From assembly GCA_937915755.1 (NCBI GenBank), contig CALGGR010000325.1, positions 6,591 through 70,590 of the forward strand: 64,000 bases of DNA, written 5' to 3'. Below are positions 1-64,000 of this stretch, piece by piece (positions within the stretch are counted from its first letter, which is position 1; each line of letters opens with the position of its first letter). This DNA is from an uncultured Fretibacterium sp. Its GTDB lineage: Bacteria; Synergistota; Synergistia; Synergistales; Aminobacteriaceae. The position numbers were made by a program, and so were the translations under genes. The notes beneath the pieces were generated by a model. That model saw only the letters and a list, made by a program, of their open reading frames with translations, did no database searches and was not told the origin of the DNA.

Positions 1-2
1 AT

Positions 3-728
3 AACACTCTGAGGGCAGTTCAGGCTCTATTCGTCTACCACGCGACAGACCCGTTCTTTGACGGAGACCCAAAGGCTTTGGAGCTTCGCAAAGTTTTCGA
101 GGGCAAGAGGGAGACAGCCGCCGCAAAAGCCAGCGTTGCTAGTGCCGCGAAAGAGACGACAGAACTTCCCGCGCCTGTTGACACGACGAAGAAATACAAG
201 GCTAATAAAGACGACACTGAAGACACGGTCTGCACACCCGGAAATTTCGGCCCTACATGCTCGGCAATCAACAACGAGAACCTCCGCCAGTATCTCGGAC
301 GCAGCGATGTGGTGTACATCGACATTCGAGATTACGAGGACTACGCAAAGAAGCACCTTAGGAATTTCGAGTGCATTCCCTACCTTGCGCTGATCTTCAA
401 CGCGAACGCACACAAAGATTCGTCGCTGCCTCAGCTTTACGGCGGGACGACTGATGACCCTGTGCCTGTGTACAAGGAGTCCGATGAGATTCTTGCGGCC
501 CTCTTCCCGAAGAACAAGGTGATATTCCTGATGTGTCAGGGCGGCGGAAGGGTAAATAACCTGATGAAGATTCTCAGCGCTCGCGGCTGGGACATGAGCA
601 AGGTGTACAACATCGGCGGAATGGGGAATTACACAAGCCCTGCATACAGAGATGTAACGATGGACGCGCCGGAAGTTACGCTGAAAAGCACGTACAGCTT
701 CTCGGGTCTCACGAGAATAGCGCAATAA
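3..728 (+). CDS. Rhodanese-domain protein (sulfurtransferase-like), probably 5'-truncated by the window edge
   Basis: The track ORF 78..728 starts at a TTG. The same frame is open back to base 3 with no stop, so the gene probably begins upstream of the window. The C-terminal half has a rhodanese layout with the active-site loop CQGGGR (FLMCQGGGRVNN). Confidence 0.55.
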   Translation, partial: NTLRAVQALFVYHATDPFFDGDPKALELRKVFEGKRETAAAKASVASAAKETTELPAPVDTTKKYKANKDDTEDTVCTPGNFGPTCSAINNENLRQYLGRSDVVYIDIRDYEDYAKKHLRNFECIPYLALIFNANAHKDSSLPQLYGGTTDDPVPVYKESDEILAALFPKNKVIFLMCQGGGRVNNLMKILSARGWDMSKVYNIGGMGNYTSPAYRDVTMDAPEVTLKSTYSFSGLTRIAQ

Positions 729-748
729 AACCGCAAATGGCCGGCAGC

Positions 749-1420
749 TTAAAGAGGCATGTTGCCGGCTAACTCTAAGTATTTGTACGTGGAGCTGCTT
801 TCATTACAGGTCAGCTTCATAAATTCCATGACATCATCGGGAGTATCCATGTCATTCAAAGTATCCACGAACTCATATGTTAAGCCCGATGCTTTCAGAA
901 TTTCTATCGTTGAATTGAGGACGCTGGAGTTACCCCACGAGGTAATGTTGAAAACGTCAGGGATAAATCTACTCATTCCGATGAGCCAATATCCTCCGTC
1001 CTTAGAAGGGCCGATTACTGCGTCAGAAGCATTCAGGGCGTTGAAAACGCGAGTAATATTTTCAGCCCTCATTGAAGGAATATCAGAACCAATAATGACA
1101 GCCCGCCTGTACCCCAAACTCATAATATCTTTCGCGGCATTTTTCATTCTTTCGCCGAGATTAACGCCACTCTGTTTCATTAAGTGAAATGACGAAGGTA
1201 TGAATTTCAGATAATCTTTTACATCTCCGCTGCCTGTCCAGTACAAAAACACGTCAATCCGTCTCAGCTTCAAAACTTCTGAGAATATGTCATGCCACAT
1301 TGCAAGATGAAGTTCCTCGCGCTGTTCCTCGTTCAATAATGGCGATAAGCGAGTCTTTGTCTCTCTGCCTATTGGAAGCCTCGAAAATATTATCAGAGCG
1401 TTTTCATTTCCTGCCATCAT
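749..1420 (-). CDS. DUF2064-type transferase (rSAM/selenodomain-associated transferase 1; arsenosugar-cassette glycosyltransferase-like)
   Basis: The N-terminus IIFSRLPIGRETKTRLSP is typical of the DUF2064/CofC-like nucleotidyltransferase fold. It overlaps the upstream GT2 gene by 17 nt and sits in the four-gene cassette with the ArsS-like radical SAM gene. Confidence 0.55.
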   Translation of the reverse strand: MMAGNENALIIFSRLPIGRETKTRLSPLLNEEQREELHLAMWHDIFSEVLKLRRIDVFLYWTGSGDVKDYLKFIPSSFHLMKQSGVNLGERMKNAAKDIMSLGYRRAVIIGSDIPSMRAENITRVFNALNASDAVIGPSKDGGYWLIGMSRFIPDVFNITSWGNSSVLNSTIEILKASGLTYEFVDTLNDMDTPDDVMEFMKLTCNESSSTYKYLELAGNMPL

Positions 1421-2096
1421 AAATAAACCTCAAAAACTCAGTTTTCACTCCCAGAATATAAAGAGCCTTGATGAGATTCATCTTCAGCCACGTCCTTAAT
1501 CGTCCGTTTTTCATGTATCTTCTTGCTGACGTTCCTATTAACGTATCAAGAGCGCGTATAAGCCCGCGACTGTGAAAGCCCTTCAGCCTCCGTGAAATTT
1601 CCCAGTCCTCCATGAGAGCGACATCTGCAAATCCTCCGAGTTCAAAGAAAACTTCACGTTTCAGGAACAAGCCCTGGTCCCCGAAAATCAAGCAGAATTT
1701 TCTCGCCCTCGTATGCGATGTTCGAGCTATGAAATTCATGAAGCCATCATCAGCATCATAAAATTGAAGCCTGAAGAAGCCTCCCAACGCGCCCTCATTA
1801 ACCGCCGCTTCAATATCATGCAAGCTCGACGGCGATATTAGAGAGTCAGCGTGAAGAAACCACAATACATTTCCCGTAGATACTGCTGCCCCTTCATTCA
1901 TCTGAACAGCACGCCCAGAATGCGCGTTTATCACGGTGATGTTGTCAAACGCACTCAGTTTTTCGAGCGTTCCGTCCGTGCTTCCTCCATCAGAAATTAT
2001 AATCTCCTTGTCTCCTTCAAGTTTTTGCAGAGAATCAATCAGCCCTTCAATTCTTTCTGCCTCGTTAAGAACTGGAACGATTATTGAGATTTTCAT
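1404..2096 (-). CDS. Family-2 glycosyltransferase (rSAM/selenodomain-associated transferase 2)
   Basis: The GT2 N-terminal signature is MKISIIVPVLNEAERI ... IIISDGGSTDGT. It is immediately downstream of the ArsS-like gene (7-nt gap). Confidence 0.6.
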   Translation of the reverse strand: MKISIIVPVLNEAERIEGLIDSLQKLEGDKEIIISDGGSTDGTLEKLSAFDNITVINAHSGRAVQMNEGAAVSTGNVLWFLHADSLISPSSLHDIEAAVNEGALGGFFRLQFYDADDGFMNFIARTSHTRARKFCLIFGDQGLFLKREVFFELGGFADVALMEDWEISRRLKGFHSRGLIRALDTLIGTSARRYMKNGRLRTWLKMNLIKALYILGVKTEFLRFIYDGRK

Positions 2097-2103
2097 GCAA
2101 ACT

Positions 2104-3018
2104 TTACGCCGTAGTTCCTCCGCAGCTTGAGCCGCTCCCTGCCGTACATGCGTAACAGTGATTGCCGAATTTGATTCTTCTGCTATGAATCTCCTGAAGC
2201 TCGCTGATATTTTGAGGGCCGTTAATCGTCAGTCCTAAAGGCTGGTTAAAATCGCAGTCGTATAGCTTTCCGTCCCAGCCGACTGACATCTGAAACCTGC
2301 ACATCATTCCCTCAAGCGTTGAAGGATTGAAAGCATCACAGAGGCGTTTCATGTACCTGTCAAAATTCCCCGTGCGCCTCAAAAATTCCCCGAAACGCCC
2401 TATTGGGTTATTCGTTATCGTGAAAAGGTGAGTGAACTCAATTCCGTAATCTTCCCTCAAACGATGCCTGTATTCCTTTTCGAGTTCGCTCTGAGTTGGA
2501 GGAAGAAAAGCTCCGCCGGGATTGTAGACCAAATCAAGCGTCAGATCCTCGTCTCGCCCGTAACCTAGAGTGTTTAGCTTCTTCAACATTGATATTACAG
2601 CCTTGAATGTCCCCTTGCCTCTTTGGCGGTCGCAGTCATTCTCTGAGTAATACGGCAACGATGCGACAATCTCAACTTTTCTATCCGCAAGAAATTCCGG
2701 AATGTCCTCGTAACCTTTCTCAGTGAGGATTACGAGATTACTTCTGACTATGACATGAACTCCGAGTTTCACGGCCTCATCGACAAGCCATCGGAAATTA
2801 GGATTCATCTCAGGAGAACCGCCCGTAATATCAAGCGTCTCAAAATTCGGAAGCACCCTCAAAACATGCCTCATCGTCTCGCGCGTCATGACCTCCGTGC
2901 GTTGAGGGCCTGCCTCGATATGACAGTGCTTGCAGGAAAGATTACACAGACTCCCCACGTTGACCTGAAGGACTCTCAGCTTCTCAGCCGTCATTGTCAG
3001 CGCGGGGTCATCTATCAT
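2104..3018 (-). CDS. arsS: Radical SAM/Cys-rich-domain protein, ArsS-like (the family whose C-terminal Cys is Sec in some organisms)
   Basis: It has a canonical CX3CX2C motif (CNLSCKHC) after LQVNVGSL. The C-terminal Cys-rich tail is HCYACTAGSGSSCGG. The track ORF start (3117) overlaps the upstream gene, so I chose the ATG at 3018 (MIDDPALT). The start is uncertain. Confidence 0.7.
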   Translation of the reverse strand: MIDDPALTMTAEKLRVLQVNVGSLCNLSCKHCHIEAGPQRTEVMTRETMRHVLRVLPNFETLDITGGSPEMNPNFRWLVDEAVKLGVHVIVRSNLVILTEKGYEDIPEFLADRKVEIVASLPYYSENDCDRQRGKGTFKAVISMLKKLNTLGYGRDEDLTLDLVYNPGGAFLPPTQSELEKEYRHRLREDYGIEFTHLFTITNNPIGRFGEFLRRTGNFDRYMKRLCDAFNPSTLEGMMCRFQMSVGWDGKLYDCDFNQPLGLTINGPQNISELQEIHSRRIKFGNHCYACTAGSGSSCGGTTA

Positions 3019-3041
3019 ATCCTCAAACGGCTTTATCGTGT

Positions 3042-3374
3042 TCACAGTGATAATCCCTTCGCAGTGTTCTTCATTTGAACGCCGTGAACTAATGACGCTC
3101 CTCCCCGCAAGGCGCACGCAACATGCACGGCTTCCGTCATCTGTTCCTCGTTAGCTCCGTTTTCAAGGCAGCTCTGTGTGTATGCGTCGATGCAGTACGG
3201 GCACTGTACGGCGTGGGCAACAGCTAGGGCGATTAGTGCCTTTTCGCGTTTCGTCAATGCTCCGGCCTCAAAGACAGCCCCGTAATACGCCATGAATTTT
3301 TCCCACAGTTCAGGCGCAAATTCCCCCATCGTTGCGAATTTCCCCAAGTCCTCAGGATTGTAGTAGCTATCCAT
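3042..3374 (-). CDS. AhpD/carboxymuconolactone-decarboxylase-fold peroxidase-like protein (cassette-associated)
   Basis: The CxxC motif sits in AVAHAVQCPYCIDAYT. A strong RBS (AGGAGG) lies 8 nt upstream of the ATG. It is about 110 aa, as expected for this family. Confidence 0.65.
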   Translation of the reverse strand: MDSYYNPEDLGKFATMGEFAPELWEKFMAYYGAVFEAGALTKREKALIALAVAHAVQCPYCIDAYTQSCLENGANEEQMTEAVHVACALRGGASLVHGVQMKNTAKGLSL

Positions 3375-3377
3375 AAT

Positions 3378-4181
3378 TTATACCTCCTTTAGTTTTCTTG
3401 CCGTGATAAATCTGTTGATTAGGTTCGATTTTTTTGCTGACGGTTCACCGTTCCCAAAAATCAAATCGAGAATGTGAACGCTCTCATGCTTCCCGTCAAT
3501 GCTCATTGCGGAACGACACGAGGCACAATAAGATATTATCATGTGGCACGGGGATTCATCAGCCCTTTTCCTCATACATTCATGGCCGAAACGTGAATCC
3601 CCTGTCGTCAAAATCTGATTTCCACCGCAACATTTTTGCTTTTGCCCCAAAAAATTTTTAGCGTTCACTCCGAGATACTTCAAGATTCCGCGAGTGCTTA
3701 AAACGATCTCAGGCGTACTCGTGCATGAGTCCTGTATTCCGGCTTCAAGACCTGAGAATTTATCCCGCAATGATTCAGGCAGTCCGAATTTCAGCATTAC
3801 AGGCCATAGTGATAAAACGTCGCGCCCGGCATTATATTTCCTCAGAATGTTATAGCAGTTCTGACAGGCCGTTATGACAGTCTCAGCGTTAATAGCGTCA
3901 AGTTCGCGTTTCACATTCTCGATTCTGCGCTGAAATGTCATCTCCTCACTCATGAGCTTCAACGGTTTCGCGCAACACGCCGTAATTATCCCGCACTCTC
4001 CGAAATTTTCCCTGAGGTAGTCCCTCACCGCGAAGACGTAATCAGGATTATAGCCCGACAAGCTACAGCCGGGAAAGAATACGGTCTTTGCCTTTCCCGT
4101 TGAACGTCTCAAAATTCCTGAGGCCGCTAAAAACTGATCCGCTTTTATTGCCGAACGAAAGAGAAATCTTCTAGCGTTCAT
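3378..4181 (-). CDS. CCG-domain (Fe-S)-binding protein, HdrB/GlpC-like
   Basis: Two Cys-rich CCG-type repeats are present (FFPGCSLSG ... ACCAKPL and QDSCTS ... KCCGGN). It ends with TAA one codon before the next gene. Confidence 0.55.
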   Translation of the reverse strand: MNARRFLFRSAIKADQFLAASGILRRSTGKAKTVFFPGCSLSGYNPDYVFAVRDYLRENFGECGIITACCAKPLKLMSEEMTFQRRIENVKRELDAINAETVITACQNCYNILRKYNAGRDVLSLWPVMLKFGLPESLRDKFSGLEAGIQDSCTSTPEIVLSTRGILKYLGVNAKNFLGQKQKCCGGNQILTTGDSRFGHECMRKRADESPCHMIISYCASCRSAMSIDGKHESVHILDLIFGNGEPSAKKSNLINRFITARKLKEV

Positions 4182-4554
4182 TTTCTCTCAGCATGAAAGT
4201 TAATACCCAGCCGATAACCGCTGTTGCAATCATGGCCGTGTTGATTGCGGAGAATGATATTCTGTTCATCATCAATCCCTCACGTATTATTGAAGCCGGA
4301 ATGATTTTGAGACCCTCATAGCCAAGCATCAGCCACAATCCCAAACAAGAAATTACGAGGCTCAACGTTGATGCCGTGAAAGTCCCGCAAATCCTCCTCA
4401 GCGGTTTTATGACCGACTGAAGCATGAATAGAATCGCGGTCAGCCCGAAGAATACCCAGCCGAGATTAACTCGCATTTCGAGCCATGTATTCCGAAAAAG
4501 GCAGACGCTCATCAACATGCTCCACATCAACGAGTTGTAGAGGCAGGCCGTCAT
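4171..4554 (-). CDS. Small integral membrane protein, unknown function
   Basis: The 127-aa ORF has about four hydrophobic segments and overlaps both neighbours, which suggests operon coupling. I recognise no motif. Confidence 0.4.
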   Translation of the reverse strand: MTACLYNSLMWSMLMSVCLFRNTWLEMRVNLGWVFFGLTAILFMLQSVIKPLRRICGTFTASTLSLVISCLGLWLMLGYEGLKIIPASIIREGLMMNRISFSAINTAMIATAVIGWVLTFMLRENER

Positions 4555-5189
4555 TACTTGACCAGTCTCACGATCACGTTCACCCTCGTACCGTCCGGCG
4601 GAAGAACTTTTGAGTTTCCGTGAAAGCTGACCTCCCTATTGTTGAGGGCACCTGTGGGCCATGCCGCGTTAGTGCTTATTCCTGCGGCGCATGAGTCTAG
4701 GCAGATGAAACAGCCGGGGTGTGAACGTTTCGCAAATTCGAGGTTCCCCGTGTATCTGAGGTCTAACGGTCTGACTTCTCCGTTCGCAACTTCACTCACT
4801 ACAGCATTATCAAGAGGGATTTCGCCGTTTGACCCTTCCCACGTTAAGAACACTGTGAGCTTGCTTCCCTCTGTTGATTTCCCTTCCGCGCTGGATCTGG
4901 CCTTCATGTCTTCGGGCTTGATGTTGTTTCCGGGTACTGCCCCGATTTCCGCAAGTGCGTTGTAATAATCAATCTCACTCACGAGCGCGCGCATAATTGA
5001 TTTCTCGCCGTTTCCTCCCTTGTAGTACGAGAGGGCGTGTTTTGTTGGGCTGACGAAGTATTTTCCGTTGACCTCTGCGGGGATTATAACTTCTCCCTTC
5101 TCTTTGTTGACCGTCAGCGAAAGTTCCTCAGAAAACGCCGATGAAACGAACGCGAACATTACAGCGATGACCAATAGAAACTTCTTCAT
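4554..5189 (-). CDS. Secreted protein of unknown function (signal peptide)
   Basis: The N-terminal signal peptide is MKKFLLVIAVMFAFVSSAFS. A Cys cluster HPGCFICLDSCAAG lies near the C-terminus. It may be YdjY-like, but this is not verified. Confidence 0.45.
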   Translation of the reverse strand: MKKFLLVIAVMFAFVSSAFSEELSLTVNKEKGEVIIPAEVNGKYFVSPTKHALSYYKGGNGEKSIMRALVSEIDYYNALAEIGAVPGNNIKPEDMKARSSAEGKSTEGSKLTVFLTWEGSNGEIPLDNAVVSEVANGEVRPLDLRYTGNLEFAKRSHPGCFICLDSCAAGISTNAAWPTGALNNREVSFHGNSKVLPPDGTRVNVIVRLVK

Positions 5190-5195
5190 TGATAA

Positions 5196-5858
5196 TTACC
5201 TCCTTATAAATTTTTTACGCAGAATAATTCCTGCCGTAGTTACGATTAAAGCGAGCACTAAAGCGAGGAACAAATACAATTTTCTTCTCTCAGAATCCCC
5301 GATCCCGGCGGCACTAAGCGTGAACATCGCCGCTCCCGGAGCCATGAAAAGAAAAGTGTAAAGCGTATAGGGCAGCAGCTTTATATCGGTGAGACCGTAA
5401 GCAAAATTCTGAAGGTTGTACGGGAACAGCGGCACTAATCGTGTAACCATGAGAAGAATAACCCCGCTGTGCTGAACGTCGTCAAAAAGAAACTTCTTGA
5501 GCACTTTGCTTTTCTCAAGCATCGGACGCATTGAATCTTTCAGGAAATAACGTCCCGCTAGAAACGCAAGGACAGCCCCCACAGTTGCCGCCGCGAGACA
5601 AAGAAGTGTTCCCGTCAAAGGCTCGAACAATATTCCAGCCGCCAAAGCGAAGAACGCTCCCGGCATTGCAAGAACAACACAGCCGATAACGGTTGAAACA
5701 GTATACGCTGCCATCGCAAAAATCGGGTGTTCGTCAGCAAGTCCCCTCAGTTTGGGAACGGCCTCAATGAATTTTTCTGACAGCCCGAAATAATGAGCGA
5801 GTATCATCATCGTTACGATCAGAATTACGAATACAGCAGGTTTCACCGAACGCTTCAA
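5196..5858 (-). CDS. TVP38/TMEM64 (DedA-related, SNARE-associated) membrane protein
   Basis: It is multi-pass hydrophobic, with the family-typical motifs AGILFEP..G and LVPLFPYNLQNFAYGLT. Confidence 0.6.
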   Translation of the reverse strand: MKRSVKPAVFVILIVTMMILAHYFGLSEKFIEAVPKLRGLADEHPIFAMAAYTVSTVIGCVVLAMPGAFFALAAGILFEPLTGTLLCLAAATVGAVLAFLAGRYFLKDSMRPMLEKSKVLKKFLFDDVQHSGVILLMVTRLVPLFPYNLQNFAYGLTDIKLLPYTLYTFLFMAPGAAMFTLSAAGIGDSERRKLYLFLALVLALIVTTAGIILRKKFIRR

Positions 5859-6532
5859 CTCTTATGCTTCTCCCTGTACATCTGGCGCATCAGTACGATT
5901 AACGCCGACAGCGCGAAAAGTATCAGCAATCCCATCATGAGCATTTGCGCTCCGCCCGTGAGCATTCCGCCGACGTATGAATACACGATTGTTGCCGGAA
6001 GCTGCCCTATTCCTGTTGCGATGAAGAAAGGACAGAATTTCATCGACGTTAAGCCCGCCGCATAGCTCACCAAGTCGAACGATATGAACGGAAGCAATCG
6101 CGCAATCAACACGCTGTGTGTCCCGTAACGCTCGAAAAATCTGTCGATTGACTGCAATCCTGCCCTGCTCGTGAGACGTTCAGCGACTTCCCTTCCGAGT
6201 ACACGCGCTATGTAGAAACATATTGCTGCCCCCGCCATTGCGCTTGACCATGACAGCAGCGCGCCCTTCCACCAGCCAAAGAGATTCGCGTTCGCAAGCG
6301 TTATGATGAATGCCGGAAGCGGTGCAGCTATGGACTGGAATATCATCAGGAAGAACGATACAGCCGCCGCATATCCCCCGTAGTCCGCAACGAAATCTCG
6401 CATCGTCCTGAAATCACCCGACGCAAAGGCCGAAAGCGTCATGTCGATGAAATTTTCGTACGGAGGAATGACGAAGTAAGCCGCAAAAGCTAGGATTAGT
6501 GCTGATATGATTACGATTTTTCCCGACTTCAT
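5855..6532 (-). CDS. TVP38/TMEM64 (DedA-related) membrane protein, tandem paralogue
   Basis: It has the same architecture (LLPFISFDLVSYAAGLT) and a 4-nt overlap with the downstream paralogue. Confidence 0.6.
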   Translation of the reverse strand: MKSGKIVIISALILAFAAYFVIPPYENFIDMTLSAFASGDFRTMRDFVADYGGYAAAVSFFLMIFQSIAAPLPAFIITLANANLFGWWKGALLSWSSAMAGAAICFYIARVLGREVAERLTSRAGLQSIDRFFERYGTHSVLIARLLPFISFDLVSYAAGLTSMKFCPFFIATGIGQLPATIVYSYVGGMLTGGAQMLMMGLLILFALSALIVLMRQMYREKHKS

Positions 6533-6580
6533 GATAAAAATTTATGCCCCGTCTCGTTAAAGGCAGGGCATGTGATGTGA

Positions 6581-7600
6581 TTAGTCGAGGTCAAGTTTGA
6601 CTTTGAACTCAAACGTTTTCGGGCTGAACCAGTCAACGACTTTTCCGTCAATCTCCGCGTAAGGATACATGAAGTACGTCAGCGGGGTCTTTGCGGTTGC
6701 ATCGCTGAGAACGGTCTCGCGTGTGTCTCGGTTGAGCGCGATCCTCAGAAGGTTGTCTCCGCCCCAGAAGAAATCCGCCCACTTCTTCGCGTCGTCAACG
6801 TTCTCGATGCCCTCATTCAGCATCTTCTTGCGAACGTCAGCAGGGTCAGCCATTACCCAGCCTGTTCCAGGAAGGTAGAACTCCGTCCAGCAATGATAGT
6901 TGCCGGTGATTTCGCCCGATTTCGCGGGGTCAACTCTGAGGCCGTAAACGTCCCTTGTCGGAATCCCTGAAGCCCTCGCAAGCGCGACGAATACCGAGCT
7001 TATATCCGCGCATTTTCCTCCGCCGTTCTTCTCGGAGATTGTGCGAATCGGGAGGCCAAGTCCGCAGCCCTCTTTAACGCCCTCGTCGCGGAATGTGTTT
7101 TCCAGAACCCAGCGGTAAACACCCTTCGCCTTTGAGAGAACTGTGGGCATGTTGACGAACTCCATGCTCGCGTCGGCGCAGAAACCTTCATTGATTGGAA
7201 GTGAAGGTGTCGACTCAAGGTACTTCAGGACTTCCGGCGGGAACGCGTCAGTTGTCTCCCTGAGTCTGGCTTTCTTGGCGTAGTGCGAGTCAAGCCTGAA
7301 CGTCATCGTTAGCTTCGGGGTCTTTCTGGGTCTTCTCCACGTTGCATGAAGGTAAACCGCGCCGCTTTTCGGATCGCTTTCAACGCCGATTTTCGCTCCG
7401 TTCGACCTGATGTCCACATTCGTTATTGTCTGGTTGGCATCTGAGAGAGGATAGGGAAGCCAAAGCTCGGCCTTGCTTGCCTTTCCCGCGTCTTTCAGCT
7501 CAACGTCGAATGTTACCTTACCTTTGTACTCAGCGAATGAGACGGCGGAAAACGATAATACCGCCGCAACAACGAGGAGTACGCCCAAAAATTTACGCAT
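6581..7600 (-). CDS. Secreted transglutaminase-like (Cys-protease fold) protein
   Basis: The transglutaminase core is GGGKCADISSVFVALARASGIPTR ... YHCWTEFYLPGTGWVMADPAD. I chose the ATG at 7600 (MRKFLGVLLVVAAV signal peptide) because AAGGAG lies 8 nt upstream. Confidence 0.65.
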   Translation of the reverse strand: MRKFLGVLLVVAAVLSFSAVSFAEYKGKVTFDVELKDAGKASKAELWLPYPLSDANQTITNVDIRSNGAKIGVESDPKSGAVYLHATWRRPRKTPKLTMTFRLDSHYAKKARLRETTDAFPPEVLKYLESTPSLPINEGFCADASMEFVNMPTVLSKAKGVYRWVLENTFRDEGVKEGCGLGLPIRTISEKNGGGKCADISSVFVALARASGIPTRDVYGLRVDPAKSGEITGNYHCWTEFYLPGTGWVMADPADVRKKMLNEGIENVDDAKKWADFFWGGDNLLRIALNRDTRETVLSDATAKTPLTYFMYPYAEIDGKVVDWFSPKTFEFKVKLDLD

Positions 7601-7727
7601 GAAAATCACTCCTTGTATAAATTTATCTAAGGGTAAAAATGCCCTTATGATTGCGATTTGATTAAGACTGCCGGGAAGTTAAACGGTGAGAATTTACGCA
7701 CAACCAAATTAACGAGGCAGTCTGCAA

Positions 7728-7739
7728 CACGTGCATTCT
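7728..7739. promoter_or_regulatory. CACGTGCATTCT motif in a divergent promoter region, candidate operator
   Basis: It is an exact 12-mer that recurs, with a 3-nt GTG insertion, at 39539..39553 upstream of another operon. A permuted copy (GCATTCT-N6-CACGTGC) lies at about 7802-7820. Function is unknown. Confidence 0.3.
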
Positions 7740-7939
7740 ATTTTCAGCTCAGGTTAATTTCGTCAGCATAAAAATTTTCTCCTATTGCAAATTATTTTGA
7801 GCATTCTAAATTACACGTGCCATTAAAAGCAATTGGTGCTTTCGTTATTCATGACGTAATGGAAATGTGTATGTAAAAGAATTGCCCTTCGTTGGTATAC
7901 TTTATCCACCAAAAAAATTTTTCAGGAGGCTTAATTTTC

Positions 7940-9280
7940 ATGAAGAGGATATTGTTCGCGCTTATAGTGTCGGCTTTAGTGCTGACTCCATGCTTTGCCG
8001 ATGAAGTTCCGCTGACTGTAACGGATTCGCTCGCGGTTTTCCGTGCGTACATCGGCAACAGCGAAAGTGTAATGCTCGACCTTCGTCCTGAACCGGCGTA
8101 TCAGGGCTGGAAACTCGACGGGGCATCGAGGGGCGGCCATGTCGCGGGGGCTATGGACTTTCCGATTTCGTGGCTCGATCTGATGGACGAGGCGAAACTC
8201 GATGAGGTTCTCTCACAGAAGGGCGTAGCGTCAGGAAAAACCGTTGTCCTCTACGGCGCGGAGAAACTTGACGGCAAGGCTCAGAAACTTCTCGCGGGTT
8301 TGGGCCGTAAAGGTGTGAAACGTATTGTGCTTTTCAACGCTCCTGCATCATCATGGACAGCTGACGAGACGATACCGATGTACAGCTACCCGAAGTACCA
8401 TCTCTACGTCTACCCCGAATGGCTGAAGTCGTTAATGGACGGCGGCAAACCTGACAATTACGACGGAAGAACCTTCAAGGTTTTCGAGGCAAGCTGGGGC
8501 GAGGAGAAAACTTCATACGTCAACGGACACATACCCGCCTCGATTCACATCAACACAGACGACTTCGAGGAGGGCCCGATATGGAACAGGCTCTCAGATG
8601 AACGCTTGAAGGCGGCAATGGAAGCGCACGGGATTACGAAGGACACGCTCGTCGTACTCTACAGCACAACGGCTAACATGGCGGCGGCGAGAATAGCATG
8701 GATTCTCATGTACTGCGGTGTTGAGGACGTGAGGCTTCTTGACGGAGGATTCAACGCATGGAAGAGTGCGGGGCTTCCTGTTTCAACCGAGAGCACTCCC
8801 AAAGAACCCGTAAAGGATTTCGGCGGCAATGTTCCGGCAAACAAGGAGCTTATCATCGACACGGAAGAAGCAAAAGCCGTGATTGCTGACACTAACGGAA
8901 GACTCGTGAGCATACGTGCATGGGCTGAACAGATCGGAGAGACATCGGGGTACGCGTGGCTTGAGCGTAAGGGACGAATCTCCGGCGATGTTTGGGGACA
9001 CAGCGGGCCTGATTCGCAGACGCTTCCGGATTTCGAGAACGTTGACGGCACAATGCGGAACTACATCGAAATCACGCGAATGTGGAACGAATGGGGCATT
9101 CACCCTGAGAACGACGTCGCAACCTTCTGCGGGACTGGTTGGCGCGCGGCTGAGGTCAATTTTGACTTCTACGTCCTTGGCTGGCCTCATATCTCACTCT
9201 ATGATGGCGGCTGGTGCGAATGGTCGAATGATCCCGCGAACCCTGTACAGTTCGGAGACCAGAAACCTCAATACAAGTAG
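7940..9280 (+). CDS. Multi-domain rhodanese (thiosulfate/3-mercaptopyruvate sulfurtransferase-like), secreted or lipoprotein
   Basis: AGGAGG lies 9 nt upstream of the ATG at 7940, and the signal peptide is MKRILFALIVSALVLTPCFA. Rhodanese repeats are present. The C-terminal active-site loop is CGTGWR (VATFCGTGWRAAEV). Confidence 0.7.
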   Translation: MKRILFALIVSALVLTPCFADEVPLTVTDSLAVFRAYIGNSESVMLDLRPEPAYQGWKLDGASRGGHVAGAMDFPISWLDLMDEAKLDEVLSQKGVASGKTVVLYGAEKLDGKAQKLLAGLGRKGVKRIVLFNAPASSWTADETIPMYSYPKYHLYVYPEWLKSLMDGGKPDNYDGRTFKVFEASWGEEKTSYVNGHIPASIHINTDDFEEGPIWNRLSDERLKAAMEAHGITKDTLVVLYSTTANMAAARIAWILMYCGVEDVRLLDGGFNAWKSAGLPVSTESTPKEPVKDFGGNVPANKELIIDTEEAKAVIADTNGRLVSIRAWAEQIGETSGYAWLERKGRISGDVWGHSGPDSQTLPDFENVDGTMRNYIEITRMWNEWGIHPENDVATFCGTGWRAAEVNFDFYVLGWPHISLYDGGWCEWSNDPANPVQFGDQKPQYK

Positions 9281-9283
9281 GAC

Positions 9284-9691
9284 ATGAAGCGTCTGGGCTG
9301 TATATTCTGGGTAACATCGCATCTGTTTCTGTATGTTGCTGTACCTGTGGGCTGCGTTCTTGAATACTACGCATGGATGAAAATGGGTATGTACCGCTAC
9401 CTTGTGCTGAAAAACACGTGGTGGCTGAAGAATGTATTTACCGTTGAAACTATGCCGTTCATTCTTGCAGGTACAGTGATTATTATGTTGCTTGTGCTGT
9501 TTCGTTACTGCCTCCCGGTAAAAAGCTACCGTTTCAGCTATGGGGTATTGCTGACTGTTGGGAGCATATATCTTTTCAGAAGCAGTTATTTCTTTTCATT
9601 GAGAGCTGCGCCGTTCTTTGGTGTGTCTCTGCTATCATCAGAGATATTCTTTGTTCTAGGGGTACTCACAAAGAAGAAAGAAAATAACTAA
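9284..9691 (+). CDS. Small membrane protein, unknown function
   Basis: The 135-aa ORF has about four hydrophobic helices, starts 4 nt after the rhodanese stop, and is followed by a clean terminator. Confidence 0.35.
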   Translation: MKRLGCIFWVTSHLFLYVAVPVGCVLEYYAWMKMGMYRYLVLKNTWWLKNVFTVETMPFILAGTVIIMLLVLFRYCLPVKSYRFSYGVLLTVGSIYLFRSSYFFSLRAAPFFGVSLLSSEIFFVLGVLTKKKENN

Positions 9692-9700
9692 CATAACCCA

Positions 9701-9727
9701 CTCCCGGCTTCGGTCGGGAGCTTTTAG
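9701..9727 (+). terminator. Rho-independent terminator
   Basis: The hairpin is CTCCCG-GCTTCGGT-CGGGAG, followed by CTTTTAG. Confidence 0.6.
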
Positions 9728-10218
9728 TGAAGTCTGGTACACGGTCTGAACGTCTGATTTCTCATAACACCCTTATTCGCCAGGGCTGGGGGTTTCTCAG
9801 CCTCTATCCGGTAGAACGTGATGTTCAGCCACTTACATTGCTTGCCTTGACAATTTTTATGCGAGTGGCGCAAAAGGGGACTTGCCAACCTAAAAACGGC
9901 TCTAAGAGCGTTGAGTATGTTATCTATTTTTATACAGAACGCCTAACTGTTGGAAACAATTATACAAAATGAACTACCGTCCCTCACGGAATTGGCGGCT
10001 TCCTAGTTCAACGAGGTCTGCATTGCGACATTCCTGCCTCCGTCTTGCCGAAGGAACGCAGTACGTCCTCTCCAAAAGCGTTTAGGACCTAAGTCCAAGT
10101 TCCCTACGCACCGTAGGTACCAAGTTTTATTTTCAAACTACATTGTGTTGTCGGAATTTCATTTATTCCTTTTATTCAACGAGAGGGATGATATCACACT
10201 TAACTTAACTTGCACAAT

Positions 10219-10989
10219 TTATCTCCAACTTATAGAGGTGGGAGTCTTCTTGCGATTCATGATAAAATGATTAAATTTGTTCCTGTTAAAGATGTCTGTT
10301 ATGCATCCGTCTTTGAGAAGAATAGCGTAATCTGCTAATTTATCTGCTTGTTGCAAGCTATGTGAGACCACGAGCACAGAAAGTTTTTCCTTCAGCGATA
10401 AAATCATGTCTTCCACTTTCTCAGCGGCTGCCCTGTCAAGAGACGCTGTAGGCTCATCAAGAAGGAGCAAATCCGGCTTCAATGCGAGTGCGCGTGCCAG
10501 ACATAAACGCTGCTGTTGACCTCCTGAAAGGCTTAACGCGGGGCTGTTCAGTCTGTCTTTCACTTCCTCCCATAGGCCAACCTGTTCTAGTTTCTCCGTC
10601 AAAATTTTTTCCCTTTCTGAACCCGAAATATTGAATGCTAACTCAAGCGGAAGCGTTATATTTTTCCGTATGCTTACGGGCAAAGGATTGGGAGATTGAA
10701 ATACCATTCCTACTTTTCGGCGCAATTCCGTTAATTCGGGCGCGTTTTTACCTGAGATAGATACAAGATTATCGTTTAATGATACTTTTATTTCCCCTTC
10801 TCCTTGATAGCCGTCAAAAAGTTCGTTTAACCTATTGATTGAGCGCAAGAGAGTAGATTTCCCAGAGCCTGAACGTCCAAGAATTACGCTAATCTTGTTT
10901 GCCGGAAATTCCACATTAAGGCCGTGAAGTATCTCCCTTCCGGAAAATGAAACTTTCAAACCCTCTATAACCACGCATGAATTTGACAT
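10219..10989 (-). CDS. pstB: Phosphate ABC transporter ATP-binding protein, divergent PstB
   Basis: It has Walker A GRSGSGKS, the PstB-like block VGMVFQSPNPLP, the signature LSGGQQQRLCLARAL, and Walker B LLLLDEPT. It is the last gene of the pstSCA-like array. Its C-terminal tail is unusual. Confidence 0.7.
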   Translation of the reverse strand: MSNSCVVIEGLKVSFSGREILHGLNVEFPANKISVILGRSGSGKSTLLRSINRLNELFDGYQGEGEIKVSLNDNLVSISGKNAPELTELRRKVGMVFQSPNPLPVSIRKNITLPLELAFNISGSEREKILTEKLEQVGLWEEVKDRLNSPALSLSGGQQQRLCLARALALKPDLLLLDEPTASLDRAAAEKVEDMILSLKEKLSVLVVSHSLQQADKLADYAILLKDGCITDIFNRNKFNHFIMNRKKTPTSISWR

Positions 10990-11001
10990 ATCATACTCTC
11001 C

Positions 11002-11877
11002 TTAGTTTCCGTGCCATTTATTTTTGAGACGTTTTTGAAGAACGTTAGCAATCAAAATCATAGTCCAAGATAAAATCAGAAGAAGCAAGGCTGTCCCAAA
11101 TCCGCGCATCAGCTCCTCCTGTCCTGTGTACTGGGCAGCGGTGTAGTAAATCTTGAATGGAAGTGCCTCGAACTTTGACGCAAGCCCGGCGGGAAGTCCT
11201 GCGTTCGCAACCGCACCAGTGAGCATTATAACGGCTGTATCCTCCATAGCCCTGCCCATCGAGAGAATTACCCCTCCCAAAATTCCAGAACTCGCAGAAG
11301 GTATTAGCAAGTATCGCACAGTCTGCGCCCTTGACATTCCGAGAGCATCAGCCGTGATGGTAAGTTGTCGAGGAAGTGCCTCTATTGATGAGCGCGTCGC
11401 CGTAACAAGAGCAGGAATCACCAAGATCGCAAGGCACAAAGCCGCAAGAAGCAAGCATGTCGTACCGTTCGGGAGGAAAGTCCTCCGCAGAATTATAATC
11501 AGCTCAAGCCCGAACAATCCCATCACAATCGACGGAATGCCCGCAAGAACGTCAACGCATTCGCCGATATATTCCTTTTCACGAGGAGAGGCAAAGCACG
11601 CAAGGTAAACGCCGCATGAAATTCCGGGAACTAAGACAATAACCATCGTCAGCAAAAGCAGAGACATTGTTCCGGCAACGGCAGGCCATATCCCGTTCCA
11701 CACCGGCCTGACAGCTAAAATCGCGTCCCATGCCGGAGTGTCTCCGAAGAAGAGTTTTGTGTTGATTGCAGGGAAACCTCTGACCGCAAGGAAAGTGATT
11801 AGCCCTCCGACGCTGAACAACACAACAAGGAACGCTGTCCAGCTCAGAACCGACAGTGAAAGTTCACGACCCTTCAT
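11002..11877 (-). CDS. pstA: Phosphate ABC transporter permease PstA
   Basis: It is a six-TM permease with an EAA-like loop (ALGMSRAQTVRYLLIP). Its position follows pstC. Confidence 0.7.
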   Translation of the reverse strand: MKGRELSLSVLSWTAFLVVLFSVGGLITFLAVRGFPAINTKLFFGDTPAWDAILAVRPVWNGIWPAVAGTMSLLLLTMVIVLVPGISCGVYLACFASPREKEYIGECVDVLAGIPSIVMGLFGLELIIILRRTFLPNGTTCLLLAALCLAILVIPALVTATRSSIEALPRQLTITADALGMSRAQTVRYLLIPSASSGILGGVILSMGRAMEDTAVIMLTGAVANAGLPAGLASKFEALPFKIYYTAAQYTGQEELMRGFGTALLLLILSWTMILIANVLQKRLKNKWHGN

Positions 11878-12731
11878 GATGTTTTCCTCCTCACTAAACG
11901 CCTTGAGATTATGCTGATTAACGCGCAGAATGTGAGAAGCAACGCTCCGGCGAGAAGCAGCGAAAGATGTTCACCGCCTCCAATGTCAGACGAAAGAACA
12001 AGTGAAATGTGCGCCGTTAGAGTTCTCATCGAGTCGAGAGGGGACATCGCAAAACGTATCGCGTTCCCGGCCAACATCGTCGGAATGAGAGCGTCGCCAA
12101 CCGTCCGCCCCAATCCCAAAATTGCGGCTGAAAGCATCGACTTTGAGGCTATCGGCAGAACTATTCGGCTCAGATGCTGTAACGATGTCATTCCGAGAGC
12201 TGAGGCTGTAATTTTCGTTTCTTCTGCGATTGAACGTACAGCACCGTCCATTATGAACGTCATGGTCGGAACTCCCTGCAACGCCAGAATCATGCTCGCA
12301 GTAAGCCAGCAAAACCCCGTTCCGCCCAAAGCGTCCCTTATTATTGGCACTAAGAGGAACACAGCCGCGAATCCGTATACAACGGTCGGAATTGCTGTCA
12401 TGAGAGTCAAAATTGTCATGAGAAATTTCGCTATGAATTTCGGAGCGAGGCCGTTCATCATGCAGCAGCACCCCAGTGAAAGGCACCAGCTCAAGCACAA
12501 TGACGACAGAGCCAAGAGGACAGAGCATTGAATCATCGTCAATATTCCGAAGCGTCCGGCGTTTGGATTCCAGACTGACCCGAAAAGTGATAGCCCCTGC
12601 CCCCGCACAAGTGCCTCAATTCCTGAGACGAGAATAAAAGCAATGACCGTTCCCAGTATTGCGGATACTGAGAGTGCCATTGCCTTTAGGAAAATCGGAC
12701 TTTTTTCCCTTTCCCGTTTTCCCTGTCTCAA
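11874..12731 (-). CDS. pstC: Phosphate ABC transporter permease PstC
   Basis: It is a permease with ASALGMTSLQHLSRIVLP and 4-nt overlaps with both neighbours. Confidence 0.7.
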   Translation of the reverse strand: MRQGKREREKSPIFLKAMALSVSAILGTVIAFILVSGIEALVRGQGLSLFGSVWNPNAGRFGILTMIQCSVLLALSSLCLSWCLSLGCCCMMNGLAPKFIAKFLMTILTLMTAIPTVVYGFAAVFLLVPIIRDALGGTGFCWLTASMILALQGVPTMTFIMDGAVRSIAEETKITASALGMTSLQHLSRIVLPIASKSMLSAAILGLGRTVGDALIPTMLAGNAIRFAMSPLDSMRTLTAHISLVLSSDIGGGEHLSLLLAGALLLTFCALISIISRRLVRRKTS

Positions 12732-13555
12732 TTTTCAGCTCTTGGAAGCGGAATATAACCGCTCTTCTCGATTATCTTCGCGCCCGGCTCACTGTAGATG
12801 TAGCCTATGAACGCGGCCGTAAGACCTGTAGGTTCACCCTTCGTGTTCATGAAGAGATTTCGGACGACTGGATACTCACCCGAAGCGGCGTTTTCCTGCG
12901 ATGGTACATGCCCGTCAATGGCCACACCAGCGATTGAGCTGTCGAGATGGCCGATGCCGACGTAACCGATCGCGCGTTTGTCCTGAGCGATTGCTGTCTT
13001 CATTGCGCCGTTTGAGTTCACGACGTTCACGGCGGGAGAGAGTTCACCTTTCCCGAAAAGTTTGTCGGTGAATGTCTCACGTGTTCCGCTTCCGTCCTCG
13101 CGCCCGTAGAGGTTGATTCTTCCGGGATTTCCGCCGAGTTCCTTCCAGTCTGTGATTTCGCCGGAATAGATTTTCACTACCTGCTCCTTCGTGAGAGCTT
13201 TCACGGGATTTTCAGGGTGTACAGCGAGAGCAACTCCGTCAATCGCAAACGGGAACGTCTTCAGACCGTACTGCTTAATCTCGCTCTCCTTGAGGGGGCG
13301 GCCTGTGTTTCCGATTCCCGCGAGTCCTTCGCCGACCTGCTTGACACCTACGCCGCTTCCTCCGCCCGCAACCGTGATTCTGATTTTCGGGTTGAAGGTC
13401 ATGATGTCCTGAGCCGCCTGCGTCATGACGGGAATATGAGCAGTCCCGCCCGCGATGTCCAAAGTCCCCTCAAGGCTCTTGAACGCATCAAGAGGAGCAC
13501 CGAAAGCGGTTGAAGCCGCCATCAAAAACACGAATAAGCACGCAAATTTCTTCAT
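12728..13555 (-). CDS. pstS: Phosphate-binding protein PstS
   Basis: It has a signal peptide, a PBP-like fold, and GGGSGVGVKQV and GSGTRETF motifs. Confidence 0.7.
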   Translation of the reverse strand: MKKFACLFVFLMAASTAFGAPLDAFKSLEGTLDIAGGTAHIPVMTQAAQDIMTFNPKIRITVAGGGSGVGVKQVGEGLAGIGNTGRPLKESEIKQYGLKTFPFAIDGVALAVHPENPVKALTKEQVVKIYSGEITDWKELGGNPGRINLYGREDGSGTRETFTDKLFGKGELSPAVNVVNSNGAMKTAIAQDKRAIGYVGIGHLDSSIAGVAIDGHVPSQENAASGEYPVVRNLFMNTKGEPTGLTAAFIGYIYSEPGAKIIEKSGYIPLPRAEN

Positions 13556-13640
13556 GATTATTCCTCCTTAATTGTTGTTCATCATAACAGATGTTTTCAA
13601 GTCTGCCAAAAAACTCCACGATAGTCAATTACTATTTACG

Positions 13641-14795
13641 TTACTGCGAGATTACGTTTTTCAGTGAGCTTACAAATTCGTCGATGTCATTCTTCGTGCT
13701 GAAATATCCCGGCGACACCCTCAATGCTCCCTGCGGAAACGTCCCCAGCGTCTTATGAGCTGACGGTGCGCAATGAAGTCCCGGCCTCGTCTCAAATCCT
13801 GCGCGCGAAAGTTCGTCCGCTAAAATCCCGTTGTCCTTCCCTAGAATATTGAATGAGAACACTGAGACTCTTTCGTTCATGTCGTGATGTCCGGTCAGAA
13901 GAACGTCATCAATCCCCTTCAGCCTTTCAAGAAGATAGCCGCCGATTTCACGTTCCCTGTCAGCAATATTCTTCACGCCCGTATCTTTCAGCCATTCCAA
14001 CGCCGCATTCAAGCCCGCAATTCCGGGAAGATTTGGAGTGCCCGACTCGAATTTGTCCGGCAACTCTTCAGGCTGGTATTCGAGATGTGAATAGCTCCCT
14101 GTTCCTCCCGTTATAATCGGCTCAACACGCAAGGAAAATTCCGGCTCCCATATTATTCCGCCCGTTCCTTGAGGCCCCATCAAGCCCTTATGTCCAGTGA
14201 AGCAAAGCGCAGAAAGTCCAAGCCCCGACGCACTTAGCCCAATAACTCCGGCGGTCTGTGCGGTGTCAGCGACTAAAGGCACTCCGAATTTTGCGCATAT
14301 CCCCGCAACTTCTTCGAGAGGCTGTACAGTCCCGCAAACGTTGCTTGCGTGAGACATGATCATGAGGTCATACTTTGTGGCCGACAATTCGCGCTCAAGT
14401 CTCAAAGGGTCAAGCCTGCCCTCAGAATCGCAGGTCAGAACGCAAAGATTAACTCCTTTCTGTTCAAGTACCCTCAATGGACGCATTACGGCGTTATGTT
14501 CCATTGATGTCGTGATTGCCCTCATGCCGGGCTTCAGAAAACCTCGAAGAACAATGTTAATCGCCTCTGTGATGTTCGATGTGAAAGTTACGAGGAGAGG
14601 ATTAGCGTTGTCATAGCCTCCGAAAAATTCAGCCAGCTTTATACGGCAGTCGAGAATAATATTCATCGTTTTCATGTCCCTTTCCGACGACGAACCGCGC
14701 GACGAATTAGCCCCGCCCTTCAGAAGAAACTCACTCATCGCCCCTGCAACACATTCCGGCTTCGGCCACGTTGTAGCTGCATTGTTCAGATACAT
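13641..14795 (-). CDS. Class-V aminotransferase-fold cysteine desulfurase / selenocysteine lyase-like protein
   Basis: The N-terminus is MYLNNAATTWPKP. The PLP-lysine context is FTGHKGLMGPQG, and the C-terminal active-site Cys is in RPGLHCAPSAH. Confidence 0.65.
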   Translation of the reverse strand: MYLNNAATTWPKPECVAGAMSEFLLKGGANSSRGSSSERDMKTMNIILDCRIKLAEFFGGYDNANPLLVTFTSNITEAINIVLRGFLKPGMRAITTSMEHNAVMRPLRVLEQKGVNLCVLTCDSEGRLDPLRLERELSATKYDLMIMSHASNVCGTVQPLEEVAGICAKFGVPLVADTAQTAGVIGLSASGLGLSALCFTGHKGLMGPQGTGGIIWEPEFSLRVEPIITGGTGSYSHLEYQPEELPDKFESGTPNLPGIAGLNAALEWLKDTGVKNIADREREIGGYLLERLKGIDDVLLTGHHDMNERVSVFSFNILGKDNGILADELSRAGFETRPGLHCAPSAHKTLGTFPQGALRVSPGYFSTKNDIDEFVSSLKNVISQ

Positions 14796-14798
14796 TCC

Positions 14799-15434
14799 TC
14801 AATAGCCCTCCCTTATTGCGTAACGTATCAAGCTCGCTATGCTGTTACAGCCCGTTTTGTCCATGATATGGCGGCGGTGTGCGTCAACTGTGTTCTTGCT
14901 GATGATCAATTCGCCGGCGATCTCTTTAGTGTTCTTGCCCTCAGCAATAAGCCTCAAAACCTCAGCTTCCCTCTCCGACAGCGGACAAGGCGCAATCTTT
15001 TCTTCCGCCTCAAGAAGTCTCATGTAATCCTCAACGACAATCGTCATTGATGCCCTCGCAATGTAGAAGTATCCCTGCATTACGCTTTTCACGGCCTCGT
15101 AAAGCTCCTCAGATGTGCAGTCCTTCAGGATATAGCCGTTCGCGCCCGCTTTCAGGCTTTCGGTGATTAGTTCGCGGTTGTTGTGCATTGAGAGTATGAG
15201 GATTTTCACGTCAGGGAATTTCGCCCGTATCTGCTGGGACGCTTTTATGCCGTTCATTCGCGGCATTGCTATATCCATTAGGACTATGTCAGGTTTCAGC
15301 AGAGATGTCTGCTCAACGACCTGAAGACCGTCCCTTGCCTGCCCAGAAAGTTCTATGTCAGGCTGTCTCGAAAGAAGCTCCGACAGTCCCTCAACAAATA
15401 AATCATGGTCATCTGCGATTATTATGCGTATCAT
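14799..15434 (-). CDS. NarL/LuxR-family response regulator
   Basis: The receiver domain is IRIIIADDH ... DIVLMDIAMP, followed by a C-terminal LuxR helix-turn-helix (LSEREAEVLRLIAEGKNTKEIA). Confidence 0.8.
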   Translation of the reverse strand: MIRIIIADDHDLFVEGLSELLSRQPDIELSGQARDGLQVVEQTSLLKPDIVLMDIAMPRMNGIKASQQIRAKFPDVKILILSMHNNRELITESLKAGANGYILKDCTSEELYEAVKSVMQGYFYIARASMTIVVEDYMRLLEAEEKIAPCPLSEREAEVLRLIAEGKNTKEIAGELIISKNTVDAHRRHIMDKTGCNSIASLIRYAIREGY

Positions 15435-16474
15435 GTAAATTCACCGTCCTTCAATTTTCTTGGACATGACATAATTGCCATAGTTCCCTCTCCGATTTCT
15501 GAGATTATTCTCAGCTCCCCGCCAAGTGCCAAAAGCCTCTCCCTTATGCTGAAAAGTCCAAAGCCCCGTTTATCCGTGTCAAAACCCTTGCCGTTATCCT
15601 CAACAGCGACTGTGATGATCTCGGGCTTCCTGTTGATAATTATGTTCACCGTTGAAGCCCCCGAATGCTTCACGACGTTAATCATGAGTTCACGAGCCAT
15701 TCTGTAAAGTATTACGCAGACGGAATCATCAGCCCTGAGTTCATTCGCGCTGCCTTTTGTGATTACGTGCCATTGGATTTTGTGGGGAGTGAGTATCTTC
15801 TCCGCAAGCTCCTCAAGCGCGGGATTCAGACCTGCCTCCTTCAAAACGGGCGGACTGAGTTCAAATATGAGGCTTCGATTCTCAGCGATTATGTTCTCAG
15901 TTATGGCAATAAGTTCCTGAATGCTGTCCCTGAAATCCTTTGCTTCGTCGCGGGAATTCATATCACGAAGAATGTTGAGCTGCGTAATGAGGTCATAGCC
16001 TATTTTGTCATGAAGGTATGATGCGATTGTGCGCTTGGTTTTCTCCTCTAAAATTGTGAGCTGTGTCGCCATTGCCCGAAGCTGCATCTGTCTCTTTCGC
16101 AAGGCATCATCAGAGCGTTTAAGTTTTGTGCGGTCGAGGAAAATCACAGCCGCCATTTCGGGGGGAATTGGGAAAGCTATTGCCTCAAGGTAGCTTTTCG
16201 CGTCAGAACTTTCACCGATACAGTGCATTGTTCGCTTTTGTTTGAGGCATTCCGTTATGACCTGCGACCATCTTCGTTCTGCTTTGGGCCACACCTCATG
16301 AAAAGTCCGCCCGATAATCTCACTGCGCTTCTGCTTCATAACGCGCTCATATGACGGATTTATGTCGACGAAAATTATATGATCGTCCTCAATCCTGTAT
16401 AAGGCTATAGGATCGAAGACACGCTCAAATAAAATTCTGTACGAAAAATTTTTAACGAAATCTAAAGTTTCCAT
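15431..16474 (-). CDS. Cytoplasmic PAS-domain sensor histidine kinase (HisKA_3 type)
   Basis: It has a PAS-like N-terminus, the H-box SYLHDKIGYDL, and an ATPase domain with DNGKGF and G-box GFGLFSIRER. It overlaps the regulator gene by 4 nt. Confidence 0.7.
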   Translation of the reverse strand: METLDFVKNFSYRILFERVFDPIALYRIEDDHIIFVDINPSYERVMKQKRSEIIGRTFHEVWPKAERRWSQVITECLKQKRTMHCIGESSDAKSYLEAIAFPIPPEMAAVIFLDRTKLKRSDDALRKRQMQLRAMATQLTILEEKTKRTIASYLHDKIGYDLITQLNILRDMNSRDEAKDFRDSIQELIAITENIIAENRSLIFELSPPVLKEAGLNPALEELAEKILTPHKIQWHVITKGSANELRADDSVCVILYRMARELMINVVKHSGASTVNIIINRKPEIITVAVEDNGKGFDTDKRGFGLFSIRERLLALGGELRIISEIGEGTMAIMSCPRKLKDGEFT

Positions 16475-16552
16475 TATGATTTTATTTCATTCCCTAGATT
16501 TTTTTCGCAGATTAAATTATAATTCGTCGCATAAATAATCCTGTCATTATTC

Positions 16553-16650
16553 GGAAGTGAGATTTGTCTGGTGATGGGCTCGGGCTTCAAACCCGATGAG
16601 AGGTAGTTTGAGCTGTCTCTGGTGGGTTCGATTCCCACACACTTCCGCCA
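16553..16650 (+). tRNA. selC: tRNA-Sec (anticodon UCA)
   Basis: The 98-nt sequence is GGAAGTGA...CACACTTCCGCCA. The anticodon stem-loop is TCGGG-CTTCAAA-CCCGA with anticodon TCA. It has a long variable arm (GAGAGG...TCTC), the T-arm GTGGG-TTCGATT-CCCAC, an extended acceptor stem, discriminator G, and an encoded CCA. Confidence 0.85.
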
Positions 16651-16664
16651 CATTCGCAAATAAT

Positions 16665-16703
16665 ATCCCTGTTGGCATGATAACCAGCAGGGATTTCTGT
16701 TTA
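16665..16703. terminator. Bidirectional terminator hairpin between selC (+) and the tusA-like gene (-)
   Basis: The 7-bp stem ATCCCTG / CAGGGAT has a 16-nt loop and is followed by TTCTGTTT. Confidence 0.5.
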
Positions 16704-16919
16704 CTTCTCAAGGATTACTTTGTATCCGCCTTCACGTTCCTCAGTGCTGACCTTCCAGCCCTTATTCTCGCCGAAGCGTGAGACGTTGTTCCGTGATGTC
16801 GCTGTGTCAACTAGTACCTCAACTCGCCCGGCCTCAAGCTCTGAAAGTGCTTTCTTGGTCATCAACACAGGCTGAGGACACGACAGACCCGAAGCATTCA
16901 CCGTGATAATATTGCTCAT
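16701..16919 (-). CDS. TusA/SirA-family sulfur (selenium) carrier protein
   Basis: The 72-aa protein has the CPxP motif (ASGLSCPQPVLMTKKAL). It is directly downstream of yedE, as in known yedE-yedF pairs. Confidence 0.7.
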   Translation of the reverse strand: MSNIITVNASGLSCPQPVLMTKKALSELEAGRVEVLVDTATSRNNVSRFGENKGWKVSTEEREGGYKVILEK

Positions 16920-16925
16920 TGCTGA

Positions 16926-17999
16926 TTACCCCCTGTCCCTGAACATTAAGCCTACGAAGACGCAGAAAACGAGACCGATTACCGTAACATGCACTCCGTA
17001 TGCTCCGATGCCCGCGCCGCTTGAAGCCGCCGAGAAGTTATGAGCAACCGCCGCGCCCGCGAGCATTCCGATGACAAATATTCCAGCGTCAGAGTCTCCT
17101 TCACCCGCCATGATGAGCTGACGACCCGGACAGCCTCCCGCGAGAGTGAAAGCAAGTCCCGAAAGAACCATGCCCAAGAAGTTCCAGAGTTCATTTGTGT
17201 GGGCTACAGGCTGACCCTCAAAGCCGGGTTTGAAAGTTCCAAGCGCGTAATTTGCGGCAAAGGCTACGACCGTGAAAGCTATTATGCCCTTGAGCAAATA
17301 GGCATCACCCATCATGAGGAAATCACGGATTGCCCCGACCGTGCAGAATCTGCTCCTCTGAGCAAGCCAGCCGACAATCAATCCCGCGCCGAGTGCCAAC
17401 AACACAGGAGCGTGCATTGAGCCTGGCCCGCTTGTCGAGAAGAATATCGGTGCATTCTCTCCGAATTTAGGTGCGAGGAACAAGAACGCGAGAAGTGCTG
17501 CGGCTATCAACGGCATGATTAAGCCCGCTGCTTTCGGATTAGACTCTGATGCTCCGAGACTAAAGCCGTTCCACAAGAACACTATCCCTATGAGTACACC
17601 GACTATCAGGCCGCCGACCCCGTAGAGTGCGTTCCAGTCTCCGCCGGCAACACGGAGATATGCTCTCCAAGGGCAGCCGAGAAACACTAACGCTCCCAGC
17701 ATTGCGAAGAGTCCGAGTCCGAAGCGAACTGCGGGCGATGAGCCTCCGCGCGGGGAATACTCGCGGAATATCAGCGATGAGATGAACGAACCGAGAATGA
17801 AGCCAGGAATCTCGGGGCGTATGTACTGCACAACTCCAGCCCTGTGGAAGCCCAATGCTCCGGCGATGTCGCGCGTGAAACACGCAACGCAGAATCCCAT
17901 GTTGCCGGGATTTCCGAAGTGCGCGAGTGCAACTGCTATTAACCCGATTAGACCGCCGGCGATCCACGGGCCATGACGTGATGTTAATGCTTTGTCCAT
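16926..17999 (-). CDS. yedE: YedE/YeeE-family putative selenium/thiosulfate transporter
   Basis: It is a multi-TM protein with two conserved Cys-containing reentrant motifs (MGFCVACFTRD and SRFCTVGAIRD) and a third (GGCPGRQ). AGGAGG lies upstream of the ATG. Confidence 0.7.
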   Translation of the reverse strand: MDKALTSRHGPWIAGGLIGLIAVALAHFGNPGNMGFCVACFTRDIAGALGFHRAGVVQYIRPEIPGFILGSFISSLIFREYSPRGGSSPAVRFGLGLFAMLGALVFLGCPWRAYLRVAGGDWNALYGVGGLIVGVLIGIVFLWNGFSLGASESNPKAAGLIMPLIAAALLAFLFLAPKFGENAPIFFSTSGPGSMHAPVLLALGAGLIVGWLAQRSRFCTVGAIRDFLMMGDAYLLKGIIAFTVVAFAANYALGTFKPGFEGQPVAHTNELWNFLGMVLSGLAFTLAGGCPGRQLIMAGEGDSDAGIFVIGMLAGAAVAHNFSAASSGAGIGAYGVHVTVIGLVFCVFVGLMFRDRG

Positions 18000-18135
18000 G
18001 AAAATTTATTCCTCCTTAAATTATTTCACCCCCCTTGATTTTAGGACATAAAAGAAGGGGAGCAATAACGCAAAAAGCAACGCCTTTTGTAACGTTTTAA
18101 CTCACATTAAAGATACTCCCCTTTAACGTTTTTCA

Positions 18136-19440
18136 TTATTCCGTGAATACTGTCTGACCTGTAACTTCGGTCTGCAATGCTTTTAATCCGCGTTCGACGA
18201 GAGACCTTCGGATAGCCTTCTCCTCGTCCGGAGTCTTTGAAGGGTCTCCGAATGGGTGGGGTATTGCTATTGTCGGCACAATCCTGTTTGCTCCTACAGT
18301 CTGCGAAATCGGGACTATCGTACACATATGGACAACCGGAAGTTTTCGTTCAATCTCCTTCACCATCGTTGCACCGCAACGAGTGCATGTTCCTCAGGTT
18401 GACGTTAGTATGACCGCAGTAACTCCGTCATTAACGAGACGGTTCACGATTTCAGCACCGAATTTCTTTGCGTTTGCGACTGATGTACCGTTTCCGACGG
18501 TGGCATAGAACTTGTTGTGAAGTTTGCCGATTACACCCTCGCGCTCCAAATCCCTCAACACATCAACAGGCAATACTCTGTCAGCGTCCTGGTCAGCGTA
18601 TGTAGCGTCATAGCCTCCGTGAGCCGTGCAGTAAGTCTCGCCGGTGAGGTCTGTTACGCCCGTGATGTCGTATTCGCCGAATTTGCTCGCACTTGAAGCC
18701 TCGATGTGGTCAGGGTTTCCCTTTGGGCAAATTCCGCCTGAAGTTACGAGTGCTATTGTCGCGTGAGCCATGTCCTTGACTGCGGGCTGAGGGTCTACTC
18801 TGTCGAACACAGGCATCTTGTACTCGGTCTCGAAAGTTTCACCCTTCAGCTTCGACACGAACATGTCAACGCATCTTTCAGCGGCTAATTTCTCGTAGAA
18901 CATGTTTTTACGGATACCGCGCTCGATGTAACCCTCTGTTTCAGGTTTGCCGATTGCCTCACCCTTCATGAGTTTTAGGGCAAGTTTCGCCATCGCCGGG
19001 ACAGCCTTTCGCATTCCCACCGCGCTGTCAGGGGTCTCGATTATCCAGGCTGATTTTTTGTACATTTCAACGCCGGGATTCTCGGGGTACATTCCTGAGA
19101 TTACGGGTATTCCGAACTCCTTAGACACCGCCGCGCACATTGCCCCGCAAGCCGTGCCGTAACGCCCAGCATTAAAAGCCGGCCCTGCGATGAACGCGTC
19201 AGGCTGGTACTTCCTCATCATTTCGAGAATGTCAGCCGCAGCTTTGTCCATGTTCGAGGCAAAATACGAATCCCCGCATATCACGGTCGCAACGATTTCG
19301 GCCTCACCCTTGAATGCCCCCTTAAATGCCATGCCCGGCCCTACGACACCTTCGCGGATTTCGGGCGTGTAATCTGCCTTTTCCTCACCGCCTATTCCTG
19401 CGTAGAACTGGTTGATGTAATGTATGACTTTGAATGACAT
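18136..19440 (-). CDS. grdB: Glycine reductase complex selenoprotein B (GrdB), with in-frame TGA = Sec at 18394..18396
   Basis: Track ORFs 18394..19449 and 18136..18366 are in one frame. Joined, they read ...AVILTST-U-GTCTRCGATMVKEIE..., the GrdB selenocysteine motif. I chose the ATG at 19440 (MSFKVIHYINQF) because AGGAGG lies 8 nt upstream. Confidence 0.9.
18367..18396 (-). promoter_or_regulatory. Sec UGA plus candidate SECIS hairpin of grdB
   Basis: The sequence is UGA GGAACAUGCACU followed by CGUUGC-GGU-GCAACG. That 6-bp stem with a GGU loop starts 15 nt after the UGA's first base. The 15-nt hairpin is identical in the second protein-B selenoprotein gene. Confidence 0.6.
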
Positions 19441-19452
19441 TGTTCTCACCTC

Positions 19453-20745
19453 CTATAGCGTGTATGCTCCGAGCCTCGTATAGCCCAATTCGCTTGTAGC
19501 CCCTGTGATTGCCTGAAGCTCAACCGTTATAGAGCCATCATCAGCGAGTGAACCGTTCCAGCCTCCAGCGATTACGTTCGCCTCCTCAGCATAGCCGATG
19601 ACCTTCTCCATTGCGGGAAGATGAATAACCTCGTTAGCGTTTCCGGCGGTTACACATGCGTTTCCTTCAGGACATGAGTCCGCGAGCGACTGACTTGCTC
19701 CGTCCTGCCCCGCGTATTCGTCGGTCAAAAGAGCTGTCTTTATGCCGAGACGTTCAGCTTTCCAGCAGTTCATGATGAGGTCAGCGTCAGGATTCCCGAA
19801 GCCCTCCTCAGTGATTACGAGGCCATCAAGTCCGAGCATTGCCGCTAGTTTCGTGGCATATGATGAGCTTCTTCGCTTGTCTGCGAGTGTAACGTTCTCG
19901 TTCGTAACTATGCAGGCTACGAAGTTGAAATCCTTTCCGTGACGCTTCAACATGTCAGCGATGACGGGGTTGTTCTGGTGTGAGTACGTGCTGTTCTTGT
20001 CGCAGGCAGATACACAGTTCCCAGACACTATTGCTCCGTCCATGACCTCAAGCGGAGAGATTATCGTCGGGAGTATTCGCTTGACATCAACGCCGTAAAG
20101 GTAAGTGTCATGAAGCAAGCCTTGTGTCTGTAGCATGTAGAGGTAGCCTACTTTCGGAAGCTCTGGAAAACTATTCATGCCCTCGCGGATATTTGCCTGC
20201 TCGTAGACATCGACGGTATCAGCTTTGACCTCCGCGCACGACTTTGCGAGATATGCCGCCGCTTTAAGCCCCGCCATTCTGCAAGCCTTCTCGTAATCGT
20301 GCTTGTCCATGTTCGGGTCAGAAGGTTCGAGAACGAGGACGACGTTGCATGTCTTGGAGTACGGTGTGTAATCAGCTCCAGGCCCCGACATGTCGATTAT
20401 TCCCTCCTGAAATCGCACCAGCTTTCCGGCCGTGAGTACAGCACAGCCAGTGAGGACTAATGTCTTTCCCTCGCCGACCGTCTCAACATCACTCAGCATT
20501 CCCGGAAAAACCTGACCGCTTCCCTCAATCTTCCAGCGCGGTTCGATGACATCTTTTACGGGCATTACGCGCACTTTTTCGCCGGGCATAGCAATATCAA
20601 CGTCGAGATTTTTCCCGAGCAGCGGATCTTCAGCTATGAGCGAAAGTAATTCGGCCTTGTTGACGCTGAGAGTACCGTCAGCAAAACCAGTCTTGTCGGA
20701 AAATTTCAGGCTCTTAACGTTAAGCCTGTGAAGTTCCAGTCTCAA
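19453..20745 (-). CDS. grdE: Glycine reductase protein B proprotein GrdE (alpha/beta subunits)
   Basis: The N-terminus is MRLELHRLNVKSLKFSDKT. An internal SGNC motif sits at the expected self-cleavage / pyruvoyl-forming Cys. The start is TTG with AGGAGG 8 nt upstream. It is immediately upstream of grdB. Confidence 0.8.
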   Translation of the reverse strand: MRLELHRLNVKSLKFSDKTGFADGTLSVNKAELLSLIAEDPLLGKNLDVDIAMPGEKVRVMPVKDVIEPRWKIEGSGQVFPGMLSDVETVGEGKTLVLTGCAVLTAGKLVRFQEGIIDMSGPGADYTPYSKTCNVVLVLEPSDPNMDKHDYEKACRMAGLKAAAYLAKSCAEVKADTVDVYEQANIREGMNSFPELPKVGYLYMLQTQGLLHDTYLYGVDVKRILPTIISPLEVMDGAIVSGNCVSACDKNSTYSHQNNPVIADMLKRHGKDFNFVACIVTNENVTLADKRRSSSYATKLAAMLGLDGLVITEEGFGNPDADLIMNCWKAERLGIKTALLTDEYAGQDGASQSLADSCPEGNACVTAGNANEVIHLPAMEKVIGYAEEANVIAGGWNGSLADDGSITVELQAITGATSELGYTRLGAYTL

Positions 20746-20748
20746 AAT

Positions 20749-21165
20749 TCATTCCTCCTTCATTGATAACAACGGAGCAGCATCAAGGTTTTGATGACTA
20801 ATCAGCCCGTACTGCTCAAGGCTCTCCCTCAACAGCTCGGAATCTATGTACGCATAATCAGCCCGCGTGTCCTCGTCAAGTTCATTCGGCGTGATTAACT
20901 TGCAGGACTCGTAGACATGCACAGCTTCTTCAATTATTGAGAGGGATTCCATTTCGGCAGGCCCTTTCAGACTGTCAATCAATACTGACCTGAAAGGCTG
21001 ATGATTTGGCCTGAGATTACCGCACAGGGGGTGGGTGATGATTTTGCTTCCAAGATGAACAAGGCTTCGGACACGAATCAGAACATCAAGCGAAGAACCG
21101 TCAATGAGTTCCGCGTTTTTGATGTTCGAGAATAAATCCGAGTTGTTGGTAATCAACGTAAGCAT
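20749..21165 (-). CDS. grdX: GrdX-family protein (glycine reductase operon-associated, function unknown)
   Basis: The 138-aa protein has an N-terminal LITNN motif and THPLCGNLRPNHQPFRSV, resembling GrdX as I remember it. It sits first in the grdE-grdB unit. Confidence 0.55.
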   Translation of the reverse strand: MLTLITNNSDLFSNIKNAELIDGSSLDVLIRVRSLVHLGSKIITHPLCGNLRPNHQPFRSVLIDSLKGPAEMESLSIIEEAVHVYESCKLITPNELDEDTRADYAYIDSELLRESLEQYGLISHQNLDAAPLLSMKEE

Positions 21166-21245
21166 AAATCAAAGCCCTCCTCCTGTATCTTCTGCATCTG
21201 TTGCCGTTAATACAGACGAACAAAAAGGCTTCAGAAGACCTGTCG

Positions 21246-21335
21246 GGATACAATTCTTTTGCCTGAGAGTTTCACAGTGTTGAAAGTTTGCCCCTTCGGC
21301 GGCCCGTAAGACTATAAAGGCTCTCTCGTGTATCC
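21246..21335 (-). promoter_or_regulatory. Glycine riboswitch, single aptamer
   Basis: The minus strand reads GGATACA-CGAGAGAGCC...GGGCCGCCGAAGGGGCAA...CTCTCAGGCAAAAGAAT-TGTATCC. P1 is GGATACA/TGTATCC. The hallmark CGCCGAAGGGGCAA and CTCAGGCAAAAG blocks are present. A TATAAT box lies at 21373..21378 upstream. Downstream, CTGTAT...ATACAGGAGG can pair across the RBS. Confidence 0.8.
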
Positions 21336-21442
21336 GTCTTTCAGGTATGATTGAATGTGAACCGATAGAGAAATTATACTATAACTGTGAATTGGAAGGT
21401 AAGAAAAAACTGCCCCTGTGTGATTTCAGAGGCAGTATATTT

Positions 21443-21664
21443 TTACTCGTCTATGTCGTGGTAGCCTGCTACCTGTATTTTCTTATCGCCCGCAATTTCC
21501 TCAACCTTGCTTCTCATTTCGCACGGAAATTCACAGGCAAGCCCGCAGCTTGATGACAGCTTTCGCGGAACAGGCGCAATCCTCGCGTTAATTCCCGCAC
21601 CCCTGCATGTCCTCTCGAACATTAAGGCGGCACTCGTTGTCTTGAACGTAGCCAGGCAGCTCAC
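21443..21664 (-). CDS. DUF3343 (putative Se/S carrier-like) protein
   Basis: The 73-aa protein shows the family pattern ...ATFKTTSAALMFERTCRGAGINARIAPVPRKLSSSCGLACEF. Its GTG start overlaps the grdD stop (TAGTG). Confidence 0.55.
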   Translation of the reverse strand: MSCLATFKTTSAALMFERTCRGAGINARIAPVPRKLSSSCGLACEFPCEMRSKVEEIAGDKKIQVAGYHDIDE

Positions 21665-22809
21665 TACAGATAACCGTTAGCTTTCAGGATTTCGGCGGCC
21701 TTGCTCATATGACGGGCAGGCATCTTTATTACAGGCCCTGTACAGCCCATAGCACTCTCCGCGTAAATTCCTTCCTTCCAGAGAACTTTTACGGCGTTGT
21801 CGATTTCGAGAACGTCAATCCCGTGAAGCTCATCGTCCGTAGGCTCTGCGGGAGGTGCCTTGACTTCCTCAGCCTGTGCCGTCTTAGGCGTTAGTGCCTC
21901 TATCTCGTCATCGAGACCCGCTTTCCTTGCGGCCTTGAGTTCGTCAGCGACCTTCTCAGGAAGACTGCCCGCAATGACGCTCGCAGTAAATGCCAAAGCG
22001 TTTGCGATTACCGGCGCACCAGACGCACGCGAAACGATGGAGACGACATTCTTCCAGCCCTCGCCGCATGAAGGCCCGTAGCCCCAGCCCGTAGCCTCGT
22101 AGCTTCCGCCCGTCGTGAACGATGAGAACATCTTTACGAGTACGTTCCCTGTCAGCGTGTCCGTAACGCAAATGTCAACGGCACCCGTGAGAATGTCATT
22201 GCCCCTGAGTACGCTTCCACCGTCTGCCCTTGTCGACGTTCCGAACGTAACATCATAGCCTTTCTCCTTCATTCGCGTTAATGCCCTGAATACAGGCTGT
22301 GCGGTGTCAACATTCAATATTCCGACTGTAGGATTTGTGATGCCGAGTGCCTTTGCGACCGCGATTCCGTAGACAGCATTGCGTAACATTGCTTCGCCTC
22401 TCACGGTTGACGATGTTCCTGTTGTCGACGCGAGAATCATCGGTCTTCCGCGTCCTGGCGTGAAAACTCTCCCTATTGTAGTAACGCCCAGAGGGAACGG
22501 GAAGTGCATCGCCACAGCCCCCGCAACCTCGCTATTCTTCACGGCCTCCTCAAGCCTCGCGGGAATTTCGCACTCCTCGCATTCTATGTACTCCAAATCC
22601 TCATAGCCTTTGACCTTTGGCCCAATGAGTACTGGGATTACGCTGCTTGAGTTCTGGAGGGCCAGTGCTGCGCCTCTTGCTATCTCCTCAGCTCCATGCT
22701 CACTTCCTGATGCCATGAGGCCGACGCGAGTTTTCGGGCCGCCTGACTTTGCGCTCTCGATAATCTCACTCAGTGCCTCACCGACTAATTTCTTGATTAC
22801 GTCCGACAT
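21664..22809 (-). CDS. grdD: Glycine reductase complex protein C, alpha subunit GrdD
   Basis: The 381-aa protein follows grdC by 2 nt. It has a PlsX/FabH-like fold, and its size and order match grdC-grdD. Confidence 0.75.
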   Translation of the reverse strand: MSDVIKKLVGEALSEIIESAKSGGPKTRVGLMASGSEHGAEEIARGAALALQNSSSVIPVLIGPKVKGYEDLEYIECEECEIPARLEEAVKNSEVAGAVAMHFPFPLGVTTIGRVFTPGRGRPMILASTTGTSSTVRGEAMLRNAVYGIAVAKALGITNPTVGILNVDTAQPVFRALTRMKEKGYDVTFGTSTRADGGSVLRGNDILTGAVDICVTDTLTGNVLVKMFSSFTTGGSYEATGWGYGPSCGEGWKNVVSIVSRASGAPVIANALAFTASVIAGSLPEKVADELKAARKAGLDDEIEALTPKTAQAEEVKAPPAEPTDDELHGIDVLEIDNAVKVLWKEGIYAESAMGCTGPVIKMPARHMSKAAEILKANGYL

Positions 22810-22811
22810 TT

Positions 22812-24353
22812 TTACGCCAACTTTCCGGCAACTTCACCAAGTGCCTCAAGAATCATTGCCTTTATGTCGTCCTTGCTGACTGATGAAGTTTTTGCGACTG
22901 GTTCGGGCTTCTCAATGAGGAACGATGCACCGTCGGCCAAGTTCGTCAGCCTTGCGAGGAAAAGCGAGCCTTTCCCGATGATCATCGCGCGCTTTATTTT
23001 GCCCTCTTTAATCATCTCACATGCCGGCCCAATGAACGGTACGCCTGCGGGGATATGCCCCTGAGTGTGAGCGTATCCGATTGTCCCGTGCTTCTTGATG
23101 AAATCCATCATTGCGGGCTTCTCGATGGCTTTCTTCATTACAGCGAGTGCCGCGATCATCTTTATGTTAGCGAGAGGAACGTTTCCAGCTCCTGCCGGCT
23201 CTGTGATTTCGTGGTTCTGAAGTTCGGGAGCGTAACGGTCAACATCTGTAAACGTTAGCCCCGCTGCCTGCAAAGGCTCAAACGTCAACGCACTCGTTAC
23301 AGCCTGAGGAGCACCGCCCGCACCTACTGTGTGTTTACCCAGAACGTCAAGCCTCATAACCGGCATAGTCCCGTCGTCAGGAACAAGCAAGACAGCGAAA
23401 CTTCCAACGCAATCCTCAAGGGCGGTTAAATTTTTCTTCACGTGGTCGCGTGAGTTCATGTAGAGTTTTGGGATTGACCCTCCAGCAACAACGGCGATGT
23501 TCTTCCTTGCGCCCGAAGCAACCTGAGAAGCAGCGTTAATCATTGCGTTCACTGGCCCGGCGCAGAAGCCTCTGACATCACAGCCCGACGCGTTCACGCA
23601 CCCTGCAACCTCAGCGATTGCCTTTGCGAAATTTCCGCCTGCTCTCTGACCTACATCACCCGCGCCCTCCTCTGAACACTCAATAACGAAGTCGAGGTCA
23701 TTGGGATTAAGTCCGCTGTTCTTGAGGAGATGGAGGAGTGCTAGAACTCCCGACGCTTTTCCCGCGAGGTTCTCAAGCAGTACGTGAGCTGTGAGGCACT
23801 GGTCTGTGGGGTGTCCGCTTCTTATGCAGCCTACGGGGGCGTTGTTGTGGTAGAGGTAAAGCCCTGAACGCTCCTTGACTTCGGTCTCAATCTCTGAGAG
23901 TTCGTGCATGTTCTTTGGACGAACCACACGCTTGACGATTGCCTCTGTGATTACGGGGTCTTCGGCTAACTTTTTGCTCACTTCTTCGGCAAAATTCTTT
24001 TCAAGCCAGACAAGTTCAAACTCGTCGCACGCGCTTATGAGTCCCAAGAACTCATCTTCAGGCATAAGCTCACCGAACTTCCCGAAACGATTTGCCTTTT
24101 CGTCAGGAAGCGGATTGTTCACCCAGCCCGAAGGAAGTCCCTCGAACTCCTCGTAGCTTATTCCGCCGATGTACGTCTGGTTCGGAGCGTAATGCAACGC
24201 CTGCTCGTAGGTCTGAAGATGCTTAGGGAGCGCGTCGAGGTATTCCTGCTCCTTTCCGCTGTGAGCGGCTTCGTAGGGTGTTCCGCCGTAATGGCTTCCG
24301 GTTTCGGGCGCATGGTTCAGGCAATAAGAATAACTCTTGATTCCAACCTTCAT
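22812..24353 (-). CDS. grdC: Glycine reductase complex protein C, beta subunit GrdC
   Basis: The 513-aa protein has a thiolase/ketosynthase-like fold (GCDVRGFCAGPVNA). Its position directly follows grdA. Confidence 0.75.
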   Translation of the reverse strand: MKVGIKSYSYCLNHAPETGSHYGGTPYEAAHSGKEQEYLDALPKHLQTYEQALHYAPNQTYIGGISYEEFEGLPSGWVNNPLPDEKANRFGKFGELMPEDEFLGLISACDEFELVWLEKNFAEEVSKKLAEDPVITEAIVKRVVRPKNMHELSEIETEVKERSGLYLYHNNAPVGCIRSGHPTDQCLTAHVLLENLAGKASGVLALLHLLKNSGLNPNDLDFVIECSEEGAGDVGQRAGGNFAKAIAEVAGCVNASGCDVRGFCAGPVNAMINAASQVASGARKNIAVVAGGSIPKLYMNSRDHVKKNLTALEDCVGSFAVLLVPDDGTMPVMRLDVLGKHTVGAGGAPQAVTSALTFEPLQAAGLTFTDVDRYAPELQNHEITEPAGAGNVPLANIKMIAALAVMKKAIEKPAMMDFIKKHGTIGYAHTQGHIPAGVPFIGPACEMIKEGKIKRAMIIGKGSLFLARLTNLADGASFLIEKPEPVAKTSSVSKDDIKAMILEALGEVAGKLA

Positions 24354-24430
24354 TGTTTATTCTCCGTTCATGATAAAGAAAAATGCACGGAGCTTTTGAA
24401 TTTCCCCGTGCATAAAAATCTCAGAATGCT

Positions 24431-24907
24431 TTATTCAATAACATCTTTGCTGTACTGGTCGCGCATACCTTTGACTGCTTCGGCTAATGCGTCGGGTTCG
24501 AGTACCATTTCCATCATGCTGATCTGTTCTTCCCAAGCTGCCGGATCGCATTCAGCTCTGATTACAGGATCAAAAATATGATACACAGGGAGTTCCAACG
24601 AAACTCCGGCGAGTGGGCCTGCATAAGTCGGGTCTCCTGCTGCAACTGTCTCGGCGTAAATCTCCGCGCCTTCCGCGTCAGATGAGCCAAGAATTACGAT
24701 ACAGTCCGTCCCATACTTTTCACCAGCGTCCTTAACTCTCTGCTGGTTCTGCAAGTCCATCGCACCTGCGGCCGTTCAGACAAAGCACTCGGTCGCTGAG
24801 AATATTATCTCTGCGCCGCTGTCTTTGAGACATGCTTCCATTGCAGGGCCGGGAACACCATCGCGTTCACCGAGAAGCAACAATTTCTTTCCTGCAAGTT
24901 TCCCCAT
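24431..24907 (-). CDS. grdA: Glycine reductase selenoprotein A (GrdA), with in-frame TGA = Sec at 24776..24778
   Basis: Extending track ORF 24431..24760 upstream gives [56 protein letters not shown]..., the GrdA CxxU redox motif. The total is 158 codons. Confidence 0.9.
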
Positions 24908-24997
24908 GTCTGACACCTTCCCTTCGTTAAAATTTTTTGTTAGCTGACTGATTGAAAACCGGAATTTTTTATCTCCTGTACTTCATTCCTTCTGAAA

Positions 24998-25336
24998 CTA
25001 CCCTACAAGCTCGTCGACTTTGGCCGTGATAGCCTCGATTGTGAGGTCATCTCCGCCTAGTCTTGCTACCTCCTGCCCCTCCTTGTAGAACAAGAAAGTG
25101 GGCTGTGCCATAACAGCAGGACGCACCATCATTGCGACCCTGCGGTTCTTCGACGTATCGACTGAGCAGAACTTGAACTTCCCCTCGTACTTGGGATTTT
25201 CAGCAAGCTCATGATACTTAGGCATCAACGCCATGCAAGGCCCGCACTTAGGCCCCCAGAAGTCAAGCACAGCAGGTACTGGGCTGTTCTTGAACTCGGC
25301 CTCGAAATTCTCCTTTGTTATTTCAACGACTGCCAA
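24998..25336 (-). CDS. trxA: Thioredoxin
   Basis: The active site is WGPKCGPC. I chose the TTG at 25336 (GAGGTG 6 nt upstream), which gives 112 aa. The track ATG at 25384 would add a non-conserved 16-aa leader. Confidence 0.75.
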   Translation of the reverse strand: MAVVEITKENFEAEFKNSPVPAVLDFWGPKCGPCMALMPKYHELAENPKYEGKFKFCSVDTSKNRRVAMMVRPAVMAQPTFLFYKEGQEVARLGGDDLTIEAITAKVDELVG

Positions 25337-25564
25337 CGTAATCACCTCGAATTTCACTTGGGAATTTAGGCTAATTTTCGTCAAAAAATCCCTTTATGTC
25401 AACACTAAAAATAATTATGGAACTTATAACATTTTTCACTATTGAATTTATATTTTACTTGCAAGAAAATTTCACAAGCTGAATTGATTGAAACTTACTC
25501 GGAAATTTATTATCGGACTGACTTCATATTGTCATCAAAAAAATCAAAGGATGTGAAGTTCAGT

Positions 25565-26875
25565 ATGAGACTTGAAATTGGAGCGTTCAAGGTCAAGGAC
25601 ATACAATTCGGAGACAAGACTTTCTACTCCGACGGTGTCCTCACGCTCAACAAAGAAGAACTGCTGAAGGTCGTACATGAGGACGAGCATATAACTACAG
25701 CCGACCTGAAAATCGTACACCCAGGCGACAATGTGGTGTTATGCCCCGTCAAAGAAGCCGTTGAAATGCGCTGCAAAGTTTCCGGAGGACACGGGATTTT
25801 TCCGGGCGTTCTCTCGGAGATGGAGATTGCAGGTTCAGGCCGTACACACTGCCTTCAAGATTGTGCGTTGATAGTCGTAGGTGAACACGCCGGAGGATTT
25901 CAGGACGGTGTGATCGCTATGGGCGGAAAGTATCAGCATCACACGATTTTCGGAGATATGCCGAACTTGGTGCTTGTTGCGGATACAGATGAAGATTTTG
26001 AGCGTCATGAACAGCAGAAGAAGAACCACGCTCTACGATGGGCGGGAATGAGACTCGCTGAGTACATAGGTCAGTGCGTCAAAGACCTTGAGCCTGAGGA
26101 ATTAGAGGTCTATGATCTCCCCTCTATCCCAGAAAGAAGCGAAGATGTCAAGAAACTTCCGGGCGTTCTCTATGTGTTACAGCCACAGACACAGATGGAG
26201 GCAATGGGCTACAACACATTGATTTACGGCTGGGACGGTAACCACATTCTCCCGACGCTGATGCACCCCAATGAATTGCTTGACGGCTGCATGGTGTCAG
26301 GCTCATTCATGCCGACAAGCTCAAAAATTTCGACGTATGAGTTCGCGGTGAACCCCATGTTGAAAAGGCTCTATAAGCAGCACGGAAAGACCATCAACTT
26401 CTTGGGCGTTCTAATGTCAACACTCAACGTCAAGATGGACGAGAAAGTCCGCTGTGTGAAGATGGCCGGTCAGATTGCTACGAGCGTGGGCGCGCAGGGT
26501 GCTGTCGTTGTTGAGGAAGGTTACGGCAACCCTGATGTCGATTACACGGCAATGCTCGTTGAACTTGAGAGGCTCGGCATAAAGACGGTAGGGCTTTCGG
26601 ACGAATGCACGGGACGCGACGGAGCATCACAGCCGCTTGTGTCGATGAACCCTGCTACGAATGCGCTTGTTACAACGGGCAACGTCTCCCAGATGTATGA
26701 ATTCCCCTCAGGAATGGAAGTTATCGGGGAACTTGAAGCCCTTGCACGCGATGGAAATTCCGGCGGCTGGGAAGGCTGCATCAGACCTGACGGCTCATTC
26801 GTCATGGAGAATAACGGAATGTTCTGCGCCAACCACATAAGCGGATATTCCAAGAGAACGTGCGCTGATTTCTAG
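25565..26875 (+). CDS. Second protein-B large subunit (GrdE/GrdG/GrdI family), inferred betaine-type (GrdI-like)
   Basis: MRLEIGAFKVKDIQFGDKTFYSDGVLTLNKEELL is collinear with GrdE. The ATG at 25565 aligns with the GrdE N-terminus. The aligned SGNC cleavage motif is SGSF here. Confidence 0.65.
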   Translation: MRLEIGAFKVKDIQFGDKTFYSDGVLTLNKEELLKVVHEDEHITTADLKIVHPGDNVVLCPVKEAVEMRCKVSGGHGIFPGVLSEMEIAGSGRTHCLQDCALIVVGEHAGGFQDGVIAMGGKYQHHTIFGDMPNLVLVADTDEDFERHEQQKKNHALRWAGMRLAEYIGQCVKDLEPEELEVYDLPSIPERSEDVKKLPGVLYVLQPQTQMEAMGYNTLIYGWDGNHILPTLMHPNELLDGCMVSGSFMPTSSKISTYEFAVNPMLKRLYKQHGKTINFLGVLMSTLNVKMDEKVRCVKMAGQIATSVGAQGAVVVEEGYGNPDVDYTAMLVELERLGIKTVGLSDECTGRDGASQPLVSMNPATNALVTTGNVSQMYEFPSGMEVIGELEALARDGNSGGWEGCIRPDGSFVMENNGMFCANHISGYSKRTCADF

Positions 26876-26897
26876 TACGAAGGGGGGAAAAGTAAAA

Positions 26898-28211
26898 ATG
26901 AAAGCAATACATTACATCAACCAGTTCTTCGCTGGAATCGGCGGAGAAGAAATGGCCGACCAGACACCCGTATTCCATGACAAGCTCATCGGCTGTTCAA
27001 TGATGCTCAATGCCATATGCAAGCCTGACATCGAGGTAACGAATACGATCGTATGCGGTGATAACTACATCACTAACCATACTGAGGAAGCGCTGAAAGA
27101 GATTTTCGCGTTCCTTGACGCAAAGGAGTTCGGAATTTTCTTCGCAGGGCCTGCGTTCATGGCTGGGCGTTACGGAGTAGGTTGCGGAATAGTATGCAAG
27201 GCTGTAAACGAGAGGTATCATGTGCCCGTAATCACCTCAATGAATGAGGAGAATCCCGGCGTTGAGGAGTACAAGTCAGCAATGTATATCTTCAAGGGCG
27301 GACGAAAGGCCACATTCATGAAGCAGGACGTTACGCCTATGGCGGCATTCGCAAAGAAGATCGCTAAGGGTGAGGAATTACTGCCTGCGGCACAGGAAGG
27401 TTACTTCCCGAGAGGAATACGTGCGGAGATTCCGCAGCCTGACGGAATAATCGCTGCTGACCGTGTCATCGACATGCTTCTGAAGAAGTTAAACGGTGAA
27501 CCTTTCCAGACTGAATTAGTCATTCCCAGCATGGAAAAGATTCCGCCTGCTGCCCCCGTCGCAGATCTAAGCAAAGCAACGATTGCCCTCGTTTCCTCAA
27601 GCGGAGTCGTCCCTGTGGATAACCCTGACAGGATTCAGAGTGCAAGCGCGCAGAAGTGGGGAAAGTACGACATCTCAAAGCTGGACAATCTTCCTGAGGG
27701 CGTATTCAAGACGATACACGCAGGATTTGACCCGGCTGCAATGTGCGCTGTCCCCGACAGAGGTATTCCGCTCGATGCTATGCGTTACTTCGAGAAGCAG
27801 GGCAAGATCGGGAAGGTCTACGATTACTTCTATGTTACGGTAGGAACTGGAACTACTCAGGCATTCGCCGCGAAGTTCGGCCGCGAAATAGCACAGGAGC
27901 TTCACGCTGCAAATGTTGACGCAGTAATACTCACATCAACCTGAGGAACTTGTACGCGTTGCGGTGCAACGATGGCAAAGGAAATCGAGCGAAGTGGTAT
28001 TCCTGTAACAGTAATGTGCAACCTCATCGACGTTGCAAAGACAGTCGGAGCCAACCGAATGGTTCAGACAGTGTCAGTTCCTTACCCGCTGGGAGATCCC
28101 GAACTCAGCAAAGAAGCAGAGTGGCAGTTACGAACAAGCCGTGTCGGCGCAGCACTTGACGCACTGGCAACAGAAGTAACAGAGCCAAAGGTATTCCCGT
28201 CGAAGTTCTAA
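26898..28211 (+). CDS. Second protein-B selenoprotein (GrdB/GrdF/GrdH family), with in-frame TGA = Sec at 27942..27944; inferred betaine-type (GrdH-like)
   Basis: Track ORFs 26898..27944 and 27972..28211 are in one frame. Joined, they read ...AVILTST-U-GTCTRCGATMAKEIE.... GGGGGAA lies upstream of the ATG. Confidence 0.85.
27942..27971 (+). promoter_or_regulatory. Sec UGA plus candidate SECIS hairpin
   Basis: The sequence is UGA GGAACUUGUACG followed by CGUUGC-GGU-GCAACG (27957..27971). Confidence 0.6.
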
Positions 28212-28224
28212 GTCATAAATCATG

Positions 28225-28256
28225 CTGGAGGTTGAAATTCGCCTCCGGCATTTTTT
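28225..28256 (+). terminator. Rho-independent terminator or attenuator between the protein-B pair and the BCCT gene
   Basis: The stem CTGGAGG / CCTCCGG has a 10-nt loop and is followed by CATTTTTTG. Confidence 0.55.
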
Positions 28257-28291
28257 GTGTCGTTCAAAAGAATGAATGGAGCTGAAAATTA

Positions 28292-29809
28292 ATGTCTGAT
28301 AACAACTCAACATCAAAATCCAATTCCGTATATATCATCTCGATAGCGATAACCTTCGCAATAGTCGCATGGGGCTGGCTTCTTCCTGAGAACTTCGGGG
28401 ACTTCGCCAACGCACTTTTCGGAGGGCTGACAAAATATTTCGGGTGGGGCTACCTCCTCACGATGAACAGCTTTGTACTCTTCTGCATAATTATGGCATT
28501 CAGCCGATTCCGCCATGTAAGGCTCGGAAACCCCGAGGACAGACCCGAACACAGCAACATCTCATGGTTCGCAATGCTATTCTCGGCGGGAATGGGAGTC
28601 GGCCTTGTGTTTTACGGGGCAGGCGAGCCGCTGATTCATTTCGGCAGCACACCTTTCGGCGCAGAACCGGGAAGCATTCAGGCGGCAAGGGACGCAATGC
28701 AGATTTCGTTCTTCCACTGGGGGCTTCACCCTTGGGCTGGGTACGCAGTAATCGCTATGCCTATGGCTTACTACCAGTTCAGGAGAAATTCGCCGGGCCT
28801 CATAAGCTCGCTCTTCATTCCGCTGGTCGGACAGAAAGCAGTTGACGGCATATTCGGGAAGATTATAGATGTTCTCGCAATATTCGCAACACTGGCGGGT
28901 ATAACTACATCGCTCGGACTTGGAACATTGCAGCTAAACAGCGGCCTAAATGAGATTATGGGAGTTGACAGGACCACATTCATACAGGTCGCAATAATAA
29001 TATTTCTCGCGGTATTCTACACCGGCTCGGCAGTTCTCGGAATTGACAAGGGAATAAAGTTGGTCGCTAATTTCAACCTCTTTGTGTGCCTGTCGCTGAT
29101 GGTTCTGCTATTCTTCGTCGGGCCTTCGCTCTCAATCGTTGATTCTCTGATGACAGGAGTTGGAGATTTCATCAGCGGCTTCGTGAAGGAAAGTTTCTCG
29201 ATGGCACCATATGGCGGAAAGTATGAGGCTCATCTCCGCAACTGGACGCTCTATTATTGGGCGTGGTGGATTGCGTGGGCACCTTTCGTCGGTTCGTTCG
29301 TCGCAAGAATCTCACGCGGAAGGACAATCGCTGAGTTCGTGGCAGGAGTTCTCATTGTCCCGGCATTGGGGAGCTTTACATGGTTCGCAATCTTCGGAAC
29401 GTCAGCACTCCATCTTCAGTTGGTGAAGGGCATCGATATAGCCGCGCAGGTAACAAAGGACATATCGGTGGGAGTGTTCGCACTCTACAAGTATTACCCG
29501 CTGGGATTCGTGATGTCCGTTGCAATGCTGGTACTAATTACAACATTCTTTGTAACTTCGGCTAACTCTGCGACGTTCGTTCTCTCGATGTACTCAAATC
29601 ACGGAGACCTCAACCCCTCAAAATCGAAGATGGGCGTTTGGGGTGTACTCATGGCGGCACTCGCTATAGTGCTGCTGATGACGGGAGGGCTTCAGAATTT
29701 GCAGACGGTATCATTAACCGCCGCGCCTCCGTTCGCAATAATAATGGTGTGCGCGTGCATCTCGCTATGGAAGTCGCTTTGCAAGGACGAGGAAACAGGA
29801 AAGCTATAA
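28292..29809 (+). CDS. BCCT-family (betaine/carnitine/choline) transporter
   Basis: It is a 12-TM protein with the BCCT signature region WTLYYWAWWIAWAPFVGSFVARISRGRTI. Confidence 0.8.
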   Translation: MSDNNSTSKSNSVYIISIAITFAIVAWGWLLPENFGDFANALFGGLTKYFGWGYLLTMNSFVLFCIIMAFSRFRHVRLGNPEDRPEHSNISWFAMLFSAGMGVGLVFYGAGEPLIHFGSTPFGAEPGSIQAARDAMQISFFHWGLHPWAGYAVIAMPMAYYQFRRNSPGLISSLFIPLVGQKAVDGIFGKIIDVLAIFATLAGITTSLGLGTLQLNSGLNEIMGVDRTTFIQVAIIIFLAVFYTGSAVLGIDKGIKLVANFNLFVCLSLMVLLFFVGPSLSIVDSLMTGVGDFISGFVKESFSMAPYGGKYEAHLRNWTLYYWAWWIAWAPFVGSFVARISRGRTIAEFVAGVLIVPALGSFTWFAIFGTSALHLQLVKGIDIAAQVTKDISVGVFALYKYYPLGFVMSVAMLVLITTFFVTSANSATFVLSMYSNHGDLNPSKSKMGVWGVLMAALAIVLLMTGGLQNLQTVSLTAAPPFAIIMVCACISLWKSLCKDEETGKL

Positions 29810-29851
29810 CATGATATTATAGGCAAAATCTTTCGCGGGAGTGTGTTTTTA

Positions 29852-31246
29852 ATGTCAGACAGCAGGCAGAGGCTCAGTGAGATTCCGGGAATGGACATAA
29901 TCCTTAATTACGATTGGGTTCAGTCTTGGATTGATAAACTCGGGCGCATAAGAGTTAAGCATGTCATCAACAGTGAGCTTTCTGTGATTCGCAGGAGCAT
30001 CATTGAAGATAAGAGCGCGGAATTTTCACACGCTTCGTTCAAGTCATCGTGCTTGAGTGCGCTGGCCTTTGCCTCACATTCCGGCCTGAGACACGTCATC
30101 AATGCTTCCGGCGTTGTCATTCACACGAATCTGGGACGCTCATTGATAGCACCTGAAGCGGTCAAAGAAATGTCGGCTATCGCAGCTCACTACTCTAATC
30201 TCGAATATGACCTCAAAGCAGGCTCAAGGGGTCAGAGAAATTCGCACATTGAGGAAATCCTCTGCACGCTTACGGGCGCGGAGTCTTCCCTCGTCGTCAA
30301 CAACAACGCGGGGGCGGTTATGCTCGCTTTGAGTGCGCTTGCTAAGGGGCGTGAAGTCATCGTTTCGAGGGGCGAGCTTGTGGAAATCGGAGGCTCATTC
30401 AGGATCCCCGACATCATGGAGCTTTCAGGGGCGAAACTCGTCGAAGTCGGCACAACAAACCGCACTCATCTCCACGACTATGAACGCGCAATCACGGAGA
30501 ACACATCAATGTTGCTTAAGGTTCACCCGTCGAATTTCCGCATTGAGGGCTTCACGGCTTCACCAGAACGAAAGGAGTTAGCCCGCCTCGCTCATGAGCA
30601 TGGACTAATCTTCATGGAGGACGCGGGAAGCGGTCTCATGGTGGACGGAGACGAAATTAACCTTCCGGCGAACACAAACGAGATAAGCATAAAGTCATGT
30701 CTCGATTGTGGTGCTGACGTTGTAACATTTTCGGGTGACAAAATTCTCGGCGGGCCACAAATCGGCGGGATAGTCGGGCGGAGGGAATTTGTCGACAAGC
30801 TAAAGCGTTACCCTATGGCTAGGGCATTGCGCGTTGATAAGGTTACTATTGCGGGGTTCGAGGCAACTTTACGGCTCTACGCTCAAGGGCTTTACGATGA
30901 AATTCCAACCTTGCGAATGCTCAGGCTTGATGACGAGACCATGAGGAAACGTGCTGAGGCTCTCGCTGAAAAACTTTCTCAGACACTCACGGCTGAAGTA
31001 CATTGCATCGAGGTTGAGGACGCTACAGGCGGCGGCTCATGTCCTGAGATAATGCTGAAGGGCTGGGGAGTTTCCGTGAAGCATAACGTCATGAGTGCCG
31101 GGCACATTCAGAAATTGCTGCGTTTTGTTGACGTTCCAATTCTCTGCGGCGCGAAAGATGACGAGATCGTTATACACGTCAGGACACTTCAGGAAGGTGA
31201 AGACGAAATTGTTGCTGATGCTCTGGCGGGTGTTATGAATGTCTGA
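29852..31246 (+). CDS. selA: L-seryl-tRNA(Sec) selenium transferase SelA
   Basis: The N-terminus is RQRLSEIPGMDIILN and the PLP-lysine context is FSGDKILGGPQ. I preferred the ATG at 29852 over the track GTG at 29843. Confidence 0.85.
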   Translation: MSDSRQRLSEIPGMDIILNYDWVQSWIDKLGRIRVKHVINSELSVIRRSIIEDKSAEFSHASFKSSCLSALAFASHSGLRHVINASGVVIHTNLGRSLIAPEAVKEMSAIAAHYSNLEYDLKAGSRGQRNSHIEEILCTLTGAESSLVVNNNAGAVMLALSALAKGREVIVSRGELVEIGGSFRIPDIMELSGAKLVEVGTTNRTHLHDYERAITENTSMLLKVHPSNFRIEGFTASPERKELARLAHEHGLIFMEDAGSGLMVDGDEINLPANTNEISIKSCLDCGADVVTFSGDKILGGPQIGGIVGRREFVDKLKRYPMARALRVDKVTIAGFEATLRLYAQGLYDEIPTLRMLRLDDETMRKRAEALAEKLSQTLTAEVHCIEVEDATGGGSCPEIMLKGWGVSVKHNVMSAGHIQKLLRFVDVPILCGAKDDEIVIHVRTLQEGEDEIVADALAGVMNV

Positions 31247-33104
31247 AATATCGCTAGTCTTAGGCACAGCCGGACACATAGATCACGGAAAGACAGCCCT
31301 CATCAACGCATTGACAGGCGTAAACTGCGACCGTCTAATCGAGGAGAAACGTCGCGGAATAACCATAGAGCTTGGATTTGCCCCTCTGAAACTTGATGAC
31401 GGCCGTGTTGTCAGCGTTATAGATGTTCCTGGACACGAGAAGTTTATCCGCCAAATGGTTGCTGGAGCGTCTGGGATTGATGCCGCGCTTCTAGTTGTGG
31501 CCGCTGACGAAAGCATTATGCCCCAGACACGCGAACACCTTGCGATTATGGAGCTTTTGGGAGTACATGACGGCCTCGTAGCTGTAACGAAAATCGACAG
31601 GGTCAAAGACGAAGAAGGAATGCTCGAACTTGTCATTGATGATGTCAGGGAGTTCACGCGGGGAACGTTCCTTGAGGGCAAAGCGATAGTTCCAGTGTCA
31701 AGCATAACGGGTGAAAATCTCGGCGAACTTCGCAGAGAGATTACAGCGTTGGTTGACAGAGTCAAAATCAGGCCGAGAAGCGGGGCATTCTTCCTTCCCG
31801 TTGACAGGGCATTCGTGATTTCAGGCTTCGGGACTGTCGTAACGGGAACGGCTTATCATGGAACAATTCAGACCGGCGACAGGGTTGAGATTTTACCTTC
31901 TGGACGCGAGGGAAGAATAAGGACTCTTCAGGTTCACGGGCAGAGCGTTGAAAGCGCGTACGCTGGTCAGAGAGTCGCGTCGAACTTGGCAGGAATTGAC
32001 ATCGACGAAATTTCACGCGGCGATGTAGTTTGCCACAAAGGAGTCTTCAAGGCAACTAAATGTTTCGAGGCTGTGATACGCTTAATCGCCAACGAGCCTC
32101 TCAAGCATTGGCAGCGAGTACATGTTTGCACCGGGACTTCAGAAGTCCTCGCGCGTGTCTCACTCTTGGACTCGAAGCAGATTGAACCGGGACAGGATTC
32201 GCCAGCTCAGTTAGTGCTTGAAGAACCCGTAGTGTGTACGTTCGGGCAGAGATTCATTCTGCGTTTCTACAGCCCACTAATCACGATTGGCGGAGGAGAA
32301 GTGATTTATCCTTACTCCTACAAACCCAGAGGATCAGGCCCAAGAGCGAAGATAATTTCACGAATTGAGCATCTAAGGGAAGCCAAGACACCCGAATCAC
32401 GCTTTGAGTACCTCATAAATGAAGCAGGAAGAATCAGCAAAGCCGAATCGTTACAGCTCATACAGGATACGCAGAAGAACATCGACGCAATAATCGAACG
32501 CCTCACGAACGCCGGAAAAATCTTCGCGCTCGATAATGATTACGTCTCAAGGAAGCATTGTGATGAACTCGTCAACGCTCTCACTGAAACCGTGAGGGAC
32601 TACCAGACTCATTACTCCTCAGAAGCAGGAATGCCCGTCGAAAGTCTCAACACTTCGCGCTCGCTGCTAAATCTTGCAGTAAGCTCCGGCCTTCTTGTTA
32701 TGGAGAGCAACAAAGTACACACGCCTGATTTTGTACCGGAAAATGATGAAGCCTTCAACGCCGGCAAGCAGCACATAAAGGATATATGTATGTCCCACAA
32801 GTGGCAGTTAATCACTCTCGACGAACTCAAAAGGGAGGCAGCACTCCCGGAAAAAGTTTTCAGCAAAGTAATTCAGGGCATGAGGAACGCCGGAGAACTT
32901 GCGCTGATTCCTGAGGGCTTCGTCCTTCTCTCTGAACTTGAAGGGGAAATGCTAGAAATCCTCAAGGGCTTGGGCGAAAAGGTAACTCTTGCTCAGGTCA
33001 GAGACGCTACAGGAAGCACACGGAAATTCATTCTGCCAATACTTGAATATTTCGACAGCAAGGGCTACACAAGGAGGGCGGGTGATTATCGTGTCGTGCT
33101 GTAA
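31239..33104 (+). CDS. selB: Selenocysteine-specific elongation factor SelB
   Basis: The G-domain has GTAGHIDHGKT, DVPGHEKF and TKID motifs. A long C-terminal winged-helix extension is present. It overlaps the selA stop by 8 nt. Confidence 0.9.
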   Translation: MSEISLVLGTAGHIDHGKTALINALTGVNCDRLIEEKRRGITIELGFAPLKLDDGRVVSVIDVPGHEKFIRQMVAGASGIDAALLVVAADESIMPQTREHLAIMELLGVHDGLVAVTKIDRVKDEEGMLELVIDDVREFTRGTFLEGKAIVPVSSITGENLGELRREITALVDRVKIRPRSGAFFLPVDRAFVISGFGTVVTGTAYHGTIQTGDRVEILPSGREGRIRTLQVHGQSVESAYAGQRVASNLAGIDIDEISRGDVVCHKGVFKATKCFEAVIRLIANEPLKHWQRVHVCTGTSEVLARVSLLDSKQIEPGQDSPAQLVLEEPVVCTFGQRFILRFYSPLITIGGGEVIYPYSYKPRGSGPRAKIISRIEHLREAKTPESRFEYLINEAGRISKAESLQLIQDTQKNIDAIIERLTNAGKIFALDNDYVSRKHCDELVNALTETVRDYQTHYSSEAGMPVESLNTSRSLLNLAVSSGLLVMESNKVHTPDFVPENDEAFNAGKQHIKDICMSHKWQLITLDELKREAALPEKVFSKVIQGMRNAGELALIPEGFVLLSELEGEMLEILKGLGEKVTLAQVRDATGSTRKFILPILEYFDSKGYTRRAGDYRVVL

Positions 33105-34149
33105 CGTTCAGGCCGAGAAAAAGAGGCTGACGGAACTCTCGCATTCCAGCGGGTGAGCCGCGAAAATAGGTCCGGCGGATCTAAAGGAAGTATTATCGGG
33201 AATCCCTCAGGAGTACGGCGAAAGAATCTTGTCGTCATGGAACGGAAACGAGGACGCGGCTGTCTTTGAGCTTGACGAGGAACGTTACGGGATCTTGACG
33301 GTTGACTTCATCACTCCTGTGGTCGATGACCCTTTCACGTGGGGGCAGGTTGCGGCGGCTAACTCACTTAGTGATGTATTTGCGATGGGAGGGCGGCCGA
33401 TTGTCGCGCTTAACGTCGTATGCTTTCCGACAAAGTATCTCGAACTCGATGTATTGAAGGACATTCTCGCGGGAGGCTTTGAACGTGTGAAAACTTCGGG
33501 GGCTTTTCTTGTTGGCGGACACAGCGTACAGGACGATGAACCAAAGTACGGCCTCGTGGTTTACGGCGAAGTCAGGAAGTCTCAATTATGGAGGACTACG
33601 GGGGCAATTCCCGGCGACAAGCTCATAATCACAAAGCCAATAGGTACAGGGATAGCGGTAACAGCGATAAAAGCTGACATGATAGATGACGAACGAACCC
33701 GAACTGAAGCGACGGAGAGCATGAGGAAGCTGAACATTTTAGGACTCAGCGACGAACTTCACGCCTCTGTTCACGCGGCTACGGACGTTACGGGCTTCGG
33801 ACTTTCGGGGCATCTCTCGGATATGCTGAGCGATGACATTGACTGCAACGTTTTCCTGCGCGACATACCATCAATCACGGGCGTGAAAGAGCTTGCTGAC
33901 ATGGGGCTTGTACCTGAGGGAGCATACAGGAATCAGGCAGCGTACGAGAAGTTTGCGGATTTTGAGGGCGACTTCGCACGCAGCGATGTCGATATGCTTT
34001 ACGATGCCCAGACTTCAGGGGGCTTGCTTCTTGCTGTTGAACCTGAAAGCTCAGAGGCATTGTTAAATCACGTAAGGCAAAAGGGTTTTGAACGCGCTGA
34101 AATTATAGGCGAGTTCAGACGTGGAACAAAAAGAATAAAAATCGTATAG
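33091..34149 (+). CDS. selD: Selenide, water dikinase SelD, itself a selenoprotein (in-frame TGA = Sec at 33154..33156)
   Basis: Track ORF 33229..34149 is the AIR-synthase-like body. The same frame, read upstream, gives ...KKRLTELSHSSG-U-AAKIGPADLKEVLSG..., which is the SelD glycine-rich N-terminal loop with U in place of the catalytic Cys. The start is either the GTG at 33091 or the GTG at 33082, both downstream of AAGGAGGG. Both overlap the end of selB. Confidence 0.8.
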
Positions 34150-34164
34150 GGAGGAATTACCATC

Positions 34165-35367
34165 ATGGAGAAGCACGAACTTGTAATCATCGGTGCAGGT
34201 CCTGCAGGAATGTCGGCGGCAATCTACGGAAGACGCGCGGGTCTTGACGTTCTCGTCCTTGAACGCGGGGCAACAGGCGGTCAGATTAACATCACTGACG
34301 AAATCGAGAACTATCCCGGTATCGCACACGCTACAGGCCCGGAGATCGGAGACATGCTCAAGAATCACGCGCTGAAGTTCAACACTGAGATCCGTATGAT
34401 CGACTCGAGCAAAGTTGAACTCAGGGGCGACAAGAAAATCGTCATCACCAAGAAGAAGGGTGAGACCAACGAGATAGAGGCTGAGGCAATAATCGTAGCG
34501 ACGGGCGCACACTTCCGCAGGCTAGGCTGTGAGGGCGAGGCTGAACACATCGGACAGGGCGTTAGCTTCTGTGCTGTCTGCGACGGTGCATTCTTCGAGG
34601 ACTTGGAGGTCGCTGTTGTCGGCGGAGGAAACACGGCGGTCGAGGAGGGCGGATACCTCACTAAGTTTGCGTCGAAAGTCTACATCATTCACAGGCGCGA
34701 CGAGTTCAGGGCTGACAGGGCGGCAATCGCTCAGGCACTCGCAAACCCGAAAATCGAGCCTGTCTACAACACCGTCGTAGAGAAAATCGAGGGCGACGGA
34801 ATGGTTGAGAACTTAGTCCTCAAGAACGTTAAAACCGGCGAAATCTCTAACCTTCCTGTTGCGGGAGTGTTCATGTTCGTCGGGCAAGAGCCTGATGATG
34901 ACTGCGTGAAGGGACTCGTTAAGGCGGAGCGCGGAGGCTGGATAATCACGAATGACCACATGGAGACATCGGTCGAGGGAATCTTCGCGGCCGGCGACGT
35001 TCGCAGCAAGTATCTCCGTCAGGTCATAACGGCTGCTGCTGACGGTGCTGTTGCTGCAATGGCGGCATCGTCATACATCAATGAGCAGTTACATCTGCGC
35101 TCGACGCTTCTTGAGCCTGAGGAGGTCAAGGCGTTCTTCTATTCGAGCATTGATGAGTCTCAGGTTAAGCTGTCGAATGCCGTTGAGAATTTCGCAAAGT
35201 CAAAGGGCGTTAAAGTTCCGGTGATTGACGGCTACAGGAACGCAAGAATGACCGAGAAATTGAGCCTCGCTGACAAAATGCCTGCAATCGCAACCATAAA
35301 GAAGGGCGTTGTCGACAAGGTTGTAACGGTCAAGAGTGAAGCTGATATTGAAAGCTCATTGGCATAA
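34165..35367 (+). CDS. trxB: Thioredoxin reductase with a ~95-aa C-terminal degenerate thioredoxin-fold extension
   Basis: It has the FAD motif GAGPAGMSAA, the redox CAVCDG motif, and the NADPH motif VVGGGNTAVEE. After ...ASSYINEQ comes an extra domain (KAFFYSSIDESQVKL...KMPAIATIKKGVVDKVV). That domain has Trx-like secondary-structure spacing but no CxxC. Confidence 0.8.
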   Translation: MEKHELVIIGAGPAGMSAAIYGRRAGLDVLVLERGATGGQINITDEIENYPGIAHATGPEIGDMLKNHALKFNTEIRMIDSSKVELRGDKKIVITKKKGETNEIEAEAIIVATGAHFRRLGCEGEAEHIGQGVSFCAVCDGAFFEDLEVAVVGGGNTAVEEGGYLTKFASKVYIIHRRDEFRADRAAIAQALANPKIEPVYNTVVEKIEGDGMVENLVLKNVKTGEISNLPVAGVFMFVGQEPDDDCVKGLVKAERGGWIITNDHMETSVEGIFAAGDVRSKYLRQVITAAADGAVAAMAASSYINEQLHLRSTLLEPEEVKAFFYSSIDESQVKLSNAVENFAKSKGVKVPVIDGYRNARMTEKLSLADKMPAIATIKKGVVDKVVTVKSEADIESSLA

Positions 35368-35380
35368 AATTTGGTGAAAA

Positions 35381-35412
35381 GGGGAGCTGCTTTTACGAGT
35401 TCCCCAATTTTT
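35381..35412 (+). terminator. Terminator or attenuator hairpin after trxB
   Basis: The 8-bp stem GGGGAGCT / AGTTCCCC (one G-U pair) has a 9-nt loop and is followed by AATTTTTA. Confidence 0.5.
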
Positions 35413-35418
35413 ATAGTC

Positions 35419-36420
35419 ATGGAAAATATATTATTGTTGTTTACATCGGAGCTTCCTTGCTGGGATTACGAGACCGTCAGGATAGCGGGGGAAGACCCTG
35501 AAGGATTAGAACCTCTCGTTGAAGCCGGAGACCTCGCAAAAATCGGAGGGGGCTATGTCCTCACGGCTCAGGGAGTAAGGACGCGCGAGGAGACCGCGAA
35601 GGAGCTTTATCTCCCTGTAACTCCGGCAGGCGAAATCATCACTGATGCATCGAAAGCCGCCGAACTTCTGGGCTTAAACGTCATGGCGCAGTATTTAGAC
35701 CGCGCATTTGTTACGGACTGGGGCATTAAGGAGGTAACTGTGAGTGAGATGTTCCCGATAATGCCCTGCCTCGAAGATAACGAATATTTTGCGTTTGAGG
35801 GTGAACGTGTAAAAGCAGTTTGGCCGGAACACGAGGACGTGAAGAAATTTCTTGCCGACTTCCCGAATGTAGGAGTTGCCGCAAGAAAATTCCCTGCTCC
35901 CGGACAGAAAGCTCTCGATGAATGGGCGGGAAGAAATAATCTCAGCTATGGAAGCCTCACTGTTGATTTCGTTCTGAGGAGCCGCGCGGATTTCAACCAC
36001 TACAAGAATTATGAGCAGTTGCCGTCGGACAAATTCAAATTCCTTGATGCTGATGAATTATTCGTGAAGAAGGTTTCAGGGAGGCCAGAAGAATTGTTAC
36101 CTTTCATCGGCAAACTTCATATATTCCTGATGGAACAGAGGCGAATTTTCCTCCCCGGCTGGTTCGACATCGACCACGATGAAAACGAGGACTGGCATCT
36201 TCTCGCGTTCGTTACGGACAATGAGGAGCAGCTTGAAAATCTCACAATGACTTTGAGGAAATGGGGGCATGATCTGATTGACCCTGCTAACCCTCTATTC
36301 ATACTTGGAACTAGCATAGAGAGGCTTCGCAACCAGAAAGAGCAGAAACGCAACATGTATGACTGGTTCCAAGAGGAGGCTGTTCGCATAATGAGGCCAG
36401 ACGGTGAGGACGGTGAATAG
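35419..36420 (+). CDS. Uncharacterised ~335-aa acidic protein, tandem paralogue 1 (no family recognised)
   Basis: I chose the ATG at 35419 (MENILLLFTSELPCWD) because it aligns with the N-terminus of paralogue 2. No clear RBS is visible. It is collinear with the next ORF along its whole length. Confidence 0.55.
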   Translation: MENILLLFTSELPCWDYETVRIAGEDPEGLEPLVEAGDLAKIGGGYVLTAQGVRTREETAKELYLPVTPAGEIITDASKAAELLGLNVMAQYLDRAFVTDWGIKEVTVSEMFPIMPCLEDNEYFAFEGERVKAVWPEHEDVKKFLADFPNVGVAARKFPAPGQKALDEWAGRNNLSYGSLTVDFVLRSRADFNHYKNYEQLPSDKFKFLDADELFVKKVSGRPEELLPFIGKLHIFLMEQRRIFLPGWFDIDHDENEDWHLLAFVTDNEEQLENLTMTLRKWGHDLIDPANPLFILGTSIERLRNQKEQKRNMYDWFQEEAVRIMRPDGEDGE

Positions 36421-37420
36421 CGCGGATAATACCCTCCTTCTTTTCACGCCTGAGCTTCCATGCTGGGACGCTGAGACTGTGGGGCTTGCGGGTGATGACC
36501 CGAAATCACTTGCAGAGCTTGAAGCCGCCGGAAACGTAGCGAGGCTTGGAGGAGGGTATGTTCTCACACGCAAGGGCATCCAAACACGGAAAATTGTGTC
36601 GCGCGAAAATTATGTGCCTTCAATGAAGATTGACACCCTTGTAACCGATGAGCACGAAGCCTCTCGAAGCCTTGAGTTAAACAGAATGGTTCAGCTTTTG
36701 GATCGAGCTTTCATGACCGAGTGGGGGATAAAGGAGTTCAAGATCAATGAGACTTTCCCCGTTGTCCCATGCCTTGAAGACGATGAATACTTTGCGTTTG
36801 AGGGTGAACGTGTCAAAGCGATATGGCCTGAGAATGAATACGTAAAATCCTTCATGGCTGAATTTCCCGATAACGGCTACGAAGCAAGAAAGCTGCCCGC
36901 TCCCGGCCCTGAAGCACTCTCACAATGGGCTGAAAGACATCATGCACCGCGCGGGAATTTCAAGGTCGAGTTCGTACTGAGGCATCATCACGACTTCGCG
37001 CACTACAGACAGTTGCCCACGCCGGAGGGAGACATTTTCGGTTTCGTCAACGCGGGAATAATCTTCGCACGAAAATTCAGAGGTAAGCCTGAAGAATTGC
37101 TGCCCTTCATCGGGAGAATACATGTATTCTTCACGATGCAAAGGAGGATATATATTCCGGGCTGGTTCGACATGGACAGCGAGGAGCAGGAGCCGGGAAA
37201 GATGGTAACTTTCATCACTGACACTGACGATGAACTCCGTGAACTAACGAGGACGCTCAGGCGTTGGGGGCTTTCACTGATTGAGCCGGCCTGCCCTATT
37301 TACATCATGGGTACAAGCATAGAGCATCTTCGTAATCAGGAGACAAAGAGCATGATTTACGACTGGTTTGCAGAGGAGACTGTGAAGATCTTGCGCCCCG
37401 ACTTTCAGGACGAGGAATGA
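36404..37420 (+). CDS. Uncharacterised ~338-aa acidic protein, tandem paralogue 2
   Basis: It shares these blocks with paralogue 1: LLLFT.ELPCWD, GGGYVLT, WGIKE, PCLED.EYFAFEGERVKA.WPE, PEELLPFIG, QRRI..PGWFD, GTSIE.LRNQ and YDWF.EE. Its GTG start overlaps paralogue 1 by 17 nt. Confidence 0.55.
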   Translation: MRTVNSADNTLLLFTPELPCWDAETVGLAGDDPKSLAELEAAGNVARLGGGYVLTRKGIQTRKIVSRENYVPSMKIDTLVTDEHEASRSLELNRMVQLLDRAFMTEWGIKEFKINETFPVVPCLEDDEYFAFEGERVKAIWPENEYVKSFMAEFPDNGYEARKLPAPGPEALSQWAERHHAPRGNFKVEFVLRHHHDFAHYRQLPTPEGDIFGFVNAGIIFARKFRGKPEELLPFIGRIHVFFTMQRRIYIPGWFDMDSEEQEPGKMVTFITDTDDELRELTRTLRRWGLSLIEPACPIYIMGTSIEHLRNQETKSMIYDWFAEETVKILRPDFQDEE

Positions 37421-38097
37421 TGTATTACTTCGAGAGCAAATGCACAAATCCTGAATACAATTTAGCCCTTGAGGAATATTTATGCGGTTTTGGCCGTGAG
37501 ATGTTTATGCTATGGCGTAATAAGCCGTCAGTCATCATCGGCAGGTTCGGAGTCGTCAATGATGAGGTTGATACAAAATTCGCTGAGGCTGAGGGGATTC
37601 GTATTGTCCGCAGAAACTCAGGGGGAGGAGCTGTTTATCACGACTTGGGGAACGTGAACTACAGCTTCATTCTCAGGGACAGCAAGAAATTCACGCTTGA
37701 GCATTTCGCGCGAATCATCATGAGGACACTTGAGGCTATCGGCATAAATTCACGTCTTGATTTCCGGCACAATGACATTCTTGCTGACGGTCTCAAAATT
37801 TCCGGCTCCGCGCAATATCATCATGAGGGTATAATCCTTCATCACGGCACTTTGCTCTTCGATTCTGACCTGAATATTATCCCGCGTGTTCTGAAACGTT
37901 CGGGAAACGTCGCAAACATCAGGCCGTTGCTTAAAAACGATATGAATGTTGAGAAGTTTATGAGGACTTTGGCGGACAATATTGGTGAGACGAAAAATTT
38001 TCAGCTTCCCAAAAATGAGGACGTGGAAAAATTATTGCGTCTAAAATATTCAAATCCTAAATGGAACATGGAGGGTGTAAAAATTGATAACCTTTGA
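37417..38097 (+). CDS. Lipoate-protein ligase / octanoyltransferase-family catalytic domain only (no LplA C-terminal accessory domain)
   Basis: It has NLALEEYL, RRNSGGGAVYHDLGN and the catalytic-lysine context LKISGSAQ. It is only 226 aa. An ATGA overlap couples it to the upstream gene. Confidence 0.7.
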   Translation: MMYYFESKCTNPEYNLALEEYLCGFGREMFMLWRNKPSVIIGRFGVVNDEVDTKFAEAEGIRIVRRNSGGGAVYHDLGNVNYSFILRDSKKFTLEHFARIIMRTLEAIGINSRLDFRHNDILADGLKISGSAQYHHEGIILHHGTLLFDSDLNIIPRVLKRSGNVANIRPLLKNDMNVEKFMRTLADNIGETKNFQLPKNEDVEKLLRLKYSNPKWNMEGVKIDNL

Positions 38098-38464
38098 CAA
38101 GAATGTGCGTTACACTAAATCGAATGAGTGGGCAAGAAAAATTGATGACGTTATCCGCGTCGGCATTGATGATTATTCTCAGTCATCGCTTGGTGATATT
38201 GTTCACATTGAAGTCATTGCGCCGTTGTCCAACGTAACCGCCGGAAAATCATTCGGCTCGATCGAGGCCACAAAGTCCGTATGCGACATAATTGCCCCAA
38301 TCTCAGGCATAATTCTGCGCGTCAACGATGAAGTCATCAAATCACCTCAGCTCATAAATTCAGACCCGTTCGGTCAAGGCTGGATTGCCGAAATTAAGCC
38401 CAGCGATGTATCAGAACTCGACGGTCTCATGACCTCTGAGGAATACGAGAACTTCATACGATGA
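38084..38464 (+). CDS. gcvH: Glycine-cleavage H-protein-like lipoyl carrier (orphan; no gcvT or gcvP in the window)
   Basis: The 126-aa protein has YTKSNEWAR and the lipoyl-lysine motif SIEATKSVCDIIAP. The start is TTG with GGAGGG 8 nt upstream. Confidence 0.75.
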   Translation: MITFDKNVRYTKSNEWARKIDDVIRVGIDDYSQSSLGDIVHIEVIAPLSNVTAGKSFGSIEATKSVCDIIAPISGIILRVNDEVIKSPQLINSDPFGQGWIAEIKPSDVSELDGLMTSEEYENFIR

Positions 38465-39411
38465 CCCAGCTCTCGGAACGTATCCGCAAAGTCAGGCAGT
38501 TCAAGCGCGAAATCTATCAGGAGTACGGCTTCTATTACTACGTCCCGATGGCCGAGGCTTACACTGTGCAAGTCCCCGTTACGGTGAGCTGTTCATACGG
38601 AAAATGCCTTTACTGCGACTTGAATCAGGGAATGACCTTCCGCGAACTCAGCCTCAAAGAGATTGAAGCGAACATTGAGAAACTGCGCTATATTAACGAT
38701 AAACCGTCAAAACGTTTCCTTCTCGCGGGCGGTAATCCGTTCGTATTAAGTGCTGAAAAATTACTGAGAATATCCGAGATGATTCATGCTCACTTCCCGG
38801 AGTGCGAATATATTTCCGCGTTCTCAAGAGCCGATGACATAACACGCAAAAGCCCCGACGATTTGAGAATGCTTCATGAGGCCGGCTATGACAGATTATG
38901 TATAGGGATTGAGAGCGGCTGTGATGATGTCCTGAAGTTCCACGAAAAGGGCGTAACACGTTCCCAGAACCTTGAGGCTATGAAGATGCTTGACGATGCG
39001 GGGATAAAATACTCAACATACATAATGCTTGGACTTGGAGGACGCTCAATGTCGGAGGCTCACGTCAAAGATACCGCCTCACTCCTGAATAACGCCAATC
39101 CTTTCGAGCTTACCGTTGTAACTCTAGTACTTTTCAAGGGCGCGAGGCTCATAGAGAAGGTGAGGTCTCATGAATTTTTGCGAATGTCCCCCTTCGACGC
39201 GCTGAAAGAAGAACGCGAACTCCTCTCATTACTCACTATCAACACGGTATTCAACGCAACTCACAAGACAAATCTTTTCCCCATCAAGGGCAGAATACCA
39301 GAACATAAGAACATACTGATAAAGAAAATCGACAATGCCGTTAATGAAATCTCGGAGGCCGGATTAAAGCAATATGAGCTTAAACGATGGCACAAATGGG
39401 GAATAGAGTAG
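38461..39411 (+). CDS. Radical SAM-like protein with non-canonical CX4CX2C cluster motif, function unknown
   Basis: VSCSYGKCLYCDL occurs at about residue 45, and LLAGGNPF is a GGE-like SAM motif. It has a TIM-barrel-like length. An ATGA overlap couples it to gcvH. Confidence 0.55.
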   Translation: MTQLSERIRKVRQFKREIYQEYGFYYYVPMAEAYTVQVPVTVSCSYGKCLYCDLNQGMTFRELSLKEIEANIEKLRYINDKPSKRFLLAGGNPFVLSAEKLLRISEMIHAHFPECEYISAFSRADDITRKSPDDLRMLHEAGYDRLCIGIESGCDDVLKFHEKGVTRSQNLEAMKMLDDAGIKYSTYIMLGLGGRSMSEAHVKDTASLLNNANPFELTVVTLVLFKGARLIEKVRSHEFLRMSPFDALKEERELLSLLTINTVFNATHKTNLFPIKGRIPEHKNILIKKIDNAVNEISEAGLKQYELKRWHKWGIE

Positions 39412-39538
39412 TAACGTTTTGCGTTATTGCTTTTAACCACTGAAAAAATTAAACTCTATAAAAAATATATTCCCAATTCACCATCAAAGGAGGCTCGAGC
39501 AATGCACTGTATGTTCACGTGAAATAAATATTTTTATG

Positions 39539-39553
39539 CACGTGGTGCATTCT
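39539..39553. promoter_or_regulatory. CACGTG-GTG-CATTCT motif, second copy of the 7728 motif
   Basis: The sequence is CACGTGGTGCATTCT. It equals the 12-mer at 7728..7739 with a 3-nt insertion. Another CACGTG lies 21 nt upstream (39516). Confidence 0.3.
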
Positions 39554-39557
39554 GTCG

Positions 39558-39607
39558 CTTTGCAACGGCCTGATACTCAAGTCAAAAACATCTTTCCGTC
39601 TGCAAAG
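39558..39607 (+). promoter_or_regulatory. Long leader hairpin upstream of the ABC transporter operon
   Basis: CTTTGCAACGG (39558-39568) pairs with CCGT-C-TGCAAAG (39596-39607). That is 11 bp with one bulged C and a 27-nt loop. It ends about 50 nt before the ATG at 39658. No T-run follows. Confidence 0.35.
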
Positions 39608-39657
39608 GGCAGCAATTCACACTAAGTTACAACAATAAACTAAAACAGGAGTAAACT

Positions 39658-40671
39658 ATGCAAAATCTCAATCATCTTACACGTGAGAGTCTTACAGAGC
39701 TTGAAAGTGCTCCGCGTACTGCTTCACGTATAATAATTGATTATATAATCTGCCTGATGCCGGTAGTCTTCGGTTGTTTGGCTGTTGCTGAATACATTTT
39801 TGTCCCCAACCTAAGCGGCAATGTCAGCACAAACTCATACATATATTTCTTGTGCGTGCTGATACTTTTAGCCGTTACGTTTTTCATCGCGTCTCTTTTC
39901 AGCAAAAAGGCTTTCTTGATTCTCAGGTATAAAGCTCCGTTTTATGCTTTCGTTTTTATACTGCTGACCTTGTACGACTACATGACGTTGAAGACCGGAA
40001 GACTCGTTCTCCCATATTTCCCGTGGGCTGACCAGATTTTGAATGCCATGTGGGACGACAGAGCATATCTCCTCGATTGTGCTTGCAACTCGTTAAAGTT
40101 ATTGTTCAGCGGTTACTTCTCAGGAGCAATTCTCGGACTCATCACGGGAACAGCCTGCGGTTGCAGTAAAACAGCGGACTATTGGATCTCGCCGTTCATG
40201 AAACTTGTGGGAGCAATTCCATCGCCGACATGGATTCCGATTGTCATGGTCATTGCCTCAACGCTATTCAGCGGTGCGGTCTTCATCATCGCGCTTGGGG
40301 TATGGTACTCGCTCACTATCGCAACGATGACCGGCATACGTAACATTGACCGCTCATTCTATGATGCCGCGAAAACTCTGGGGGCTGGACGAACTCAGCT
40401 AGTGTTTCATGTTGCGCTCCCGTTCGCAGTCCCGAACATACTTCAAGGCTTGACGCAGGGCATGAGTTCAGCGTGTCTCGTTCTTATTACTGCTGAGATG
40501 GTAGGAGTCGAATCGGGGCTAGGCTGGTATGTGTCATGGCAAAAGAGCTGGGCGCAATACGGCAAAATGTACGCCGCAATAGTCGTGTTGTGCGTGGTCT
40601 TTGTGGTCGTTAATCGCGGACTTGAGGCAATAAGGCGGAGGCTTTTGAGGTGGCAGGAGGGCTTAGTGTGA
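39658..40671 (+). CDS. ABC transporter permease, NitT/TauT (nitrate/sulfonate/taurine-type) family, with extended N-terminus
   Basis: It has an EAA-type loop (YDAAKTLGAGRTQLVFHVALP). The core of about 250 aa is preceded by extra hydrophobic helices. Confidence 0.65.
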   Translation: MQNLNHLTRESLTELESAPRTASRIIIDYIICLMPVVFGCLAVAEYIFVPNLSGNVSTNSYIYFLCVLILLAVTFFIASLFSKKAFLILRYKAPFYAFVFILLTLYDYMTLKTGRLVLPYFPWADQILNAMWDDRAYLLDCACNSLKLLFSGYFSGAILGLITGTACGCSKTADYWISPFMKLVGAIPSPTWIPIVMVIASTLFSGAVFIIALGVWYSLTIATMTGIRNIDRSFYDAAKTLGAGRTQLVFHVALPFAVPNILQGLTQGMSSACLVLITAEMVGVESGLGWYVSWQKSWAQYGKMYAAIVVLCVVFVVVNRGLEAIRRRLLRWQEGLV

Positions 40672-40672
40672 T

Positions 40673-41440
40673 ATGAATGTGCTTGAATTGAACCACGTTT
40701 ACAAAAGTTTCGCGCGTTCCGACAGCAACGGAGTTACTCAGGCGGTCAGCGACATAAATTTTTCTGTCAATGACGGTGAATTTCTCTCAATCGTCGGGCC
40801 TTCAGGCTGCGGAAAGTCAACGATAATGCGCCTCATTGCGGGATTGATTTTTCCGACCGCCGGAACAATCACACTCAACGGCGAAATCATCAAGGGCACT
40901 GACACCGAGAGAGGCATGGTGTTTCAGAAGCCTACGTTATTTCTTTGGCTCACTGTAGAAGAAAACCTGAACTTCACGGCTACGATGAAGAAGCAGAGGC
41001 ACAATCCCGACTACATGGCCGAAGCTGAAAGGCTCCTCGAACTTGCGGGGCTTTCGGAGTTCCGTCATGACTTCCCTCACCAGTTATCCGGCGGAATGGC
41101 TCAAAGGCTCGCGCTAATACGAACAATGATAAATCACCCCAAAGTTTTTTTGCTCGATGAACCTTTGGGAGCTTTGGACGCATTCACACGAATGAACATG
41201 CAGGACGAAATCCTCAAATTGTGGCAGAGGTCAAAACATATAGTCTTGATGGTAACTCATGACATCGACGAGGCTATATATCTCGGTACGCGAATAATCG
41301 TAATGGCACCAAGACCCGGAAGGATTCGCGCTGACCTTAGAAATGACATGCCTTATCCGAGAGCGAGAACAAGCGATGAGTTTTTACAGTGGCGAAAAAA
41401 GGTTTTAGAACTGCTCAATTTCGGGCAGACTATAAATTAA
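40673..41440 (+). CDS. ABC transporter ATP-binding protein (NitT/TauT family)
   Basis: It has Walker A GPSGCGKST, the signature LSGGMAQR, and Walker B VFLLDEP. Confidence 0.8.
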   Translation: MNVLELNHVYKSFARSDSNGVTQAVSDINFSVNDGEFLSIVGPSGCGKSTIMRLIAGLIFPTAGTITLNGEIIKGTDTERGMVFQKPTLFLWLTVEENLNFTATMKKQRHNPDYMAEAERLLELAGLSEFRHDFPHQLSGGMAQRLALIRTMINHPKVFLLDEPLGALDAFTRMNMQDEILKLWQRSKHIVLMVTHDIDEAIYLGTRIIVMAPRPGRIRADLRNDMPYPRARTSDEFLQWRKKVLELLNFGQTIN

Positions 41441-41459
41441 ATTCAAGGGGGTATCCGCA

Positions 41460-42467
41460 TTGAAGAAATTATTTGCGGTAATTCTGGCGGTATCGGTTTT
41501 CGTCTCAGGCGCATTCGCTATGACACCTGAGGAGGAAGAAGCAGCATGGAAGAATGAGCCTGCTTACGGGAAGGTCATCAAGGTTGGCTATAACGGCGGG
41601 CTTTGCACGGGGACTCTCGGCATAACTCAGGCAAAGGGCTTCTTCGAGGCTGAAGGTCTGAACGTTGAGCTTGTACGCTATCAGGGCGACACCGTAACTC
41701 TCGGTGATGCTCTCGGAACGGGCAAGATCGACATTGCGGGCGGACACATTGCGACGCTTCTCGTTCCTGCGGCCAACGGGGTACAGATGAAGTTCACGAC
41801 GGGAATGCACACAGGCTGTAAATCACTGTGCGTTCTCGCTGACAGCCCTTACAAGACAACGAAAGACCTTGAGGGCAAAACCATCGCAATCACAACGAGC
41901 ATCGGCGGTTCAGACCAGAACATCACAATGCGTTTCCTTCTGAGGGACGGAATCGACCCTGTTCGCGGTGTGAAGTACAAATCAACTGACTCGGGCGCGG
42001 CGGTTCTTGCGATGCAGAACGGTGAGATAGCGGCGGCACTCTTGAGCGACCAGTTCATTCAGAAGTTCTTGGAGAACGGAACACTCAGGATAATCCGCTC
42101 AATCACGTTTGATGATGACTTCAAGGACGAGACATGCTGCATCTTCGCCGTGTCAAAGGCAATCTGTGAGAATAGCCCAATCACCGCGAAGAAGCTCACC
42201 CGCGCCCACGAGAACGCCCGCAAATGGATCATGGGCAACCGCGAGGAAGCTGTGAGATTGATGCTCGACAACAAATGGGCATCAGGCGATTTCGACAAGG
42301 TTCTTGCGTTCTACAACACTCTCGACTATTCCGTAGACGACGCTACAACTGAGGCAACATTGCGGAAGGTCATCGACGACTACAAGACATGCGGAATCCT
42401 CAACAAGAGCTTTGACACCGAAGAAACACTTGCCCGCGTTTGGGACGGCGTTTTGATGGAGAAATAA
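41460..42467 (+). CDS. NMT1/THI5-like periplasmic substrate-binding protein
   Basis: It has a signal peptide (MKKLFAVILAVSVFVSGAFA) and an SsuA/THI5-type fold. The start is TTG with AAGGGGG 8 nt upstream. Confidence 0.6.
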   Translation: MKKLFAVILAVSVFVSGAFAMTPEEEEAAWKNEPAYGKVIKVGYNGGLCTGTLGITQAKGFFEAEGLNVELVRYQGDTVTLGDALGTGKIDIAGGHIATLLVPAANGVQMKFTTGMHTGCKSLCVLADSPYKTTKDLEGKTIAITTSIGGSDQNITMRFLLRDGIDPVRGVKYKSTDSGAAVLAMQNGEIAAALLSDQFIQKFLENGTLRIIRSITFDDDFKDETCCIFAVSKAICENSPITAKKLTRAHENARKWIMGNREEAVRLMLDNKWASGDFDKVLAFYNTLDYSVDDATTEATLRKVIDDYKTCGILNKSFDTEETLARVWDGVLMEK

Positions 42468-42479
42468 GGAGGCATTATC

Positions 42480-42878
42480 ATGAAGAAATTATTGTGTGCG
42501 TTATTAGTGGTACTTGCGGTTGCGGGTGTCGTACTCGCTAAGGATTACAAGGCTCAGGACGCTGATGTCGCAGGGCCGAGAGCAAAGTTGAAAGAAGCCG
42601 CGCCGGAAATGATGGGTGCGTTCGGAAATCTTGGGGCAGTCGTACTGAAGGACGGTGCAATTTCCCTCAAGGAGAAGGAACTGATTGCTGTAGCGTTGAG
42701 CATTCAGAACAGGTGCGAAACTTGCATAATGTCCCATGTCAAGAACGCGATAAAAGCCGGAGTTACTCGTGAGGAACTCGTCGACATGCTTGGTGTCTGC
42801 GTACTCATGGGAGGCGGGCCTAATTCCGCGTACGCCGCTACGGTTCTTGAAGTCTACGACCAGTTCACGGCAAAATAA
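42480..42878 (+). CDS. Exported AhpD/carboxymuconolactone-decarboxylase-fold CxxC protein
   Basis: It has an N-terminal signal peptide (MKKLLCALLVVLAVAGVVLA) and the AhpD-type motif NRCETCIMSHV. It is the last gene of the ABC operon. Confidence 0.6.
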   Translation: MKKLLCALLVVLAVAGVVLAKDYKAQDADVAGPRAKLKEAAPEMMGAFGNLGAVVLKDGAISLKEKELIAVALSIQNRCETCIMSHVKNAIKAGVTREELVDMLGVCVLMGGGPNSAYAATVLEVYDQFTAK

Positions 42879-42895
42879 GAACAATCTGAAAGTTT

Positions 42896-42935
42896 CAGGG
42901 CAGGGGGAGAAAGTTCTTTCTGTCCTGTTTCTGTT
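42896..42935 (+). terminator. Terminator-like hairpin
   Basis: CAGGGCAG (42896-42903) pairs with CTGTCCTG (42920-42927) with one mismatch, followed by TTTCTGTT. Confidence 0.4.
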
Positions 42936-42950
42936 ACAGGAGCAATGAAA

Positions 42951-44096
42951 ATGCTATCACTACCCAAGAATTTTGAGAGCTTCAACGATGCCCGCAAAAA
43001 ATCATTCATGGCACTCTATGAGGCTAAACAGGCCGGGAAGAAAGTTGTCGGCACATTCTGCTCATATACTCCGGTCGAACTTATCAACGCCGCCGGAGCA
43101 ATCTCGGTCGGACTTTGCGGGAAATCCGAGCAGGGAATAGCCGAAGCTGAGACGCGGCTTCCGAAAACTCTCTGCCCTTTAATCAAAGCAAGCTACGGAA
43201 TGGCGATGACTGACCAATGCCCATACTTCTATTTCTCTGACGGAATTTTAGCCGAGACGACCTGCGACGGTAAGAAGAAGATGTATGAGCTTATGAGCCT
43301 CTTGAAGCCCGTACATGTAATGAACTTGCCGCAGGGAAGAGATCAGGCAATGGCCATCGAATCGTGGACTGAGGAAGTTAAACGCGCCGCGAAGTTCCTT
43401 GAGGGACTGTTCAATGTAACGATAACTGAGGACAAACTTCATGACGCTATCGTTTACCGCAACAAAGTACGCAAAGCCATCGTTGATTTGTACGAGGTGG
43501 CAAAGATGAAACCGTCTCCAGTCTCAGGCTACGAGATAAGCACGGTTGCTGAGAGCGCGGATTTCCACTTCACCGACGATGACCTTGTGGCTAAAATCGA
43601 GAGGACTACGCGCGAGTTCAAGGAACGTATACGCAATGACGGAGAAGGAAGGCCGAGAGTCCTCATAACAGGCTGCCCGAATGCAGGAGTGCGCGACAAA
43701 ATCATCAAGCGTCTTGAGGAACTTGGAGCTGATTATGTCTGTGCTGACAACTGCGCCGGGCCGAGAACACAGAAGTTTATGGTCGACGAAAATTCAGACC
43801 CTTACAGGGCAATCGCTGAACGTTATCTCAAAATCAACTGTTCCGTTATGACCCCGAATACTGCGCGCTTTGATGACATCAAGGCACTTATTGACGAGTA
43901 TCAGGCTGACGGTGTAATAGAGATAGTTCTTCACGGCTGCCACACATTCGCGGTTGAAGCATACACGACGATGAACATTGTGCAGAACGATCTCGGTATG
44001 CCTTACATGAGGCTTGATACGGATTTTTCGCAGTCTGACAAAGGACAGATAGAAACAAGGCTCGGAGCATTCATTGAAATGATGACTGCGGCCTGA
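42951..44096 (+). CDS. Double-cubane-cluster / 2-hydroxyacyl-CoA dehydratase-family reductase subunit, paralogue 1
   Basis: The motif run is KKVVGTFCSYTPVE...LPKTLCPLIKASYG...QCPYFYFSDGILAETTCDGKKKM. I preferred the ATG at 42951 (GGAG 8 nt upstream) over 42945. Confidence 0.65.
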   Translation: MLSLPKNFESFNDARKKSFMALYEAKQAGKKVVGTFCSYTPVELINAAGAISVGLCGKSEQGIAEAETRLPKTLCPLIKASYGMAMTDQCPYFYFSDGILAETTCDGKKKMYELMSLLKPVHVMNLPQGRDQAMAIESWTEEVKRAAKFLEGLFNVTITEDKLHDAIVYRNKVRKAIVDLYEVAKMKPSPVSGYEISTVAESADFHFTDDDLVAKIERTTREFKERIRNDGEGRPRVLITGCPNAGVRDKIIKRLEELGADYVCADNCAGPRTQKFMVDENSDPYRAIAERYLKINCSVMTPNTARFDDIKALIDEYQADGVIEIVLHGCHTFAVEAYTTMNIVQNDLGMPYMRLDTDFSQSDKGQIETRLGAFIEMMTAA

Positions 44097-44121
44097 GAAT
44101 AATTTACAGGAGGTTTTAAGA

Positions 44122-44703
44122 ATGGTAAAAGTTGATGCAATGGGCAAACTTTGCCCCGAACCAGTCATAATGACAAAGGCAGAAGTCGAGAAGGGCGCGG
44201 ACGAAATCGAGGTACTCGTCGACAACGATATAGCAGTCTCGAATGTAACACGTCTCCTTGAAGGTAAGGGCTTCAGCGTTGAGCTTTCAAGGTCAGGAAA
44301 CGAACGCAAACTCACGGCCAAGAAGACAGCTTCAGGTTCAGCACCTGCTGCGTCGTCAAAGCGTGATGAACTTCTCGCAATCCTCGTTGCCCATGATGTT
44401 CTCGGCGGTAACGACAAGGAACTCGGCGAAGTCCTCATGAAAGCGTTTCTAGGCTGCATCTCGAAACTTTCACGCCGCCCCGCTGTTATGGCGTTCATGA
44501 ATGAGGGCGTGAAGCTGGTACTGCCTGAGTCGTCAGCCTGCGATTACATCAAGGAGCTTGAGAAGGCCGGAACAAAGATTCTCGTCTGCGGAACATGCAC
44601 AACGCATTTCAACATCACTGACAAAATCGCGGTCGGTACGATTTCCAACATGTTCGAGATTATGGAGATGATTACCGGCGCGGACAATACGCTGATATTC
44701 TAA
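44122..44703 (+). CDS. yedF: YedF-type selenium-metabolism protein (TusA/SirA N-domain fused to a DsrE-like C-domain)
   Basis: The N-terminus is VDAMGKLCPEPVIMTKAEV (CPxP). The C-terminal half has DKELGEVLMKAF...VCGTC. It is about 193 aa, matching the two-domain YedF architecture. Confidence 0.65.
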   Translation: MVKVDAMGKLCPEPVIMTKAEVEKGADEIEVLVDNDIAVSNVTRLLEGKGFSVELSRSGNERKLTAKKTASGSAPAASSKRDELLAILVAHDVLGGNDKELGEVLMKAFLGCISKLSRRPAVMAFMNEGVKLVLPESSACDYIKELEKAGTKILVCGTCTTHFNITDKIAVGTISNMFEIMEMITGADNTLIF

Positions 44704-45459
44704 ATGCTTTACGCGGGTATAGACATCGGTTCAACGGCGGCTAAAGCTGTATTGATGAATGAAAACAGAGACGAGATTCTCGGGCGTAAACTGATGCCCT
44801 CAGGCTGGAACAGCAGGGAGACGGCTCAGGAAATGCTTGAATGGCTCTTGTCTCTGGGACATTCACGCGATGACATCAAAATTATTGCGACTGGTTACGG
44901 GCGTATATCGGTGCCTTACGCTGACAGCACATTAACTGAGATTACATGTCATGGAAAGGGCGCGGCATTTCTTGGCGGTGAAAATCTCACGGTCATAGAC
45001 ATTGGAGGTCAGGACACGAAGGTAATAATTCTGAGGAACGGGCGGGTTATTGACTTCGTTATGAATGATAAATGCTCGGCTGGAACTGGGAAATTCCTTG
45101 AGGTCATGGCCAACCGAATGGGATTGACGCTTCCTGAATTTTTCGGGCTTGCTGAAAACGGAAAGGACATCAAAATTTCGTCGATGTGTACGGTCTTTGC
45201 TGAGAGCGAAATTGTCAGCCTCATGGGACTTGGAACTCCGCGCGAGGATATAGCCTGCGGAGCTGTCGGTTCAGTTGTGTCGAAGGTTGCGACTTTAGTC
45301 AGCCGTAAAAATCCATCGGGCGGTTACTTTTTGACGGGCGGATTTTGTGAAAGCACCCTTTTGATTCGTAAGCTGTCGGAAACTTTAGGCTCTGAAGTCA
45401 GGACGAGTCCTGATGCGCGTTTTGCAGGAGCGATAGGGGCGGCGTTGCTGGGCAAATGA
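44704..45459 (+). CDS. Acyl-CoA dehydratase/benzoyl-CoA reductase-type ATP-dependent activase (BcrAD/BadFG/HgdC family)
   Basis: It has the ASKHA-fold motifs GIDIGSTAAKAVL and IDIGGQDTK. The bridging-cluster Cys context is NDKCSAGTGKFLE ... MCTVFAESE. Confidence 0.8.
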   Translation: MLYAGIDIGSTAAKAVLMNENRDEILGRKLMPSGWNSRETAQEMLEWLLSLGHSRDDIKIIATGYGRISVPYADSTLTEITCHGKGAAFLGGENLTVIDIGGQDTKVIILRNGRVIDFVMNDKCSAGTGKFLEVMANRMGLTLPEFFGLAENGKDIKISSMCTVFAESEIVSLMGLGTPREDIACGAVGSVVSKVATLVSRKNPSGGYFLTGGFCESTLLIRKLSETLGSEVRTSPDARFAGAIGAALLGK

Positions 45460-46088
45460 TTCTTTATGAGCTAGAGAATCTCCGGCGAATGGCATATGTC
45501 AGGGCTGTTATGAGTGATTACGTCGTGGGCTACATCGGAATGAAGATACCCATCGAGATATTTCATGCGCTTGGGCTTATGGCTGTTCCTGTTTACGGTA
45601 TCGACAGGGAAATCCTGAAGTTTTCACGCGAGGAGAAGCTATGCCCTTTGGTTGATGCAACGATAACCTATGCGAAGACGGATAAATGCCCGCTCATTCA
45701 CAGCGCAAAGATGATTGTGATTGATGATACATGCGATTTGATGAGGGGAAAAATGTCCGGGCTTCAGGGGAAATGCATTCACTTTTACGACAACGACCGT
45801 GAAAATTTGATTGCGGTTATCGAAGAAGTTTACGGCAGAAAGTTTCAGGCTGAAAATCTGAGTTCTGTTCAGAAAGAGCTTGAACGTATACACAGCCGCG
45901 TAAAGTCATTGACGAATGACGAGGTTCAGAGCTTCATTCTTGAATATTACGTCAACTTTCTGGACTTGCCTGAACGCATGAATTTCCTTGACACTTTGCA
46001 GGGTAAAGAAATTCGTTTGTCTCATGAGTTCGTCGAGACTATTTATCGTTGTCCCGAATGCGGGGGCAAATTTTTGAGGGAGGGATAG
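45456..46088 (+). CDS. Truncated dehydratase/double-cubane-family paralogue with a C-terminal CPECGG knuckle
   Basis: The 210-aa protein keeps VVGYIGMKIPIEIFHALG...LCPLVDATITYAKTDKCPLI...IDDTCD. It lacks the C-terminal half of the family. Confidence 0.5.
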   Translation: MILYELENLRRMAYVRAVMSDYVVGYIGMKIPIEIFHALGLMAVPVYGIDREILKFSREEKLCPLVDATITYAKTDKCPLIHSAKMIVIDDTCDLMRGKMSGLQGKCIHFYDNDRENLIAVIEEVYGRKFQAENLSSVQKELERIHSRVKSLTNDEVQSFILEYYVNFLDLPERMNFLDTLQGKEIRLSHEFVETIYRCPECGGKFLREG

Positions 46089-46092
46089 ATTT

Positions 46093-47370
46093 ATGGCAGA
46101 TTATCACGAAATGTGGGAAGCTCTTGGAATGGACGTTAAAACACACGACCTTCTATGTGAGGCACTTCCCGGAGCGTTCGGAGATGTTTACTTGTCGCAG
46201 GAGAACAGGCCGGAAGGTATGGACTACTTCAACATGGTGGTCGCTGAAATTCACGGCATAAGGCCCGCTGAACTCGTCGAGCATAAGAAGAAAGGCGGAA
46301 AGGTCGTCGGGACATTCTGCATTCATGTACCCGATGAAATTCCGATTTCGGCAGGAGCTATTGCTACGGGGTTATGCTCAGGGTCTCAGTTCTGGGTTCC
46401 GGGAGGCGAAAAGAAGTTACCCGCCGCAACTTGTCCGCTGATTAAGGCGAGTTTGGGCGCGAGGTTTGACAGGACATGCCCGTTCTTCAGGCTCGCGGAT
46501 TTGTTCGTCGGTGAGACCACGTGCGACGGTAAGAAAAAGGCTTGGGAAATTCTCGCTGAGGACGCGCCAATGTACATCATGGACATTCCGCAGATGAAAA
46601 GGCCGAAAGACTATGAGCATTGGAACGAGGAAATTCACGGCTATCTGAAGAAGTGTGAGGAGCTTACAGGCAACGAGGTAACTCCCGCAAGCCTAAGAAG
46701 CGCGATTATTCTCCTCAACAAGAAGCGCAAGGCTCTCCATAGGCTCGCAAGTTTCCGAAAACTCGACAACATTCCCATAAGCGGGAAAGATGTTCTTCTC
46801 ATCACGCAGATAGCATTCTACGATGACCCCGCAAGAATCACAGCGCAAATCAACAAGCTCTGCGATGAACTTGACGAACGCGCAAAGAATAATGTCTCAG
46901 TCTTCCCGAAAGGAACAAAGAGGATTTTGCTGACTGGTACACCGCTTTCAATCCCGAACTGGAAACTTCACCACATCATTGAAACTCTCGGCGGTGCTGT
47001 GGTATGCGAGGAGATGTGCACGGGAATACGTTATTACGAGAAGTGCGTCGACGAATCAGGCTCGACGATTGACGAGATGATTACGCATTTGACTGAGCGT
47101 TACATGGGAGCGATTCACTGTGCTTGCTTCACGCCGAACTCAGAGCGGATCGACGACATCAAACGTCTGGCTAAAGAGTACAAGGCTGACGGAGTTATTG
47201 ACGTGAACCTGAAGTTCTGCAACATCTATGACACTGAGGGCTACTTCGTCGAACGTGAGCTGAATAACGCGGGTATTCCCGTTCTCGGAATAGAGACCGA
47301 CTACACGGATCAGGACGCTGAACAGCTCAAGACCCGAATCGGCGCGTTCTTGGAGATGCTGGGGAATTGA
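46093..47370 (+). CDS. Double-cubane-cluster / 2-hydroxyacyl-CoA dehydratase-family reductase subunit, paralogue 2
   Basis: The motif run is GKVVGTFCIHVPDE...LPAATCPLIKASLG...TCPFFRLADLFVGETTCDGKKKA...CEEMCTG...HCACF. Confidence 0.65.
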   Translation: MADYHEMWEALGMDVKTHDLLCEALPGAFGDVYLSQENRPEGMDYFNMVVAEIHGIRPAELVEHKKKGGKVVGTFCIHVPDEIPISAGAIATGLCSGSQFWVPGGEKKLPAATCPLIKASLGARFDRTCPFFRLADLFVGETTCDGKKKAWEILAEDAPMYIMDIPQMKRPKDYEHWNEEIHGYLKKCEELTGNEVTPASLRSAIILLNKKRKALHRLASFRKLDNIPISGKDVLLITQIAFYDDPARITAQINKLCDELDERAKNNVSVFPKGTKRILLTGTPLSIPNWKLHHIIETLGGAVVCEEMCTGIRYYEKCVDESGSTIDEMITHLTERYMGAIHCACFTPNSERIDDIKRLAKEYKADGVIDVNLKFCNIYDTEGYFVERELNNAGIPVLGIETDYTDQDAEQLKTRIGAFLEMLGN

Positions 47371-47624
47371 GCGCGAGGCATTACGTTTTATTTCCCGACG
47401 TAACGAACGCACAGAGGCTCTATGACATTCTCAAGGCTGGGGGCATAAAATGCACATTCGCTCCCACGCCTAGAGAGGCCGACAAATGTTGCGGGGTCTG
47501 TGTTCTCTTTCAAGATGGCAACGACAGAGAGGCAATCGAAAAATTCATCTCTGAGAACGGAATAAATATCTTGAGATTTTACGACGGAGAATCAGGCGAC
47601 CCCCAAAGAATGAAATTTTGCTGA
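47367..47624 (+). CDS. DUF3343 (putative Se/S carrier-like) protein, second copy
   Basis: The 85-aa protein reads HYVLFPDVTNAQRLYDILKAGGIKCTFAPTPREADKCCGVCVLF. Its TTG start overlaps the upstream stop (TTGA). Confidence 0.55.
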   Translation: MSARHYVLFPDVTNAQRLYDILKAGGIKCTFAPTPREADKCCGVCVLFQDGNDREAIEKFISENGINILRFYDGESGDPQRMKFC

Positions 47625-47643
47625 ATTGAGGTGGAATTGAAGT

Positions 47644-48549
47644 ATGGATTTTCTGAAACGTTATCCTATTCCGATAGCTGGATTGATTCTCGGGCTTTTC
47701 GCGCTTGGGAACTTGATACAGAGTTACAGTGCTGATGCGAGGATTGCACTCGGAGTAACCGCATTGGTCTTATACGTTCCTTATCTGCTGAAAGTTGCTG
47801 TACTGAACGTTAAACTGCGTGAGCCGCTTGACAATCCTGTAGCTGCGAGCGTCTTCCCGACGTTCACGATGGCCACGATGCTTCTCGCGGGCTACGTGAA
47901 ACCTTACAGCGCTGGGTGTGCAAGCATAATATGGTACGCGGGATTAGCCGGCCATGTACTGCTGATAATATGGTTCACGATGAAGTTTCTGCTTCGTAAC
48001 TTTGCAATCAAAAAGGTATTCCCGTCATGGTTCATTGTCTACGTCGGGATTGCTGTAGCGAGTGTTTCTGCGCCTGTTACGGGACAGTTAGCGATAGGGC
48101 GGTATGCGTTCTGGTTCGCGTTCGTAACTTACATCTGCCTTCTCGTCATAGTCTGCAAGAGAGTGTTCCTCGTCGGCGAAATTCCTGCTCCGGCCATGCC
48201 TACAACGGTAATATTTGCGGCTCCTGCTTCACTTCTGCTCGCGGGGTACATGGTTTCGTTCCCGGAAAAGGAAGCATGGATTGTGTACTTGCTGTTCGCA
48301 ATGTCGATGTTCTTCTGGGTCGTGGGAATGATGTATTTCGCAAAGACTTTCAGGGGCGCGTTCATGCCTAGTCATTCAGCTTTCACGTTCCCGTTGGTGA
48401 TAAGCGGAATTGCAACTAAGATGTCAGCGCAGTTCACGGGATTTTCGTGGCAGGGTGCATTTGCTGACATTCAGACGTTGATTGCGGCAGTAATCGTTTT
48501 GTGGGTACTTGCGCGCTACGTGATGTTTCTGTTCAACGGCGCGAAGTAA
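47644..48549 (+). CDS. TDT/TehA/SLAC1-family (tellurite-resistance/dicarboxylate-type) anion channel or transporter
   Basis: The 301-aa protein has about 10 TM helices. The N-terminus PIPIAGLILGLFALGNL is typical of the family. Confidence 0.6.
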   Translation: MDFLKRYPIPIAGLILGLFALGNLIQSYSADARIALGVTALVLYVPYLLKVAVLNVKLREPLDNPVAASVFPTFTMATMLLAGYVKPYSAGCASIIWYAGLAGHVLLIIWFTMKFLLRNFAIKKVFPSWFIVYVGIAVASVSAPVTGQLAIGRYAFWFAFVTYICLLVIVCKRVFLVGEIPAPAMPTTVIFAAPASLLLAGYMVSFPEKEAWIVYLLFAMSMFFWVVGMMYFAKTFRGAFMPSHSAFTFPLVISGIATKMSAQFTGFSWQGAFADIQTLIAAVIVLWVLARYVMFLFNGAK

Positions 48550-48576
48550 GGTAAAAATTCAAGGGGGTAAATTTCA

Positions 48577-49047
48577 ATGACACGTGAAGAATATGTGAAG
48601 TCAATCCGTGATACCGCAGAAGAATATTTCAGGAGCGGTACATACTTCTGTTCTGAGGCGGTACTTCAGACGATCAACGATGCGCTTGGCCAGCCTTTCA
48701 GCGAGGAAATCGTGAAGATGGCATCAAGTTTCCCGATTGGAATGGGGAAGGCTCAGTGCTTATGCGGTGCGGTTTCGGGCGGAGAGATGGCACTCGGTAT
48801 CGTCTATGGGCGAGTGAAGGGTCAGCCTATGGATCCTAAGATGTTTGTGGTTGCGAAGGGCCTTCATGATTTCGTGAAAGAGAAATACGGGGCAACATGC
48901 TGCCGTGTTATGACGCGACAGTGGGCAGGGGATAATTTCATGTCGCCTGAGCGCAAGGCACATTGCATCGAGATTACGGGTGTAGTTGCGGAGTGGGTAG
49001 CGAACACACTCATTGACGACGGGAAGCTGGTAGTACCTGCCGCGTAA
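48577..49047 (+). CDS. C_GCAxxG_C_C-family putative redox protein
   Basis: The family motif is C-x-CGAVSGG (KAQCLCGAVSGG), with downstream Cys pairs (ATCCRVM, AHCIEI). GGGGG lies upstream of the ATG. Confidence 0.65.
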   Translation: MTREEYVKSIRDTAEEYFRSGTYFCSEAVLQTINDALGQPFSEEIVKMASSFPIGMGKAQCLCGAVSGGEMALGIVYGRVKGQPMDPKMFVVAKGLHDFVKEKYGATCCRVMTRQWAGDNFMSPERKAHCIEITGVVAEWVANTLIDDGKLVVPAA

Positions 49048-49090
49048 AGATTTTACCAACATATCAAAAGTCCTCTCCAAACTGAGAAAA

Positions 49091-49130
49091 AATTTCCCCC
49101 GGCCATGTTCTGACTGGGGGACTTTTTGTT
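49091..49130. terminator. Bidirectional Rho-independent terminator
   Basis: The stem TCCCCC / GGGGGA has a 15-nt loop. It is flanked by AAAAAATT on one side and CTTTTTG on the other, between convergent genes. Confidence 0.6.
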
Positions 49131-49980
49131 ACTTTATCATTTCTTCAAGGAAAGGCGGCAAAACGAAGCTAGCCCTATGAATCTCAGACGTGTAATATCT
49201 TGTAGGCTTAACCATCCTCAAAGGCTCAAACGAACTCTCACGCATTGAAGCGAGGCCGTAAGTCCACATTCCCGAAGGATACGTCGGCACAACTCCCCAG
49301 TACATTCGCACGCACGGAAATACCTTCCTCATCTCACGTATCGCCTGAGTCATTATGTCGGTGTCAGTGAACGGCGATTCCGTGAGTTCCGAGAGCATGG
49401 CCGAGTCCGTCATTACCCTCTTAACGTCCTCGTAGAATCCCGACTGGAACAACCCCGCAGCAAAGTCAACAGGGTCTGTGCTGTCAATAATAACTACATC
49501 GTAGCGTTCGTCCGTCTCACGGATATACTTCATCGCGTCCATACATTTAACGTCCGCCCTCGCGTCATCAAATGAACAGCCAGCGAACGGCAGATACTTC
49601 TTCGACGATTCTATGACTCTCTCGTCAATGTCGATGAGGGTGCATTTCTTCACGCATCCATGCTTCAGGACCTCGCGCATTATTGCCCCGTCTCCTCCGC
49701 CTATAATCATAACGTTCTTGGGGTCAGGGTGAGCGCAGATAGGAACGTGAGCCATCATCTCAGAGTATGTGAACTCGTCCCGTTCAGTGAGCTGGTATGC
49801 GCCGTCAAGCATCAGGGTTCGGCCGTATTCGTATGTGTCAGCAATGAGAAGCTCTTGATACGGAGTCTTCTCGGAATGAAGAACGCTCTTGACGCGCATT
49901 GAGAGCTTGAGATTGTCGGTGCTGTATTCGGTCAGCCAAAGCTCATTGTTCCTCTTTGGCCTCATAACATACTCGCTCAT
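49129..49980 (-). CDS. speE: Spermidine synthase (polyamine aminopropyltransferase)
   Basis: The motif run is LMLDGAYQLTERDEFTYSEMMAHVP ... IIGGGDGAIMREVLKH ... VIIDSTDP. Confidence 0.85.
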   Translation of the reverse strand: MSEYVMRPKRNNELWLTEYSTDNLKLSMRVKSVLHSEKTPYQELLIADTYEYGRTLMLDGAYQLTERDEFTYSEMMAHVPICAHPDPKNVMIIGGGDGAIMREVLKHGCVKKCTLIDIDERVIESSKKYLPFAGCSFDDARADVKCMDAMKYIRETDERYDVVIIDSTDPVDFAAGLFQSGFYEDVKRVMTDSAMLSELTESPFTDTDIMTQAIREMRKVFPCVRMYWGVVPTYPSGMWTYGLASMRESSFEPLRMVKPTRYYTSEIHRASFVLPPFLEEMIK

Positions 49981-51209
49981 GCCAAGATTGCTTCTCCTAA
50001 ATTCGCGCCAAGCTCGCAGAGTTTCTCCATATCCTCAGCGGTCGGTGATGTGTATACTTCGACTTCCGGCCCTGCAAGCTGTAACTTGCTCTTCTCCGCG
50101 TAATCTTTGAGTGCCGTCAATGCTCCCTTGCTCCATGAGTAGCTACCTGCAACTCCGAGAATCTTGTTCTTCGGCATACGGTTTAGGAGCTTCGAGCATA
50201 GTGCTTCCATTGGCGGGAAAAGCTGTGTGTTATACGTGCAGGCCATGAGCGCAAAGCCCTTGAACTTCCAGATGTCCCTCAGAATATATGAAGGGTCGGT
50301 GCGTGATACGTCGTAGATTCTGATGTCCTTTATGCCGGATTTTGCGAGTCCTGTTGAGACAGCTTCGGCCATTTTGCGGGTGTTACCGTACATTGAGCCG
50401 TAGACGACGACAGCCCCATTCTCGCCCTCGTACTTGCTCCACTTGTCATAGAGAGAGATGACTTTCTTGATGTCCTTGCGGAAGAGCGTGCCGTGAGACG
50501 GGAATATGCTGGTGATTGGGAGTGCGCCGAGCTTCTTCAGTGCGACCTGAACAATGTTTGAGTATTTCCCGACTATGCAGGCGTAATACCTCAGCATCTC
50601 ATCTTCCCAGCGTTCGGGGTTCTTCTCGTCGTCGAAAATTCCTCCCTCATGCGCCCCAAACCCTCCGAATGAGTCGTTCGAGAACAATACTCCCGTTGTA
50701 GTGTCGAACGTTACCATGCTTTCAGGCCAATGAAGCATAGGAACTGTGAAGAATCTCAGAACGTGCCCGCCCAAGTCAAGAGTGTCGCCGTCCTTAACGG
50801 TTATAACATCCTCAGTGATCCCGTGATAGCCCTTGAGCATCGGGAGAGTCTTTGCGTTGCCGATGAATTTCAGCGAAGGCCATATTGATTTTAGCTGTGA
50901 GATTAGTCCCGCGTGGTCAGGCTCCATATGGTTGACGACAAGATAGTTGAGCGTCCTGTGTCCGAGAGCCTCAGTGAGCTTGTTCACATAATCATCAAGG
51001 TACGGGCCTTTAACCGTGTCGATTGCGGCTGTTGCTGTTGTTCCGAGAACTGCGTACGCGTTATAGGCGACTCCCTGCGGCAACGGCCAGAGGGACTCGA
51101 ACATGTCCGTCTCATGGTCATTCACTCCGAGCCACCATGTATCTTTATTCACTTGTACTGGTTTGTACACACTAATTCCTCCTTCTTGTGAGTGATTATT
51201 GTCTGCCAT
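49977..51209 (-). CDS. Flavodiiron protein (FprA-type, metallo-beta-lactamase plus flavodoxin domains)
   Basis: It has the di-iron motif VVNHMEPDHAG and a C-terminal flavodoxin-like domain (VVYGSMYGNTRKMAE). Confidence 0.8.
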   Translation of the reverse strand: MADNNHSQEGGISVYKPVQVNKDTWWLGVNDHETDMFESLWPLPQGVAYNAYAVLGTTATAAIDTVKGPYLDDYVNKLTEALGHRTLNYLVVNHMEPDHAGLISQLKSIWPSLKFIGNAKTLPMLKGYHGITEDVITVKDGDTLDLGGHVLRFFTVPMLHWPESMVTFDTTTGVLFSNDSFGGFGAHEGGIFDDEKNPERWEDEMLRYYACIVGKYSNIVQVALKKLGALPITSIFPSHGTLFRKDIKKVISLYDKWSKYEGENGAVVVYGSMYGNTRKMAEAVSTGLAKSGIKDIRIYDVSRTDPSYILRDIWKFKGFALMACTYNTQLFPPMEALCSKLLNRMPKNKILGVAGSYSWSKGALTALKDYAEKSKLQLAGPEVEVYTSPTAEDMEKLCELGANLGEAILA

Positions 51210-51225
51210 TGTATCATGTCATGCC

Positions 51226-53580
51226 TCACTTGAACTCAACAATCGTAACCCCGTAGCCTCCTTCGCCCTCAACGCCCAGCCTGTAGCTTTTGACATAACT
51301 CAGCCTCGACAAAAGAGCATGGACTTCCCGCCTCAATATCCCCTCGCCCCTTCCATGTATAACTGTAACGACGGAATGATTCGACCTGTAAGCCTTATCG
51401 AGATAGCTTGCGACTAGGGGCATTGCTTCAGCGACCAGCATTCCACGAACCATTATTGACGACGGGACTGTCTCAGGTCTTGGGAGCTTCGTAGTGTCCT
51501 GAGGCGGGGTTGCAACCTGAGCTTTCTTGTCGGTGGCAATGAGCTGGCTCAATGGAACGTCAACACTCATCGGCCCGGCTGTCATGTAAGCGCGTCCGTT
51601 GCGGATCTCGTTGATGATCCCGACGATGCCGCTTCCTGCGATCATGGCCGTAACTCCCGGAGCTGGCTCGAACGGTTTGGGGCTGTTCTGAATCTCTCGC
51701 TCTGTACGTTTCTGATGACGCTTGTCGATAACGCCTCGTAAAGTTTTAAGCTCTCTTCGTTTCACGTTGTAGCCTTTCCGTGCAATGTCTCTTGCTGACT
51801 CCTCAATGCTCCGTATGATCTCCTTCGAGGTTTCTTCGGCCTGAGCGATGAACTTCTCAGCTTTACGGTCGGCGGCCTGCATGATCTTGTCGCGCTGAGT
51901 GTCGATTTCCTTGACGCGGTTCTGGTATGCCCTCCGCAAGTCCTCAGCTTCCTTCATGGCCGTGTGGACTTCACGTTCTGCGGTATAGAGTGCTGCCTTA
52001 CGCTCGTTGAGTTCGCTCATTATGTCCTCTGCCGTAAGCTCTCGGGAATCAAGTTCACCCTGTGCGAGTCTTAATACATTCTCCGGCATTCCGTAGCGTC
52101 TGGCAATGAGTAGCGCGCTGCTTCTTCCGGGAATCCCCATCAATAGCCTGTAAGTCGGCTGTAACTTCTGAATGTCGAACTCCATGCTTGCGGTCTCAAC
52201 TCCGTCCGTTGTGAGTGCGTACTGCTTCACTGGGTTGTGATGTGTCGTTGCGAGGGTAACACAGCCCATCTCCTTGAGCGTCTGCAATATCGCCACGCCC
52301 AAAGCCGCGCCCTCGTGAGGATCTGTGCCTGCTCCAAGTTCGTCAAGCAGCACTAGCGACGAGTCTGTTGCGTTCTTCAGAATGTGTATGATCTTCTGCA
52401 AGTGTGCGCTGAACGTCGAAAGATTCTGCTCAATGCTCTGTTCGTCGCCTATGTCCTCATATATCGCGTCGAACGTCCCGATTACAGTGCCGTCCCTCGC
52501 CGGAAGTGGAAGCCCAAGCCAAGCAATGGCAATCATGACTCCTGCCGTTTTGAGGGTTACGGTCTTTCCGCCGGTATTCGAGCCTGTTATTACAAGGGTA
52601 GTGAAACCTTCACCGCATGAGACTGAAACGGGTACGGCCTTGTCCTTCAGCATTGGGTGTCTTGCGTCAATTAGGCGGAAGAATTTTTTTGCCGACAATT
52701 CAGGAATCACCCAGTGCTTGTTACGGATTAAGTCATCGCATACACATAGAAGGTCAAAAGTTCCTATGACTCTCTCGGCGTTGATGACAGCATTTTCGCG
52801 GGACAATATATTCCGTGTGAGCGCGAGAAGTATCAAACGCTCCTCGTCCTGCTCGTCCTTAGTCTTCACTATGAGGTCATTGTTGACACGGGATAATGAT
52901 TTCGGCTCCATGTAGACGGAATTTCCCGATGCTGAACGCTCAACGGCGAGTCCCGGAAACCTGTTAATGTATTCCTGACGAACAAGCAGCAGGAATCTTC
53001 CCTCGCGCCATGAAAGTGAACGTTCCTGCAACATGTTCACGGTATCGGAGTCCTCAAAGAGTTTCTGCGCTATCCTTCGGCCATTGCGTTTCAAGTTCTC
53101 GATTTCCTCACGTATAACCGCAAGTTTAGGAGAAGCGTTGTCAGCGAGCCTCCCAGAATCTTCGACGACATTCAAAGCCTCGATCTCCGGCGAAAAATCC
53201 CTTATACCCCGCCTCAATGCGTCAACAGTCTGGTAATTCCCTGAGACTTCCGCAAGTCCTTCACGGATTTGTCGCGCACATTGCAATACCGCCCTCACCC
53301 TCAACAATTCCTCGCCCGAAAGGATACCGCTCTTCTTTGCGTTTGGGAACATCGGGGAGACAGCTTCAAGTCCTGCGTTGAAGGTAAATTCTCCGTTGTG
53401 GTCAGTGAGGTCAAGCCATTCACGGAGCAATTTCTCGCGCTCACGGAGAGAGTTGTAATCCTTCGCCGGCTTAAGCGAGGCCAAAATTAACTCCCCTAAT
53501 CCGCCTCTCAGTCTTTCACGGAAGGGGAGCAAGTTTTTCTCAAGCTCTAATATTTCTGCAACGTTGTCCGAGATTTGCAT
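51226..53580 (-). CDS. mutS2: Endonuclease MutS2 (with a C-terminal Smr domain)
   Basis: It has Walker A GSNTGGKTVTLKT, LLDELGAGTDP, and a C-terminal Smr domain (VTVIHGRGEGILRREV). Confidence 0.85.
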   Translation of the reverse strand: MQISDNVAEILELEKNLLPFRERLRGGLGELILASLKPAKDYNSLREREKLLREWLDLTDHNGEFTFNAGLEAVSPMFPNAKKSGILSGEELLRVRAVLQCARQIREGLAEVSGNYQTVDALRRGIRDFSPEIEALNVVEDSGRLADNASPKLAVIREEIENLKRNGRRIAQKLFEDSDTVNMLQERSLSWREGRFLLLVRQEYINRFPGLAVERSASGNSVYMEPKSLSRVNNDLIVKTKDEQDEERLILLALTRNILSRENAVINAERVIGTFDLLCVCDDLIRNKHWVIPELSAKKFFRLIDARHPMLKDKAVPVSVSCGEGFTTLVITGSNTGGKTVTLKTAGVMIAIAWLGLPLPARDGTVIGTFDAIYEDIGDEQSIEQNLSTFSAHLQKIIHILKNATDSSLVLLDELGAGTDPHEGAALGVAILQTLKEMGCVTLATTHHNPVKQYALTTDGVETASMEFDIQKLQPTYRLLMGIPGRSSALLIARRYGMPENVLRLAQGELDSRELTAEDIMSELNERKAALYTAEREVHTAMKEAEDLRRAYQNRVKEIDTQRDKIMQAADRKAEKFIAQAEETSKEIIRSIEESARDIARKGYNVKRRELKTLRGVIDKRHQKRTEREIQNSPKPFEPAPGVTAMIAGSGIVGIINEIRNGRAYMTAGPMSVDVPLSQLIATDKKAQVATPPQDTTKLPRPETVPSSIMVRGMLVAEAMPLVASYLDKAYRSNHSVVTVIHGRGEGILRREVHALLSRLSYVKSYRLGVEGEGGYGVTIVEFK

Positions 53581-54108
53581 CTAAATTCCGCCCGTCAATG
53601 CCCTGAAATCGACAAGCCCATGTTCCTGAAGCAAGTCCCTAATATACGGCCAAATGTATGAAGCTCCCTTCATGAACCAGCTTTCCTCCATCCATTCAGT
53701 CGGTATCATCTTCGGGAATGACGAGAGTAGCGCGTAGACTATGATTGTTATGAAACTTGCCTTGAGGAAGCCTACGATCATTCCGCAAATGTGGTCGGTC
53801 AATGAGAGCTGCGTAACCTTCACCATCCACGATAGAATGAAGCCTATAACCGCGAATATGATCTGAACGATGAAGAATATTGCGAGTGAACATGCAAGCG
53901 ACAATATATTACGGTCAAAAGCCGGGTCATTGATGTATCTTGATGCAAGCTCGACTGCAGGGTCTGCGAATTTCCACGCGCAGAAGGTGCTCACGAAGAA
54001 ACCAACAAGCCCGATGACTTCGCCGGAAAAGCCGTTCACAAGCCCCCTGTAGAGGAAGAATATCAGGATTATACCGAGAACGGCATCAACTATAAGTGCA
54101 ACATTCAT
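53581..54108 (-). CDS. cvpA: CvpA-family membrane protein
   Basis: It has four TM helices. The N-terminus DAVLGIILIFFLYRGLVNGF is typical of the family. Confidence 0.65.
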   Translation of the reverse strand: MNVALIVDAVLGIILIFFLYRGLVNGFSGEVIGLVGFFVSTFCAWKFADPAVELASRYINDPAFDRNILSLACSLAIFFIVQIIFAVIGFILSWMVKVTQLSLTDHICGMIVGFLKASFITIIVYALLSSFPKMIPTEWMEESWFMKGASYIWPYIRDLLQEHGLVDFRALTGGI

Positions 54109-54126
54109 GTCAATATCACCTTCCTT

Positions 54127-54741
54127 TTAATTTACGCCTTGAGGGGCGCGGTAGTAGTTTATTCTCATCTCAGCGGGATTAACGGCCATGTTGAGATTAT
54201 CGCAGGCAATCTCACATAGCGACAAAACGTCCAGCCTAACCCGCAAAATTTCAGCGTCAAGCCCTGTTCTTTCGGGGTCGTCGGAAATTGCTACAGCGTC
54301 AGGATTTTTGCCGAGCCATTCAAGAATTTGAGCGTGGGAATATTCCCCAGCCTCCAAGAATCCATCGCATGAAGCGTAAACGTACCCATGTCCCGCGTAA
54401 ATGACCGTGAGAATTTTGCCGGCTTTCCTGAACGTGAAAGGCAGGAGCTCAAGGGTTGAGACTGTGATTATCTTTGCGCCCGAAGAATACGCAAGCCCCG
54501 ACGCATAAGCCGCCCCGACACGAATCCCAGTGAAGTAACCCGGCCCGTTAGTGAGAGCAATATAGTCCAGTTCATTCCACGAAAGCCCTGAAGAAGCCAT
54601 GAGTCCCTCGCAGATTCTGGGAAGCTCTGAAGTCTGCCTTCTCCCCAAGTCCTCCTGAAAGTGCCCAACAATCTCACCGTCAACCATCAAAGCAGCTCCA
54701 GTGATTTTGAGACAGCAGTCAACCGCAAGAATATTCGCCAT
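54127..54741 (-). CDS. tsaB: tRNA t6A37 biosynthesis protein TsaB
   Basis: ILAVDCCLKITGAAL ... ALTNGPGYFTGIRVG is present. It is adjacent to tsaE. Confidence 0.75.
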   Translation of the reverse strand: MANILAVDCCLKITGAALMVDGEIVGHFQEDLGRRQTSELPRICEGLMASSGLSWNELDYIALTNGPGYFTGIRVGAAYASGLAYSSGAKIITVSTLELLPFTFRKAGKILTVIYAGHGYVYASCDGFLEAGEYSHAQILEWLGKNPDAVAISDDPERTGLDAEILRVRLDVLSLCEIACDNLNMAVNPAEMRINYYRAPQGVN

Positions 54742-55151
54742 TACACAGCCACCTCGATTCTGATTTCGCGTTCGTTCTCACTCAGTGCCGAGAAATATAC
54801 CCTTAACGCATTGTCAGGAGGGTTCGCCCAACGTTCAGGCCATTCAACAAAGAGAATAACATCATCATCGCCCGCGTATTCCTCGAGTCCTACAGCACTC
54901 ACGCCGTCAGGTTCAAGCCTGTATAAATCCGCGTGAACTATGTAAAGCCCCGATGATGCCTCATACTCGTTGATTAGCGTGAACGAAGGACTCCTCATTC
55001 CCGTAATCCCGAAAGCCTCGCCGACTCCCCTTACGAAGACAGTTTTCCCCGCGCCCAAGTCCCCGTAAAGAAGAACAACATCTCCGCCCTTGAGATTTTG
55101 CGCGAAGTCATGGCCGATTCTTCGTGTTTCTTCTTCAGAGTGAGTTTTCAT
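54741..55151 (-). CDS. tsaE: tRNA t6A37 biosynthesis ATPase TsaE
   Basis: It has Walker A GDLGAGKTVFVRG, SPSFTLINEY, and HADLYRL. Confidence 0.8.
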   Translation of the reverse strand: MKTHSEEETRRIGHDFAQNLKGGDVVLLYGDLGAGKTVFVRGVGEAFGITGMRSPSFTLINEYEASSGLYIVHADLYRLEPDGVSAVGLEEYAGDDDVILFVEWPERWANPPDNALRVYFSALSENEREIRIEVAV

Positions 55152-55401
55152 GATTGCGTTTACGTTTCTCGGAACGATGCTTCATGATTACTCGGAGGAC
55201 TACGCAGGAGACGCAGAATATCACCGCGAACAAAACGGTGCGGGGAATCTCAATGTCAGCACCCGTACTCCGGCTCATTCCAAATATGAACGCTATAGCC
55301 ATACCGAAGCTGAGTACACTCATGAGAAGCCCGCGCCTGCGAATATTCTCGGTCTTTTGGATTTCAGCGTCCCAGTCAACACGCTTTCTCTGAGACCTCA
55401 T
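55135..55401 (-). CDS. Small two-TM membrane protein, unknown function
   Basis: The 88-aa ORF overlaps both neighbours in operon fashion and has two hydrophobic segments. Confidence 0.35.
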   Translation of the reverse strand: MRSQRKRVDWDAEIQKTENIRRRGLLMSVLSFGMAIAFIFGMSRSTGADIEIPRTVLFAVIFCVSCVVLRVIMKHRSEKRKRNHENSL

Positions 55402-56234
55402 TTCCCAGACCTCAAGCCGTGAATGACTTTCCTCAGAGTGTGTGCAATCTCCGAAGCAAGTACACCGTCAATGCCCTCACGAGCCAGCAATTCGCCCGCT
55501 ATCCCATGAACTGAAGCACCCAGAACAGCGGCGTCGAAAGCGTCAAGACCTCCAGCCAAGAATGCGCCTATACAGCCCGAAAGTACGTCGCCCGAACCCG
55601 GCACAGAAAGTTCCGGCCCGCCGTAAGGAATTTCAGCGAACTTTTCACCCTGTGCAATCAGCGTGTGATGACCTTTAAGGACGACACAGCCCCATCTTTC
55701 CGAGAGTTCACGAACCGCACCCGGCCTGTCTGCATGAACTTGAGCGGGAGAAATTCCGAGAAGACGACTGGCCTCGCCTTCATGAGGTGTCATTACGGAG
55801 TCAGTTCTGGGCTTCAGGTCGTCGCGTGATGAGGCAAGAGCATTAAGACCGTCCCCGTCAACAAGAATCTTCGACGGCCATTCGCGCCACATTCGGGACG
55901 TGAAAATTTCGGCGGCAACACTCTTGTCGAGTCCCGGCCCAATGACTAGAGCGTCAATGTTCTTCTGCGACAGTGCAAGCTCCTTCCATCGGAATGTGTC
56001 ATCGTCAAAGCAGTATATGACTTCCGGAAGCCTTGACGCACAAGCCTCACATACCTTCTGGATCGACAGCATTGTTACGACACCTGCGCCGCTCCTCAAA
56101 GCACCCAATGCGCTCAAAGCGGGTGCGCCCGGATAACGTATCGAGCCTCCCGCAACAAGAACTCTTCCCCTGTGCCCCTTGTGCATATCCTCAGGGCGGG
56201 GAGGCAATAATTTCCTAAGTTCCTCTGCTGTCAT
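55398..56234 (-). CDS. nnrD: ADP-dependent NAD(P)H-hydrate dehydratase (YjeF C-terminal type)
   Basis: The motif run is KGHRGRVLVAGGSIRYPGAPALSALGALRSGAG ... VLKGHHT ... GSGDVLSG. Confidence 0.75.
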   Translation of the reverse strand: MTAEELRKLLPPRPEDMHKGHRGRVLVAGGSIRYPGAPALSALGALRSGAGVVTMLSIQKVCEACASRLPEVIYCFDDDTFRWKELALSQKNIDALVIGPGLDKSVAAEIFTSRMWREWPSKILVDGDGLNALASSRDDLKPRTDSVMTPHEGEASRLLGISPAQVHADRPGAVRELSERWGCVVLKGHHTLIAQGEKFAEIPYGGPELSVPGSGDVLSGCIGAFLAGGLDAFDAAVLGASVHGIAGELLAREGIDGVLASEIAHTLRKVIHGLRSGK

Positions 56235-57194
56235 TTACAGTCTCACCATCTGCGGGGGTTCTTTTCCTGCGAAAACGGCCTCAATGTTCCGTATTACCAT
56301 GAGACCCATCTCGCGCCTTGTCCCGAATGTTGCTGTCCCAATATGAGGAAGTAAAACGACATTCTGAAGCGTCTTCAATGCTGGTTCAACTTCCGGCTCA
56401 TTCTCGTAGACATCAAGCCCAGCTCCCGCGATCACCCTTCTCGACAAAGCGTCAGCAAGTGCTTTCTCGTCAACAACAGGGCCGCGCGATGTGTTGATGA
56501 GTATTCCGTCTGGCTTCATTTTTGCGAGTTCCTTTGCGCCGATTAGATGTCGTGTTGAATCCGTCAAAGGAAGATGAAGGCTCACGAAGTCCGAACGCTC
56601 CAATAATTCCTCAAGCCCTACTCTCTGCGCGCCTACTGACTCAAGATGAAGCGAGTTCCTCCGGCTATAGTAGAGTACCTTCATGTTGAAGCCGCGAGCC
56701 GCCTTGATGCCGAAATTTGCACCGATACGCCCTGCGCCGATGATGCCGACAGTACGGCCTGTGATGTCATAGCCGAGCATGTACTTCGGTGCCCACATGA
56801 ATGTGCCTGTACGTACAATGTTGTCGCACTCAATGACTCTCCTTGCACAAGCGAACATCAGCGTGAATGCAGTGTCAGCCGTAGCATCAGTGAGGACATC
56901 GGGGGTGTTGGTAACGTAAATACCTTTTGCCTTCGCCGCAGCAACGTCAATATTGTTGAAGCCTACGCCGTAATTTGCGATTAGCTTGAGGTCGGGGCCA
57001 GCCTGATTTATGAGGTCTGCGTCAATCGGGTCATTGAGCATCGTTATTATTGCGGCGTAATTCTTGACGGCGTTGACGAGTTCCTCACGTGTAGCGAGCC
57101 TCTCTTCGTGGTTAACGTCATACTCGCAGATATTTCCGAGCGTTTTCATTACGTATGTTGGGAGCGTGCGCGTAACATATACTTTTCTGTTCAT
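56235..57194 (-). CDS. D-2-hydroxyacid dehydrogenase / glyoxylate-hydroxypyruvate reductase
   Basis: It has the NAD motif GIIGAGRIG and the catalytic region NTSRGPVVDE ... LDVYENEP ... LPHIGTAT. Confidence 0.8.
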   Translation of the reverse strand: MNRKVYVTRTLPTYVMKTLGNICEYDVNHEERLATREELVNAVKNYAAIITMLNDPIDADLINQAGPDLKLIANYGVGFNNIDVAAAKAKGIYVTNTPDVLTDATADTAFTLMFACARRVIECDNIVRTGTFMWAPKYMLGYDITGRTVGIIGAGRIGANFGIKAARGFNMKVLYYSRRNSLHLESVGAQRVGLEELLERSDFVSLHLPLTDSTRHLIGAKELAKMKPDGILINTSRGPVVDEKALADALSRRVIAGAGLDVYENEPEVEPALKTLQNVVLLPHIGTATFGTRREMGLMVIRNIEAVFAGKEPPQMVRL

Positions 57195-57201
57195 GGTGTG
57201 A

Positions 57202-57738
57202 TTACTCCTCGATTGTGATGGTTTTGATTACTACGTCTTCTAACGGTCTGTCCTGTCTGTTAGTCTTCGTGTGCCCGATTGCCTCGACAACTTCCATTCC
57301 TTCGATGACATGGCCGAAGATTGCGTGATGACCGTCAAGCCACGGGGTTGGAACGAGAGTGATGAAGAACTGCGAGCCGCCTGTATCCGGGCCTGCGTTT
57401 GCCATTGAGAGTATTCCTGGAGCGTCATGCTTGAGTCCTTCGCCGAACTCGTCGGGGATAACGTAGCCCGGGCCACCGCGACCTGTACCTGTTGGGTCTC
57501 CGCCCTGGATCATGAACTTGTCGATTACCCTGTGGAAGATTACGCCGTCATAGAAATTCTTGGAGGCAAGGTCTGTAAAGTTCTTGACGGTATTGGGCGC
57601 AAGGTCGGAATAAAGCTCGATGGTGAAATCGCCCATTGATGTCTGGAATTTTGCGAGGGGACGCTTTGTGGTCTCGTCAGCAAAAGCCGGAGAACATACG
57701 AGAGCAAGCGTGAGAATTTTGCAGAGTAACTTGTACAT
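57202..57738 (-). CDS. Cyclophilin-type peptidyl-prolyl isomerase, exported
   Basis: It has FHRVIDKFMIQGGDP and SMANAGPDTGGSQFFI. I chose the ATG at 57738, which gives the signal peptide MYKLLCKILTLALV, with GGAGGA upstream. Confidence 0.8.
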   Translation of the reverse strand: MYKLLCKILTLALVCSPAFADETTKRPLAKFQTSMGDFTIELYSDLAPNTVKNFTDLASKNFYDGVIFHRVIDKFMIQGGDPTGTGRGGPGYVIPDEFGEGLKHDAPGILSMANAGPDTGGSQFFITLVPTPWLDGHHAIFGHVIEGMEVVEAIGHTKTNRQDRPLEDVVIKTITIEE

Positions 57739-57862
57739 TGTGATGATGATTCCTCCTTCAATGTGATTGAATGCTGAGAATATAATATCACTAAGCACAA
57801 TATACCTGTATATCAGGAACGCTTGCCCTCATGCTCAACCTTAATGTTGCCAGTGAGGTTTT

Positions 57863-59245
57863 CTACTTTTTCAGCAACGACACTGCCATTACTGCAAACG
57901 ACAATATAATTCCGCAAGTCGACGCATTGAGCCTCACTCCCATAACCTCAAGAGCACCCCCGAATCCCCCGAACGTCATGTAAACCGTCAGCCCGGCCCC
58001 AAGCAATGCCGACATTACAGCCCCGAAATTCCCGGCCCTCTTCGTGAAAAGCCCGAACACTAACGGTGCACTCAATGACACGCTCATGAGTGAGTAGAAT
58101 ATCGTCAACGCTGAGATTATGCTCTCAAGCCTCAACGCTAAAATCACCCCGATGAGTCCGCAAATTACCGTAACGACTCGTGAGAGCCTAAGAAGATTTT
58201 TGTCGCTGATTTTGGGATTGATGAAACGCTTGTACAAGTCATTCGTGAGTGAACCAGCAAGCATGTAGAGAACTGTATCAGCCGTACTTACTTCAGCCGC
58301 AAAAATTCCCGCAAGCGCAAGACTCGCTGCAAAGAACGGCATCATCTCCTTCATAGCCGACGGCAGCGCCAGATCCGCACGCGATAATCCCGGTATGCAA
58401 GCTCCTGCCGACATTCCTATAATCACGGGTATCACTGCGAAAACAAGCTGCACCAATCCGTTCATGGCCGTGCCGACTTTAACGGCGCGTTCATTCTCGG
58501 CAGCAAAGACCTTTCCGATCAGTCCCGGTGATATGAAGAATGACGGCACAAGCATCACGATGTATCCGATGATGGCAGTACTCCCCATTCCGAAAGCATC
58601 AAAGTATGTCGGATTGCTTACGGCTGACTTAATGCCGCTGATTCCTCCCGCGTAGCTCAAAACGAAAGGAACGGCAACGATGAAGCCTGCAAGAATAACC
58701 GCGACCTCAACAATATTGACGACCGCGCTTGAAAGAAGCCCCCCGGCCGCGAAATACAGCGTCGTAACAACCGCCCCTGTTATTACGCCATGAACCTTCG
58801 GGATTCCTGCGGCAACATCGAGAATCCACGCTATCCCCAAGAGCTGCCCCGCGAAAAGCGCAAGTGTTCCAACTGACATCATTACCGAGATTATTCCTGA
58901 GAATGCCTTGCTGTAACGTGCATCAAGGTAATCGCTCAACGTGTAGTAATTATTCTCACGGGCAATCCGCCAGATTTTCGGGCCGACTATGTACGCGAGA
59001 ATCAGTGAACCTATTCCCGCACTTCCTATCCACCACCAGGCTGAGACACCGTGAGTGTAGGCAAGCGCTGATACTCCCACGGTTGAACCTGCTCCGAGAT
59101 TTGCGGCTATCAGGGACGTGAAGAGAAGACCTGAGCCGAATCTCCGTCCCGCGACAAAGAAGTCTGAGGCTGATTTTGCCTTTCGCCCTATAAAGGCTCC
59201 GAGCGCTACGAGAATTACAGCGTATACGAATATGAATGCGAGCAT
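57863..59245 (-). CDS. Sodium:solute symporter (SSS) family transporter
   Basis: The 460-aa protein has about 12-13 TM helices. The N-terminal motif is FFVAGRRFGSGLLFTSLIAANLGAGS. Confidence 0.7.
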   Translation of the reverse strand: MLAFIFVYAVILVALGAFIGRKAKSASDFFVAGRRFGSGLLFTSLIAANLGAGSTVGVSALAYTHGVSAWWWIGSAGIGSLILAYIVGPKIWRIARENNYYTLSDYLDARYSKAFSGIISVMMSVGTLALFAGQLLGIAWILDVAAGIPKVHGVITGAVVTTLYFAAGGLLSSAVVNIVEVAVILAGFIVAVPFVLSYAGGISGIKSAVSNPTYFDAFGMGSTAIIGYIVMLVPSFFISPGLIGKVFAAENERAVKVGTAMNGLVQLVFAVIPVIIGMSAGACIPGLSRADLALPSAMKEMMPFFAASLALAGIFAAEVSTADTVLYMLAGSLTNDLYKRFINPKISDKNLLRLSRVVTVICGLIGVILALRLESIISALTIFYSLMSVSLSAPLVFGLFTKRAGNFGAVMSALLGAGLTVYMTFGGFGGALEVMGVRLNASTCGIILSFAVMAVSLLKK

Positions 59246-59334
59246 GAAAATTCCTCCCGTATATAAAAAAATCCCTGCTCAGATTTTTGCATCTAAACAG
59301 GGTGTAATTTCATCCGTCGTCTCTTGAAAAATTT

Positions 59335-59408
59335 TGGCTGGGAATCAGGGATTCGAACCCCAATTGCCTGATCCAGAGTCAGGTGTGCTGCCGTTGCACC
59401 AATTCCCA
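59335..59408 (-). tRNA. tRNA-Gln (anticodon CUG)
   Basis: The minus strand reads TGGGAAT...ATTCCCAGCCA. The acceptor stem is 7 bp. The anticodon arm is CCTGA-CTCTGGA-TCAGG (anticodon CTG). A GGTTCGAATCC T-loop and an encoded CCA are present. Confidence 0.85.
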
Positions 59409-59527
59409 GAATGTGAATGCTAAGGATTTTCTCAAAGCACTAGGAAATTCTACCAGCAATCTCGAATTTGTCAATAACTCTGATATAATCATCGCTAAAA
59501 ATCGCATCAACATGAAAGGTTTTCCAA

Positions 59528-60127
59528 ATGTACAGAAATTTCGTGAAGAGAATTTTCGATGTCATTCTGAGTCTCATAGCTCTCGTCTTTCTTTGTCCTG
59601 TAATACTTGTGTGCGCTGTGATAATAAAGCGTGAGGACAATGGGCCTGCGTTCTTCAGGCAGAAGAGGATAGGAATTCACAAAAAGACCTTCAGCATGTA
59701 CAAGTTCCGCTCGATGAGAATGGACGCACCCAGGGATGTTCCTACACACCTCTTCAAAAACCCAGAGCAATATTTTCTCCGCTGCGGAAAATTCATCAGG
59801 AGGTACAGCCTCGATGAGCTTCCGCAGATAATCAACATTCTCAAAGGCGATATGTCAATCGTTGGGCCGCGTCCTGCATTATGGAATCAGTATGACCTCA
59901 TAGAAGAGCGTGACAAGTACGGTGCTAATGACATCAGGCCGGGGCTTACAGGATGGGCACAGATTAACGGGCGCGATGAGCTTGAGATTCCAGAGAAGGC
60001 CAGGCTTGACGGCGAATATGTCAGGCGAGAATCGTTCTTGTTCGATGTAATGTGCATATGGCGGACCGTGTTCAAAGTCGTTGAACATGAGGGAGTCTTG
60101 GAGGGAGGTACGGGAACTAAGAAGTGA
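59528..60127 (+). CDS. Undecaprenyl-phosphate sugar phosphotransferase (bacterial sugar transferase family)
   Basis: The motif run is FKRIFDVILSLIALVFLCPV ... GPAFFRQKRIG ... FKFRSM ... DELPQIINILKGDMSIVGPRP. Confidence 0.8.
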   Translation: MYRNFVKRIFDVILSLIALVFLCPVILVCAVIIKREDNGPAFFRQKRIGIHKKTFSMYKFRSMRMDAPRDVPTHLFKNPEQYFLRCGKFIRRYSLDELPQIINILKGDMSIVGPRPALWNQYDLIEERDKYGANDIRPGLTGWAQINGRDELEIPEKARLDGEYVRRESFLFDVMCIWRTVFKVVEHEGVLEGGTGTKK

Positions 60128-60988
60128 TTACCGCTCTGTCTCCTCAATGCTTGCCCGCAAGTCATAGAGCCTGTAATCCTCACCGTACTCACTCAGGCTC
60201 ATATCGTAGGCCAATGAACCGAATGCCTTGTTGACCAGCCCGGAGAATCCCGCGAGGAGTTTCAATGGAAGTTCACAGAATGGGAGGAGCTTTATTATCT
60301 TCCCGTGATTTTCTGCTATCATTTTCACCATCTCTGAAGTGTCGGAATACTCTCCGTTTTGAGGCCAGAATATCCCTCGCTCCCTGTTCTCAACCATGAG
60401 CCTGATGAACTCCGCAAAATTCTTAGCGTATATCATAGAGCGAGTGTTATGTATTTTCGGGAAGAACGGAAGCCTGGCTGCAATCTTCGAGAGAACACGA
60501 TAGTTTCCTTTACAGCCTTTTCCGTAAATCATCGGGCACCTGAGTATGCAGACCCTGAAATTCTCGTCGTTCAATGACTGAAGCATATCCTCGGCTCTGA
60601 CCTTGCTGTCTCCGTAATAACTTTCTGGATTCACCGGGCTGTCTCGGGTGATGATCTTCGTCTTTCCGATTGGAGCTGACTTCCCGTAGACGATTGACGA
60701 GCTCATGAAGATGAATTGCCCCGCCCCGTCATGCTTTGCCTTTAACGCTGCATCGAATGCAAGTTCCGAGTTAACGCGGTAATAAGAGTCCTTGTCGCTG
60801 GATTTTGTGCTGTCGTGAGCAATTCCTGCAGTATGTACAACAGTGTCGAAGCCATTGAAACTCTCAGACCTCCATGAATCTCCGCGAAGGCTTATCGTCT
60901 CAATGTGATATTTTGCCGGCCATGATGAAAGATGTTCGCAGATTACGCTTCCTGTGTAACTGTGTAAGCCTGTAATAAGTATCCTCAT
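60128..60988 (-). CDS. NAD-dependent epimerase/dehydratase family protein
   Basis: The ATG at 60988 gives MRILITGLHSYTG (a Rossmann GxxGxxG variant). YGDSK is the catalytic YxxxK motif. Confidence 0.7.
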   Translation of the reverse strand: MRILITGLHSYTGSVICEHLSSWPAKYHIETISLRGDSWRSESFNGFDTVVHTAGIAHDSTKSSDKDSYYRVNSELAFDAALKAKHDGAGQFIFMSSSIVYGKSAPIGKTKIITRDSPVNPESYYGDSKVRAEDMLQSLNDENFRVCILRCPMIYGKGCKGNYRVLSKIAARLPFFPKIHNTRSMIYAKNFAEFIRLMVENRERGIFWPQNGEYSDTSEMVKMIAENHGKIIKLLPFCELPLKLLAGFSGLVNKAFGSLAYDMSLSEYGEDYRLYDLRASIEETER

Positions 60989-61030
60989 AAAAAAATACCC
61001 TCCCGTTATGAGAGGGCATAATATCATAGA

Positions 61031-62713
61031 TTAGTGTGCTGCGGCGATATTCTTGTTGACTTTCGCCGTGAACAATTCCTTCCAGCAGTTCGACACGACG
61101 AGAATCGCAAGCGTCATCAGTGCCAATGCGATTATGAGCTGCAATCCGTCAACCATGAAGACGAACGATCCAGCTCCGAGCTTCAGGACAATGTTGTAGA
61201 CGCTGATTACCAGTGCGCTCATCGTTACGACAAACATGAACGTCATAGGCACGTAAAGCATCCAGCCCTTACGTCCCGTTACCCTCAGGAAGACAGCGAG
61301 AGCCGTGAGAACCAATGCCGAGAGAAGCTGGTTAGCCGCGCCGAATAATGGCCATATGCTCGCGTAACCGGCAAGGCAAAGCGCATACGCAAGAACGAGC
61401 GTTATCACTGTTGAGACGTAGTTGTTCGTAACGAATTTCACGAGGATTCCAGCCTCTTCTCCCTCAGAAGGAAGCAGCAATTCCTGCAATGACATTCTCC
61501 CGATTCGTGTTACCGCGTCAATCGTCGTCATAGCAAGCGCGCTGACGCACATCATTATCACGCAGGTTGAAATATTCGCAGGAAGCCCGAACATCGTGAA
61601 GAATCCGCCCACAGCGTTCCCGAAAATCTGGAATGGCGTACCAGTAGGAAGCCCGCCGTCCTTCGAGGCCGAGCAGGCAATAACAAGCGCAACAACTCCG
61701 AGCAATGTCTCAACCAGCATCGCGCCGTATCCAACCGTCAGCATGTCGCGTTCATTGGCGATTGACTTCGAGGACGTTCCGGAAGATACGAGGCTGTGGA
61801 ATCCTGATACAGCTCCGCAGGCAATCGTGATGAAGAGTATCGGGAACAACGGCTGATTCTTTACCGTCCAGCCCGCGAACATAGGCATCTGGATTTCAGG
61901 GTTTGCGACGATTATTCCGATAGCTCCGCCGAATATCATTCCCAGTAAAAGGAAGACGCTCAAATAGTCGCGGGGGTGCTTCAAGAGCCACATTGGAAGT
62001 ACTGACGCTATGAAGCAGTACGCGAACACAACGTATCTCCATGTCTGAGCATTGTAGTACATAGGGTTGGCGATTCCAGCCCACAGCATTGCAACAACGA
62101 GGACAACTCCGACGACGAATTTCGTAAGCTCGCCGGTCTTCATGAAGCGCATGAATACCCCAAACACCATGGCCGCGAAAATGTATATCATCGAGATTGA
62201 TGCAGCTGATGCGCCGGGTACGTTCTGGCCGCCGTCCTTAGTGAAGCCGTTGAAAGTTCCCGCGAGAATGTCAGCGAATGCCGCGATTACGAGGAGCGTG
62301 AACAGCCAGCAGAACATAAGGAACAGCTTTCGCCCTGTCTTCCCGATGTAACGCTCAATGATGAGGCCCATCGACTTTCCCTCGTTTTTGACGGAAGCGT
62401 AGAGTGCCGTGAAGTCCTGAACCGCCCCGAAGAATACTCCCCCTACGAGAAGCCATAAGAACGCCGGAAGCCACCCGAACATTGCCGCGATTATGGGGCC
62501 TGTTACAGGGCCTGCTCCTGTGATTGAGTTGAACTGATGCGAGAATACCGTGAAGCGCGAAGCAGGAACGTAATCCTGTCCGTCCTCGAAACGATACGCC
62601 GGAGTTTTTGCGGAAGGGTCAATTCCCCATGTCTTTACGAGCCATCGTCCGTAAAGCAAATATGCCAGCACTAGTACTACTACCGCTATGCCGACAAGTG
62701 TTAAACCGTTCAT
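61031..62713 (-). CDS. cstA: Carbon starvation protein CstA (peptide/pyruvate transporter family)
   Basis: The 560-aa multi-TM protein has FSHQFNSITGAGPVTGPI and GCGAVSGFHSLVSSGTSSK. Confidence 0.8.
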   Translation of the reverse strand: MNGLTLVGIAVVVLVLAYLLYGRWLVKTWGIDPSAKTPAYRFEDGQDYVPASRFTVFSHQFNSITGAGPVTGPIIAAMFGWLPAFLWLLVGGVFFGAVQDFTALYASVKNEGKSMGLIIERYIGKTGRKLFLMFCWLFTLLVIAAFADILAGTFNGFTKDGGQNVPGASAASISMIYIFAAMVFGVFMRFMKTGELTKFVVGVVLVVAMLWAGIANPMYYNAQTWRYVVFAYCFIASVLPMWLLKHPRDYLSVFLLLGMIFGGAIGIIVANPEIQMPMFAGWTVKNQPLFPILFITIACGAVSGFHSLVSSGTSSKSIANERDMLTVGYGAMLVETLLGVVALVIACSASKDGGLPTGTPFQIFGNAVGGFFTMFGLPANISTCVIMMCVSALAMTTIDAVTRIGRMSLQELLLPSEGEEAGILVKFVTNNYVSTVITLVLAYALCLAGYASIWPLFGAANQLLSALVLTALAVFLRVTGRKGWMLYVPMTFMFVVTMSALVISVYNIVLKLGAGSFVFMVDGLQLIIALALMTLAILVVSNCWKELFTAKVNKNIAAAH

Positions 62714-62789
62714 AAAAATTTACTCCTTCTTTCAATTTGGTAAAAATATTGGGAATATATCACTGCAAAAATTTTCTGTCAATCTTATC

Positions 62790-63170
62790 TCATGACGTAA
62801 TATCCTTAACGTGTTCAAGCGTCCAGTCCTCAAGGCTCCCCCTGGTGTCAATCGTTACTGCAATAAGGTCAATCCTCCAGAAGCCCTCCCAGCCTAAAGA
62901 GTCAACATACTCATTCGACGCATTCATCAATGCCCGCATCTTTCGACGGTCAAGCGACTCTATTGCCTCTTGAACTTTGTTGCGGGTACGGCATCTCACC
63001 TCAACGATCACGAGTTCTTCGGGCGATTCCTTTGTGTCGAATGCTACGATGTCGAGTTCCCCGTGATTGATCCTGACGTTTCGCGCAAGTACCTTCCAGC
63101 CTGTCGAGACGAGATATTTCGCGGCCATGTCCTCAGCGTAACGCCCTAATATGTGTGGATCAATCATCTC
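62790..63170 (-). CDS. yraN: YraN-family (UPF0102) endonuclease-like protein
   Basis: The motif run is AEDMAAKYLVSTGWKVLARNVRINHGELDIVAFD ... LVIVEVR. I chose the ATG at 63170 to minimise overlap with the upstream gene. Confidence 0.65.
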   Translation of the reverse strand, partial: EMIDPHILGRYAEDMAAKYLVSTGWKVLARNVRINHGELDIVAFDTKESPEELVIVEVRCRTRNKVQEAIESLDRRKMRALMNASNEYVDSLGWEGFWRIDLIAVTIDTRGSLEDWTLEHVKDITS

Positions 63171-63454
63171 ATTTTCGGTGGTGCTGATGATGCTTCCTTG
63201 TCCAGTTTGTATACCCATGCCAATACTCTCGCAACAACCTCGTACAGTTCCGACGGGATTTCCTCGCCAAGTTCGAGCGAGATTAACGCCGACACCAATG
63301 CCGCGTCCTCAACAATAGGAACGTCAGCCTCTATAGCTTTCTCGACAATTTTCCGCGCAATGAAGCCCTCGCCCTTCGCAACAACTTCGGGAGCCCTCAT
63401 CGTCTGGTTGTCATACTTCACCGCTACTGCCTTATCTGGTTTTCCGTCTGCCAT
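63164..63454 (-). CDS. FlhB C-terminal-domain-like (EscU/YscU family) small protein
   Basis: The 96-aa protein reads AVAVKYDNQTMRAPEVVAKGEGFIARKIVEKAIEADVPIVEDAALVSAL. This matches the stand-alone FlhB-C homologues. Confidence 0.65.
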   Translation of the reverse strand: MADGKPDKAVAVKYDNQTMRAPEVVAKGEGFIARKIVEKAIEADVPIVEDAALVSALISLELGEEIPSELYEVVARVLAWVYKLDKEASSAPPKMR

Positions 63455-63457
63455 TTT

Positions 63458-63985
63458 TCACACCGTTATATCAAGTCCGCGCCCCGCCGCAAGAACATCA
63501 CGCGCTGTTTCGGGAGCTTTCAGCGCAACACCGATGAACGTTACGGGGATTCCTACGCCCTGAAGCTCACGCCTAAGTTCACGACGACGCTTCTCGATCA
63601 GCTTGCATGTTGAGACTTTCTCAGCGTTGAGAGTAAGGTTACAGCTCTTTCCATCGCTCTCAACAAGTCCGCCTACCTCCCCAAGTGTCGAACCCGTAAT
63701 CCCAAATCCAACCTGCCAATATTTCTGCCCTTCTTCGGTTGACGAACGTCCGACATAAATCTTCGCGGTCATGTTCTGCTGTGAAGGGCTGTCCATCAAC
63801 GGCCAGAATGGTGCGGCAAGAAGCGCGGGGTTCACGTCATTACGCGGGGACTTCATGAGGAGCGATTGAGCCTGAAGGAATTTCCCGATGTCGTCGTCGC
63901 CTTCCTTCATCTTTCGGAGGACTTTCACGGGGTCTCCGTTCTCCTTTGAACGTTCCTTGAGTTCCTTACGAATCCTGTTCCACAT
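63458..63985 (-). CDS. Hypothetical protein with a FliK-like C-terminal (hook-length-control-like) region; possibly 5'-truncated by the window edge
   Basis: The frame stays open from the ATG at 63985 to base 64000. The C-terminal segment LGEVGGLVESDGKSCNLTLNAEKVSTCKLIEKRRRELRRELQGVGIPV resembles Flg_hook domains. It is upstream of the flhB-C-like gene, as in ylqG-ylqH arrangements. Confidence 0.35.
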   Translation of the reverse strand: MWNRIRKELKERSKENGDPVKVLRKMKEGDDDIGKFLQAQSLLMKSPRNDVNPALLAAPFWPLMDSPSQQNMTAKIYVGRSSTEEGQKYWQVGFGITGSTLGEVGGLVESDGKSCNLTLNAEKVSTCKLIEKRRRELRRELQGVGIPVTFIGVALKAPETARDVLAAGRGLDITV

Positions 63986-64000
63986 TTCAGTTGCCTCTGC

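Follow-up and report, generated by a model that had tools for sequence, protein, structure and literature searches.

A short LplA-type ligase, an H protein and a single-cluster radical SAM protein encoded behind thioredoxin reductase in a selenium and glycine/betaine-reductase island of Synergistaceae

Described ligase-carrier pairs and the thioredoxin precedent

LplA2-GcvH-L of Staphylococcus and Streptococcus is a dedicated pair of a ligase and an H-protein-like carrier. Classical lipoate ligases require an accessory domain for lipoyl-AMP formation; the catalytic domain occurs without it in the bipartite LplA-LplB ligase of Thermoplasma acidophilum and in the single-domain acyltransferases LipM and LipL. 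In sulfur oxidisers, sLpl(AB)-LbpA places a ligase homologue beside its own GcvH-type carrier (PMC6067878, PMC10332631), lplA-gcvH2/gcvH3 of Thermacetogenium phaeum is likewise a dedicated pair (PMC12674515), and classical ligases consist of a catalytic and an accessory domain (PMC6067878). Both LipA and LipS1/LipS2 are radical SAM proteins encoded beside a lipoate ligase and a lipoyl carrier, with LipS1 and LipS2 being paired BioB relatives usually found with a two-domain or LplA+LplB ligase (PMC10332631).

A metabolic precedent is provided by Eubacterium (Peptoclostridium) acidaminophilum, an anaerobe whose selenoprotein reductases include several of Grd type. A passage in PMC4056300 describes this organism as lacking Lpd, with the thioredoxin system thought to replace it (citing Meyer et al. 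1991), and its glycine decarboxylase as thought to be tied to glycine reductase via the thioredoxin system. Its gcvH lies in a gcv operon with genes for the P and T proteins and PrpU, and its TrxB/TrxA are encoded with grd genes. A Synergistaceae MAG shows expression of grd as well as of the glycine cleavage system (PMC7024554).

As in the known ligase-carrier pairs, the ligase and carrier genes described here are not part of a gcvTHP operon but belong to one that serves another redox process. Unlike those pairs, the locus combines a ligase without any accessory domain with a canonical GcvH, where the others have a divergent LbpA or GcvH-L; the partner genes encode an unknown Synergistaceae protein and a radical SAM protein that is not BioB-like, and the setting is one of Trx, Grd and selenium genes. 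We tentatively favor the explanation that the locus encodes a dedicated H-protein charging module together with a radical SAM protein whose function is not sulfur insertion.

Gene string, ligase and H protein

The window, meaning the whole 64-kb stretch of DNA that was analysed, belongs to a gut or bioreactor bacterium of the Synergistaceae. A tightly packed string of same-strand genes, selA-selB-selD(Sec)-long trxB-unk1-unk2-lplA'-gcvH-rSAM, sits within a Synergistaceae selenium and glycine/betaine-reductase island, with the last three genes (hereafter the trio) forming its 3' end. The grd genes (18394-28211) are of glycine/sarcosine type and betaine type, and are accompanied by a glycine riboswitch and SECIS elements. 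Within this block lies trxA (24998..25384, minus strand), whose product is a clostridial-type thioredoxin with NF047697 as its best match (102 bits, under the 140-bit cutoff) and is likely the redox partner of TrxB and Grd. On the plus strand, selD (33106..34149; TIGR00476, 300 bits) contains an in-frame UGA (Sec) at 33154-33156, translated as HSSG*AAKIGP with the asterisk marking UGA, and a 16-nt gap separates it from the long trxB (34165..35367, plus strand). Residues 1-306 of long TrxB are a normal low-Mr TrxR with CAVC (TIGR01292, 355 bits against a cutoff of 343); matches to TrxR in the PDB stop at about residue 306, and an extension of about 95 aa follows. Among the Synergistaceae loci examined, 16 encode this protein with 80-94% identity. 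Beyond the trio, the window and its syntenic relatives encode YedF, an Se_S_carrier protein and double-cubane reductases, with tRNA-Sec and YedE close by.

Between trxB and the trio are the tandem paralogues unk1 (35371..36420, plus strand) and unk2 (36404..37420, plus strand, 338 aa), which share 54% identity. The unk2 family is restricted to the Synergistaceae: all 105 homologues come from Synergistaceae, Fretibacterium or Pyramidobacter, and it forms 86 representative clusters among 1.84 billion proteins. Searches of Pfam and NCBIfam with unk2 gave no match, and in the AF2 model (pLDDT 73.5) just the N-terminal 70 aa or so resemble a winged helix, weakly. A Foldseek search with unk returned no match resembling the LplA C-domain. 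Wherever the sequence preceding lplA' is visible, the gene directly before it belongs to the unk family. The family occurs mostly without lplA', and unk1-type genes in relatives follow long trxB or a betaine reductase-BCCT operon even where lplA-gcvH-rSAM is missing.

Re-derivation of the coordinates bore out the three plus-strand open reading frames of a sequence-only reading of this DNA: lplA' (37417..38097, 226 aa), gcvH (38084..38464, 126 aa, TTG start) and rSAM (38461..39411, 316 aa). The chained overlaps are as it described them, with 14 nt shared by lplA' and gcvH and an ATGA joining gcvH to rSAM; the stop of unk2 and the start of lplA' are also ATGA-coupled. A ribosome-binding site, GGAGGG, lies 8 nt before the gcvH start. 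The motifs GGGAVYHDLGN, LKISGSAQ, EATKSVCD and CSYGKCLYC were each found.

LplA' has the catalytic domain of lipoate-protein ligase A and lacks the accessory one, as the sequence-only reading had proposed. PF21948 is its sole domain (167 bits), and TIGR00545 aligns over model positions 1-240 of 328 with 203 bits (cutoff 280), leaving the C-terminal part of the model unmatched. The protein is 35% identical to E. coli LplA in an alignment over residues 9-160 of the latter, which keeps SGGGAV(Y/F)HDLGN and the K(I/V)SGSA lysine equivalent to K133. A tblastn search with residues 245-338 of E. coli LplA, its C-domain, found nothing in the window, and no PF10437 domain or lplB gene turned up in either the cassette or the window, in contrast to the bipartite Thermoplasma enzyme. 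More than 100 Synergistaceae homologues are consistently short as well, at about 176-239 aa, indicating that LplA' is not a frameshift artefact. In contrast to LipM/LipL, LplA' is closest to the bacterial TIGR00545 ligases; LplA_large scores only 88 bits, and two models of GcvH-dependent amidotransferases (LipL type) score about 20 bits each. Because classical ligases need the accessory domain, LplA' would either use a partner in trans, possibly the adjacent unk protein, or act as an acyltransferase. It would put lipoate or octanoate on the lysine of the co-encoded H protein, making the two a dedicated enzyme-substrate pair.

GcvH is a canonical-type glycine-cleavage H protein. It scores 139 bits on NF002270 (cutoff 117), 123 bits on PF01597 and 113.6 bits on TIGR00527, slightly below the cutoff of 115.85, is 41% identical to E. 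coli GcvH, and has the GCV_H fold and the E-x-x-K lysine, seen as EATKSV where a lipoyl-lysine motif had been claimed. The gene had also been called an orphan, and this holds within the window: tblastn with E. coli GcvT, GcvP and Lpd, as well as LipA and LipB, gave no match at E<=1e-3 in the 64-kb window and 120 related loci. Since neither gcvT nor gcvP occurs in the window or related loci, the link to glycine cleavage is an assumed one; by analogy, lipoyl-GcvH would most likely serve glycine oxidation, with the P and T proteins encoded elsewhere.

Radical SAM family and recurrence of the cassette

The rSAM protein has the cysteine triad and partial TIM barrel of the radical SAM superfamily. 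PF04055 was the only Pfam domain found (74.6 bits), and the best of 23 NCBIfam matches at E<=0.01 reached 42 bits, in the PhpK/HemZ/BchE group. The AF2 model is a radical SAM barrel (pLDDT 92). A profile search of the PDB returned OxsB (1.3e-9) and archaeal Elp3 (9e-7), and Foldseek ranked MgmA, Elp3 and AprD4 at the top with TM-scores of just 0.5-0.6; by sequence and fold, rSAM matches the radical SAM cores of OxsB, MgmA and Elp3 best. The CX4CX2C spacing had been read as noncanonical; it is present, in 102 of 102 homologues examined (a set in part ascertained by the motif itself), but it is normal for the nearest relatives OxsB (CDYSRCTFC, PMC9204698) and archaeal Elp3 (CPHGKCIFC). A GIESGS-type motif is also common to rSAM and the cobalamin-type/Elp3 cores. 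Among 25 diverse members only C44, C49 and C52 are invariant, and some homologues have four cysteines in total. In contrast to class B (cobalamin-dependent) enzymes, rSAM is without a cobalamin-binding domain: its core begins at about residue 35 of 316, no B12-binding Pfam domain matched, and the alignments to OxsB and MgmA cover radical SAM cores only. It also differs from Elp3 in having no GNAT/KAT acetyltransferase domain, and TIGR01211 scores 24 bits against a cutoff of 350. Judged from these comparisons, rSAM is a member of a widespread, uncharacterised family with a predicted single [4Fe-4S] cluster, related to cobalamin-type radical SAM cores and Elp3.

At least five genomic contexts harbour the unk-lplA'-gcvH-rSAM module. 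It follows long trxB in the window and three other loci (L012, L020, L023), follows grdA-grdC-grdD in two (L010, L032), is found in other settings in three (L014, L018, L017) and is broken by insertions in two (L021, L026), and in L004 the gcvH-rSAM pair is kept without lplA. The cassette lies away from trxB and grd in L014, L018 and L004. Long trxB with unk is found without the trio in L033, L035 and L038, indicating that none of these links is obligatory. The gcvH/rSAM junction is ATGA-overlapping or abutting (0 nt) in 16 of 16 paired loci, with rSAM proteins 65-74% identical to that of the window. Homologues at 61% identity or below have no GcvH or LplA neighbour, in 79 of 80 metagenome loci and in Tissierella, so the core function of the family needs no GcvH adjacency. 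Solitary members occur in Tissierellia, other Synergistaceae and human-gut taxa, and their neighbours share no common theme. A neighbor-joining tree, which carries no branch support values, suggests either an old pairing followed by losses or two independent gains. Translational coupling of the rSAM gene to gcvH has arisen in this Synergistaceae lineage.

Competing explanations for the cassette

The order of transferase, H protein and radical SAM protein mirrors Bacillus LipM-GcvH-LipA, lipA is absent from the window, and Foldseek lists LipA (3.5e-8, rank 12) among many generic radical SAM barrels. The trio could on these grounds be an assembly line in which LplA' octanoylates GcvH and rSAM inserts both sulfurs. 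However, to our knowledge every characterised sulfur-inserting radical SAM enzyme uses a second Fe-S cluster, and with only three invariant cysteines the family would have no auxiliary sulfur-donor cluster. The absence of the LipA N-terminal auxiliary-cluster motif, noted earlier from the sequence, was upheld (no CX4CX5C, no RSSY); the self-contained, non-LipA lipoylation route proposed with it finds no support in the cysteine count or in a family that mostly has neither GcvH nor LplA as a neighbour. HMM placement, which that reading had suggested as a check, matched no LipA or BioB model among the 23 NCBIfam matches, with HydE weak at 23 bits, and BLASTP against E. coli LipA was not significant (E = 0.84). 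LipA membership was rejected on auxiliary cluster, RSSY serine, HMM and BLASTP, the differing CX4CX2C motif setting rSAM further apart. LipS1/LipS2 was rejected by description: the cassette has one radical SAM gene in place of a pair, no BioB-family match and no LplB. The assembly line is therefore quite improbable, its sequence makes rSAM very unlikely to be a novel lipoate synthase, and the cassette does not warrant annotation as a lipoyl synthase system.

Alternatively, only lplA' and gcvH may belong together, with rSAM a housekeeping RNA or cofactor modifier (Elp3/MnmL- or cobalamin-rSAM-type) that stands behind gcvH by chance in one Synergistaceae lineage. The family is widespread and solitary, with 1 of 80 metagenome loci paired and thematically mixed neighbours, and the proteins related to it by sequence or fold have RNA, small molecules or proteins as substrates, not lipoyl domains. 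While this makes an unrelated rSAM a genuine possibility, we consider it doubtful in view of the uniform junction of the 16 paired loci at 65-74% rSAM identity, the survival of the pair through several relocations and insertions that separate it from lplA, and a tree that, even without support values, is suggestive of an old pairing with losses or of two independent gains. A sensory role for unk and LplA' was also considered. BirA joins a wHTH to the same BPL_LplA_LipB fold; the N-terminal part of unk bears a weak resemblance to MarR/IclR winged helices, and unk is in all cases coupled to lplA' in translation, which would suit a split BirA-like sensor of lipoate or lipoyl-AMP that regulates grd/trx genes and is not a biosynthetic ligase. 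We give this the least credence, as the Foldseek probabilities for unk are low with no E-value <0.1, unk is mostly found without lplA', and LplA' retains all ligase catalytic motifs and adjoins an obvious substrate in GcvH. Finally, the position of the trio between selA-selB-selD-trxB and the YedF, Se_S_carrier and double-cubane reductase genes, near tRNA-Sec and YedE, raises the question of whether lipoyl-GcvH carries selenium, instead of or besides serving glycine cleavage, with selenium bound to its dithiol as a selenotrisulfide, reduced by long TrxB, and selenide passed to Sec-SelD. Selenotrisulfides of lipoic acid are reportedly substrates that thioredoxin reductase reduces (Self, Tsai and Stadtman, PNAS 2000). 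Selenite reduction by the thioredoxin system for selenoprotein synthesis is documented (PMC8538045). Nevertheless, L014, L018 and L004 carry the trio without any sel gene, GcvH is canonical in sequence, and the selenoprotein nature of Grd already accounts for sel genes beside grd; a selenium carrier thus has only a slight probability.

Connection to the thioredoxin system and implications

Under the favored explanation of a charging module with a non-sulfur-inserting rSAM, the latter may carry out 5'-deoxyadenosyl-radical C-H chemistry with the H protein, or the acyl-lysine arm of that protein, as substrate or partner, an assignment of low confidence. As an extension, the GcvH-rSAM pair, charged by LplA' and unk, could make a radical-SAM-altered acyl- or lipoyl-lysine arm that wires long TrxB to Grd or, as a selenium carrier, to SelD. 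This is unlikely; if true, both the lipoyl-type cofactor variant and this role of GcvH would be previously undescribed.

That lipoyl-GcvH feeds a TrxB-Trx-Grd chain is plausible by analogy with E. acidaminophilum, and the synteny is consistent with it in that the trio follows long trxB or grdA-grdC-grdD. Lipoyl-GcvH would be re-oxidised by long TrxB and TrxA, and the thioredoxin system would hand the GcvH-derived electrons to the Grd selenoprotein reductases, the same path as that proposed for E. acidaminophilum. The window likewise encodes TrxB/TrxA with grd genes. In contrast to E. acidaminophilum, its gcvH follows trxB in the company of the ligase and rSAM genes, genes for P, T and PrpU are not seen, and TrxB bears an additional C-terminal domain.

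The favored explanation exposes several targets: an LplA catalytic domain having to work without an accessory domain, a lineage-specific unk partner without known fold match, and a widespread single-cluster CX4CX2C radical SAM family for which GcvH is a concrete candidate substrate. If it is true, Synergistaceae of rumen, gut and digesters encode an H-protein charging module behind thioredoxin reductase, which would provide a genetic handle on the old proposal that lipoyl-H protein and thioredoxin together link glycine oxidation to Stickland-type reductases.

The short ligase, the H protein and the unk proteins

Three + strand genes, encoding a short ligase (lplA', 37417-38097, 226 aa), an H protein (gcvH, 38084-38464, 126 aa, with a TTG start and GGAGGG 8 nt upstream) and a radical SAM (rSAM) protein (38461-39411, 316 aa), end a gap-free same-strand string: selA-selB-selD-TrxB-two unknowns-lplA'-gcvH-rSAM. 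The overlaps reported in the sequence-only reading are present (ATGA between lplA' and the gene before it and again between gcvH and rSAM, and 14 nt in common between lplA' and gcvH), and the motifs that it quoted were all found in the window ORFs. It had also described the ligase as lacking the C-terminal domain, and the catalytic-domain model PF21948 is indeed the sole domain matched by lplA'. The claimed absence of gcvT, gcvP and lpd from the window was borne out by tblastn with E. coli GcvT, GcvP and Lpd, and E. coli LipA, LipB and the LplA C-domain likewise gave no tblastn match in the window.

LplA' matches positions 1-240 out of 328 in the TIGR00545 model, with a score under the cutoff, and it aligns with E. 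coli LplA residues 9-160, conserving GGGAV(Y/F)HD and the lysine of K(I/V)SGSA. At about 176-239 aa, more than 100 homologues from Synergistaceae are just as short, so the truncation characterises the family and is no artefact. GcvH scores above the NF002270 cutoff and shares 41% identity with E. coli GcvH. Classical ligases need an accessory (LplB-like) domain (PMC6067878), and no such domain was found in any part of the cassette, which implies that LplA' either uses a partner in trans or is an acyl-transferase. The unk product is a tentative candidate for the trans partner.

The genes unk1 (35371-36420) and unk2 (36404-37420), both on the + strand, are tandem paralogues with 54% identity that encode 349- and 338-aa proteins, respectively. 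The 105 homologues found are confined to Synergistaceae, Fretibacterium and Pyramidobacter. An AF2 model of medium quality has an N-terminal winged helix as its sole, weak resemblance. Identification of unk as an LplB substitute or known enzyme was rejected, since it matches nothing in Pfam or NCBIfam, searching 1.84 billion proteins with a profile recovered only 86 representative clusters, and Foldseek against PDB returned nothing below E = 0.1. Across 26 loci from GTDB genomes, unk follows either the long TrxB or a betaine grdIH-BCCT operon, whether or not the trio is present.

The selenium and glycine reductase island

The string opens with selA (29843-31246, +) and selB (31239-33104, +). 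The next gene, selD (33106-34149, +), itself encodes a selenoprotein, through an in-frame TGA (UGA) at 33154-33156 (...HSSG-U-AAKIGP...), and its start appears only as 33229 in the mechanical ORF list. As far as residue ~306 the 400-aa TrxB (34165-35367, +) is an ordinary low-Mr enzyme; a C-terminal extension of ~95 aa (residues ~307-400) follows, which has no CxxC motif and no sequence match in Pfam or PDB. Among related loci TrxB is 80-94% conserved, exceeding every neighbouring gene. Several relatives carry a ~260-aa alpha-acetolactate-decarboxylase-family gene between selD and the long trxB (5837-6616 in loci L012/L013, with a PF03306 match in L012; also in L015, L019, L033 and L035), which is not in the window.

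Upstream of the string are two grd B-component sets, a glycine/sarcosine type with a glycine riboswitch in front and a betaine type accompanied by a BCCT transporter, together with grdC/D, grdX, trxA, tRNA-Sec (16553-16646, +), YedE (16926-17999, -) and SECIS elements. Two SECIS_4 elements and the riboswitch occupy 18356-18393 (-), 21241-21340 (-) and 27945-27982 (+); the SECIS_4 elements are located in grdB-type genes, with STUG read-through at 27942-27944. Taken together, these features amount to complete selenocysteine machinery and two Grd substrate-specific sets. No riboswitch or other RNA element precedes the trio, the sole glycine riboswitch being ahead of grdX, and a promoter and terminator scan gave no excess over shuffle expectation. 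Strong terminators at 28222-28251 and 42896-42927 both lie outside the selA-to-rSAM string.

On the 3' side of the trio are an ABC transporter, a CMD-family protein, two double-cubane-cluster reductases (42945-44096 and 46093-47370), YedF (44122-44703), a BcrAD/BadFG activator (44704-45459), a truncated third HGD-D-like ORF (45456-46088), a Se_S_carrier/DUF3343 protein (47367-47624) and a TehA-like channel. The 42945-47624 stretch, all on the + strand, may encode a set of reductases that handle selenium or sulfur, and four related loci (L012, L017, L020 and L023) show it in synteny with the trio. The window belongs to a 132-kb contig from a bioreactor metagenome, and homologues assign the organism to Synergistaceae, near Fretibacterium.

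Family placement of the radical SAM protein

PF04055 is the only Pfam match of the rSAM protein, and its best NCBIfam scores (~40 bits) are to the cores of PhpK, HemZ, BchE and HemW. In an alignment of 25 members with 47-91% identity to the window protein, the invariant cysteines are C44, C49 and C52 only, which leaves no conserved cysteines for an auxiliary Fe-S cluster. Such a cluster is used by all sulfur-inserting rSAM enzymes known so far (LipA, BioB, LipS1/2, MiaB/RimO). BLASTP against E. coli LipA gave E = 0.84, and a LipA-, LipS- or BioB-like identity was rejected on the basis of HMM scans, pairwise BLAST and cysteine conservation. The proposal that the trio is a self-contained lipoylation route with a non-LipA lipoyl synthase is not supported, and we regard it as highly improbable.

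The CX4CX2C motif occurs in 102 of 102 homologues examined, some with four cysteines in total, a count partly biased because the motif had itself served to collect some of these sequences. A profile of the family detected only two kinds of PDB protein below E = 0.01, OxsB (1.3e-9) and archaeal Elp3 (9e-7), and both share the CX4CX2C spacing (CDYSRCTFC and CPHGKCIFC, respectively). The motif is documented for OxsB (PMC9204698), and a CX4CX2C megacluster is listed at RadicalSAM.org (PMC9477430), so it is not a unique oddity. The AF2 model is a confident rSAM barrel (pLDDT 92) with MgmA, Elp3, AprD4 and OxsB as top structural matches, and LipA only among many generic ones. The protein has neither the cobalamin domain of class B rSAM enzymes nor the Elp3 acetyltransferase domain, and therefore belongs to neither family. 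FarC, an rSAM encoded in the fluoroacetate reductase operon of Cloacibacillus (PMC10838667), was considered as a relative, and no FarC-named model is among the NCBIfam matches. The supplementary tables of PMC10332631 contain no Synergistaceae or Fretibacterium entries.

Pairing of gcvH with rSAM and its possible meaning

Homologues of the rSAM gene are solitary in Tissierella and Tissierellaceae (about 50% identity) and also in other Synergistaceae (57-61%), with neighbours (DegV, EpsG, HAD, ArsA and others) that show no common theme and hint at no function. In a metagenome scan, lplA-gcvH lay upstream of rSAM in one of 80 loci (L041, 65% identity). Where rSAM is 65-74% identical to that of the window, gcvH is directly upstream in all loci except L062 (65%), and the gcvH/rSAM junction is ATGA or 0 nt in 16/16 paired loci. 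The context of the pair varies: window-like after trxB-unk-lplA' (L012, L020, L023), after grdA-grdC-grdD-unk-lplA' (L010, L032), away from grd and trx genes (L014, L018, L017), without lplA (L004), or with lplA separated by insertions of 0.9 kb and 7 kb (L021, L026). Wherever upstream DNA is visible, lplA' is directly behind an unk gene (gap -20 to +48 nt), which together with the gcvH/rSAM pairing indicates two sub-modules, unk-lplA' and gcvH-rSAM, usually joined.

In an NJ tree without branch support, the paired loci form one whole Synergistaceae clade and a subclade of its sister, a placement that implies one of two histories, an ancient pairing that was afterwards lost in places or two separate gains. 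Two sequences from these loci were also considered and rejected. The 515-aa protein encoded 5' of gcvH-rSAM in a Synergistaceae lineage without lplA at the locus (L004/L005, 7806-9353) bears no relation to unk and matches no Pfam family. The insertion between lplA and gcvH-rSAM in L021, a Fretibacterium MAG, holds a coiled-coil ORF and an ankyrin-repeat ORF (11673-12502) instead of lplB. Ankyrin repeats are unusual in bacteria.

We take the pairing to reflect genuine selection for GcvH and rSAM to be expressed together in the paired Synergistaceae lineage. The core function of the rSAM family clearly does not need an adjacent gcvH, and the main rival explanation, that rSAM is a housekeeping enzyme unrelated to GcvH, is a serious if somewhat doubtful one. 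Minor alternatives are that lipoyl-GcvH serves as a selenium carrier and that unk and LplA' form a BirA-like sensor. The passage of PMC4056300 that cites Meyer et al. (1991) describes E. acidaminophilum as lacking Lpd, with its thioredoxin system believed to connect glycine decarboxylase with glycine reductase, and expression of grd together with the glycine cleavage system is recorded for a Synergistaceae MAG (PMC7024554). By analogy, the earlier suggestion that the H protein could act as a redox shuttle into TrxB-Trx-Grd is a reasonable and plausible hypothesis.

We tentatively favour a combined model in which lplA' and gcvH would make up a pair devoted to charging the H protein, glycine oxidation would be connected with TrxB/Trx and the Grd reductases through the lipoyl-H protein, and rSAM would be a single-cluster enzyme of non-sulfur-inserting chemistry, probably acting on or with GcvH. 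The initial observation was accurate, and the most exciting way of interpreting it is very improbable. The novelty lies in a Synergistaceae cassette that is conserved, a variant of known ligase-carrier modules, with three unexplained parts: a ligase without its accessory domain, the lineage-specific unk, and an rSAM, coupled to GcvH, whose CX4CX2C family is uncharacterised.

Follow-up and report, generated by a model that had tools for sequence, protein, structure and literature searches.

Double-cubane proteins (DCCPs) are ATP-powered Fe-S reductases. A comparative study placed 955 of 970 DCCPs in genomes that encode SelD (SelD+), and suggested a role in selenium processing or a selenium cofactor (Haft & Gwadz 2022). 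Activase and HgdD-like genes were also listed as STRING partners of YedE, YedF, DUF3343 and a LysR regulator in Slackia (Lin et al. 2015, Table 1), in a study that found DUF3343 in SelD-lacking organisms too, and no Se-specific subfamily of it. The channels of class I DCCPs have room for small molecules only (Jeoung 2020). Here we describe a cassette of eight genes in a 64-kb stretch of DNA from an uncultured Fretibacterium sp. (the window; Table 1). Because YtiA is a DUF3343 protein, yjiM-yjiL-ytiA of E. coli is the same triad as the DCCP, activase and DUF3343 of the cassette, whereas the Carboxydothermus-type DCCP comes without the DUF3343 and Se neighbours. An earlier reading of the sequence alone (the sequence-only reading) knew of no described system of this composition. 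This was partly right: the module as such is undescribed, but the idea was partly anticipated by the two comparative studies. The pairing of such a reductase with Se/S carriers, met beside selenium-utilisation genes in many phyla of anaerobes and in E. coli, makes a selenium role of the family testable.

Table 1. Features of the cassette and of its surroundings in the window.
Feature	Position	Strand	Description
SclA-like gene	13641..14795	-	EF2568/SclA-family cysteine desulfurase or selenocysteine-lyase homologue; TIGR01977 396.8 bits (cutoff 377)
tusA	16701-16919	-	small TusA, CPQP motif; adjoins YedE (joint span 16701..17999)
YedE	16926-17999	-	putative selenium transporter; TIGR04112 483 bits (cutoff 200)
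Second DUF3343 copy	21443..21664	-	motif APVPR..SSSCG; at the end of grdC/grdD genes
selA	29843-31246	(+)	precedes SelD
selB	31239-33104	(+)	between selA and SelD
SelD with Sec	33091..34149	+	in-frame TGA at 33154-33156, reads SSG-U-AAKIGP
trxB-like gene	34165-35367	(+)	after SelD
Sao-like ABC importer and secreted AhpD-like CxxC protein	39658..42878	+	directly upstream of the cassette
Upstream hairpin	42896..42927	+	14-bp stem, weak U-tract; between AhpD-like gene and DCCP-A
Eight-gene cassette	42945-49047	+	tightly spaced ORFs
DCCP-A	42945..44096	+	class II (YjiM-like) double-cubane protein, no N-terminal extension
YedF	44122..44703	+	TusA-like N-terminal domain (CPEP Cys11), DsrE-like C-terminal domain (C156xxC159)
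Activase	44704..45459	+	HgdC/DCCP-R-type, ATP-dependent ('archerase')
Half-DCCP	45456..46088	+	half-length DCCP paralogue, 210 aa, N-terminal domain only
DCCP-B	46093..47370	+	class I double-cubane protein with N-terminal channel-closing extension
DUF3343	47367..47624	+	Se_S_carrier, 85 aa; TTG start overlaps DCCP-B stop
SLAC1/TDT-family protein	47644..48549	+	membrane protein, 301 aa, distant family member; accessory gene
C_GCAxxG_C_C family protein	48577..49047	+	accessory gene
Downstream hairpin	about 49095-49122		bidirectional, terminator-like, between convergent genes; A-run upstream, T-run downstream

Model scores and motifs support the assignment of both large subunits as bona fide double-cubane proteins, and not CoA-ester dehydratases. 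DCCP-A and DCCP-B scored 490.7 and 484 bits against the NF040772 double-cubane equivalog (cutoff 350), and each keeps all seven motif Cys residues (C39, 58, 77, 107, 270, 299 and 332 in DCCP-A; C76, 95, 114, 144, 309, 343 and 376 in DCCP-B), which bears out the sequence-only reading of two full-length, Cys-rich paralogues of reductase type. DCCP-A is 42% identical to E. coli YjiM over its full length, and the crystallised DCCP (6ENO) aligns end to end with DCCP-B (449 bits, residues 2-423). Against the HadC equivalog they gave 91-99 bits (cutoff 700). The third paralogue is truncated, as had been noticed: it matches HGD-D over its N-terminal part only (32 bits), and retains the invariant C63, C78 and C93 together with a terminal CPEC at 199-202, in which C199 (CPxC) is nearly invariant. 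The remaining motif Cys residues and the entire C-terminal domain are missing. Its predicted structure (pLDDT 89.7) has a TMq of 0.65 to MbdN, DCCP and HadC.

The family calls made for the smaller proteins were upheld for the activase (TIGR00241, 245.8 bits, cutoff 125.4), the two-domain YedF with its CPEP motif (TIGR03527, 173.9 bits, cutoff 110), DUF3343 (PF11823, 70.1 bits, cutoff 25) and the C_GCAxxG_C_C protein (PF09719, 97.6 bits, cutoff 27; TIGR01909, 76 bits, cutoff 47.4). The activase conserves its cluster Cys motifs (DKC124SAGTG and SMC162TVFAE), and its structure-sequence matches include 1HUX (180 bits) and 7YYL_E (130 bits). DUF3343 has a ferredoxin-like fold and carries its invariant motif, APTPR..(C)CG, in a loop. 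The membrane protein had been called a TehA/TDT-family channel. Membership of the SLAC1/TDT family holds, although as a distant relative (PF03595, 64 bits, cutoff 27.9), but an identity as TehA orthologue was rejected, with 32 bits against the TehA equivalog (cutoff 342) and 29 against the TDT subfamily model (cutoff 237). The genes for this protein and the C_GCAxxG_C_C protein always travel together, were found in Synergistaceae cassettes only, and are missing from several to most sister cassettes. They are lineage-specific add-ons, and form a weak point of the sequence-only reading.

All eight ORFs lie on the + strand, separated in order by +25, 0, −4, +4, −4, +19 and +27 nt, in keeping with the earlier description of packed, co-directional genes. 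The window itself is a selenium island: besides selA, selB and Sec-selD it contains yedE, tusA, an sclA-like gene and two clusters of grd selenoprotein genes. The upstream SelD, reported earlier to contain Sec, proved real. The Sao-like importer next to the cassette comprises a permease, an ATPase and a binding protein, the last with cysteines at C49 and CC226-227.

To see how widely this association extends, the 80 closest relatives of DCCP-B were surveyed, with one genome per species, from at least 8 phyla. DUF3343 was present within 5 kb in 68 of the 80 loci, mostly directly downstream (a same-strand arrangement seen in at least 59 of the 76 loci that could be tested), and 62 of the 75 DUF3343 matches in 1.24 Mb sit no more than 600 nt from a DCCP stop codon. 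Within the same distance of 5 kb we found an activase (60/80), an SclA-type selenocysteine-lyase homologue (31/80) and a YedF/TusA-type match (20/80). True SelD occurred in 13 of the 80 loci, and within 8 kb in 9 of the 35 with at least 8 kb on each side. A LysR regulator, matching the NCBIfam 'selenium metabolism-associated' equivalog (374 and 254 bits, cutoff 250), was found in 12/80. The NifS-like partners belong to the SclA family by TIGR01977/EF2568 (424-444 bits, cutoff 377); they miss the SclA exception cutoff (365-389 bits vs 525), and NF040779 SclA is their second-best model. Clustering of all neighbouring ORFs in the 80 loci, unbiased in that no expected families were seeded, gave no recurrent family beyond the module and Se genes, a generic ABC ATPase and LysR. 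Among Synergistaceae, the six-gene core (DCCP-A, YedF, activase, half-DCCP, DCCP-B, DUF3343) was found again at loci whose genomic surroundings are otherwise unrelated.

The survey thus supports a DCCP/DUF3343/activase module that recurs in Se islands across many phyla and is no one-off, a tie to selenium trafficking stronger and more general than a single sequence could reveal. The linkage is subfamily-specific, since in the biochemically studied clade (Carboxydothermus, Desulfosporosinus, Thermincola) the DCCP is accompanied by its activase only, and neither DUF3343 nor Se genes were found up to 8 kb away.

Family memberships, cluster-motif cysteines, translational coupling and cross-phylum gene linkage can be read from the sequences; from these we infer what the enzyme acts on, which way Se flows, and what the half-DCCP, the channel and the C_GCAxxG_C_C protein do. 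The cassette would encode a very-low-potential, ATP-driven reductase, in which one archerase-type activase may serve both the class I and the class II DCCP, and would form part of the cellular selenium-assimilation machinery. It is the gene neighbours that point to selenium as the DCCP substrate. The most likely role, which we favour tentatively and at slightly less than an even chance, is to mobilise selenium from its carriers by ATP-driven reduction, giving selenide for SelD. DUF3343 (through its only invariant Cys), YedF (through its CPxP Cys) or both would carry Se(0)-level selenium in perselenide or selenotrisulfide form, the selenium having been imported (by YedE, or in Synergistaceae perhaps by the SLAC1-like channel) or released from selenocysteine by an SclA-type lyase. 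The carriers would hand it to the double-cubane cluster, where electrons from ferredoxin or flavodoxin, boosted by ATP hydrolysis at the activase, would reduce it to HSe-, the substrate of SelD.

Calculated from standard potentials, Se(0)/HSe- lies at about −0.72 V (pH 7, 1 M) or −0.54 V (1 uM), far below S(0)/HS- at about −0.26 V, so that, of the two, only selenium requires a sub-ferredoxin reductant. The small-molecule-only channels of class I DCCPs (Jeoung 2020) fit a selenium substrate, but their narrowness argues against direct access of a protein-bound perselenide. Most SelD-containing organisms lack DCCPs, so a selenide-generating step of this kind is not generally required, and selenite can be converted to selenide by thiol and thioredoxin systems. 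The presence of DUF3343 in SelD-lacking organisms, without a Se-specific subfamily (Lin et al. 2015), also weighs against selenide generation. Of the dedicated ATP-driven chalcogen reductase proposed in the sequence-only reading, the double-cubane identity and the selenium linkage therefore stand; the selenide chemistry is an interpretation, and delivery of selenium into a cofactor fits the same data.

The latter is the main rival, and a cofactor-maturation role fits the same neighbours equally well, although we consider it unlikely overall. Here Se would be built into the double-cubane cofactor, for example as a bridging atom, with the SclA-like lyase, DUF3343, YedF and SelD as its suppliers, and the enzyme would act on some unrelated small molecule; these DCCPs would then represent a fourth selenium-dependent trait. 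In E. faecalis, SclA and SelD together serve the Mo hydroxylases, whose Se cofactor is labile, and the NF040779 SclA model ranks second for the partners here. Desulfurase, carrier and metalloenzyme side by side resemble the nifS/nifU logic, and the half-DCCP with its three invariant Cys residues could be an assembly scaffold. This rival accounts just as well for the confinement of DCCPs to SelD+ genomes; Haft & Gwadz (2022) name it as a formal possibility and mention a '2(4Fe-4S)-Se' cluster. However, the crystallised DCCP, made in E. coli, is active with [8Fe-9S], and the Chy-type clade has no Se neighbours. The lack of recurrent 'substrate pathway' genes near the module in the 80 loci would be odd for a catabolic enzyme, and the one-to-one translational coupling of DUF3343 with the structural gene suits a subunit or substrate carrier better than it does a maturation factor. 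Sulfur might instead be the element handled, with DUF3343, YedF (TusA/DsrE-like) and the desulfurase as a persulfide relay feeding [8Fe-9S] assembly or a persulfide/polysulfide substrate, and the Se neighbours reflecting shared S/Se carriers and an anaerobic lifestyle. TusA, DsrE and class V desulfurase families mainly traffic sulfur, the Pfam name is 'Se/S carrier', TIGR01977 is annotated just as 'cysteine desulfurase family protein', and both the missed SclA exception cutoff and the distribution of DUF3343 noted above agree with this. We nevertheless judge it quite improbable: true SelD, SelA/B, YedE of the seleno_YedE equivalog and the Se-metabolism LysR adjoin far above chance (estimated at well under 1% for the SelD frequency in fully flanked loci), the SelD+ bias of DCCPs points the same way, and S(0) reduction would need no ATP-boosted reductant.

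Detoxification, with a TehA-like channel moving tellurite or selenite in or out and the reductase precipitating it, is suggested by the SLAC1/TDT gene and the redox-type C_GCAxxG_C_C gene at the 3' end of the operon, and by a rhodanese elsewhere in the window with a weak ExtH-like match (38.9 bits vs 200). We regard it as very improbable, because the channel is no TehA orthologue, which leaves the tellurite angle without support, and is confined to some Synergistaceae cassettes; neither selenite nor tellurite needs an ATP-driven reductant for its thermodynamically easy reduction to the element, and the neighbours (SelD, SelA/B, Sec lyase) are assimilatory. We give hardly any credence to an enzyme of the 2-hydroxyacyl-CoA dehydratase or benzoyl-CoA-reductase type acting on a CoA ester, with S/Se genes nearby by coincidence. 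All three paralogues do belong to Pfam HGD-D, and class II DCCPs such as DCCP-A, lacking the channel-closing helices, might take larger substrates. This reading is largely refuted by the HadC, BzdN and BcrC equivalog scores (60-99 bits vs cutoffs of 420-700), the complete seven-Cys DCC motif, and the absence of CoA-transferase, acyl-CoA dehydrogenase and ligase genes from the cassette and the 80 loci; DCCP-DUF3343 adjacency in ~80% of loci across phyla is no coincidence.

The eight-gene block was confirmed to lie between two hairpins, as first described, and both are real (upstream, dG −19.9 kcal/mol, z −3.8; downstream, dG −18.4 kcal/mol, z −3.2), but the upstream one has a weak U-tract and stops just 18 nt, AGGAG RBS included, short of the ATG of DCCP-A. 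With no room for a promoter in that interval, transcripts from the upstream ABC/AhpD genes may read through, and the hairpin may act as a leader or as a partial terminator.

The eight genes of the cassette, all on the + strand, lie exactly where the sequence-only reading had drawn them: a class II double-cubane cluster protein (DCCP-A), YedF, an HgdC/DCCP-R-type activase, a 210-aa DCCP paralogue (half-DCCP), a class I double-cubane cluster protein (DCCP-B), the Se_S_carrier-family protein DUF3343, a SLAC1/TDT channel and a C_GCAxxG_C_C protein. Consecutive genes are spaced by +25, 0, −4, +4, −4, +19 and +27 nt, so that several are translationally coupled. Profile searches upheld the earlier family assignments, the channel only as a distant SLAC1/TDT member. 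Each of the two flanking hairpins is much more stable than shuffled sequence (upstream −19.9 kcal/mol, z = −3.8; downstream −18.4 kcal/mol, z = −3.2). The upstream hairpin has a weak U-tract and its 3' end is 18 nt before the first ATG of the cassette, leaving no room for a promoter, so that the transcript start must lie upstream of it. This hairpin is either a leader or a site of read-through from the preceding ABC/AhpD genes, and an Rfam scan of window 28-50 kb did not reveal any riboswitch or known leader that would account for it.

DCCP-A and DCCP-B are predicted double-cubane proteins, judged by equivalog score and Cys motif. Both exceed the 350-bit cutoff of the double-cubane equivalog NF040772 (490.7 and 484 bits, respectively), are full-length HGD-D proteins in Pfam, and contain the complete seven-Cys motif of six cluster ligands and one Cys near the channel opening, read from the alignment to 6ENO (reference positions C76, 95, 114, 144, 309, 341 and 374). 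Residues 2-423 of DCCP-B were aligned with 6ENO (449 bits, ~48% identity), and alignment from residue 2 to the 6ENO end indicates that DCCP-B has the N-terminal helices closing the CoA funnel, as in class I. For all 85 anchor-type relatives the alignment to DCCP-B likewise begins no later than its residue 15. The first residue of DCCP-A corresponds to position 61 or beyond, so that it lacks an N-terminal extension and is class II-like. Class I DCCPs have been viewed as primed for small molecules (Jeoung et al. 2020).

The activase gene of the cassette encodes a TIGR00241 protein (245.8 bits, cutoff 125.4) that is homologous to 1HUX, 4EHT and 7YYL_E, matches HgdC, HadI, MbdQ and DCCP-R, and conserves both cluster-ligand motifs, with Cys124 and Cys162. 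It is predicted to be the cognate ATP-dependent reductase (archerase), with a [4Fe-4S] cluster bridging its subunits, expected of a DCCP. YedF matches TIGR03527 (173.9 bits, cutoff 110) and both PF01206 and PF02635, as expected for a TusA-like domain, with C11 within LCPEP, joined to a DsrE-like one. DUF3343 (PF11823, 70.1 bits, cutoff 25) has one Cys that is 100% conserved among 82 DCCP-linked members, in the motif APTPR..S.(C)CG. Its predicted structure is a small ferredoxin-like beta-alpha-beta-beta-alpha-beta fold (pLDDT 75.5) with the invariant PTPR...CCG segment on a loop. A sequence search of the PDB with DUF3343 returned noise only, and a fold search returned generic ferredoxin-like, PII and ACT matches (E ~0.01), with no informative structural relative.

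The half-DCCP reaches only 39.9 bits against NF040772 and is not a member of the double-cubane family. Of the seven motif Cys residues it keeps the equivalents of C114 and C144 only, plus C129 (6ENO numbering), and alone it cannot bind a double cubane. Its predicted structure (pLDDT 89.7) matches the N-terminal half of the DCCP/BzdN/HadC fold. The family comprises 53 sequences, with Synergistaceae as the source wherever a name is given; C63, C78 and C93 are invariant in its alignment, and one Cys of the C-terminal CPxC is nearly so. A zinc-finger assignment for the C-terminal CPECGG was dropped, the C2H2 match spanning 15 residues only. A genome scan with the half-DCCP alone gave no matches, because the family is confined to Synergistaceae and relatives. 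Diverged relatives (42-72 bits) were observed in five loci from Peptoniphilaceae, Ezakiella and Anaerococcus (L011-L013, L015 and L017), as 258-429-aa stop-to-stop ORFs flanked by the activase and class I DCCP genes. Occupation of the same slot as in Synergistaceae suggests that the half-DCCP is an older, degenerating third paralogue.

The remaining two genes are lineage-specific accessories. The channel had been called TehA-type, an assignment that did not hold: it scored 31.9 against the TehA equivalog NF008032 (cutoff 342) and 29.4 against the TDT subfamily TIGR00816 (cutoff 237), and passed only the broad Pfam SLAC1 model (64, cutoff 27.9). The C_GCAxxG_C_C protein passed PF09719 (97.6, cutoff 27) and TIGR01909 (76.1, cutoff 47.4), and carries the motifs C61-L-C63-GAVSG and C108C109. 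This pair is present in only some Synergistaceae cassettes, in one case split off by an opposite-strand gene.

To investigate the occurrence of the module, one genome per GTDB species was scanned with a DCCP alignment, and all stop-to-stop ORFs around the 80 best DCCP-B relatives (51-93% identity) were searched with profiles seeded from the proteins of the window. The hosts include Bacillota families, Actinomycetota (Slackia, Eggerthellaceae, Coriobacteriaceae), Synergistota, Bacteroidota, Melainabacteria, WOR-3, Chloroflexota, Desulfofervidaceae and one archaeon.

Neighbours of the 80 best DCCP-B relatives
Neighbour and position	Occurrence
DUF3343 immediately downstream of DCCP, same strand	at least 59 of 76 testable loci
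DUF3343 within 5 kb of DCCP	68 of 80 loci
DUF3343 matches within 600 nt of DCCP stop	62 of 75 matches in 1.24 Mb
Activase within 5 kb of DCCP	60 of 80 loci
SclA-like within 5 kb of DCCP	31 of 80 loci
YedF/TusA-type match within 5 kb of DCCP	20 of 80 loci
True SelD in locus	13 of 80 loci
True SelD within 8 kb of DCCP	9 of 35 loci whose flanks both reach 8 kb or more
YedE in locus	4 loci
SelA/B in locus	4 loci

The match in L069 and the second match in L051 are other AIRS-family proteins and were dropped from the SelD counts. The NifS-like neighbours pass the EF2568/SclA-family model, and a recurrent LysR passes the NCBIfam 'selenium metabolism-associated LysR' equivalog; all-against-all clustering of the neighbouring ORFs of the 80 loci did not reveal any further recurrent family except generic ABC ATPases and LysR. 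Gene order differs by lineage (sclA-DCCP-DUF3343-activase in Lachnospiraceae, activase-DCCP-DUF3343 in others), and maintenance of the DCCP-DUF3343 adjacency despite this variation argues for selection, not shared ancestry alone. At least 12 loci, spread over several phyla, have class II (DCCP-A-like) copies beside the class I gene, and Slackia, Alloprevotella and several Clostridia have full islands. The six-gene core from DCCP-A to DUF3343 recurs within Synergistaceae in unrelated genomic contexts, with DCCP-A missing in one lineage.

Among the most distant survey loci (51-53% identity), DUF3343 is often missing, and several have adjacent SelD, YedE or YedF. Carboxydothermus, Desulfosporosinus and Thermincola have the DCCP and activase only, with no DUF3343 or selenium genes within 8 kb. 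The lack of selenium neighbours in the clade of the biochemically studied enzyme indicates that the linkage defines a subfamily, not all DCCPs; the double-cubane family has >7,800 homologues at E <= 1e-50. In a contig from an uncultured archaeon (L088, 8773-12454), the class I DCCP gene has a SelD-like gene on each side (260 bits each); no activase was detected in this locus, including ~7.5 kb downstream of the DCCP.

The cassette sits in a dense selenium island, and the stretch from the SclA homologue to selD is near-complete as such.

Features of the window
Feature	Position	Strand	Remark
Arsenosugar-biosynthesis-like cluster	~750-3400	-	
Tandem-rhodanese protein	7892-9280	+	462 aa
SclA/EF2568-family lyase homologue	13641-14795		
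Small TusA and YedE	16701-17999		'putative selenium transporter' equivalog (YedE)
Second DUF3343	21443-21664		with grdC/D
SelD with Sec	33091-34149		in-frame TGA at 33154
Thioredoxin-reductase (trxB-like) homologue	34165-35367	+	right after selD
Tandem paralogous ORFs	35371-37420	+	349 and 338 aa
lplA-gcvH-radical-SAM trio	37417-39411		3.5 kb upstream of cassette
ABC importer and secreted AhpD-like protein	39658-42878	+	directly upstream of cassette
Cassette	42945-49047	+	eight genes

The stretch from the SclA homologue to selD also holds a two-component system, a BCCT betaine transporter, selA and selB, and the window has two glycine/betaine-reductase clusters (grdX/E/B, grdC/D, a grdA split at Sec, thioredoxin, and a second grdE/B). 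The Sec-containing SelD of the sequence-only reading is real (TIGR00476 300.6, cutoff 125), its Sec codon being in frame. YedE scores 483 bits against TIGR04112 (cutoff 200), and SelA and SelB domains are present in the window. By these profile matches, the host genome is predicted to have the selenium-utilisation trait (SelD, SelA, SelB, YedE). Following the Sec-selD gene are the trxB-like gene, lplA, gcvH, a radical SAM gene, the ABC importer, a secreted AhpD-like gene and the cassette.

[quoted passage not shown] For the importer proteins, SaoP, SaoA and SaoX rank first or second among the NCBIfam models, but none of the scores reaches the cutoff (99.9 of 295, 239.4 of 360 and 64.8 of 300, respectively), and SaoL (MerB-like), SaoC, SaoE, SaoT and SaoD are absent from the called genes of the window, so that it does not qualify as a SAO system. 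The binding protein contains C49 and CC226-227, matching the SaoX hallmarks C50 and CC224-225. In the permease, Cys273 in SSACLVLITAEM may occupy the gating position that is Sec in SaoP.

Comparison with the Carboxydothermus hydrogenoformans DCCP/DCCP-R system (6ENO, 7YYL; Jeoung & Dobbek), which has no known physiological substrate, shows that DCCP-B is likewise class I with all seven Cys residues and that the cassette activase is homologous to DCCP-R (130 bits), with the cluster Cys residues kept. Loci of the Carboxydothermus type consist of DCCP and activase alone, whereas the cassette provides one activase for a class I DCCP, a class II DCCP and a half-DCCP, is interleaved with YedF and DUF3343, and lies inside a selenium island.

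Over its full length, DCCP-A shares 42% identity with the class II archetype, YjiM of E. coli, which also lacks the N-terminal extension. In E. coli K-12, yjiM (class II DCCP) and yjiL (activase) are followed by ytiA (b4715; NC_000913.3 4563668-4563925, L093 5669-5926 on the - strand), which shares 4 nt with the end of yjiL and encodes an 85-aa uncharacterised protein. With 48.9 bits against PF11823 (cutoff 25), YtiA belongs to the DUF3343 family, and E. coli K-12 thus carries a minimal DCCP-activase-DUF3343 triad, an operon that differs from the cassette in having no class I copy, YedF or half-DCCP. The yedE/yedF and sel genes of E. coli are located elsewhere in the genome. No published function for yjiM, yjiL or ytiA was found in the literature searched; in one transcriptome table, yjiM and yjiL vary in step with anaerobic genes (hyc, hyp and pfl).

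The families that cluster here, and in the related loci, are those of the selenium islands of Lin et al. 2015 (YedE, YedF, LysR_Se, DUF3343, Sec lyase). In their Table 1, an activase and HgdD-like genes of Slackia appear among the STRING partners, without comment or analysis. DCCPs had not been defined by 2015, and DUF3343 is here coupled most tightly to the DCCP, not to YedF or the lyase. Haft & Gwadz (bioRxiv 2022) found DCCPs almost exclusively in SelD+ genomes (955 of 970), often <5 kb from a special ABC importer, and speculated on selenium processing; YedF, DUF3343 and SclA are unmentioned there. No description of the DCCP-DUF3343 module or of the YtiA assignment was found in the searchable literature. 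The component families are all known and the composite DCCP/Se-carrier system appears to be new, its core idea being partly anticipated.

The cassette shows an ATP-driven DCCP reductase genetically coupled to single-Cys carriers and selenium-assimilation genes. As the most economical reading, to which we give somewhat less than an even chance, we infer that the module supplies SelD with HSe- by reducing carrier-bound selenium at the Se(0) level. DUF3343 or YedF would carry this selenium in perselenide or selenotrisulfide form, having received it from an SclA-type lyase or by import. Calculated from standard potentials, the Se(0)/HSe- couple lies at ~-0.72 V at pH 7 (-0.54 V at 1 uM), and S(0)/HS- at ~-0.26 V. 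The low Se(0)/HSe- potential plausibly places selenide formation among the few assimilatory steps that need a sub-ferredoxin, ATP-boosted electron.

The chief rival, in which selenium is built into a cofactor (a 'formal possibility' in Haft & Gwadz), is fitted equally well by the sclA-carrier-enzyme arrangement and by the restriction to SelD+ genomes, but we consider it unlikely. Slightly less likely is a specific form of it, in which the DUF3343-linked DCCPs would constitute a fourth Se-dependent trait, with SclA-type lyase, DUF3343, YedF and SelD building a Se-containing double-cubane cofactor, e.g. [8Fe-8S-Se] with bridging selenide, and the half-DCCP perhaps serving as an assembly scaffold. 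Such a cofactor, if real, would be the first in biology known to combine iron, sulfur and selenium. A sulfur-only relay is similarly improbable, as it leaves the adjacency of SelD, SelA/B, YedE and LysR_Sec unexplained.

Two further functions are poorly supported. Detoxification of tellurite or selenite would draw on the channel, and the tellurite-resistance reading was dropped because the channel is lineage-specific and not orthologous to TehA. As for a CoA-ester dehydratase role, the superfamily fold and the archerase mechanism of ATP-driven electron injection are shared with the 2-hydroxyacyl-CoA dehydratases and the benzoyl-CoA reductases of class I (HgdAB/HgdC, HadBC/HadI, BcrABCD, BzdNOPQ). 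Those enzymes are alpha/beta heterodimers with [4Fe-4S] clusters and a funnel for CoA esters, whereas the cassette proteins have the seven-Cys double-cubane motif, no CoA-metabolism genes alongside, and scores far below the HadC (91.6 and 99.2 bits, cutoff 700), BzdN (81 and 85 bits, cutoff 454) and BcrC (60 and 32 bits, cutoff 421) equivalogs, and this reading was dropped.

Two questions meet in this module: the physiological substrate of DCCPs, with their nitrogenase-like cofactor, and the route by which selenide is produced in anaerobes and passed specifically to SelD. A conserved DCCP-DUF3343-activase module in selenium islands of many phyla gives one DCCP subfamily a concrete function to test and the orphan carriers DUF3343 and YedF a client enzyme. 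Because YtiA is a DUF3343 protein, the hypothesis can be tested in a standard genetic model, and either outcome, a selenide-generating reductase or a Se-containing Fe-S cofactor, would be significant.

Several other features of the window were observed. The trxB-like gene encodes a C-terminal extension of ~95 aa; in the sister contig L008 (15850-17042) it is called as two pieces, suggesting a frameshift or assembly difference. The tandem paralogous ORFs between this gene and lplA have no NCBIfam match and no Pfam family on record, and the presence of one copy only in the near-identical L008 indicates a recent tandem duplication. In Carboxydothermus islandicus (L090, 321-9510), the DCCP-activase pair is followed by gcvT-gcvH-gcvPA-gcvPB, an ORF, a radical SAM gene and lplA. 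This ORF, compared as a possible shared lipoylation partner, has no similarity to the tandem paralogues, and the proximity of lplA, gcvH and radical SAM genes to a DCCP in both Carboxydothermus and the window is probably a coincidence, since the gcv/lplA link was not seen in the 80-locus survey. The arsenosugar-like cluster comprises AhpD/CMD, radical SAM with DUF3641, GT2 glycosyltransferase and CofC/DUF2064-like proteins; after it come a protein with a CCG domain and membrane proteins with VTT domains. The tandem-rhodanese protein is weakly similar to ExtH, a rhodanese of selenite/tellurite reduction (38.9 bits, cutoff 200), and also to 3-mercaptopyruvate sulfurtransferase.
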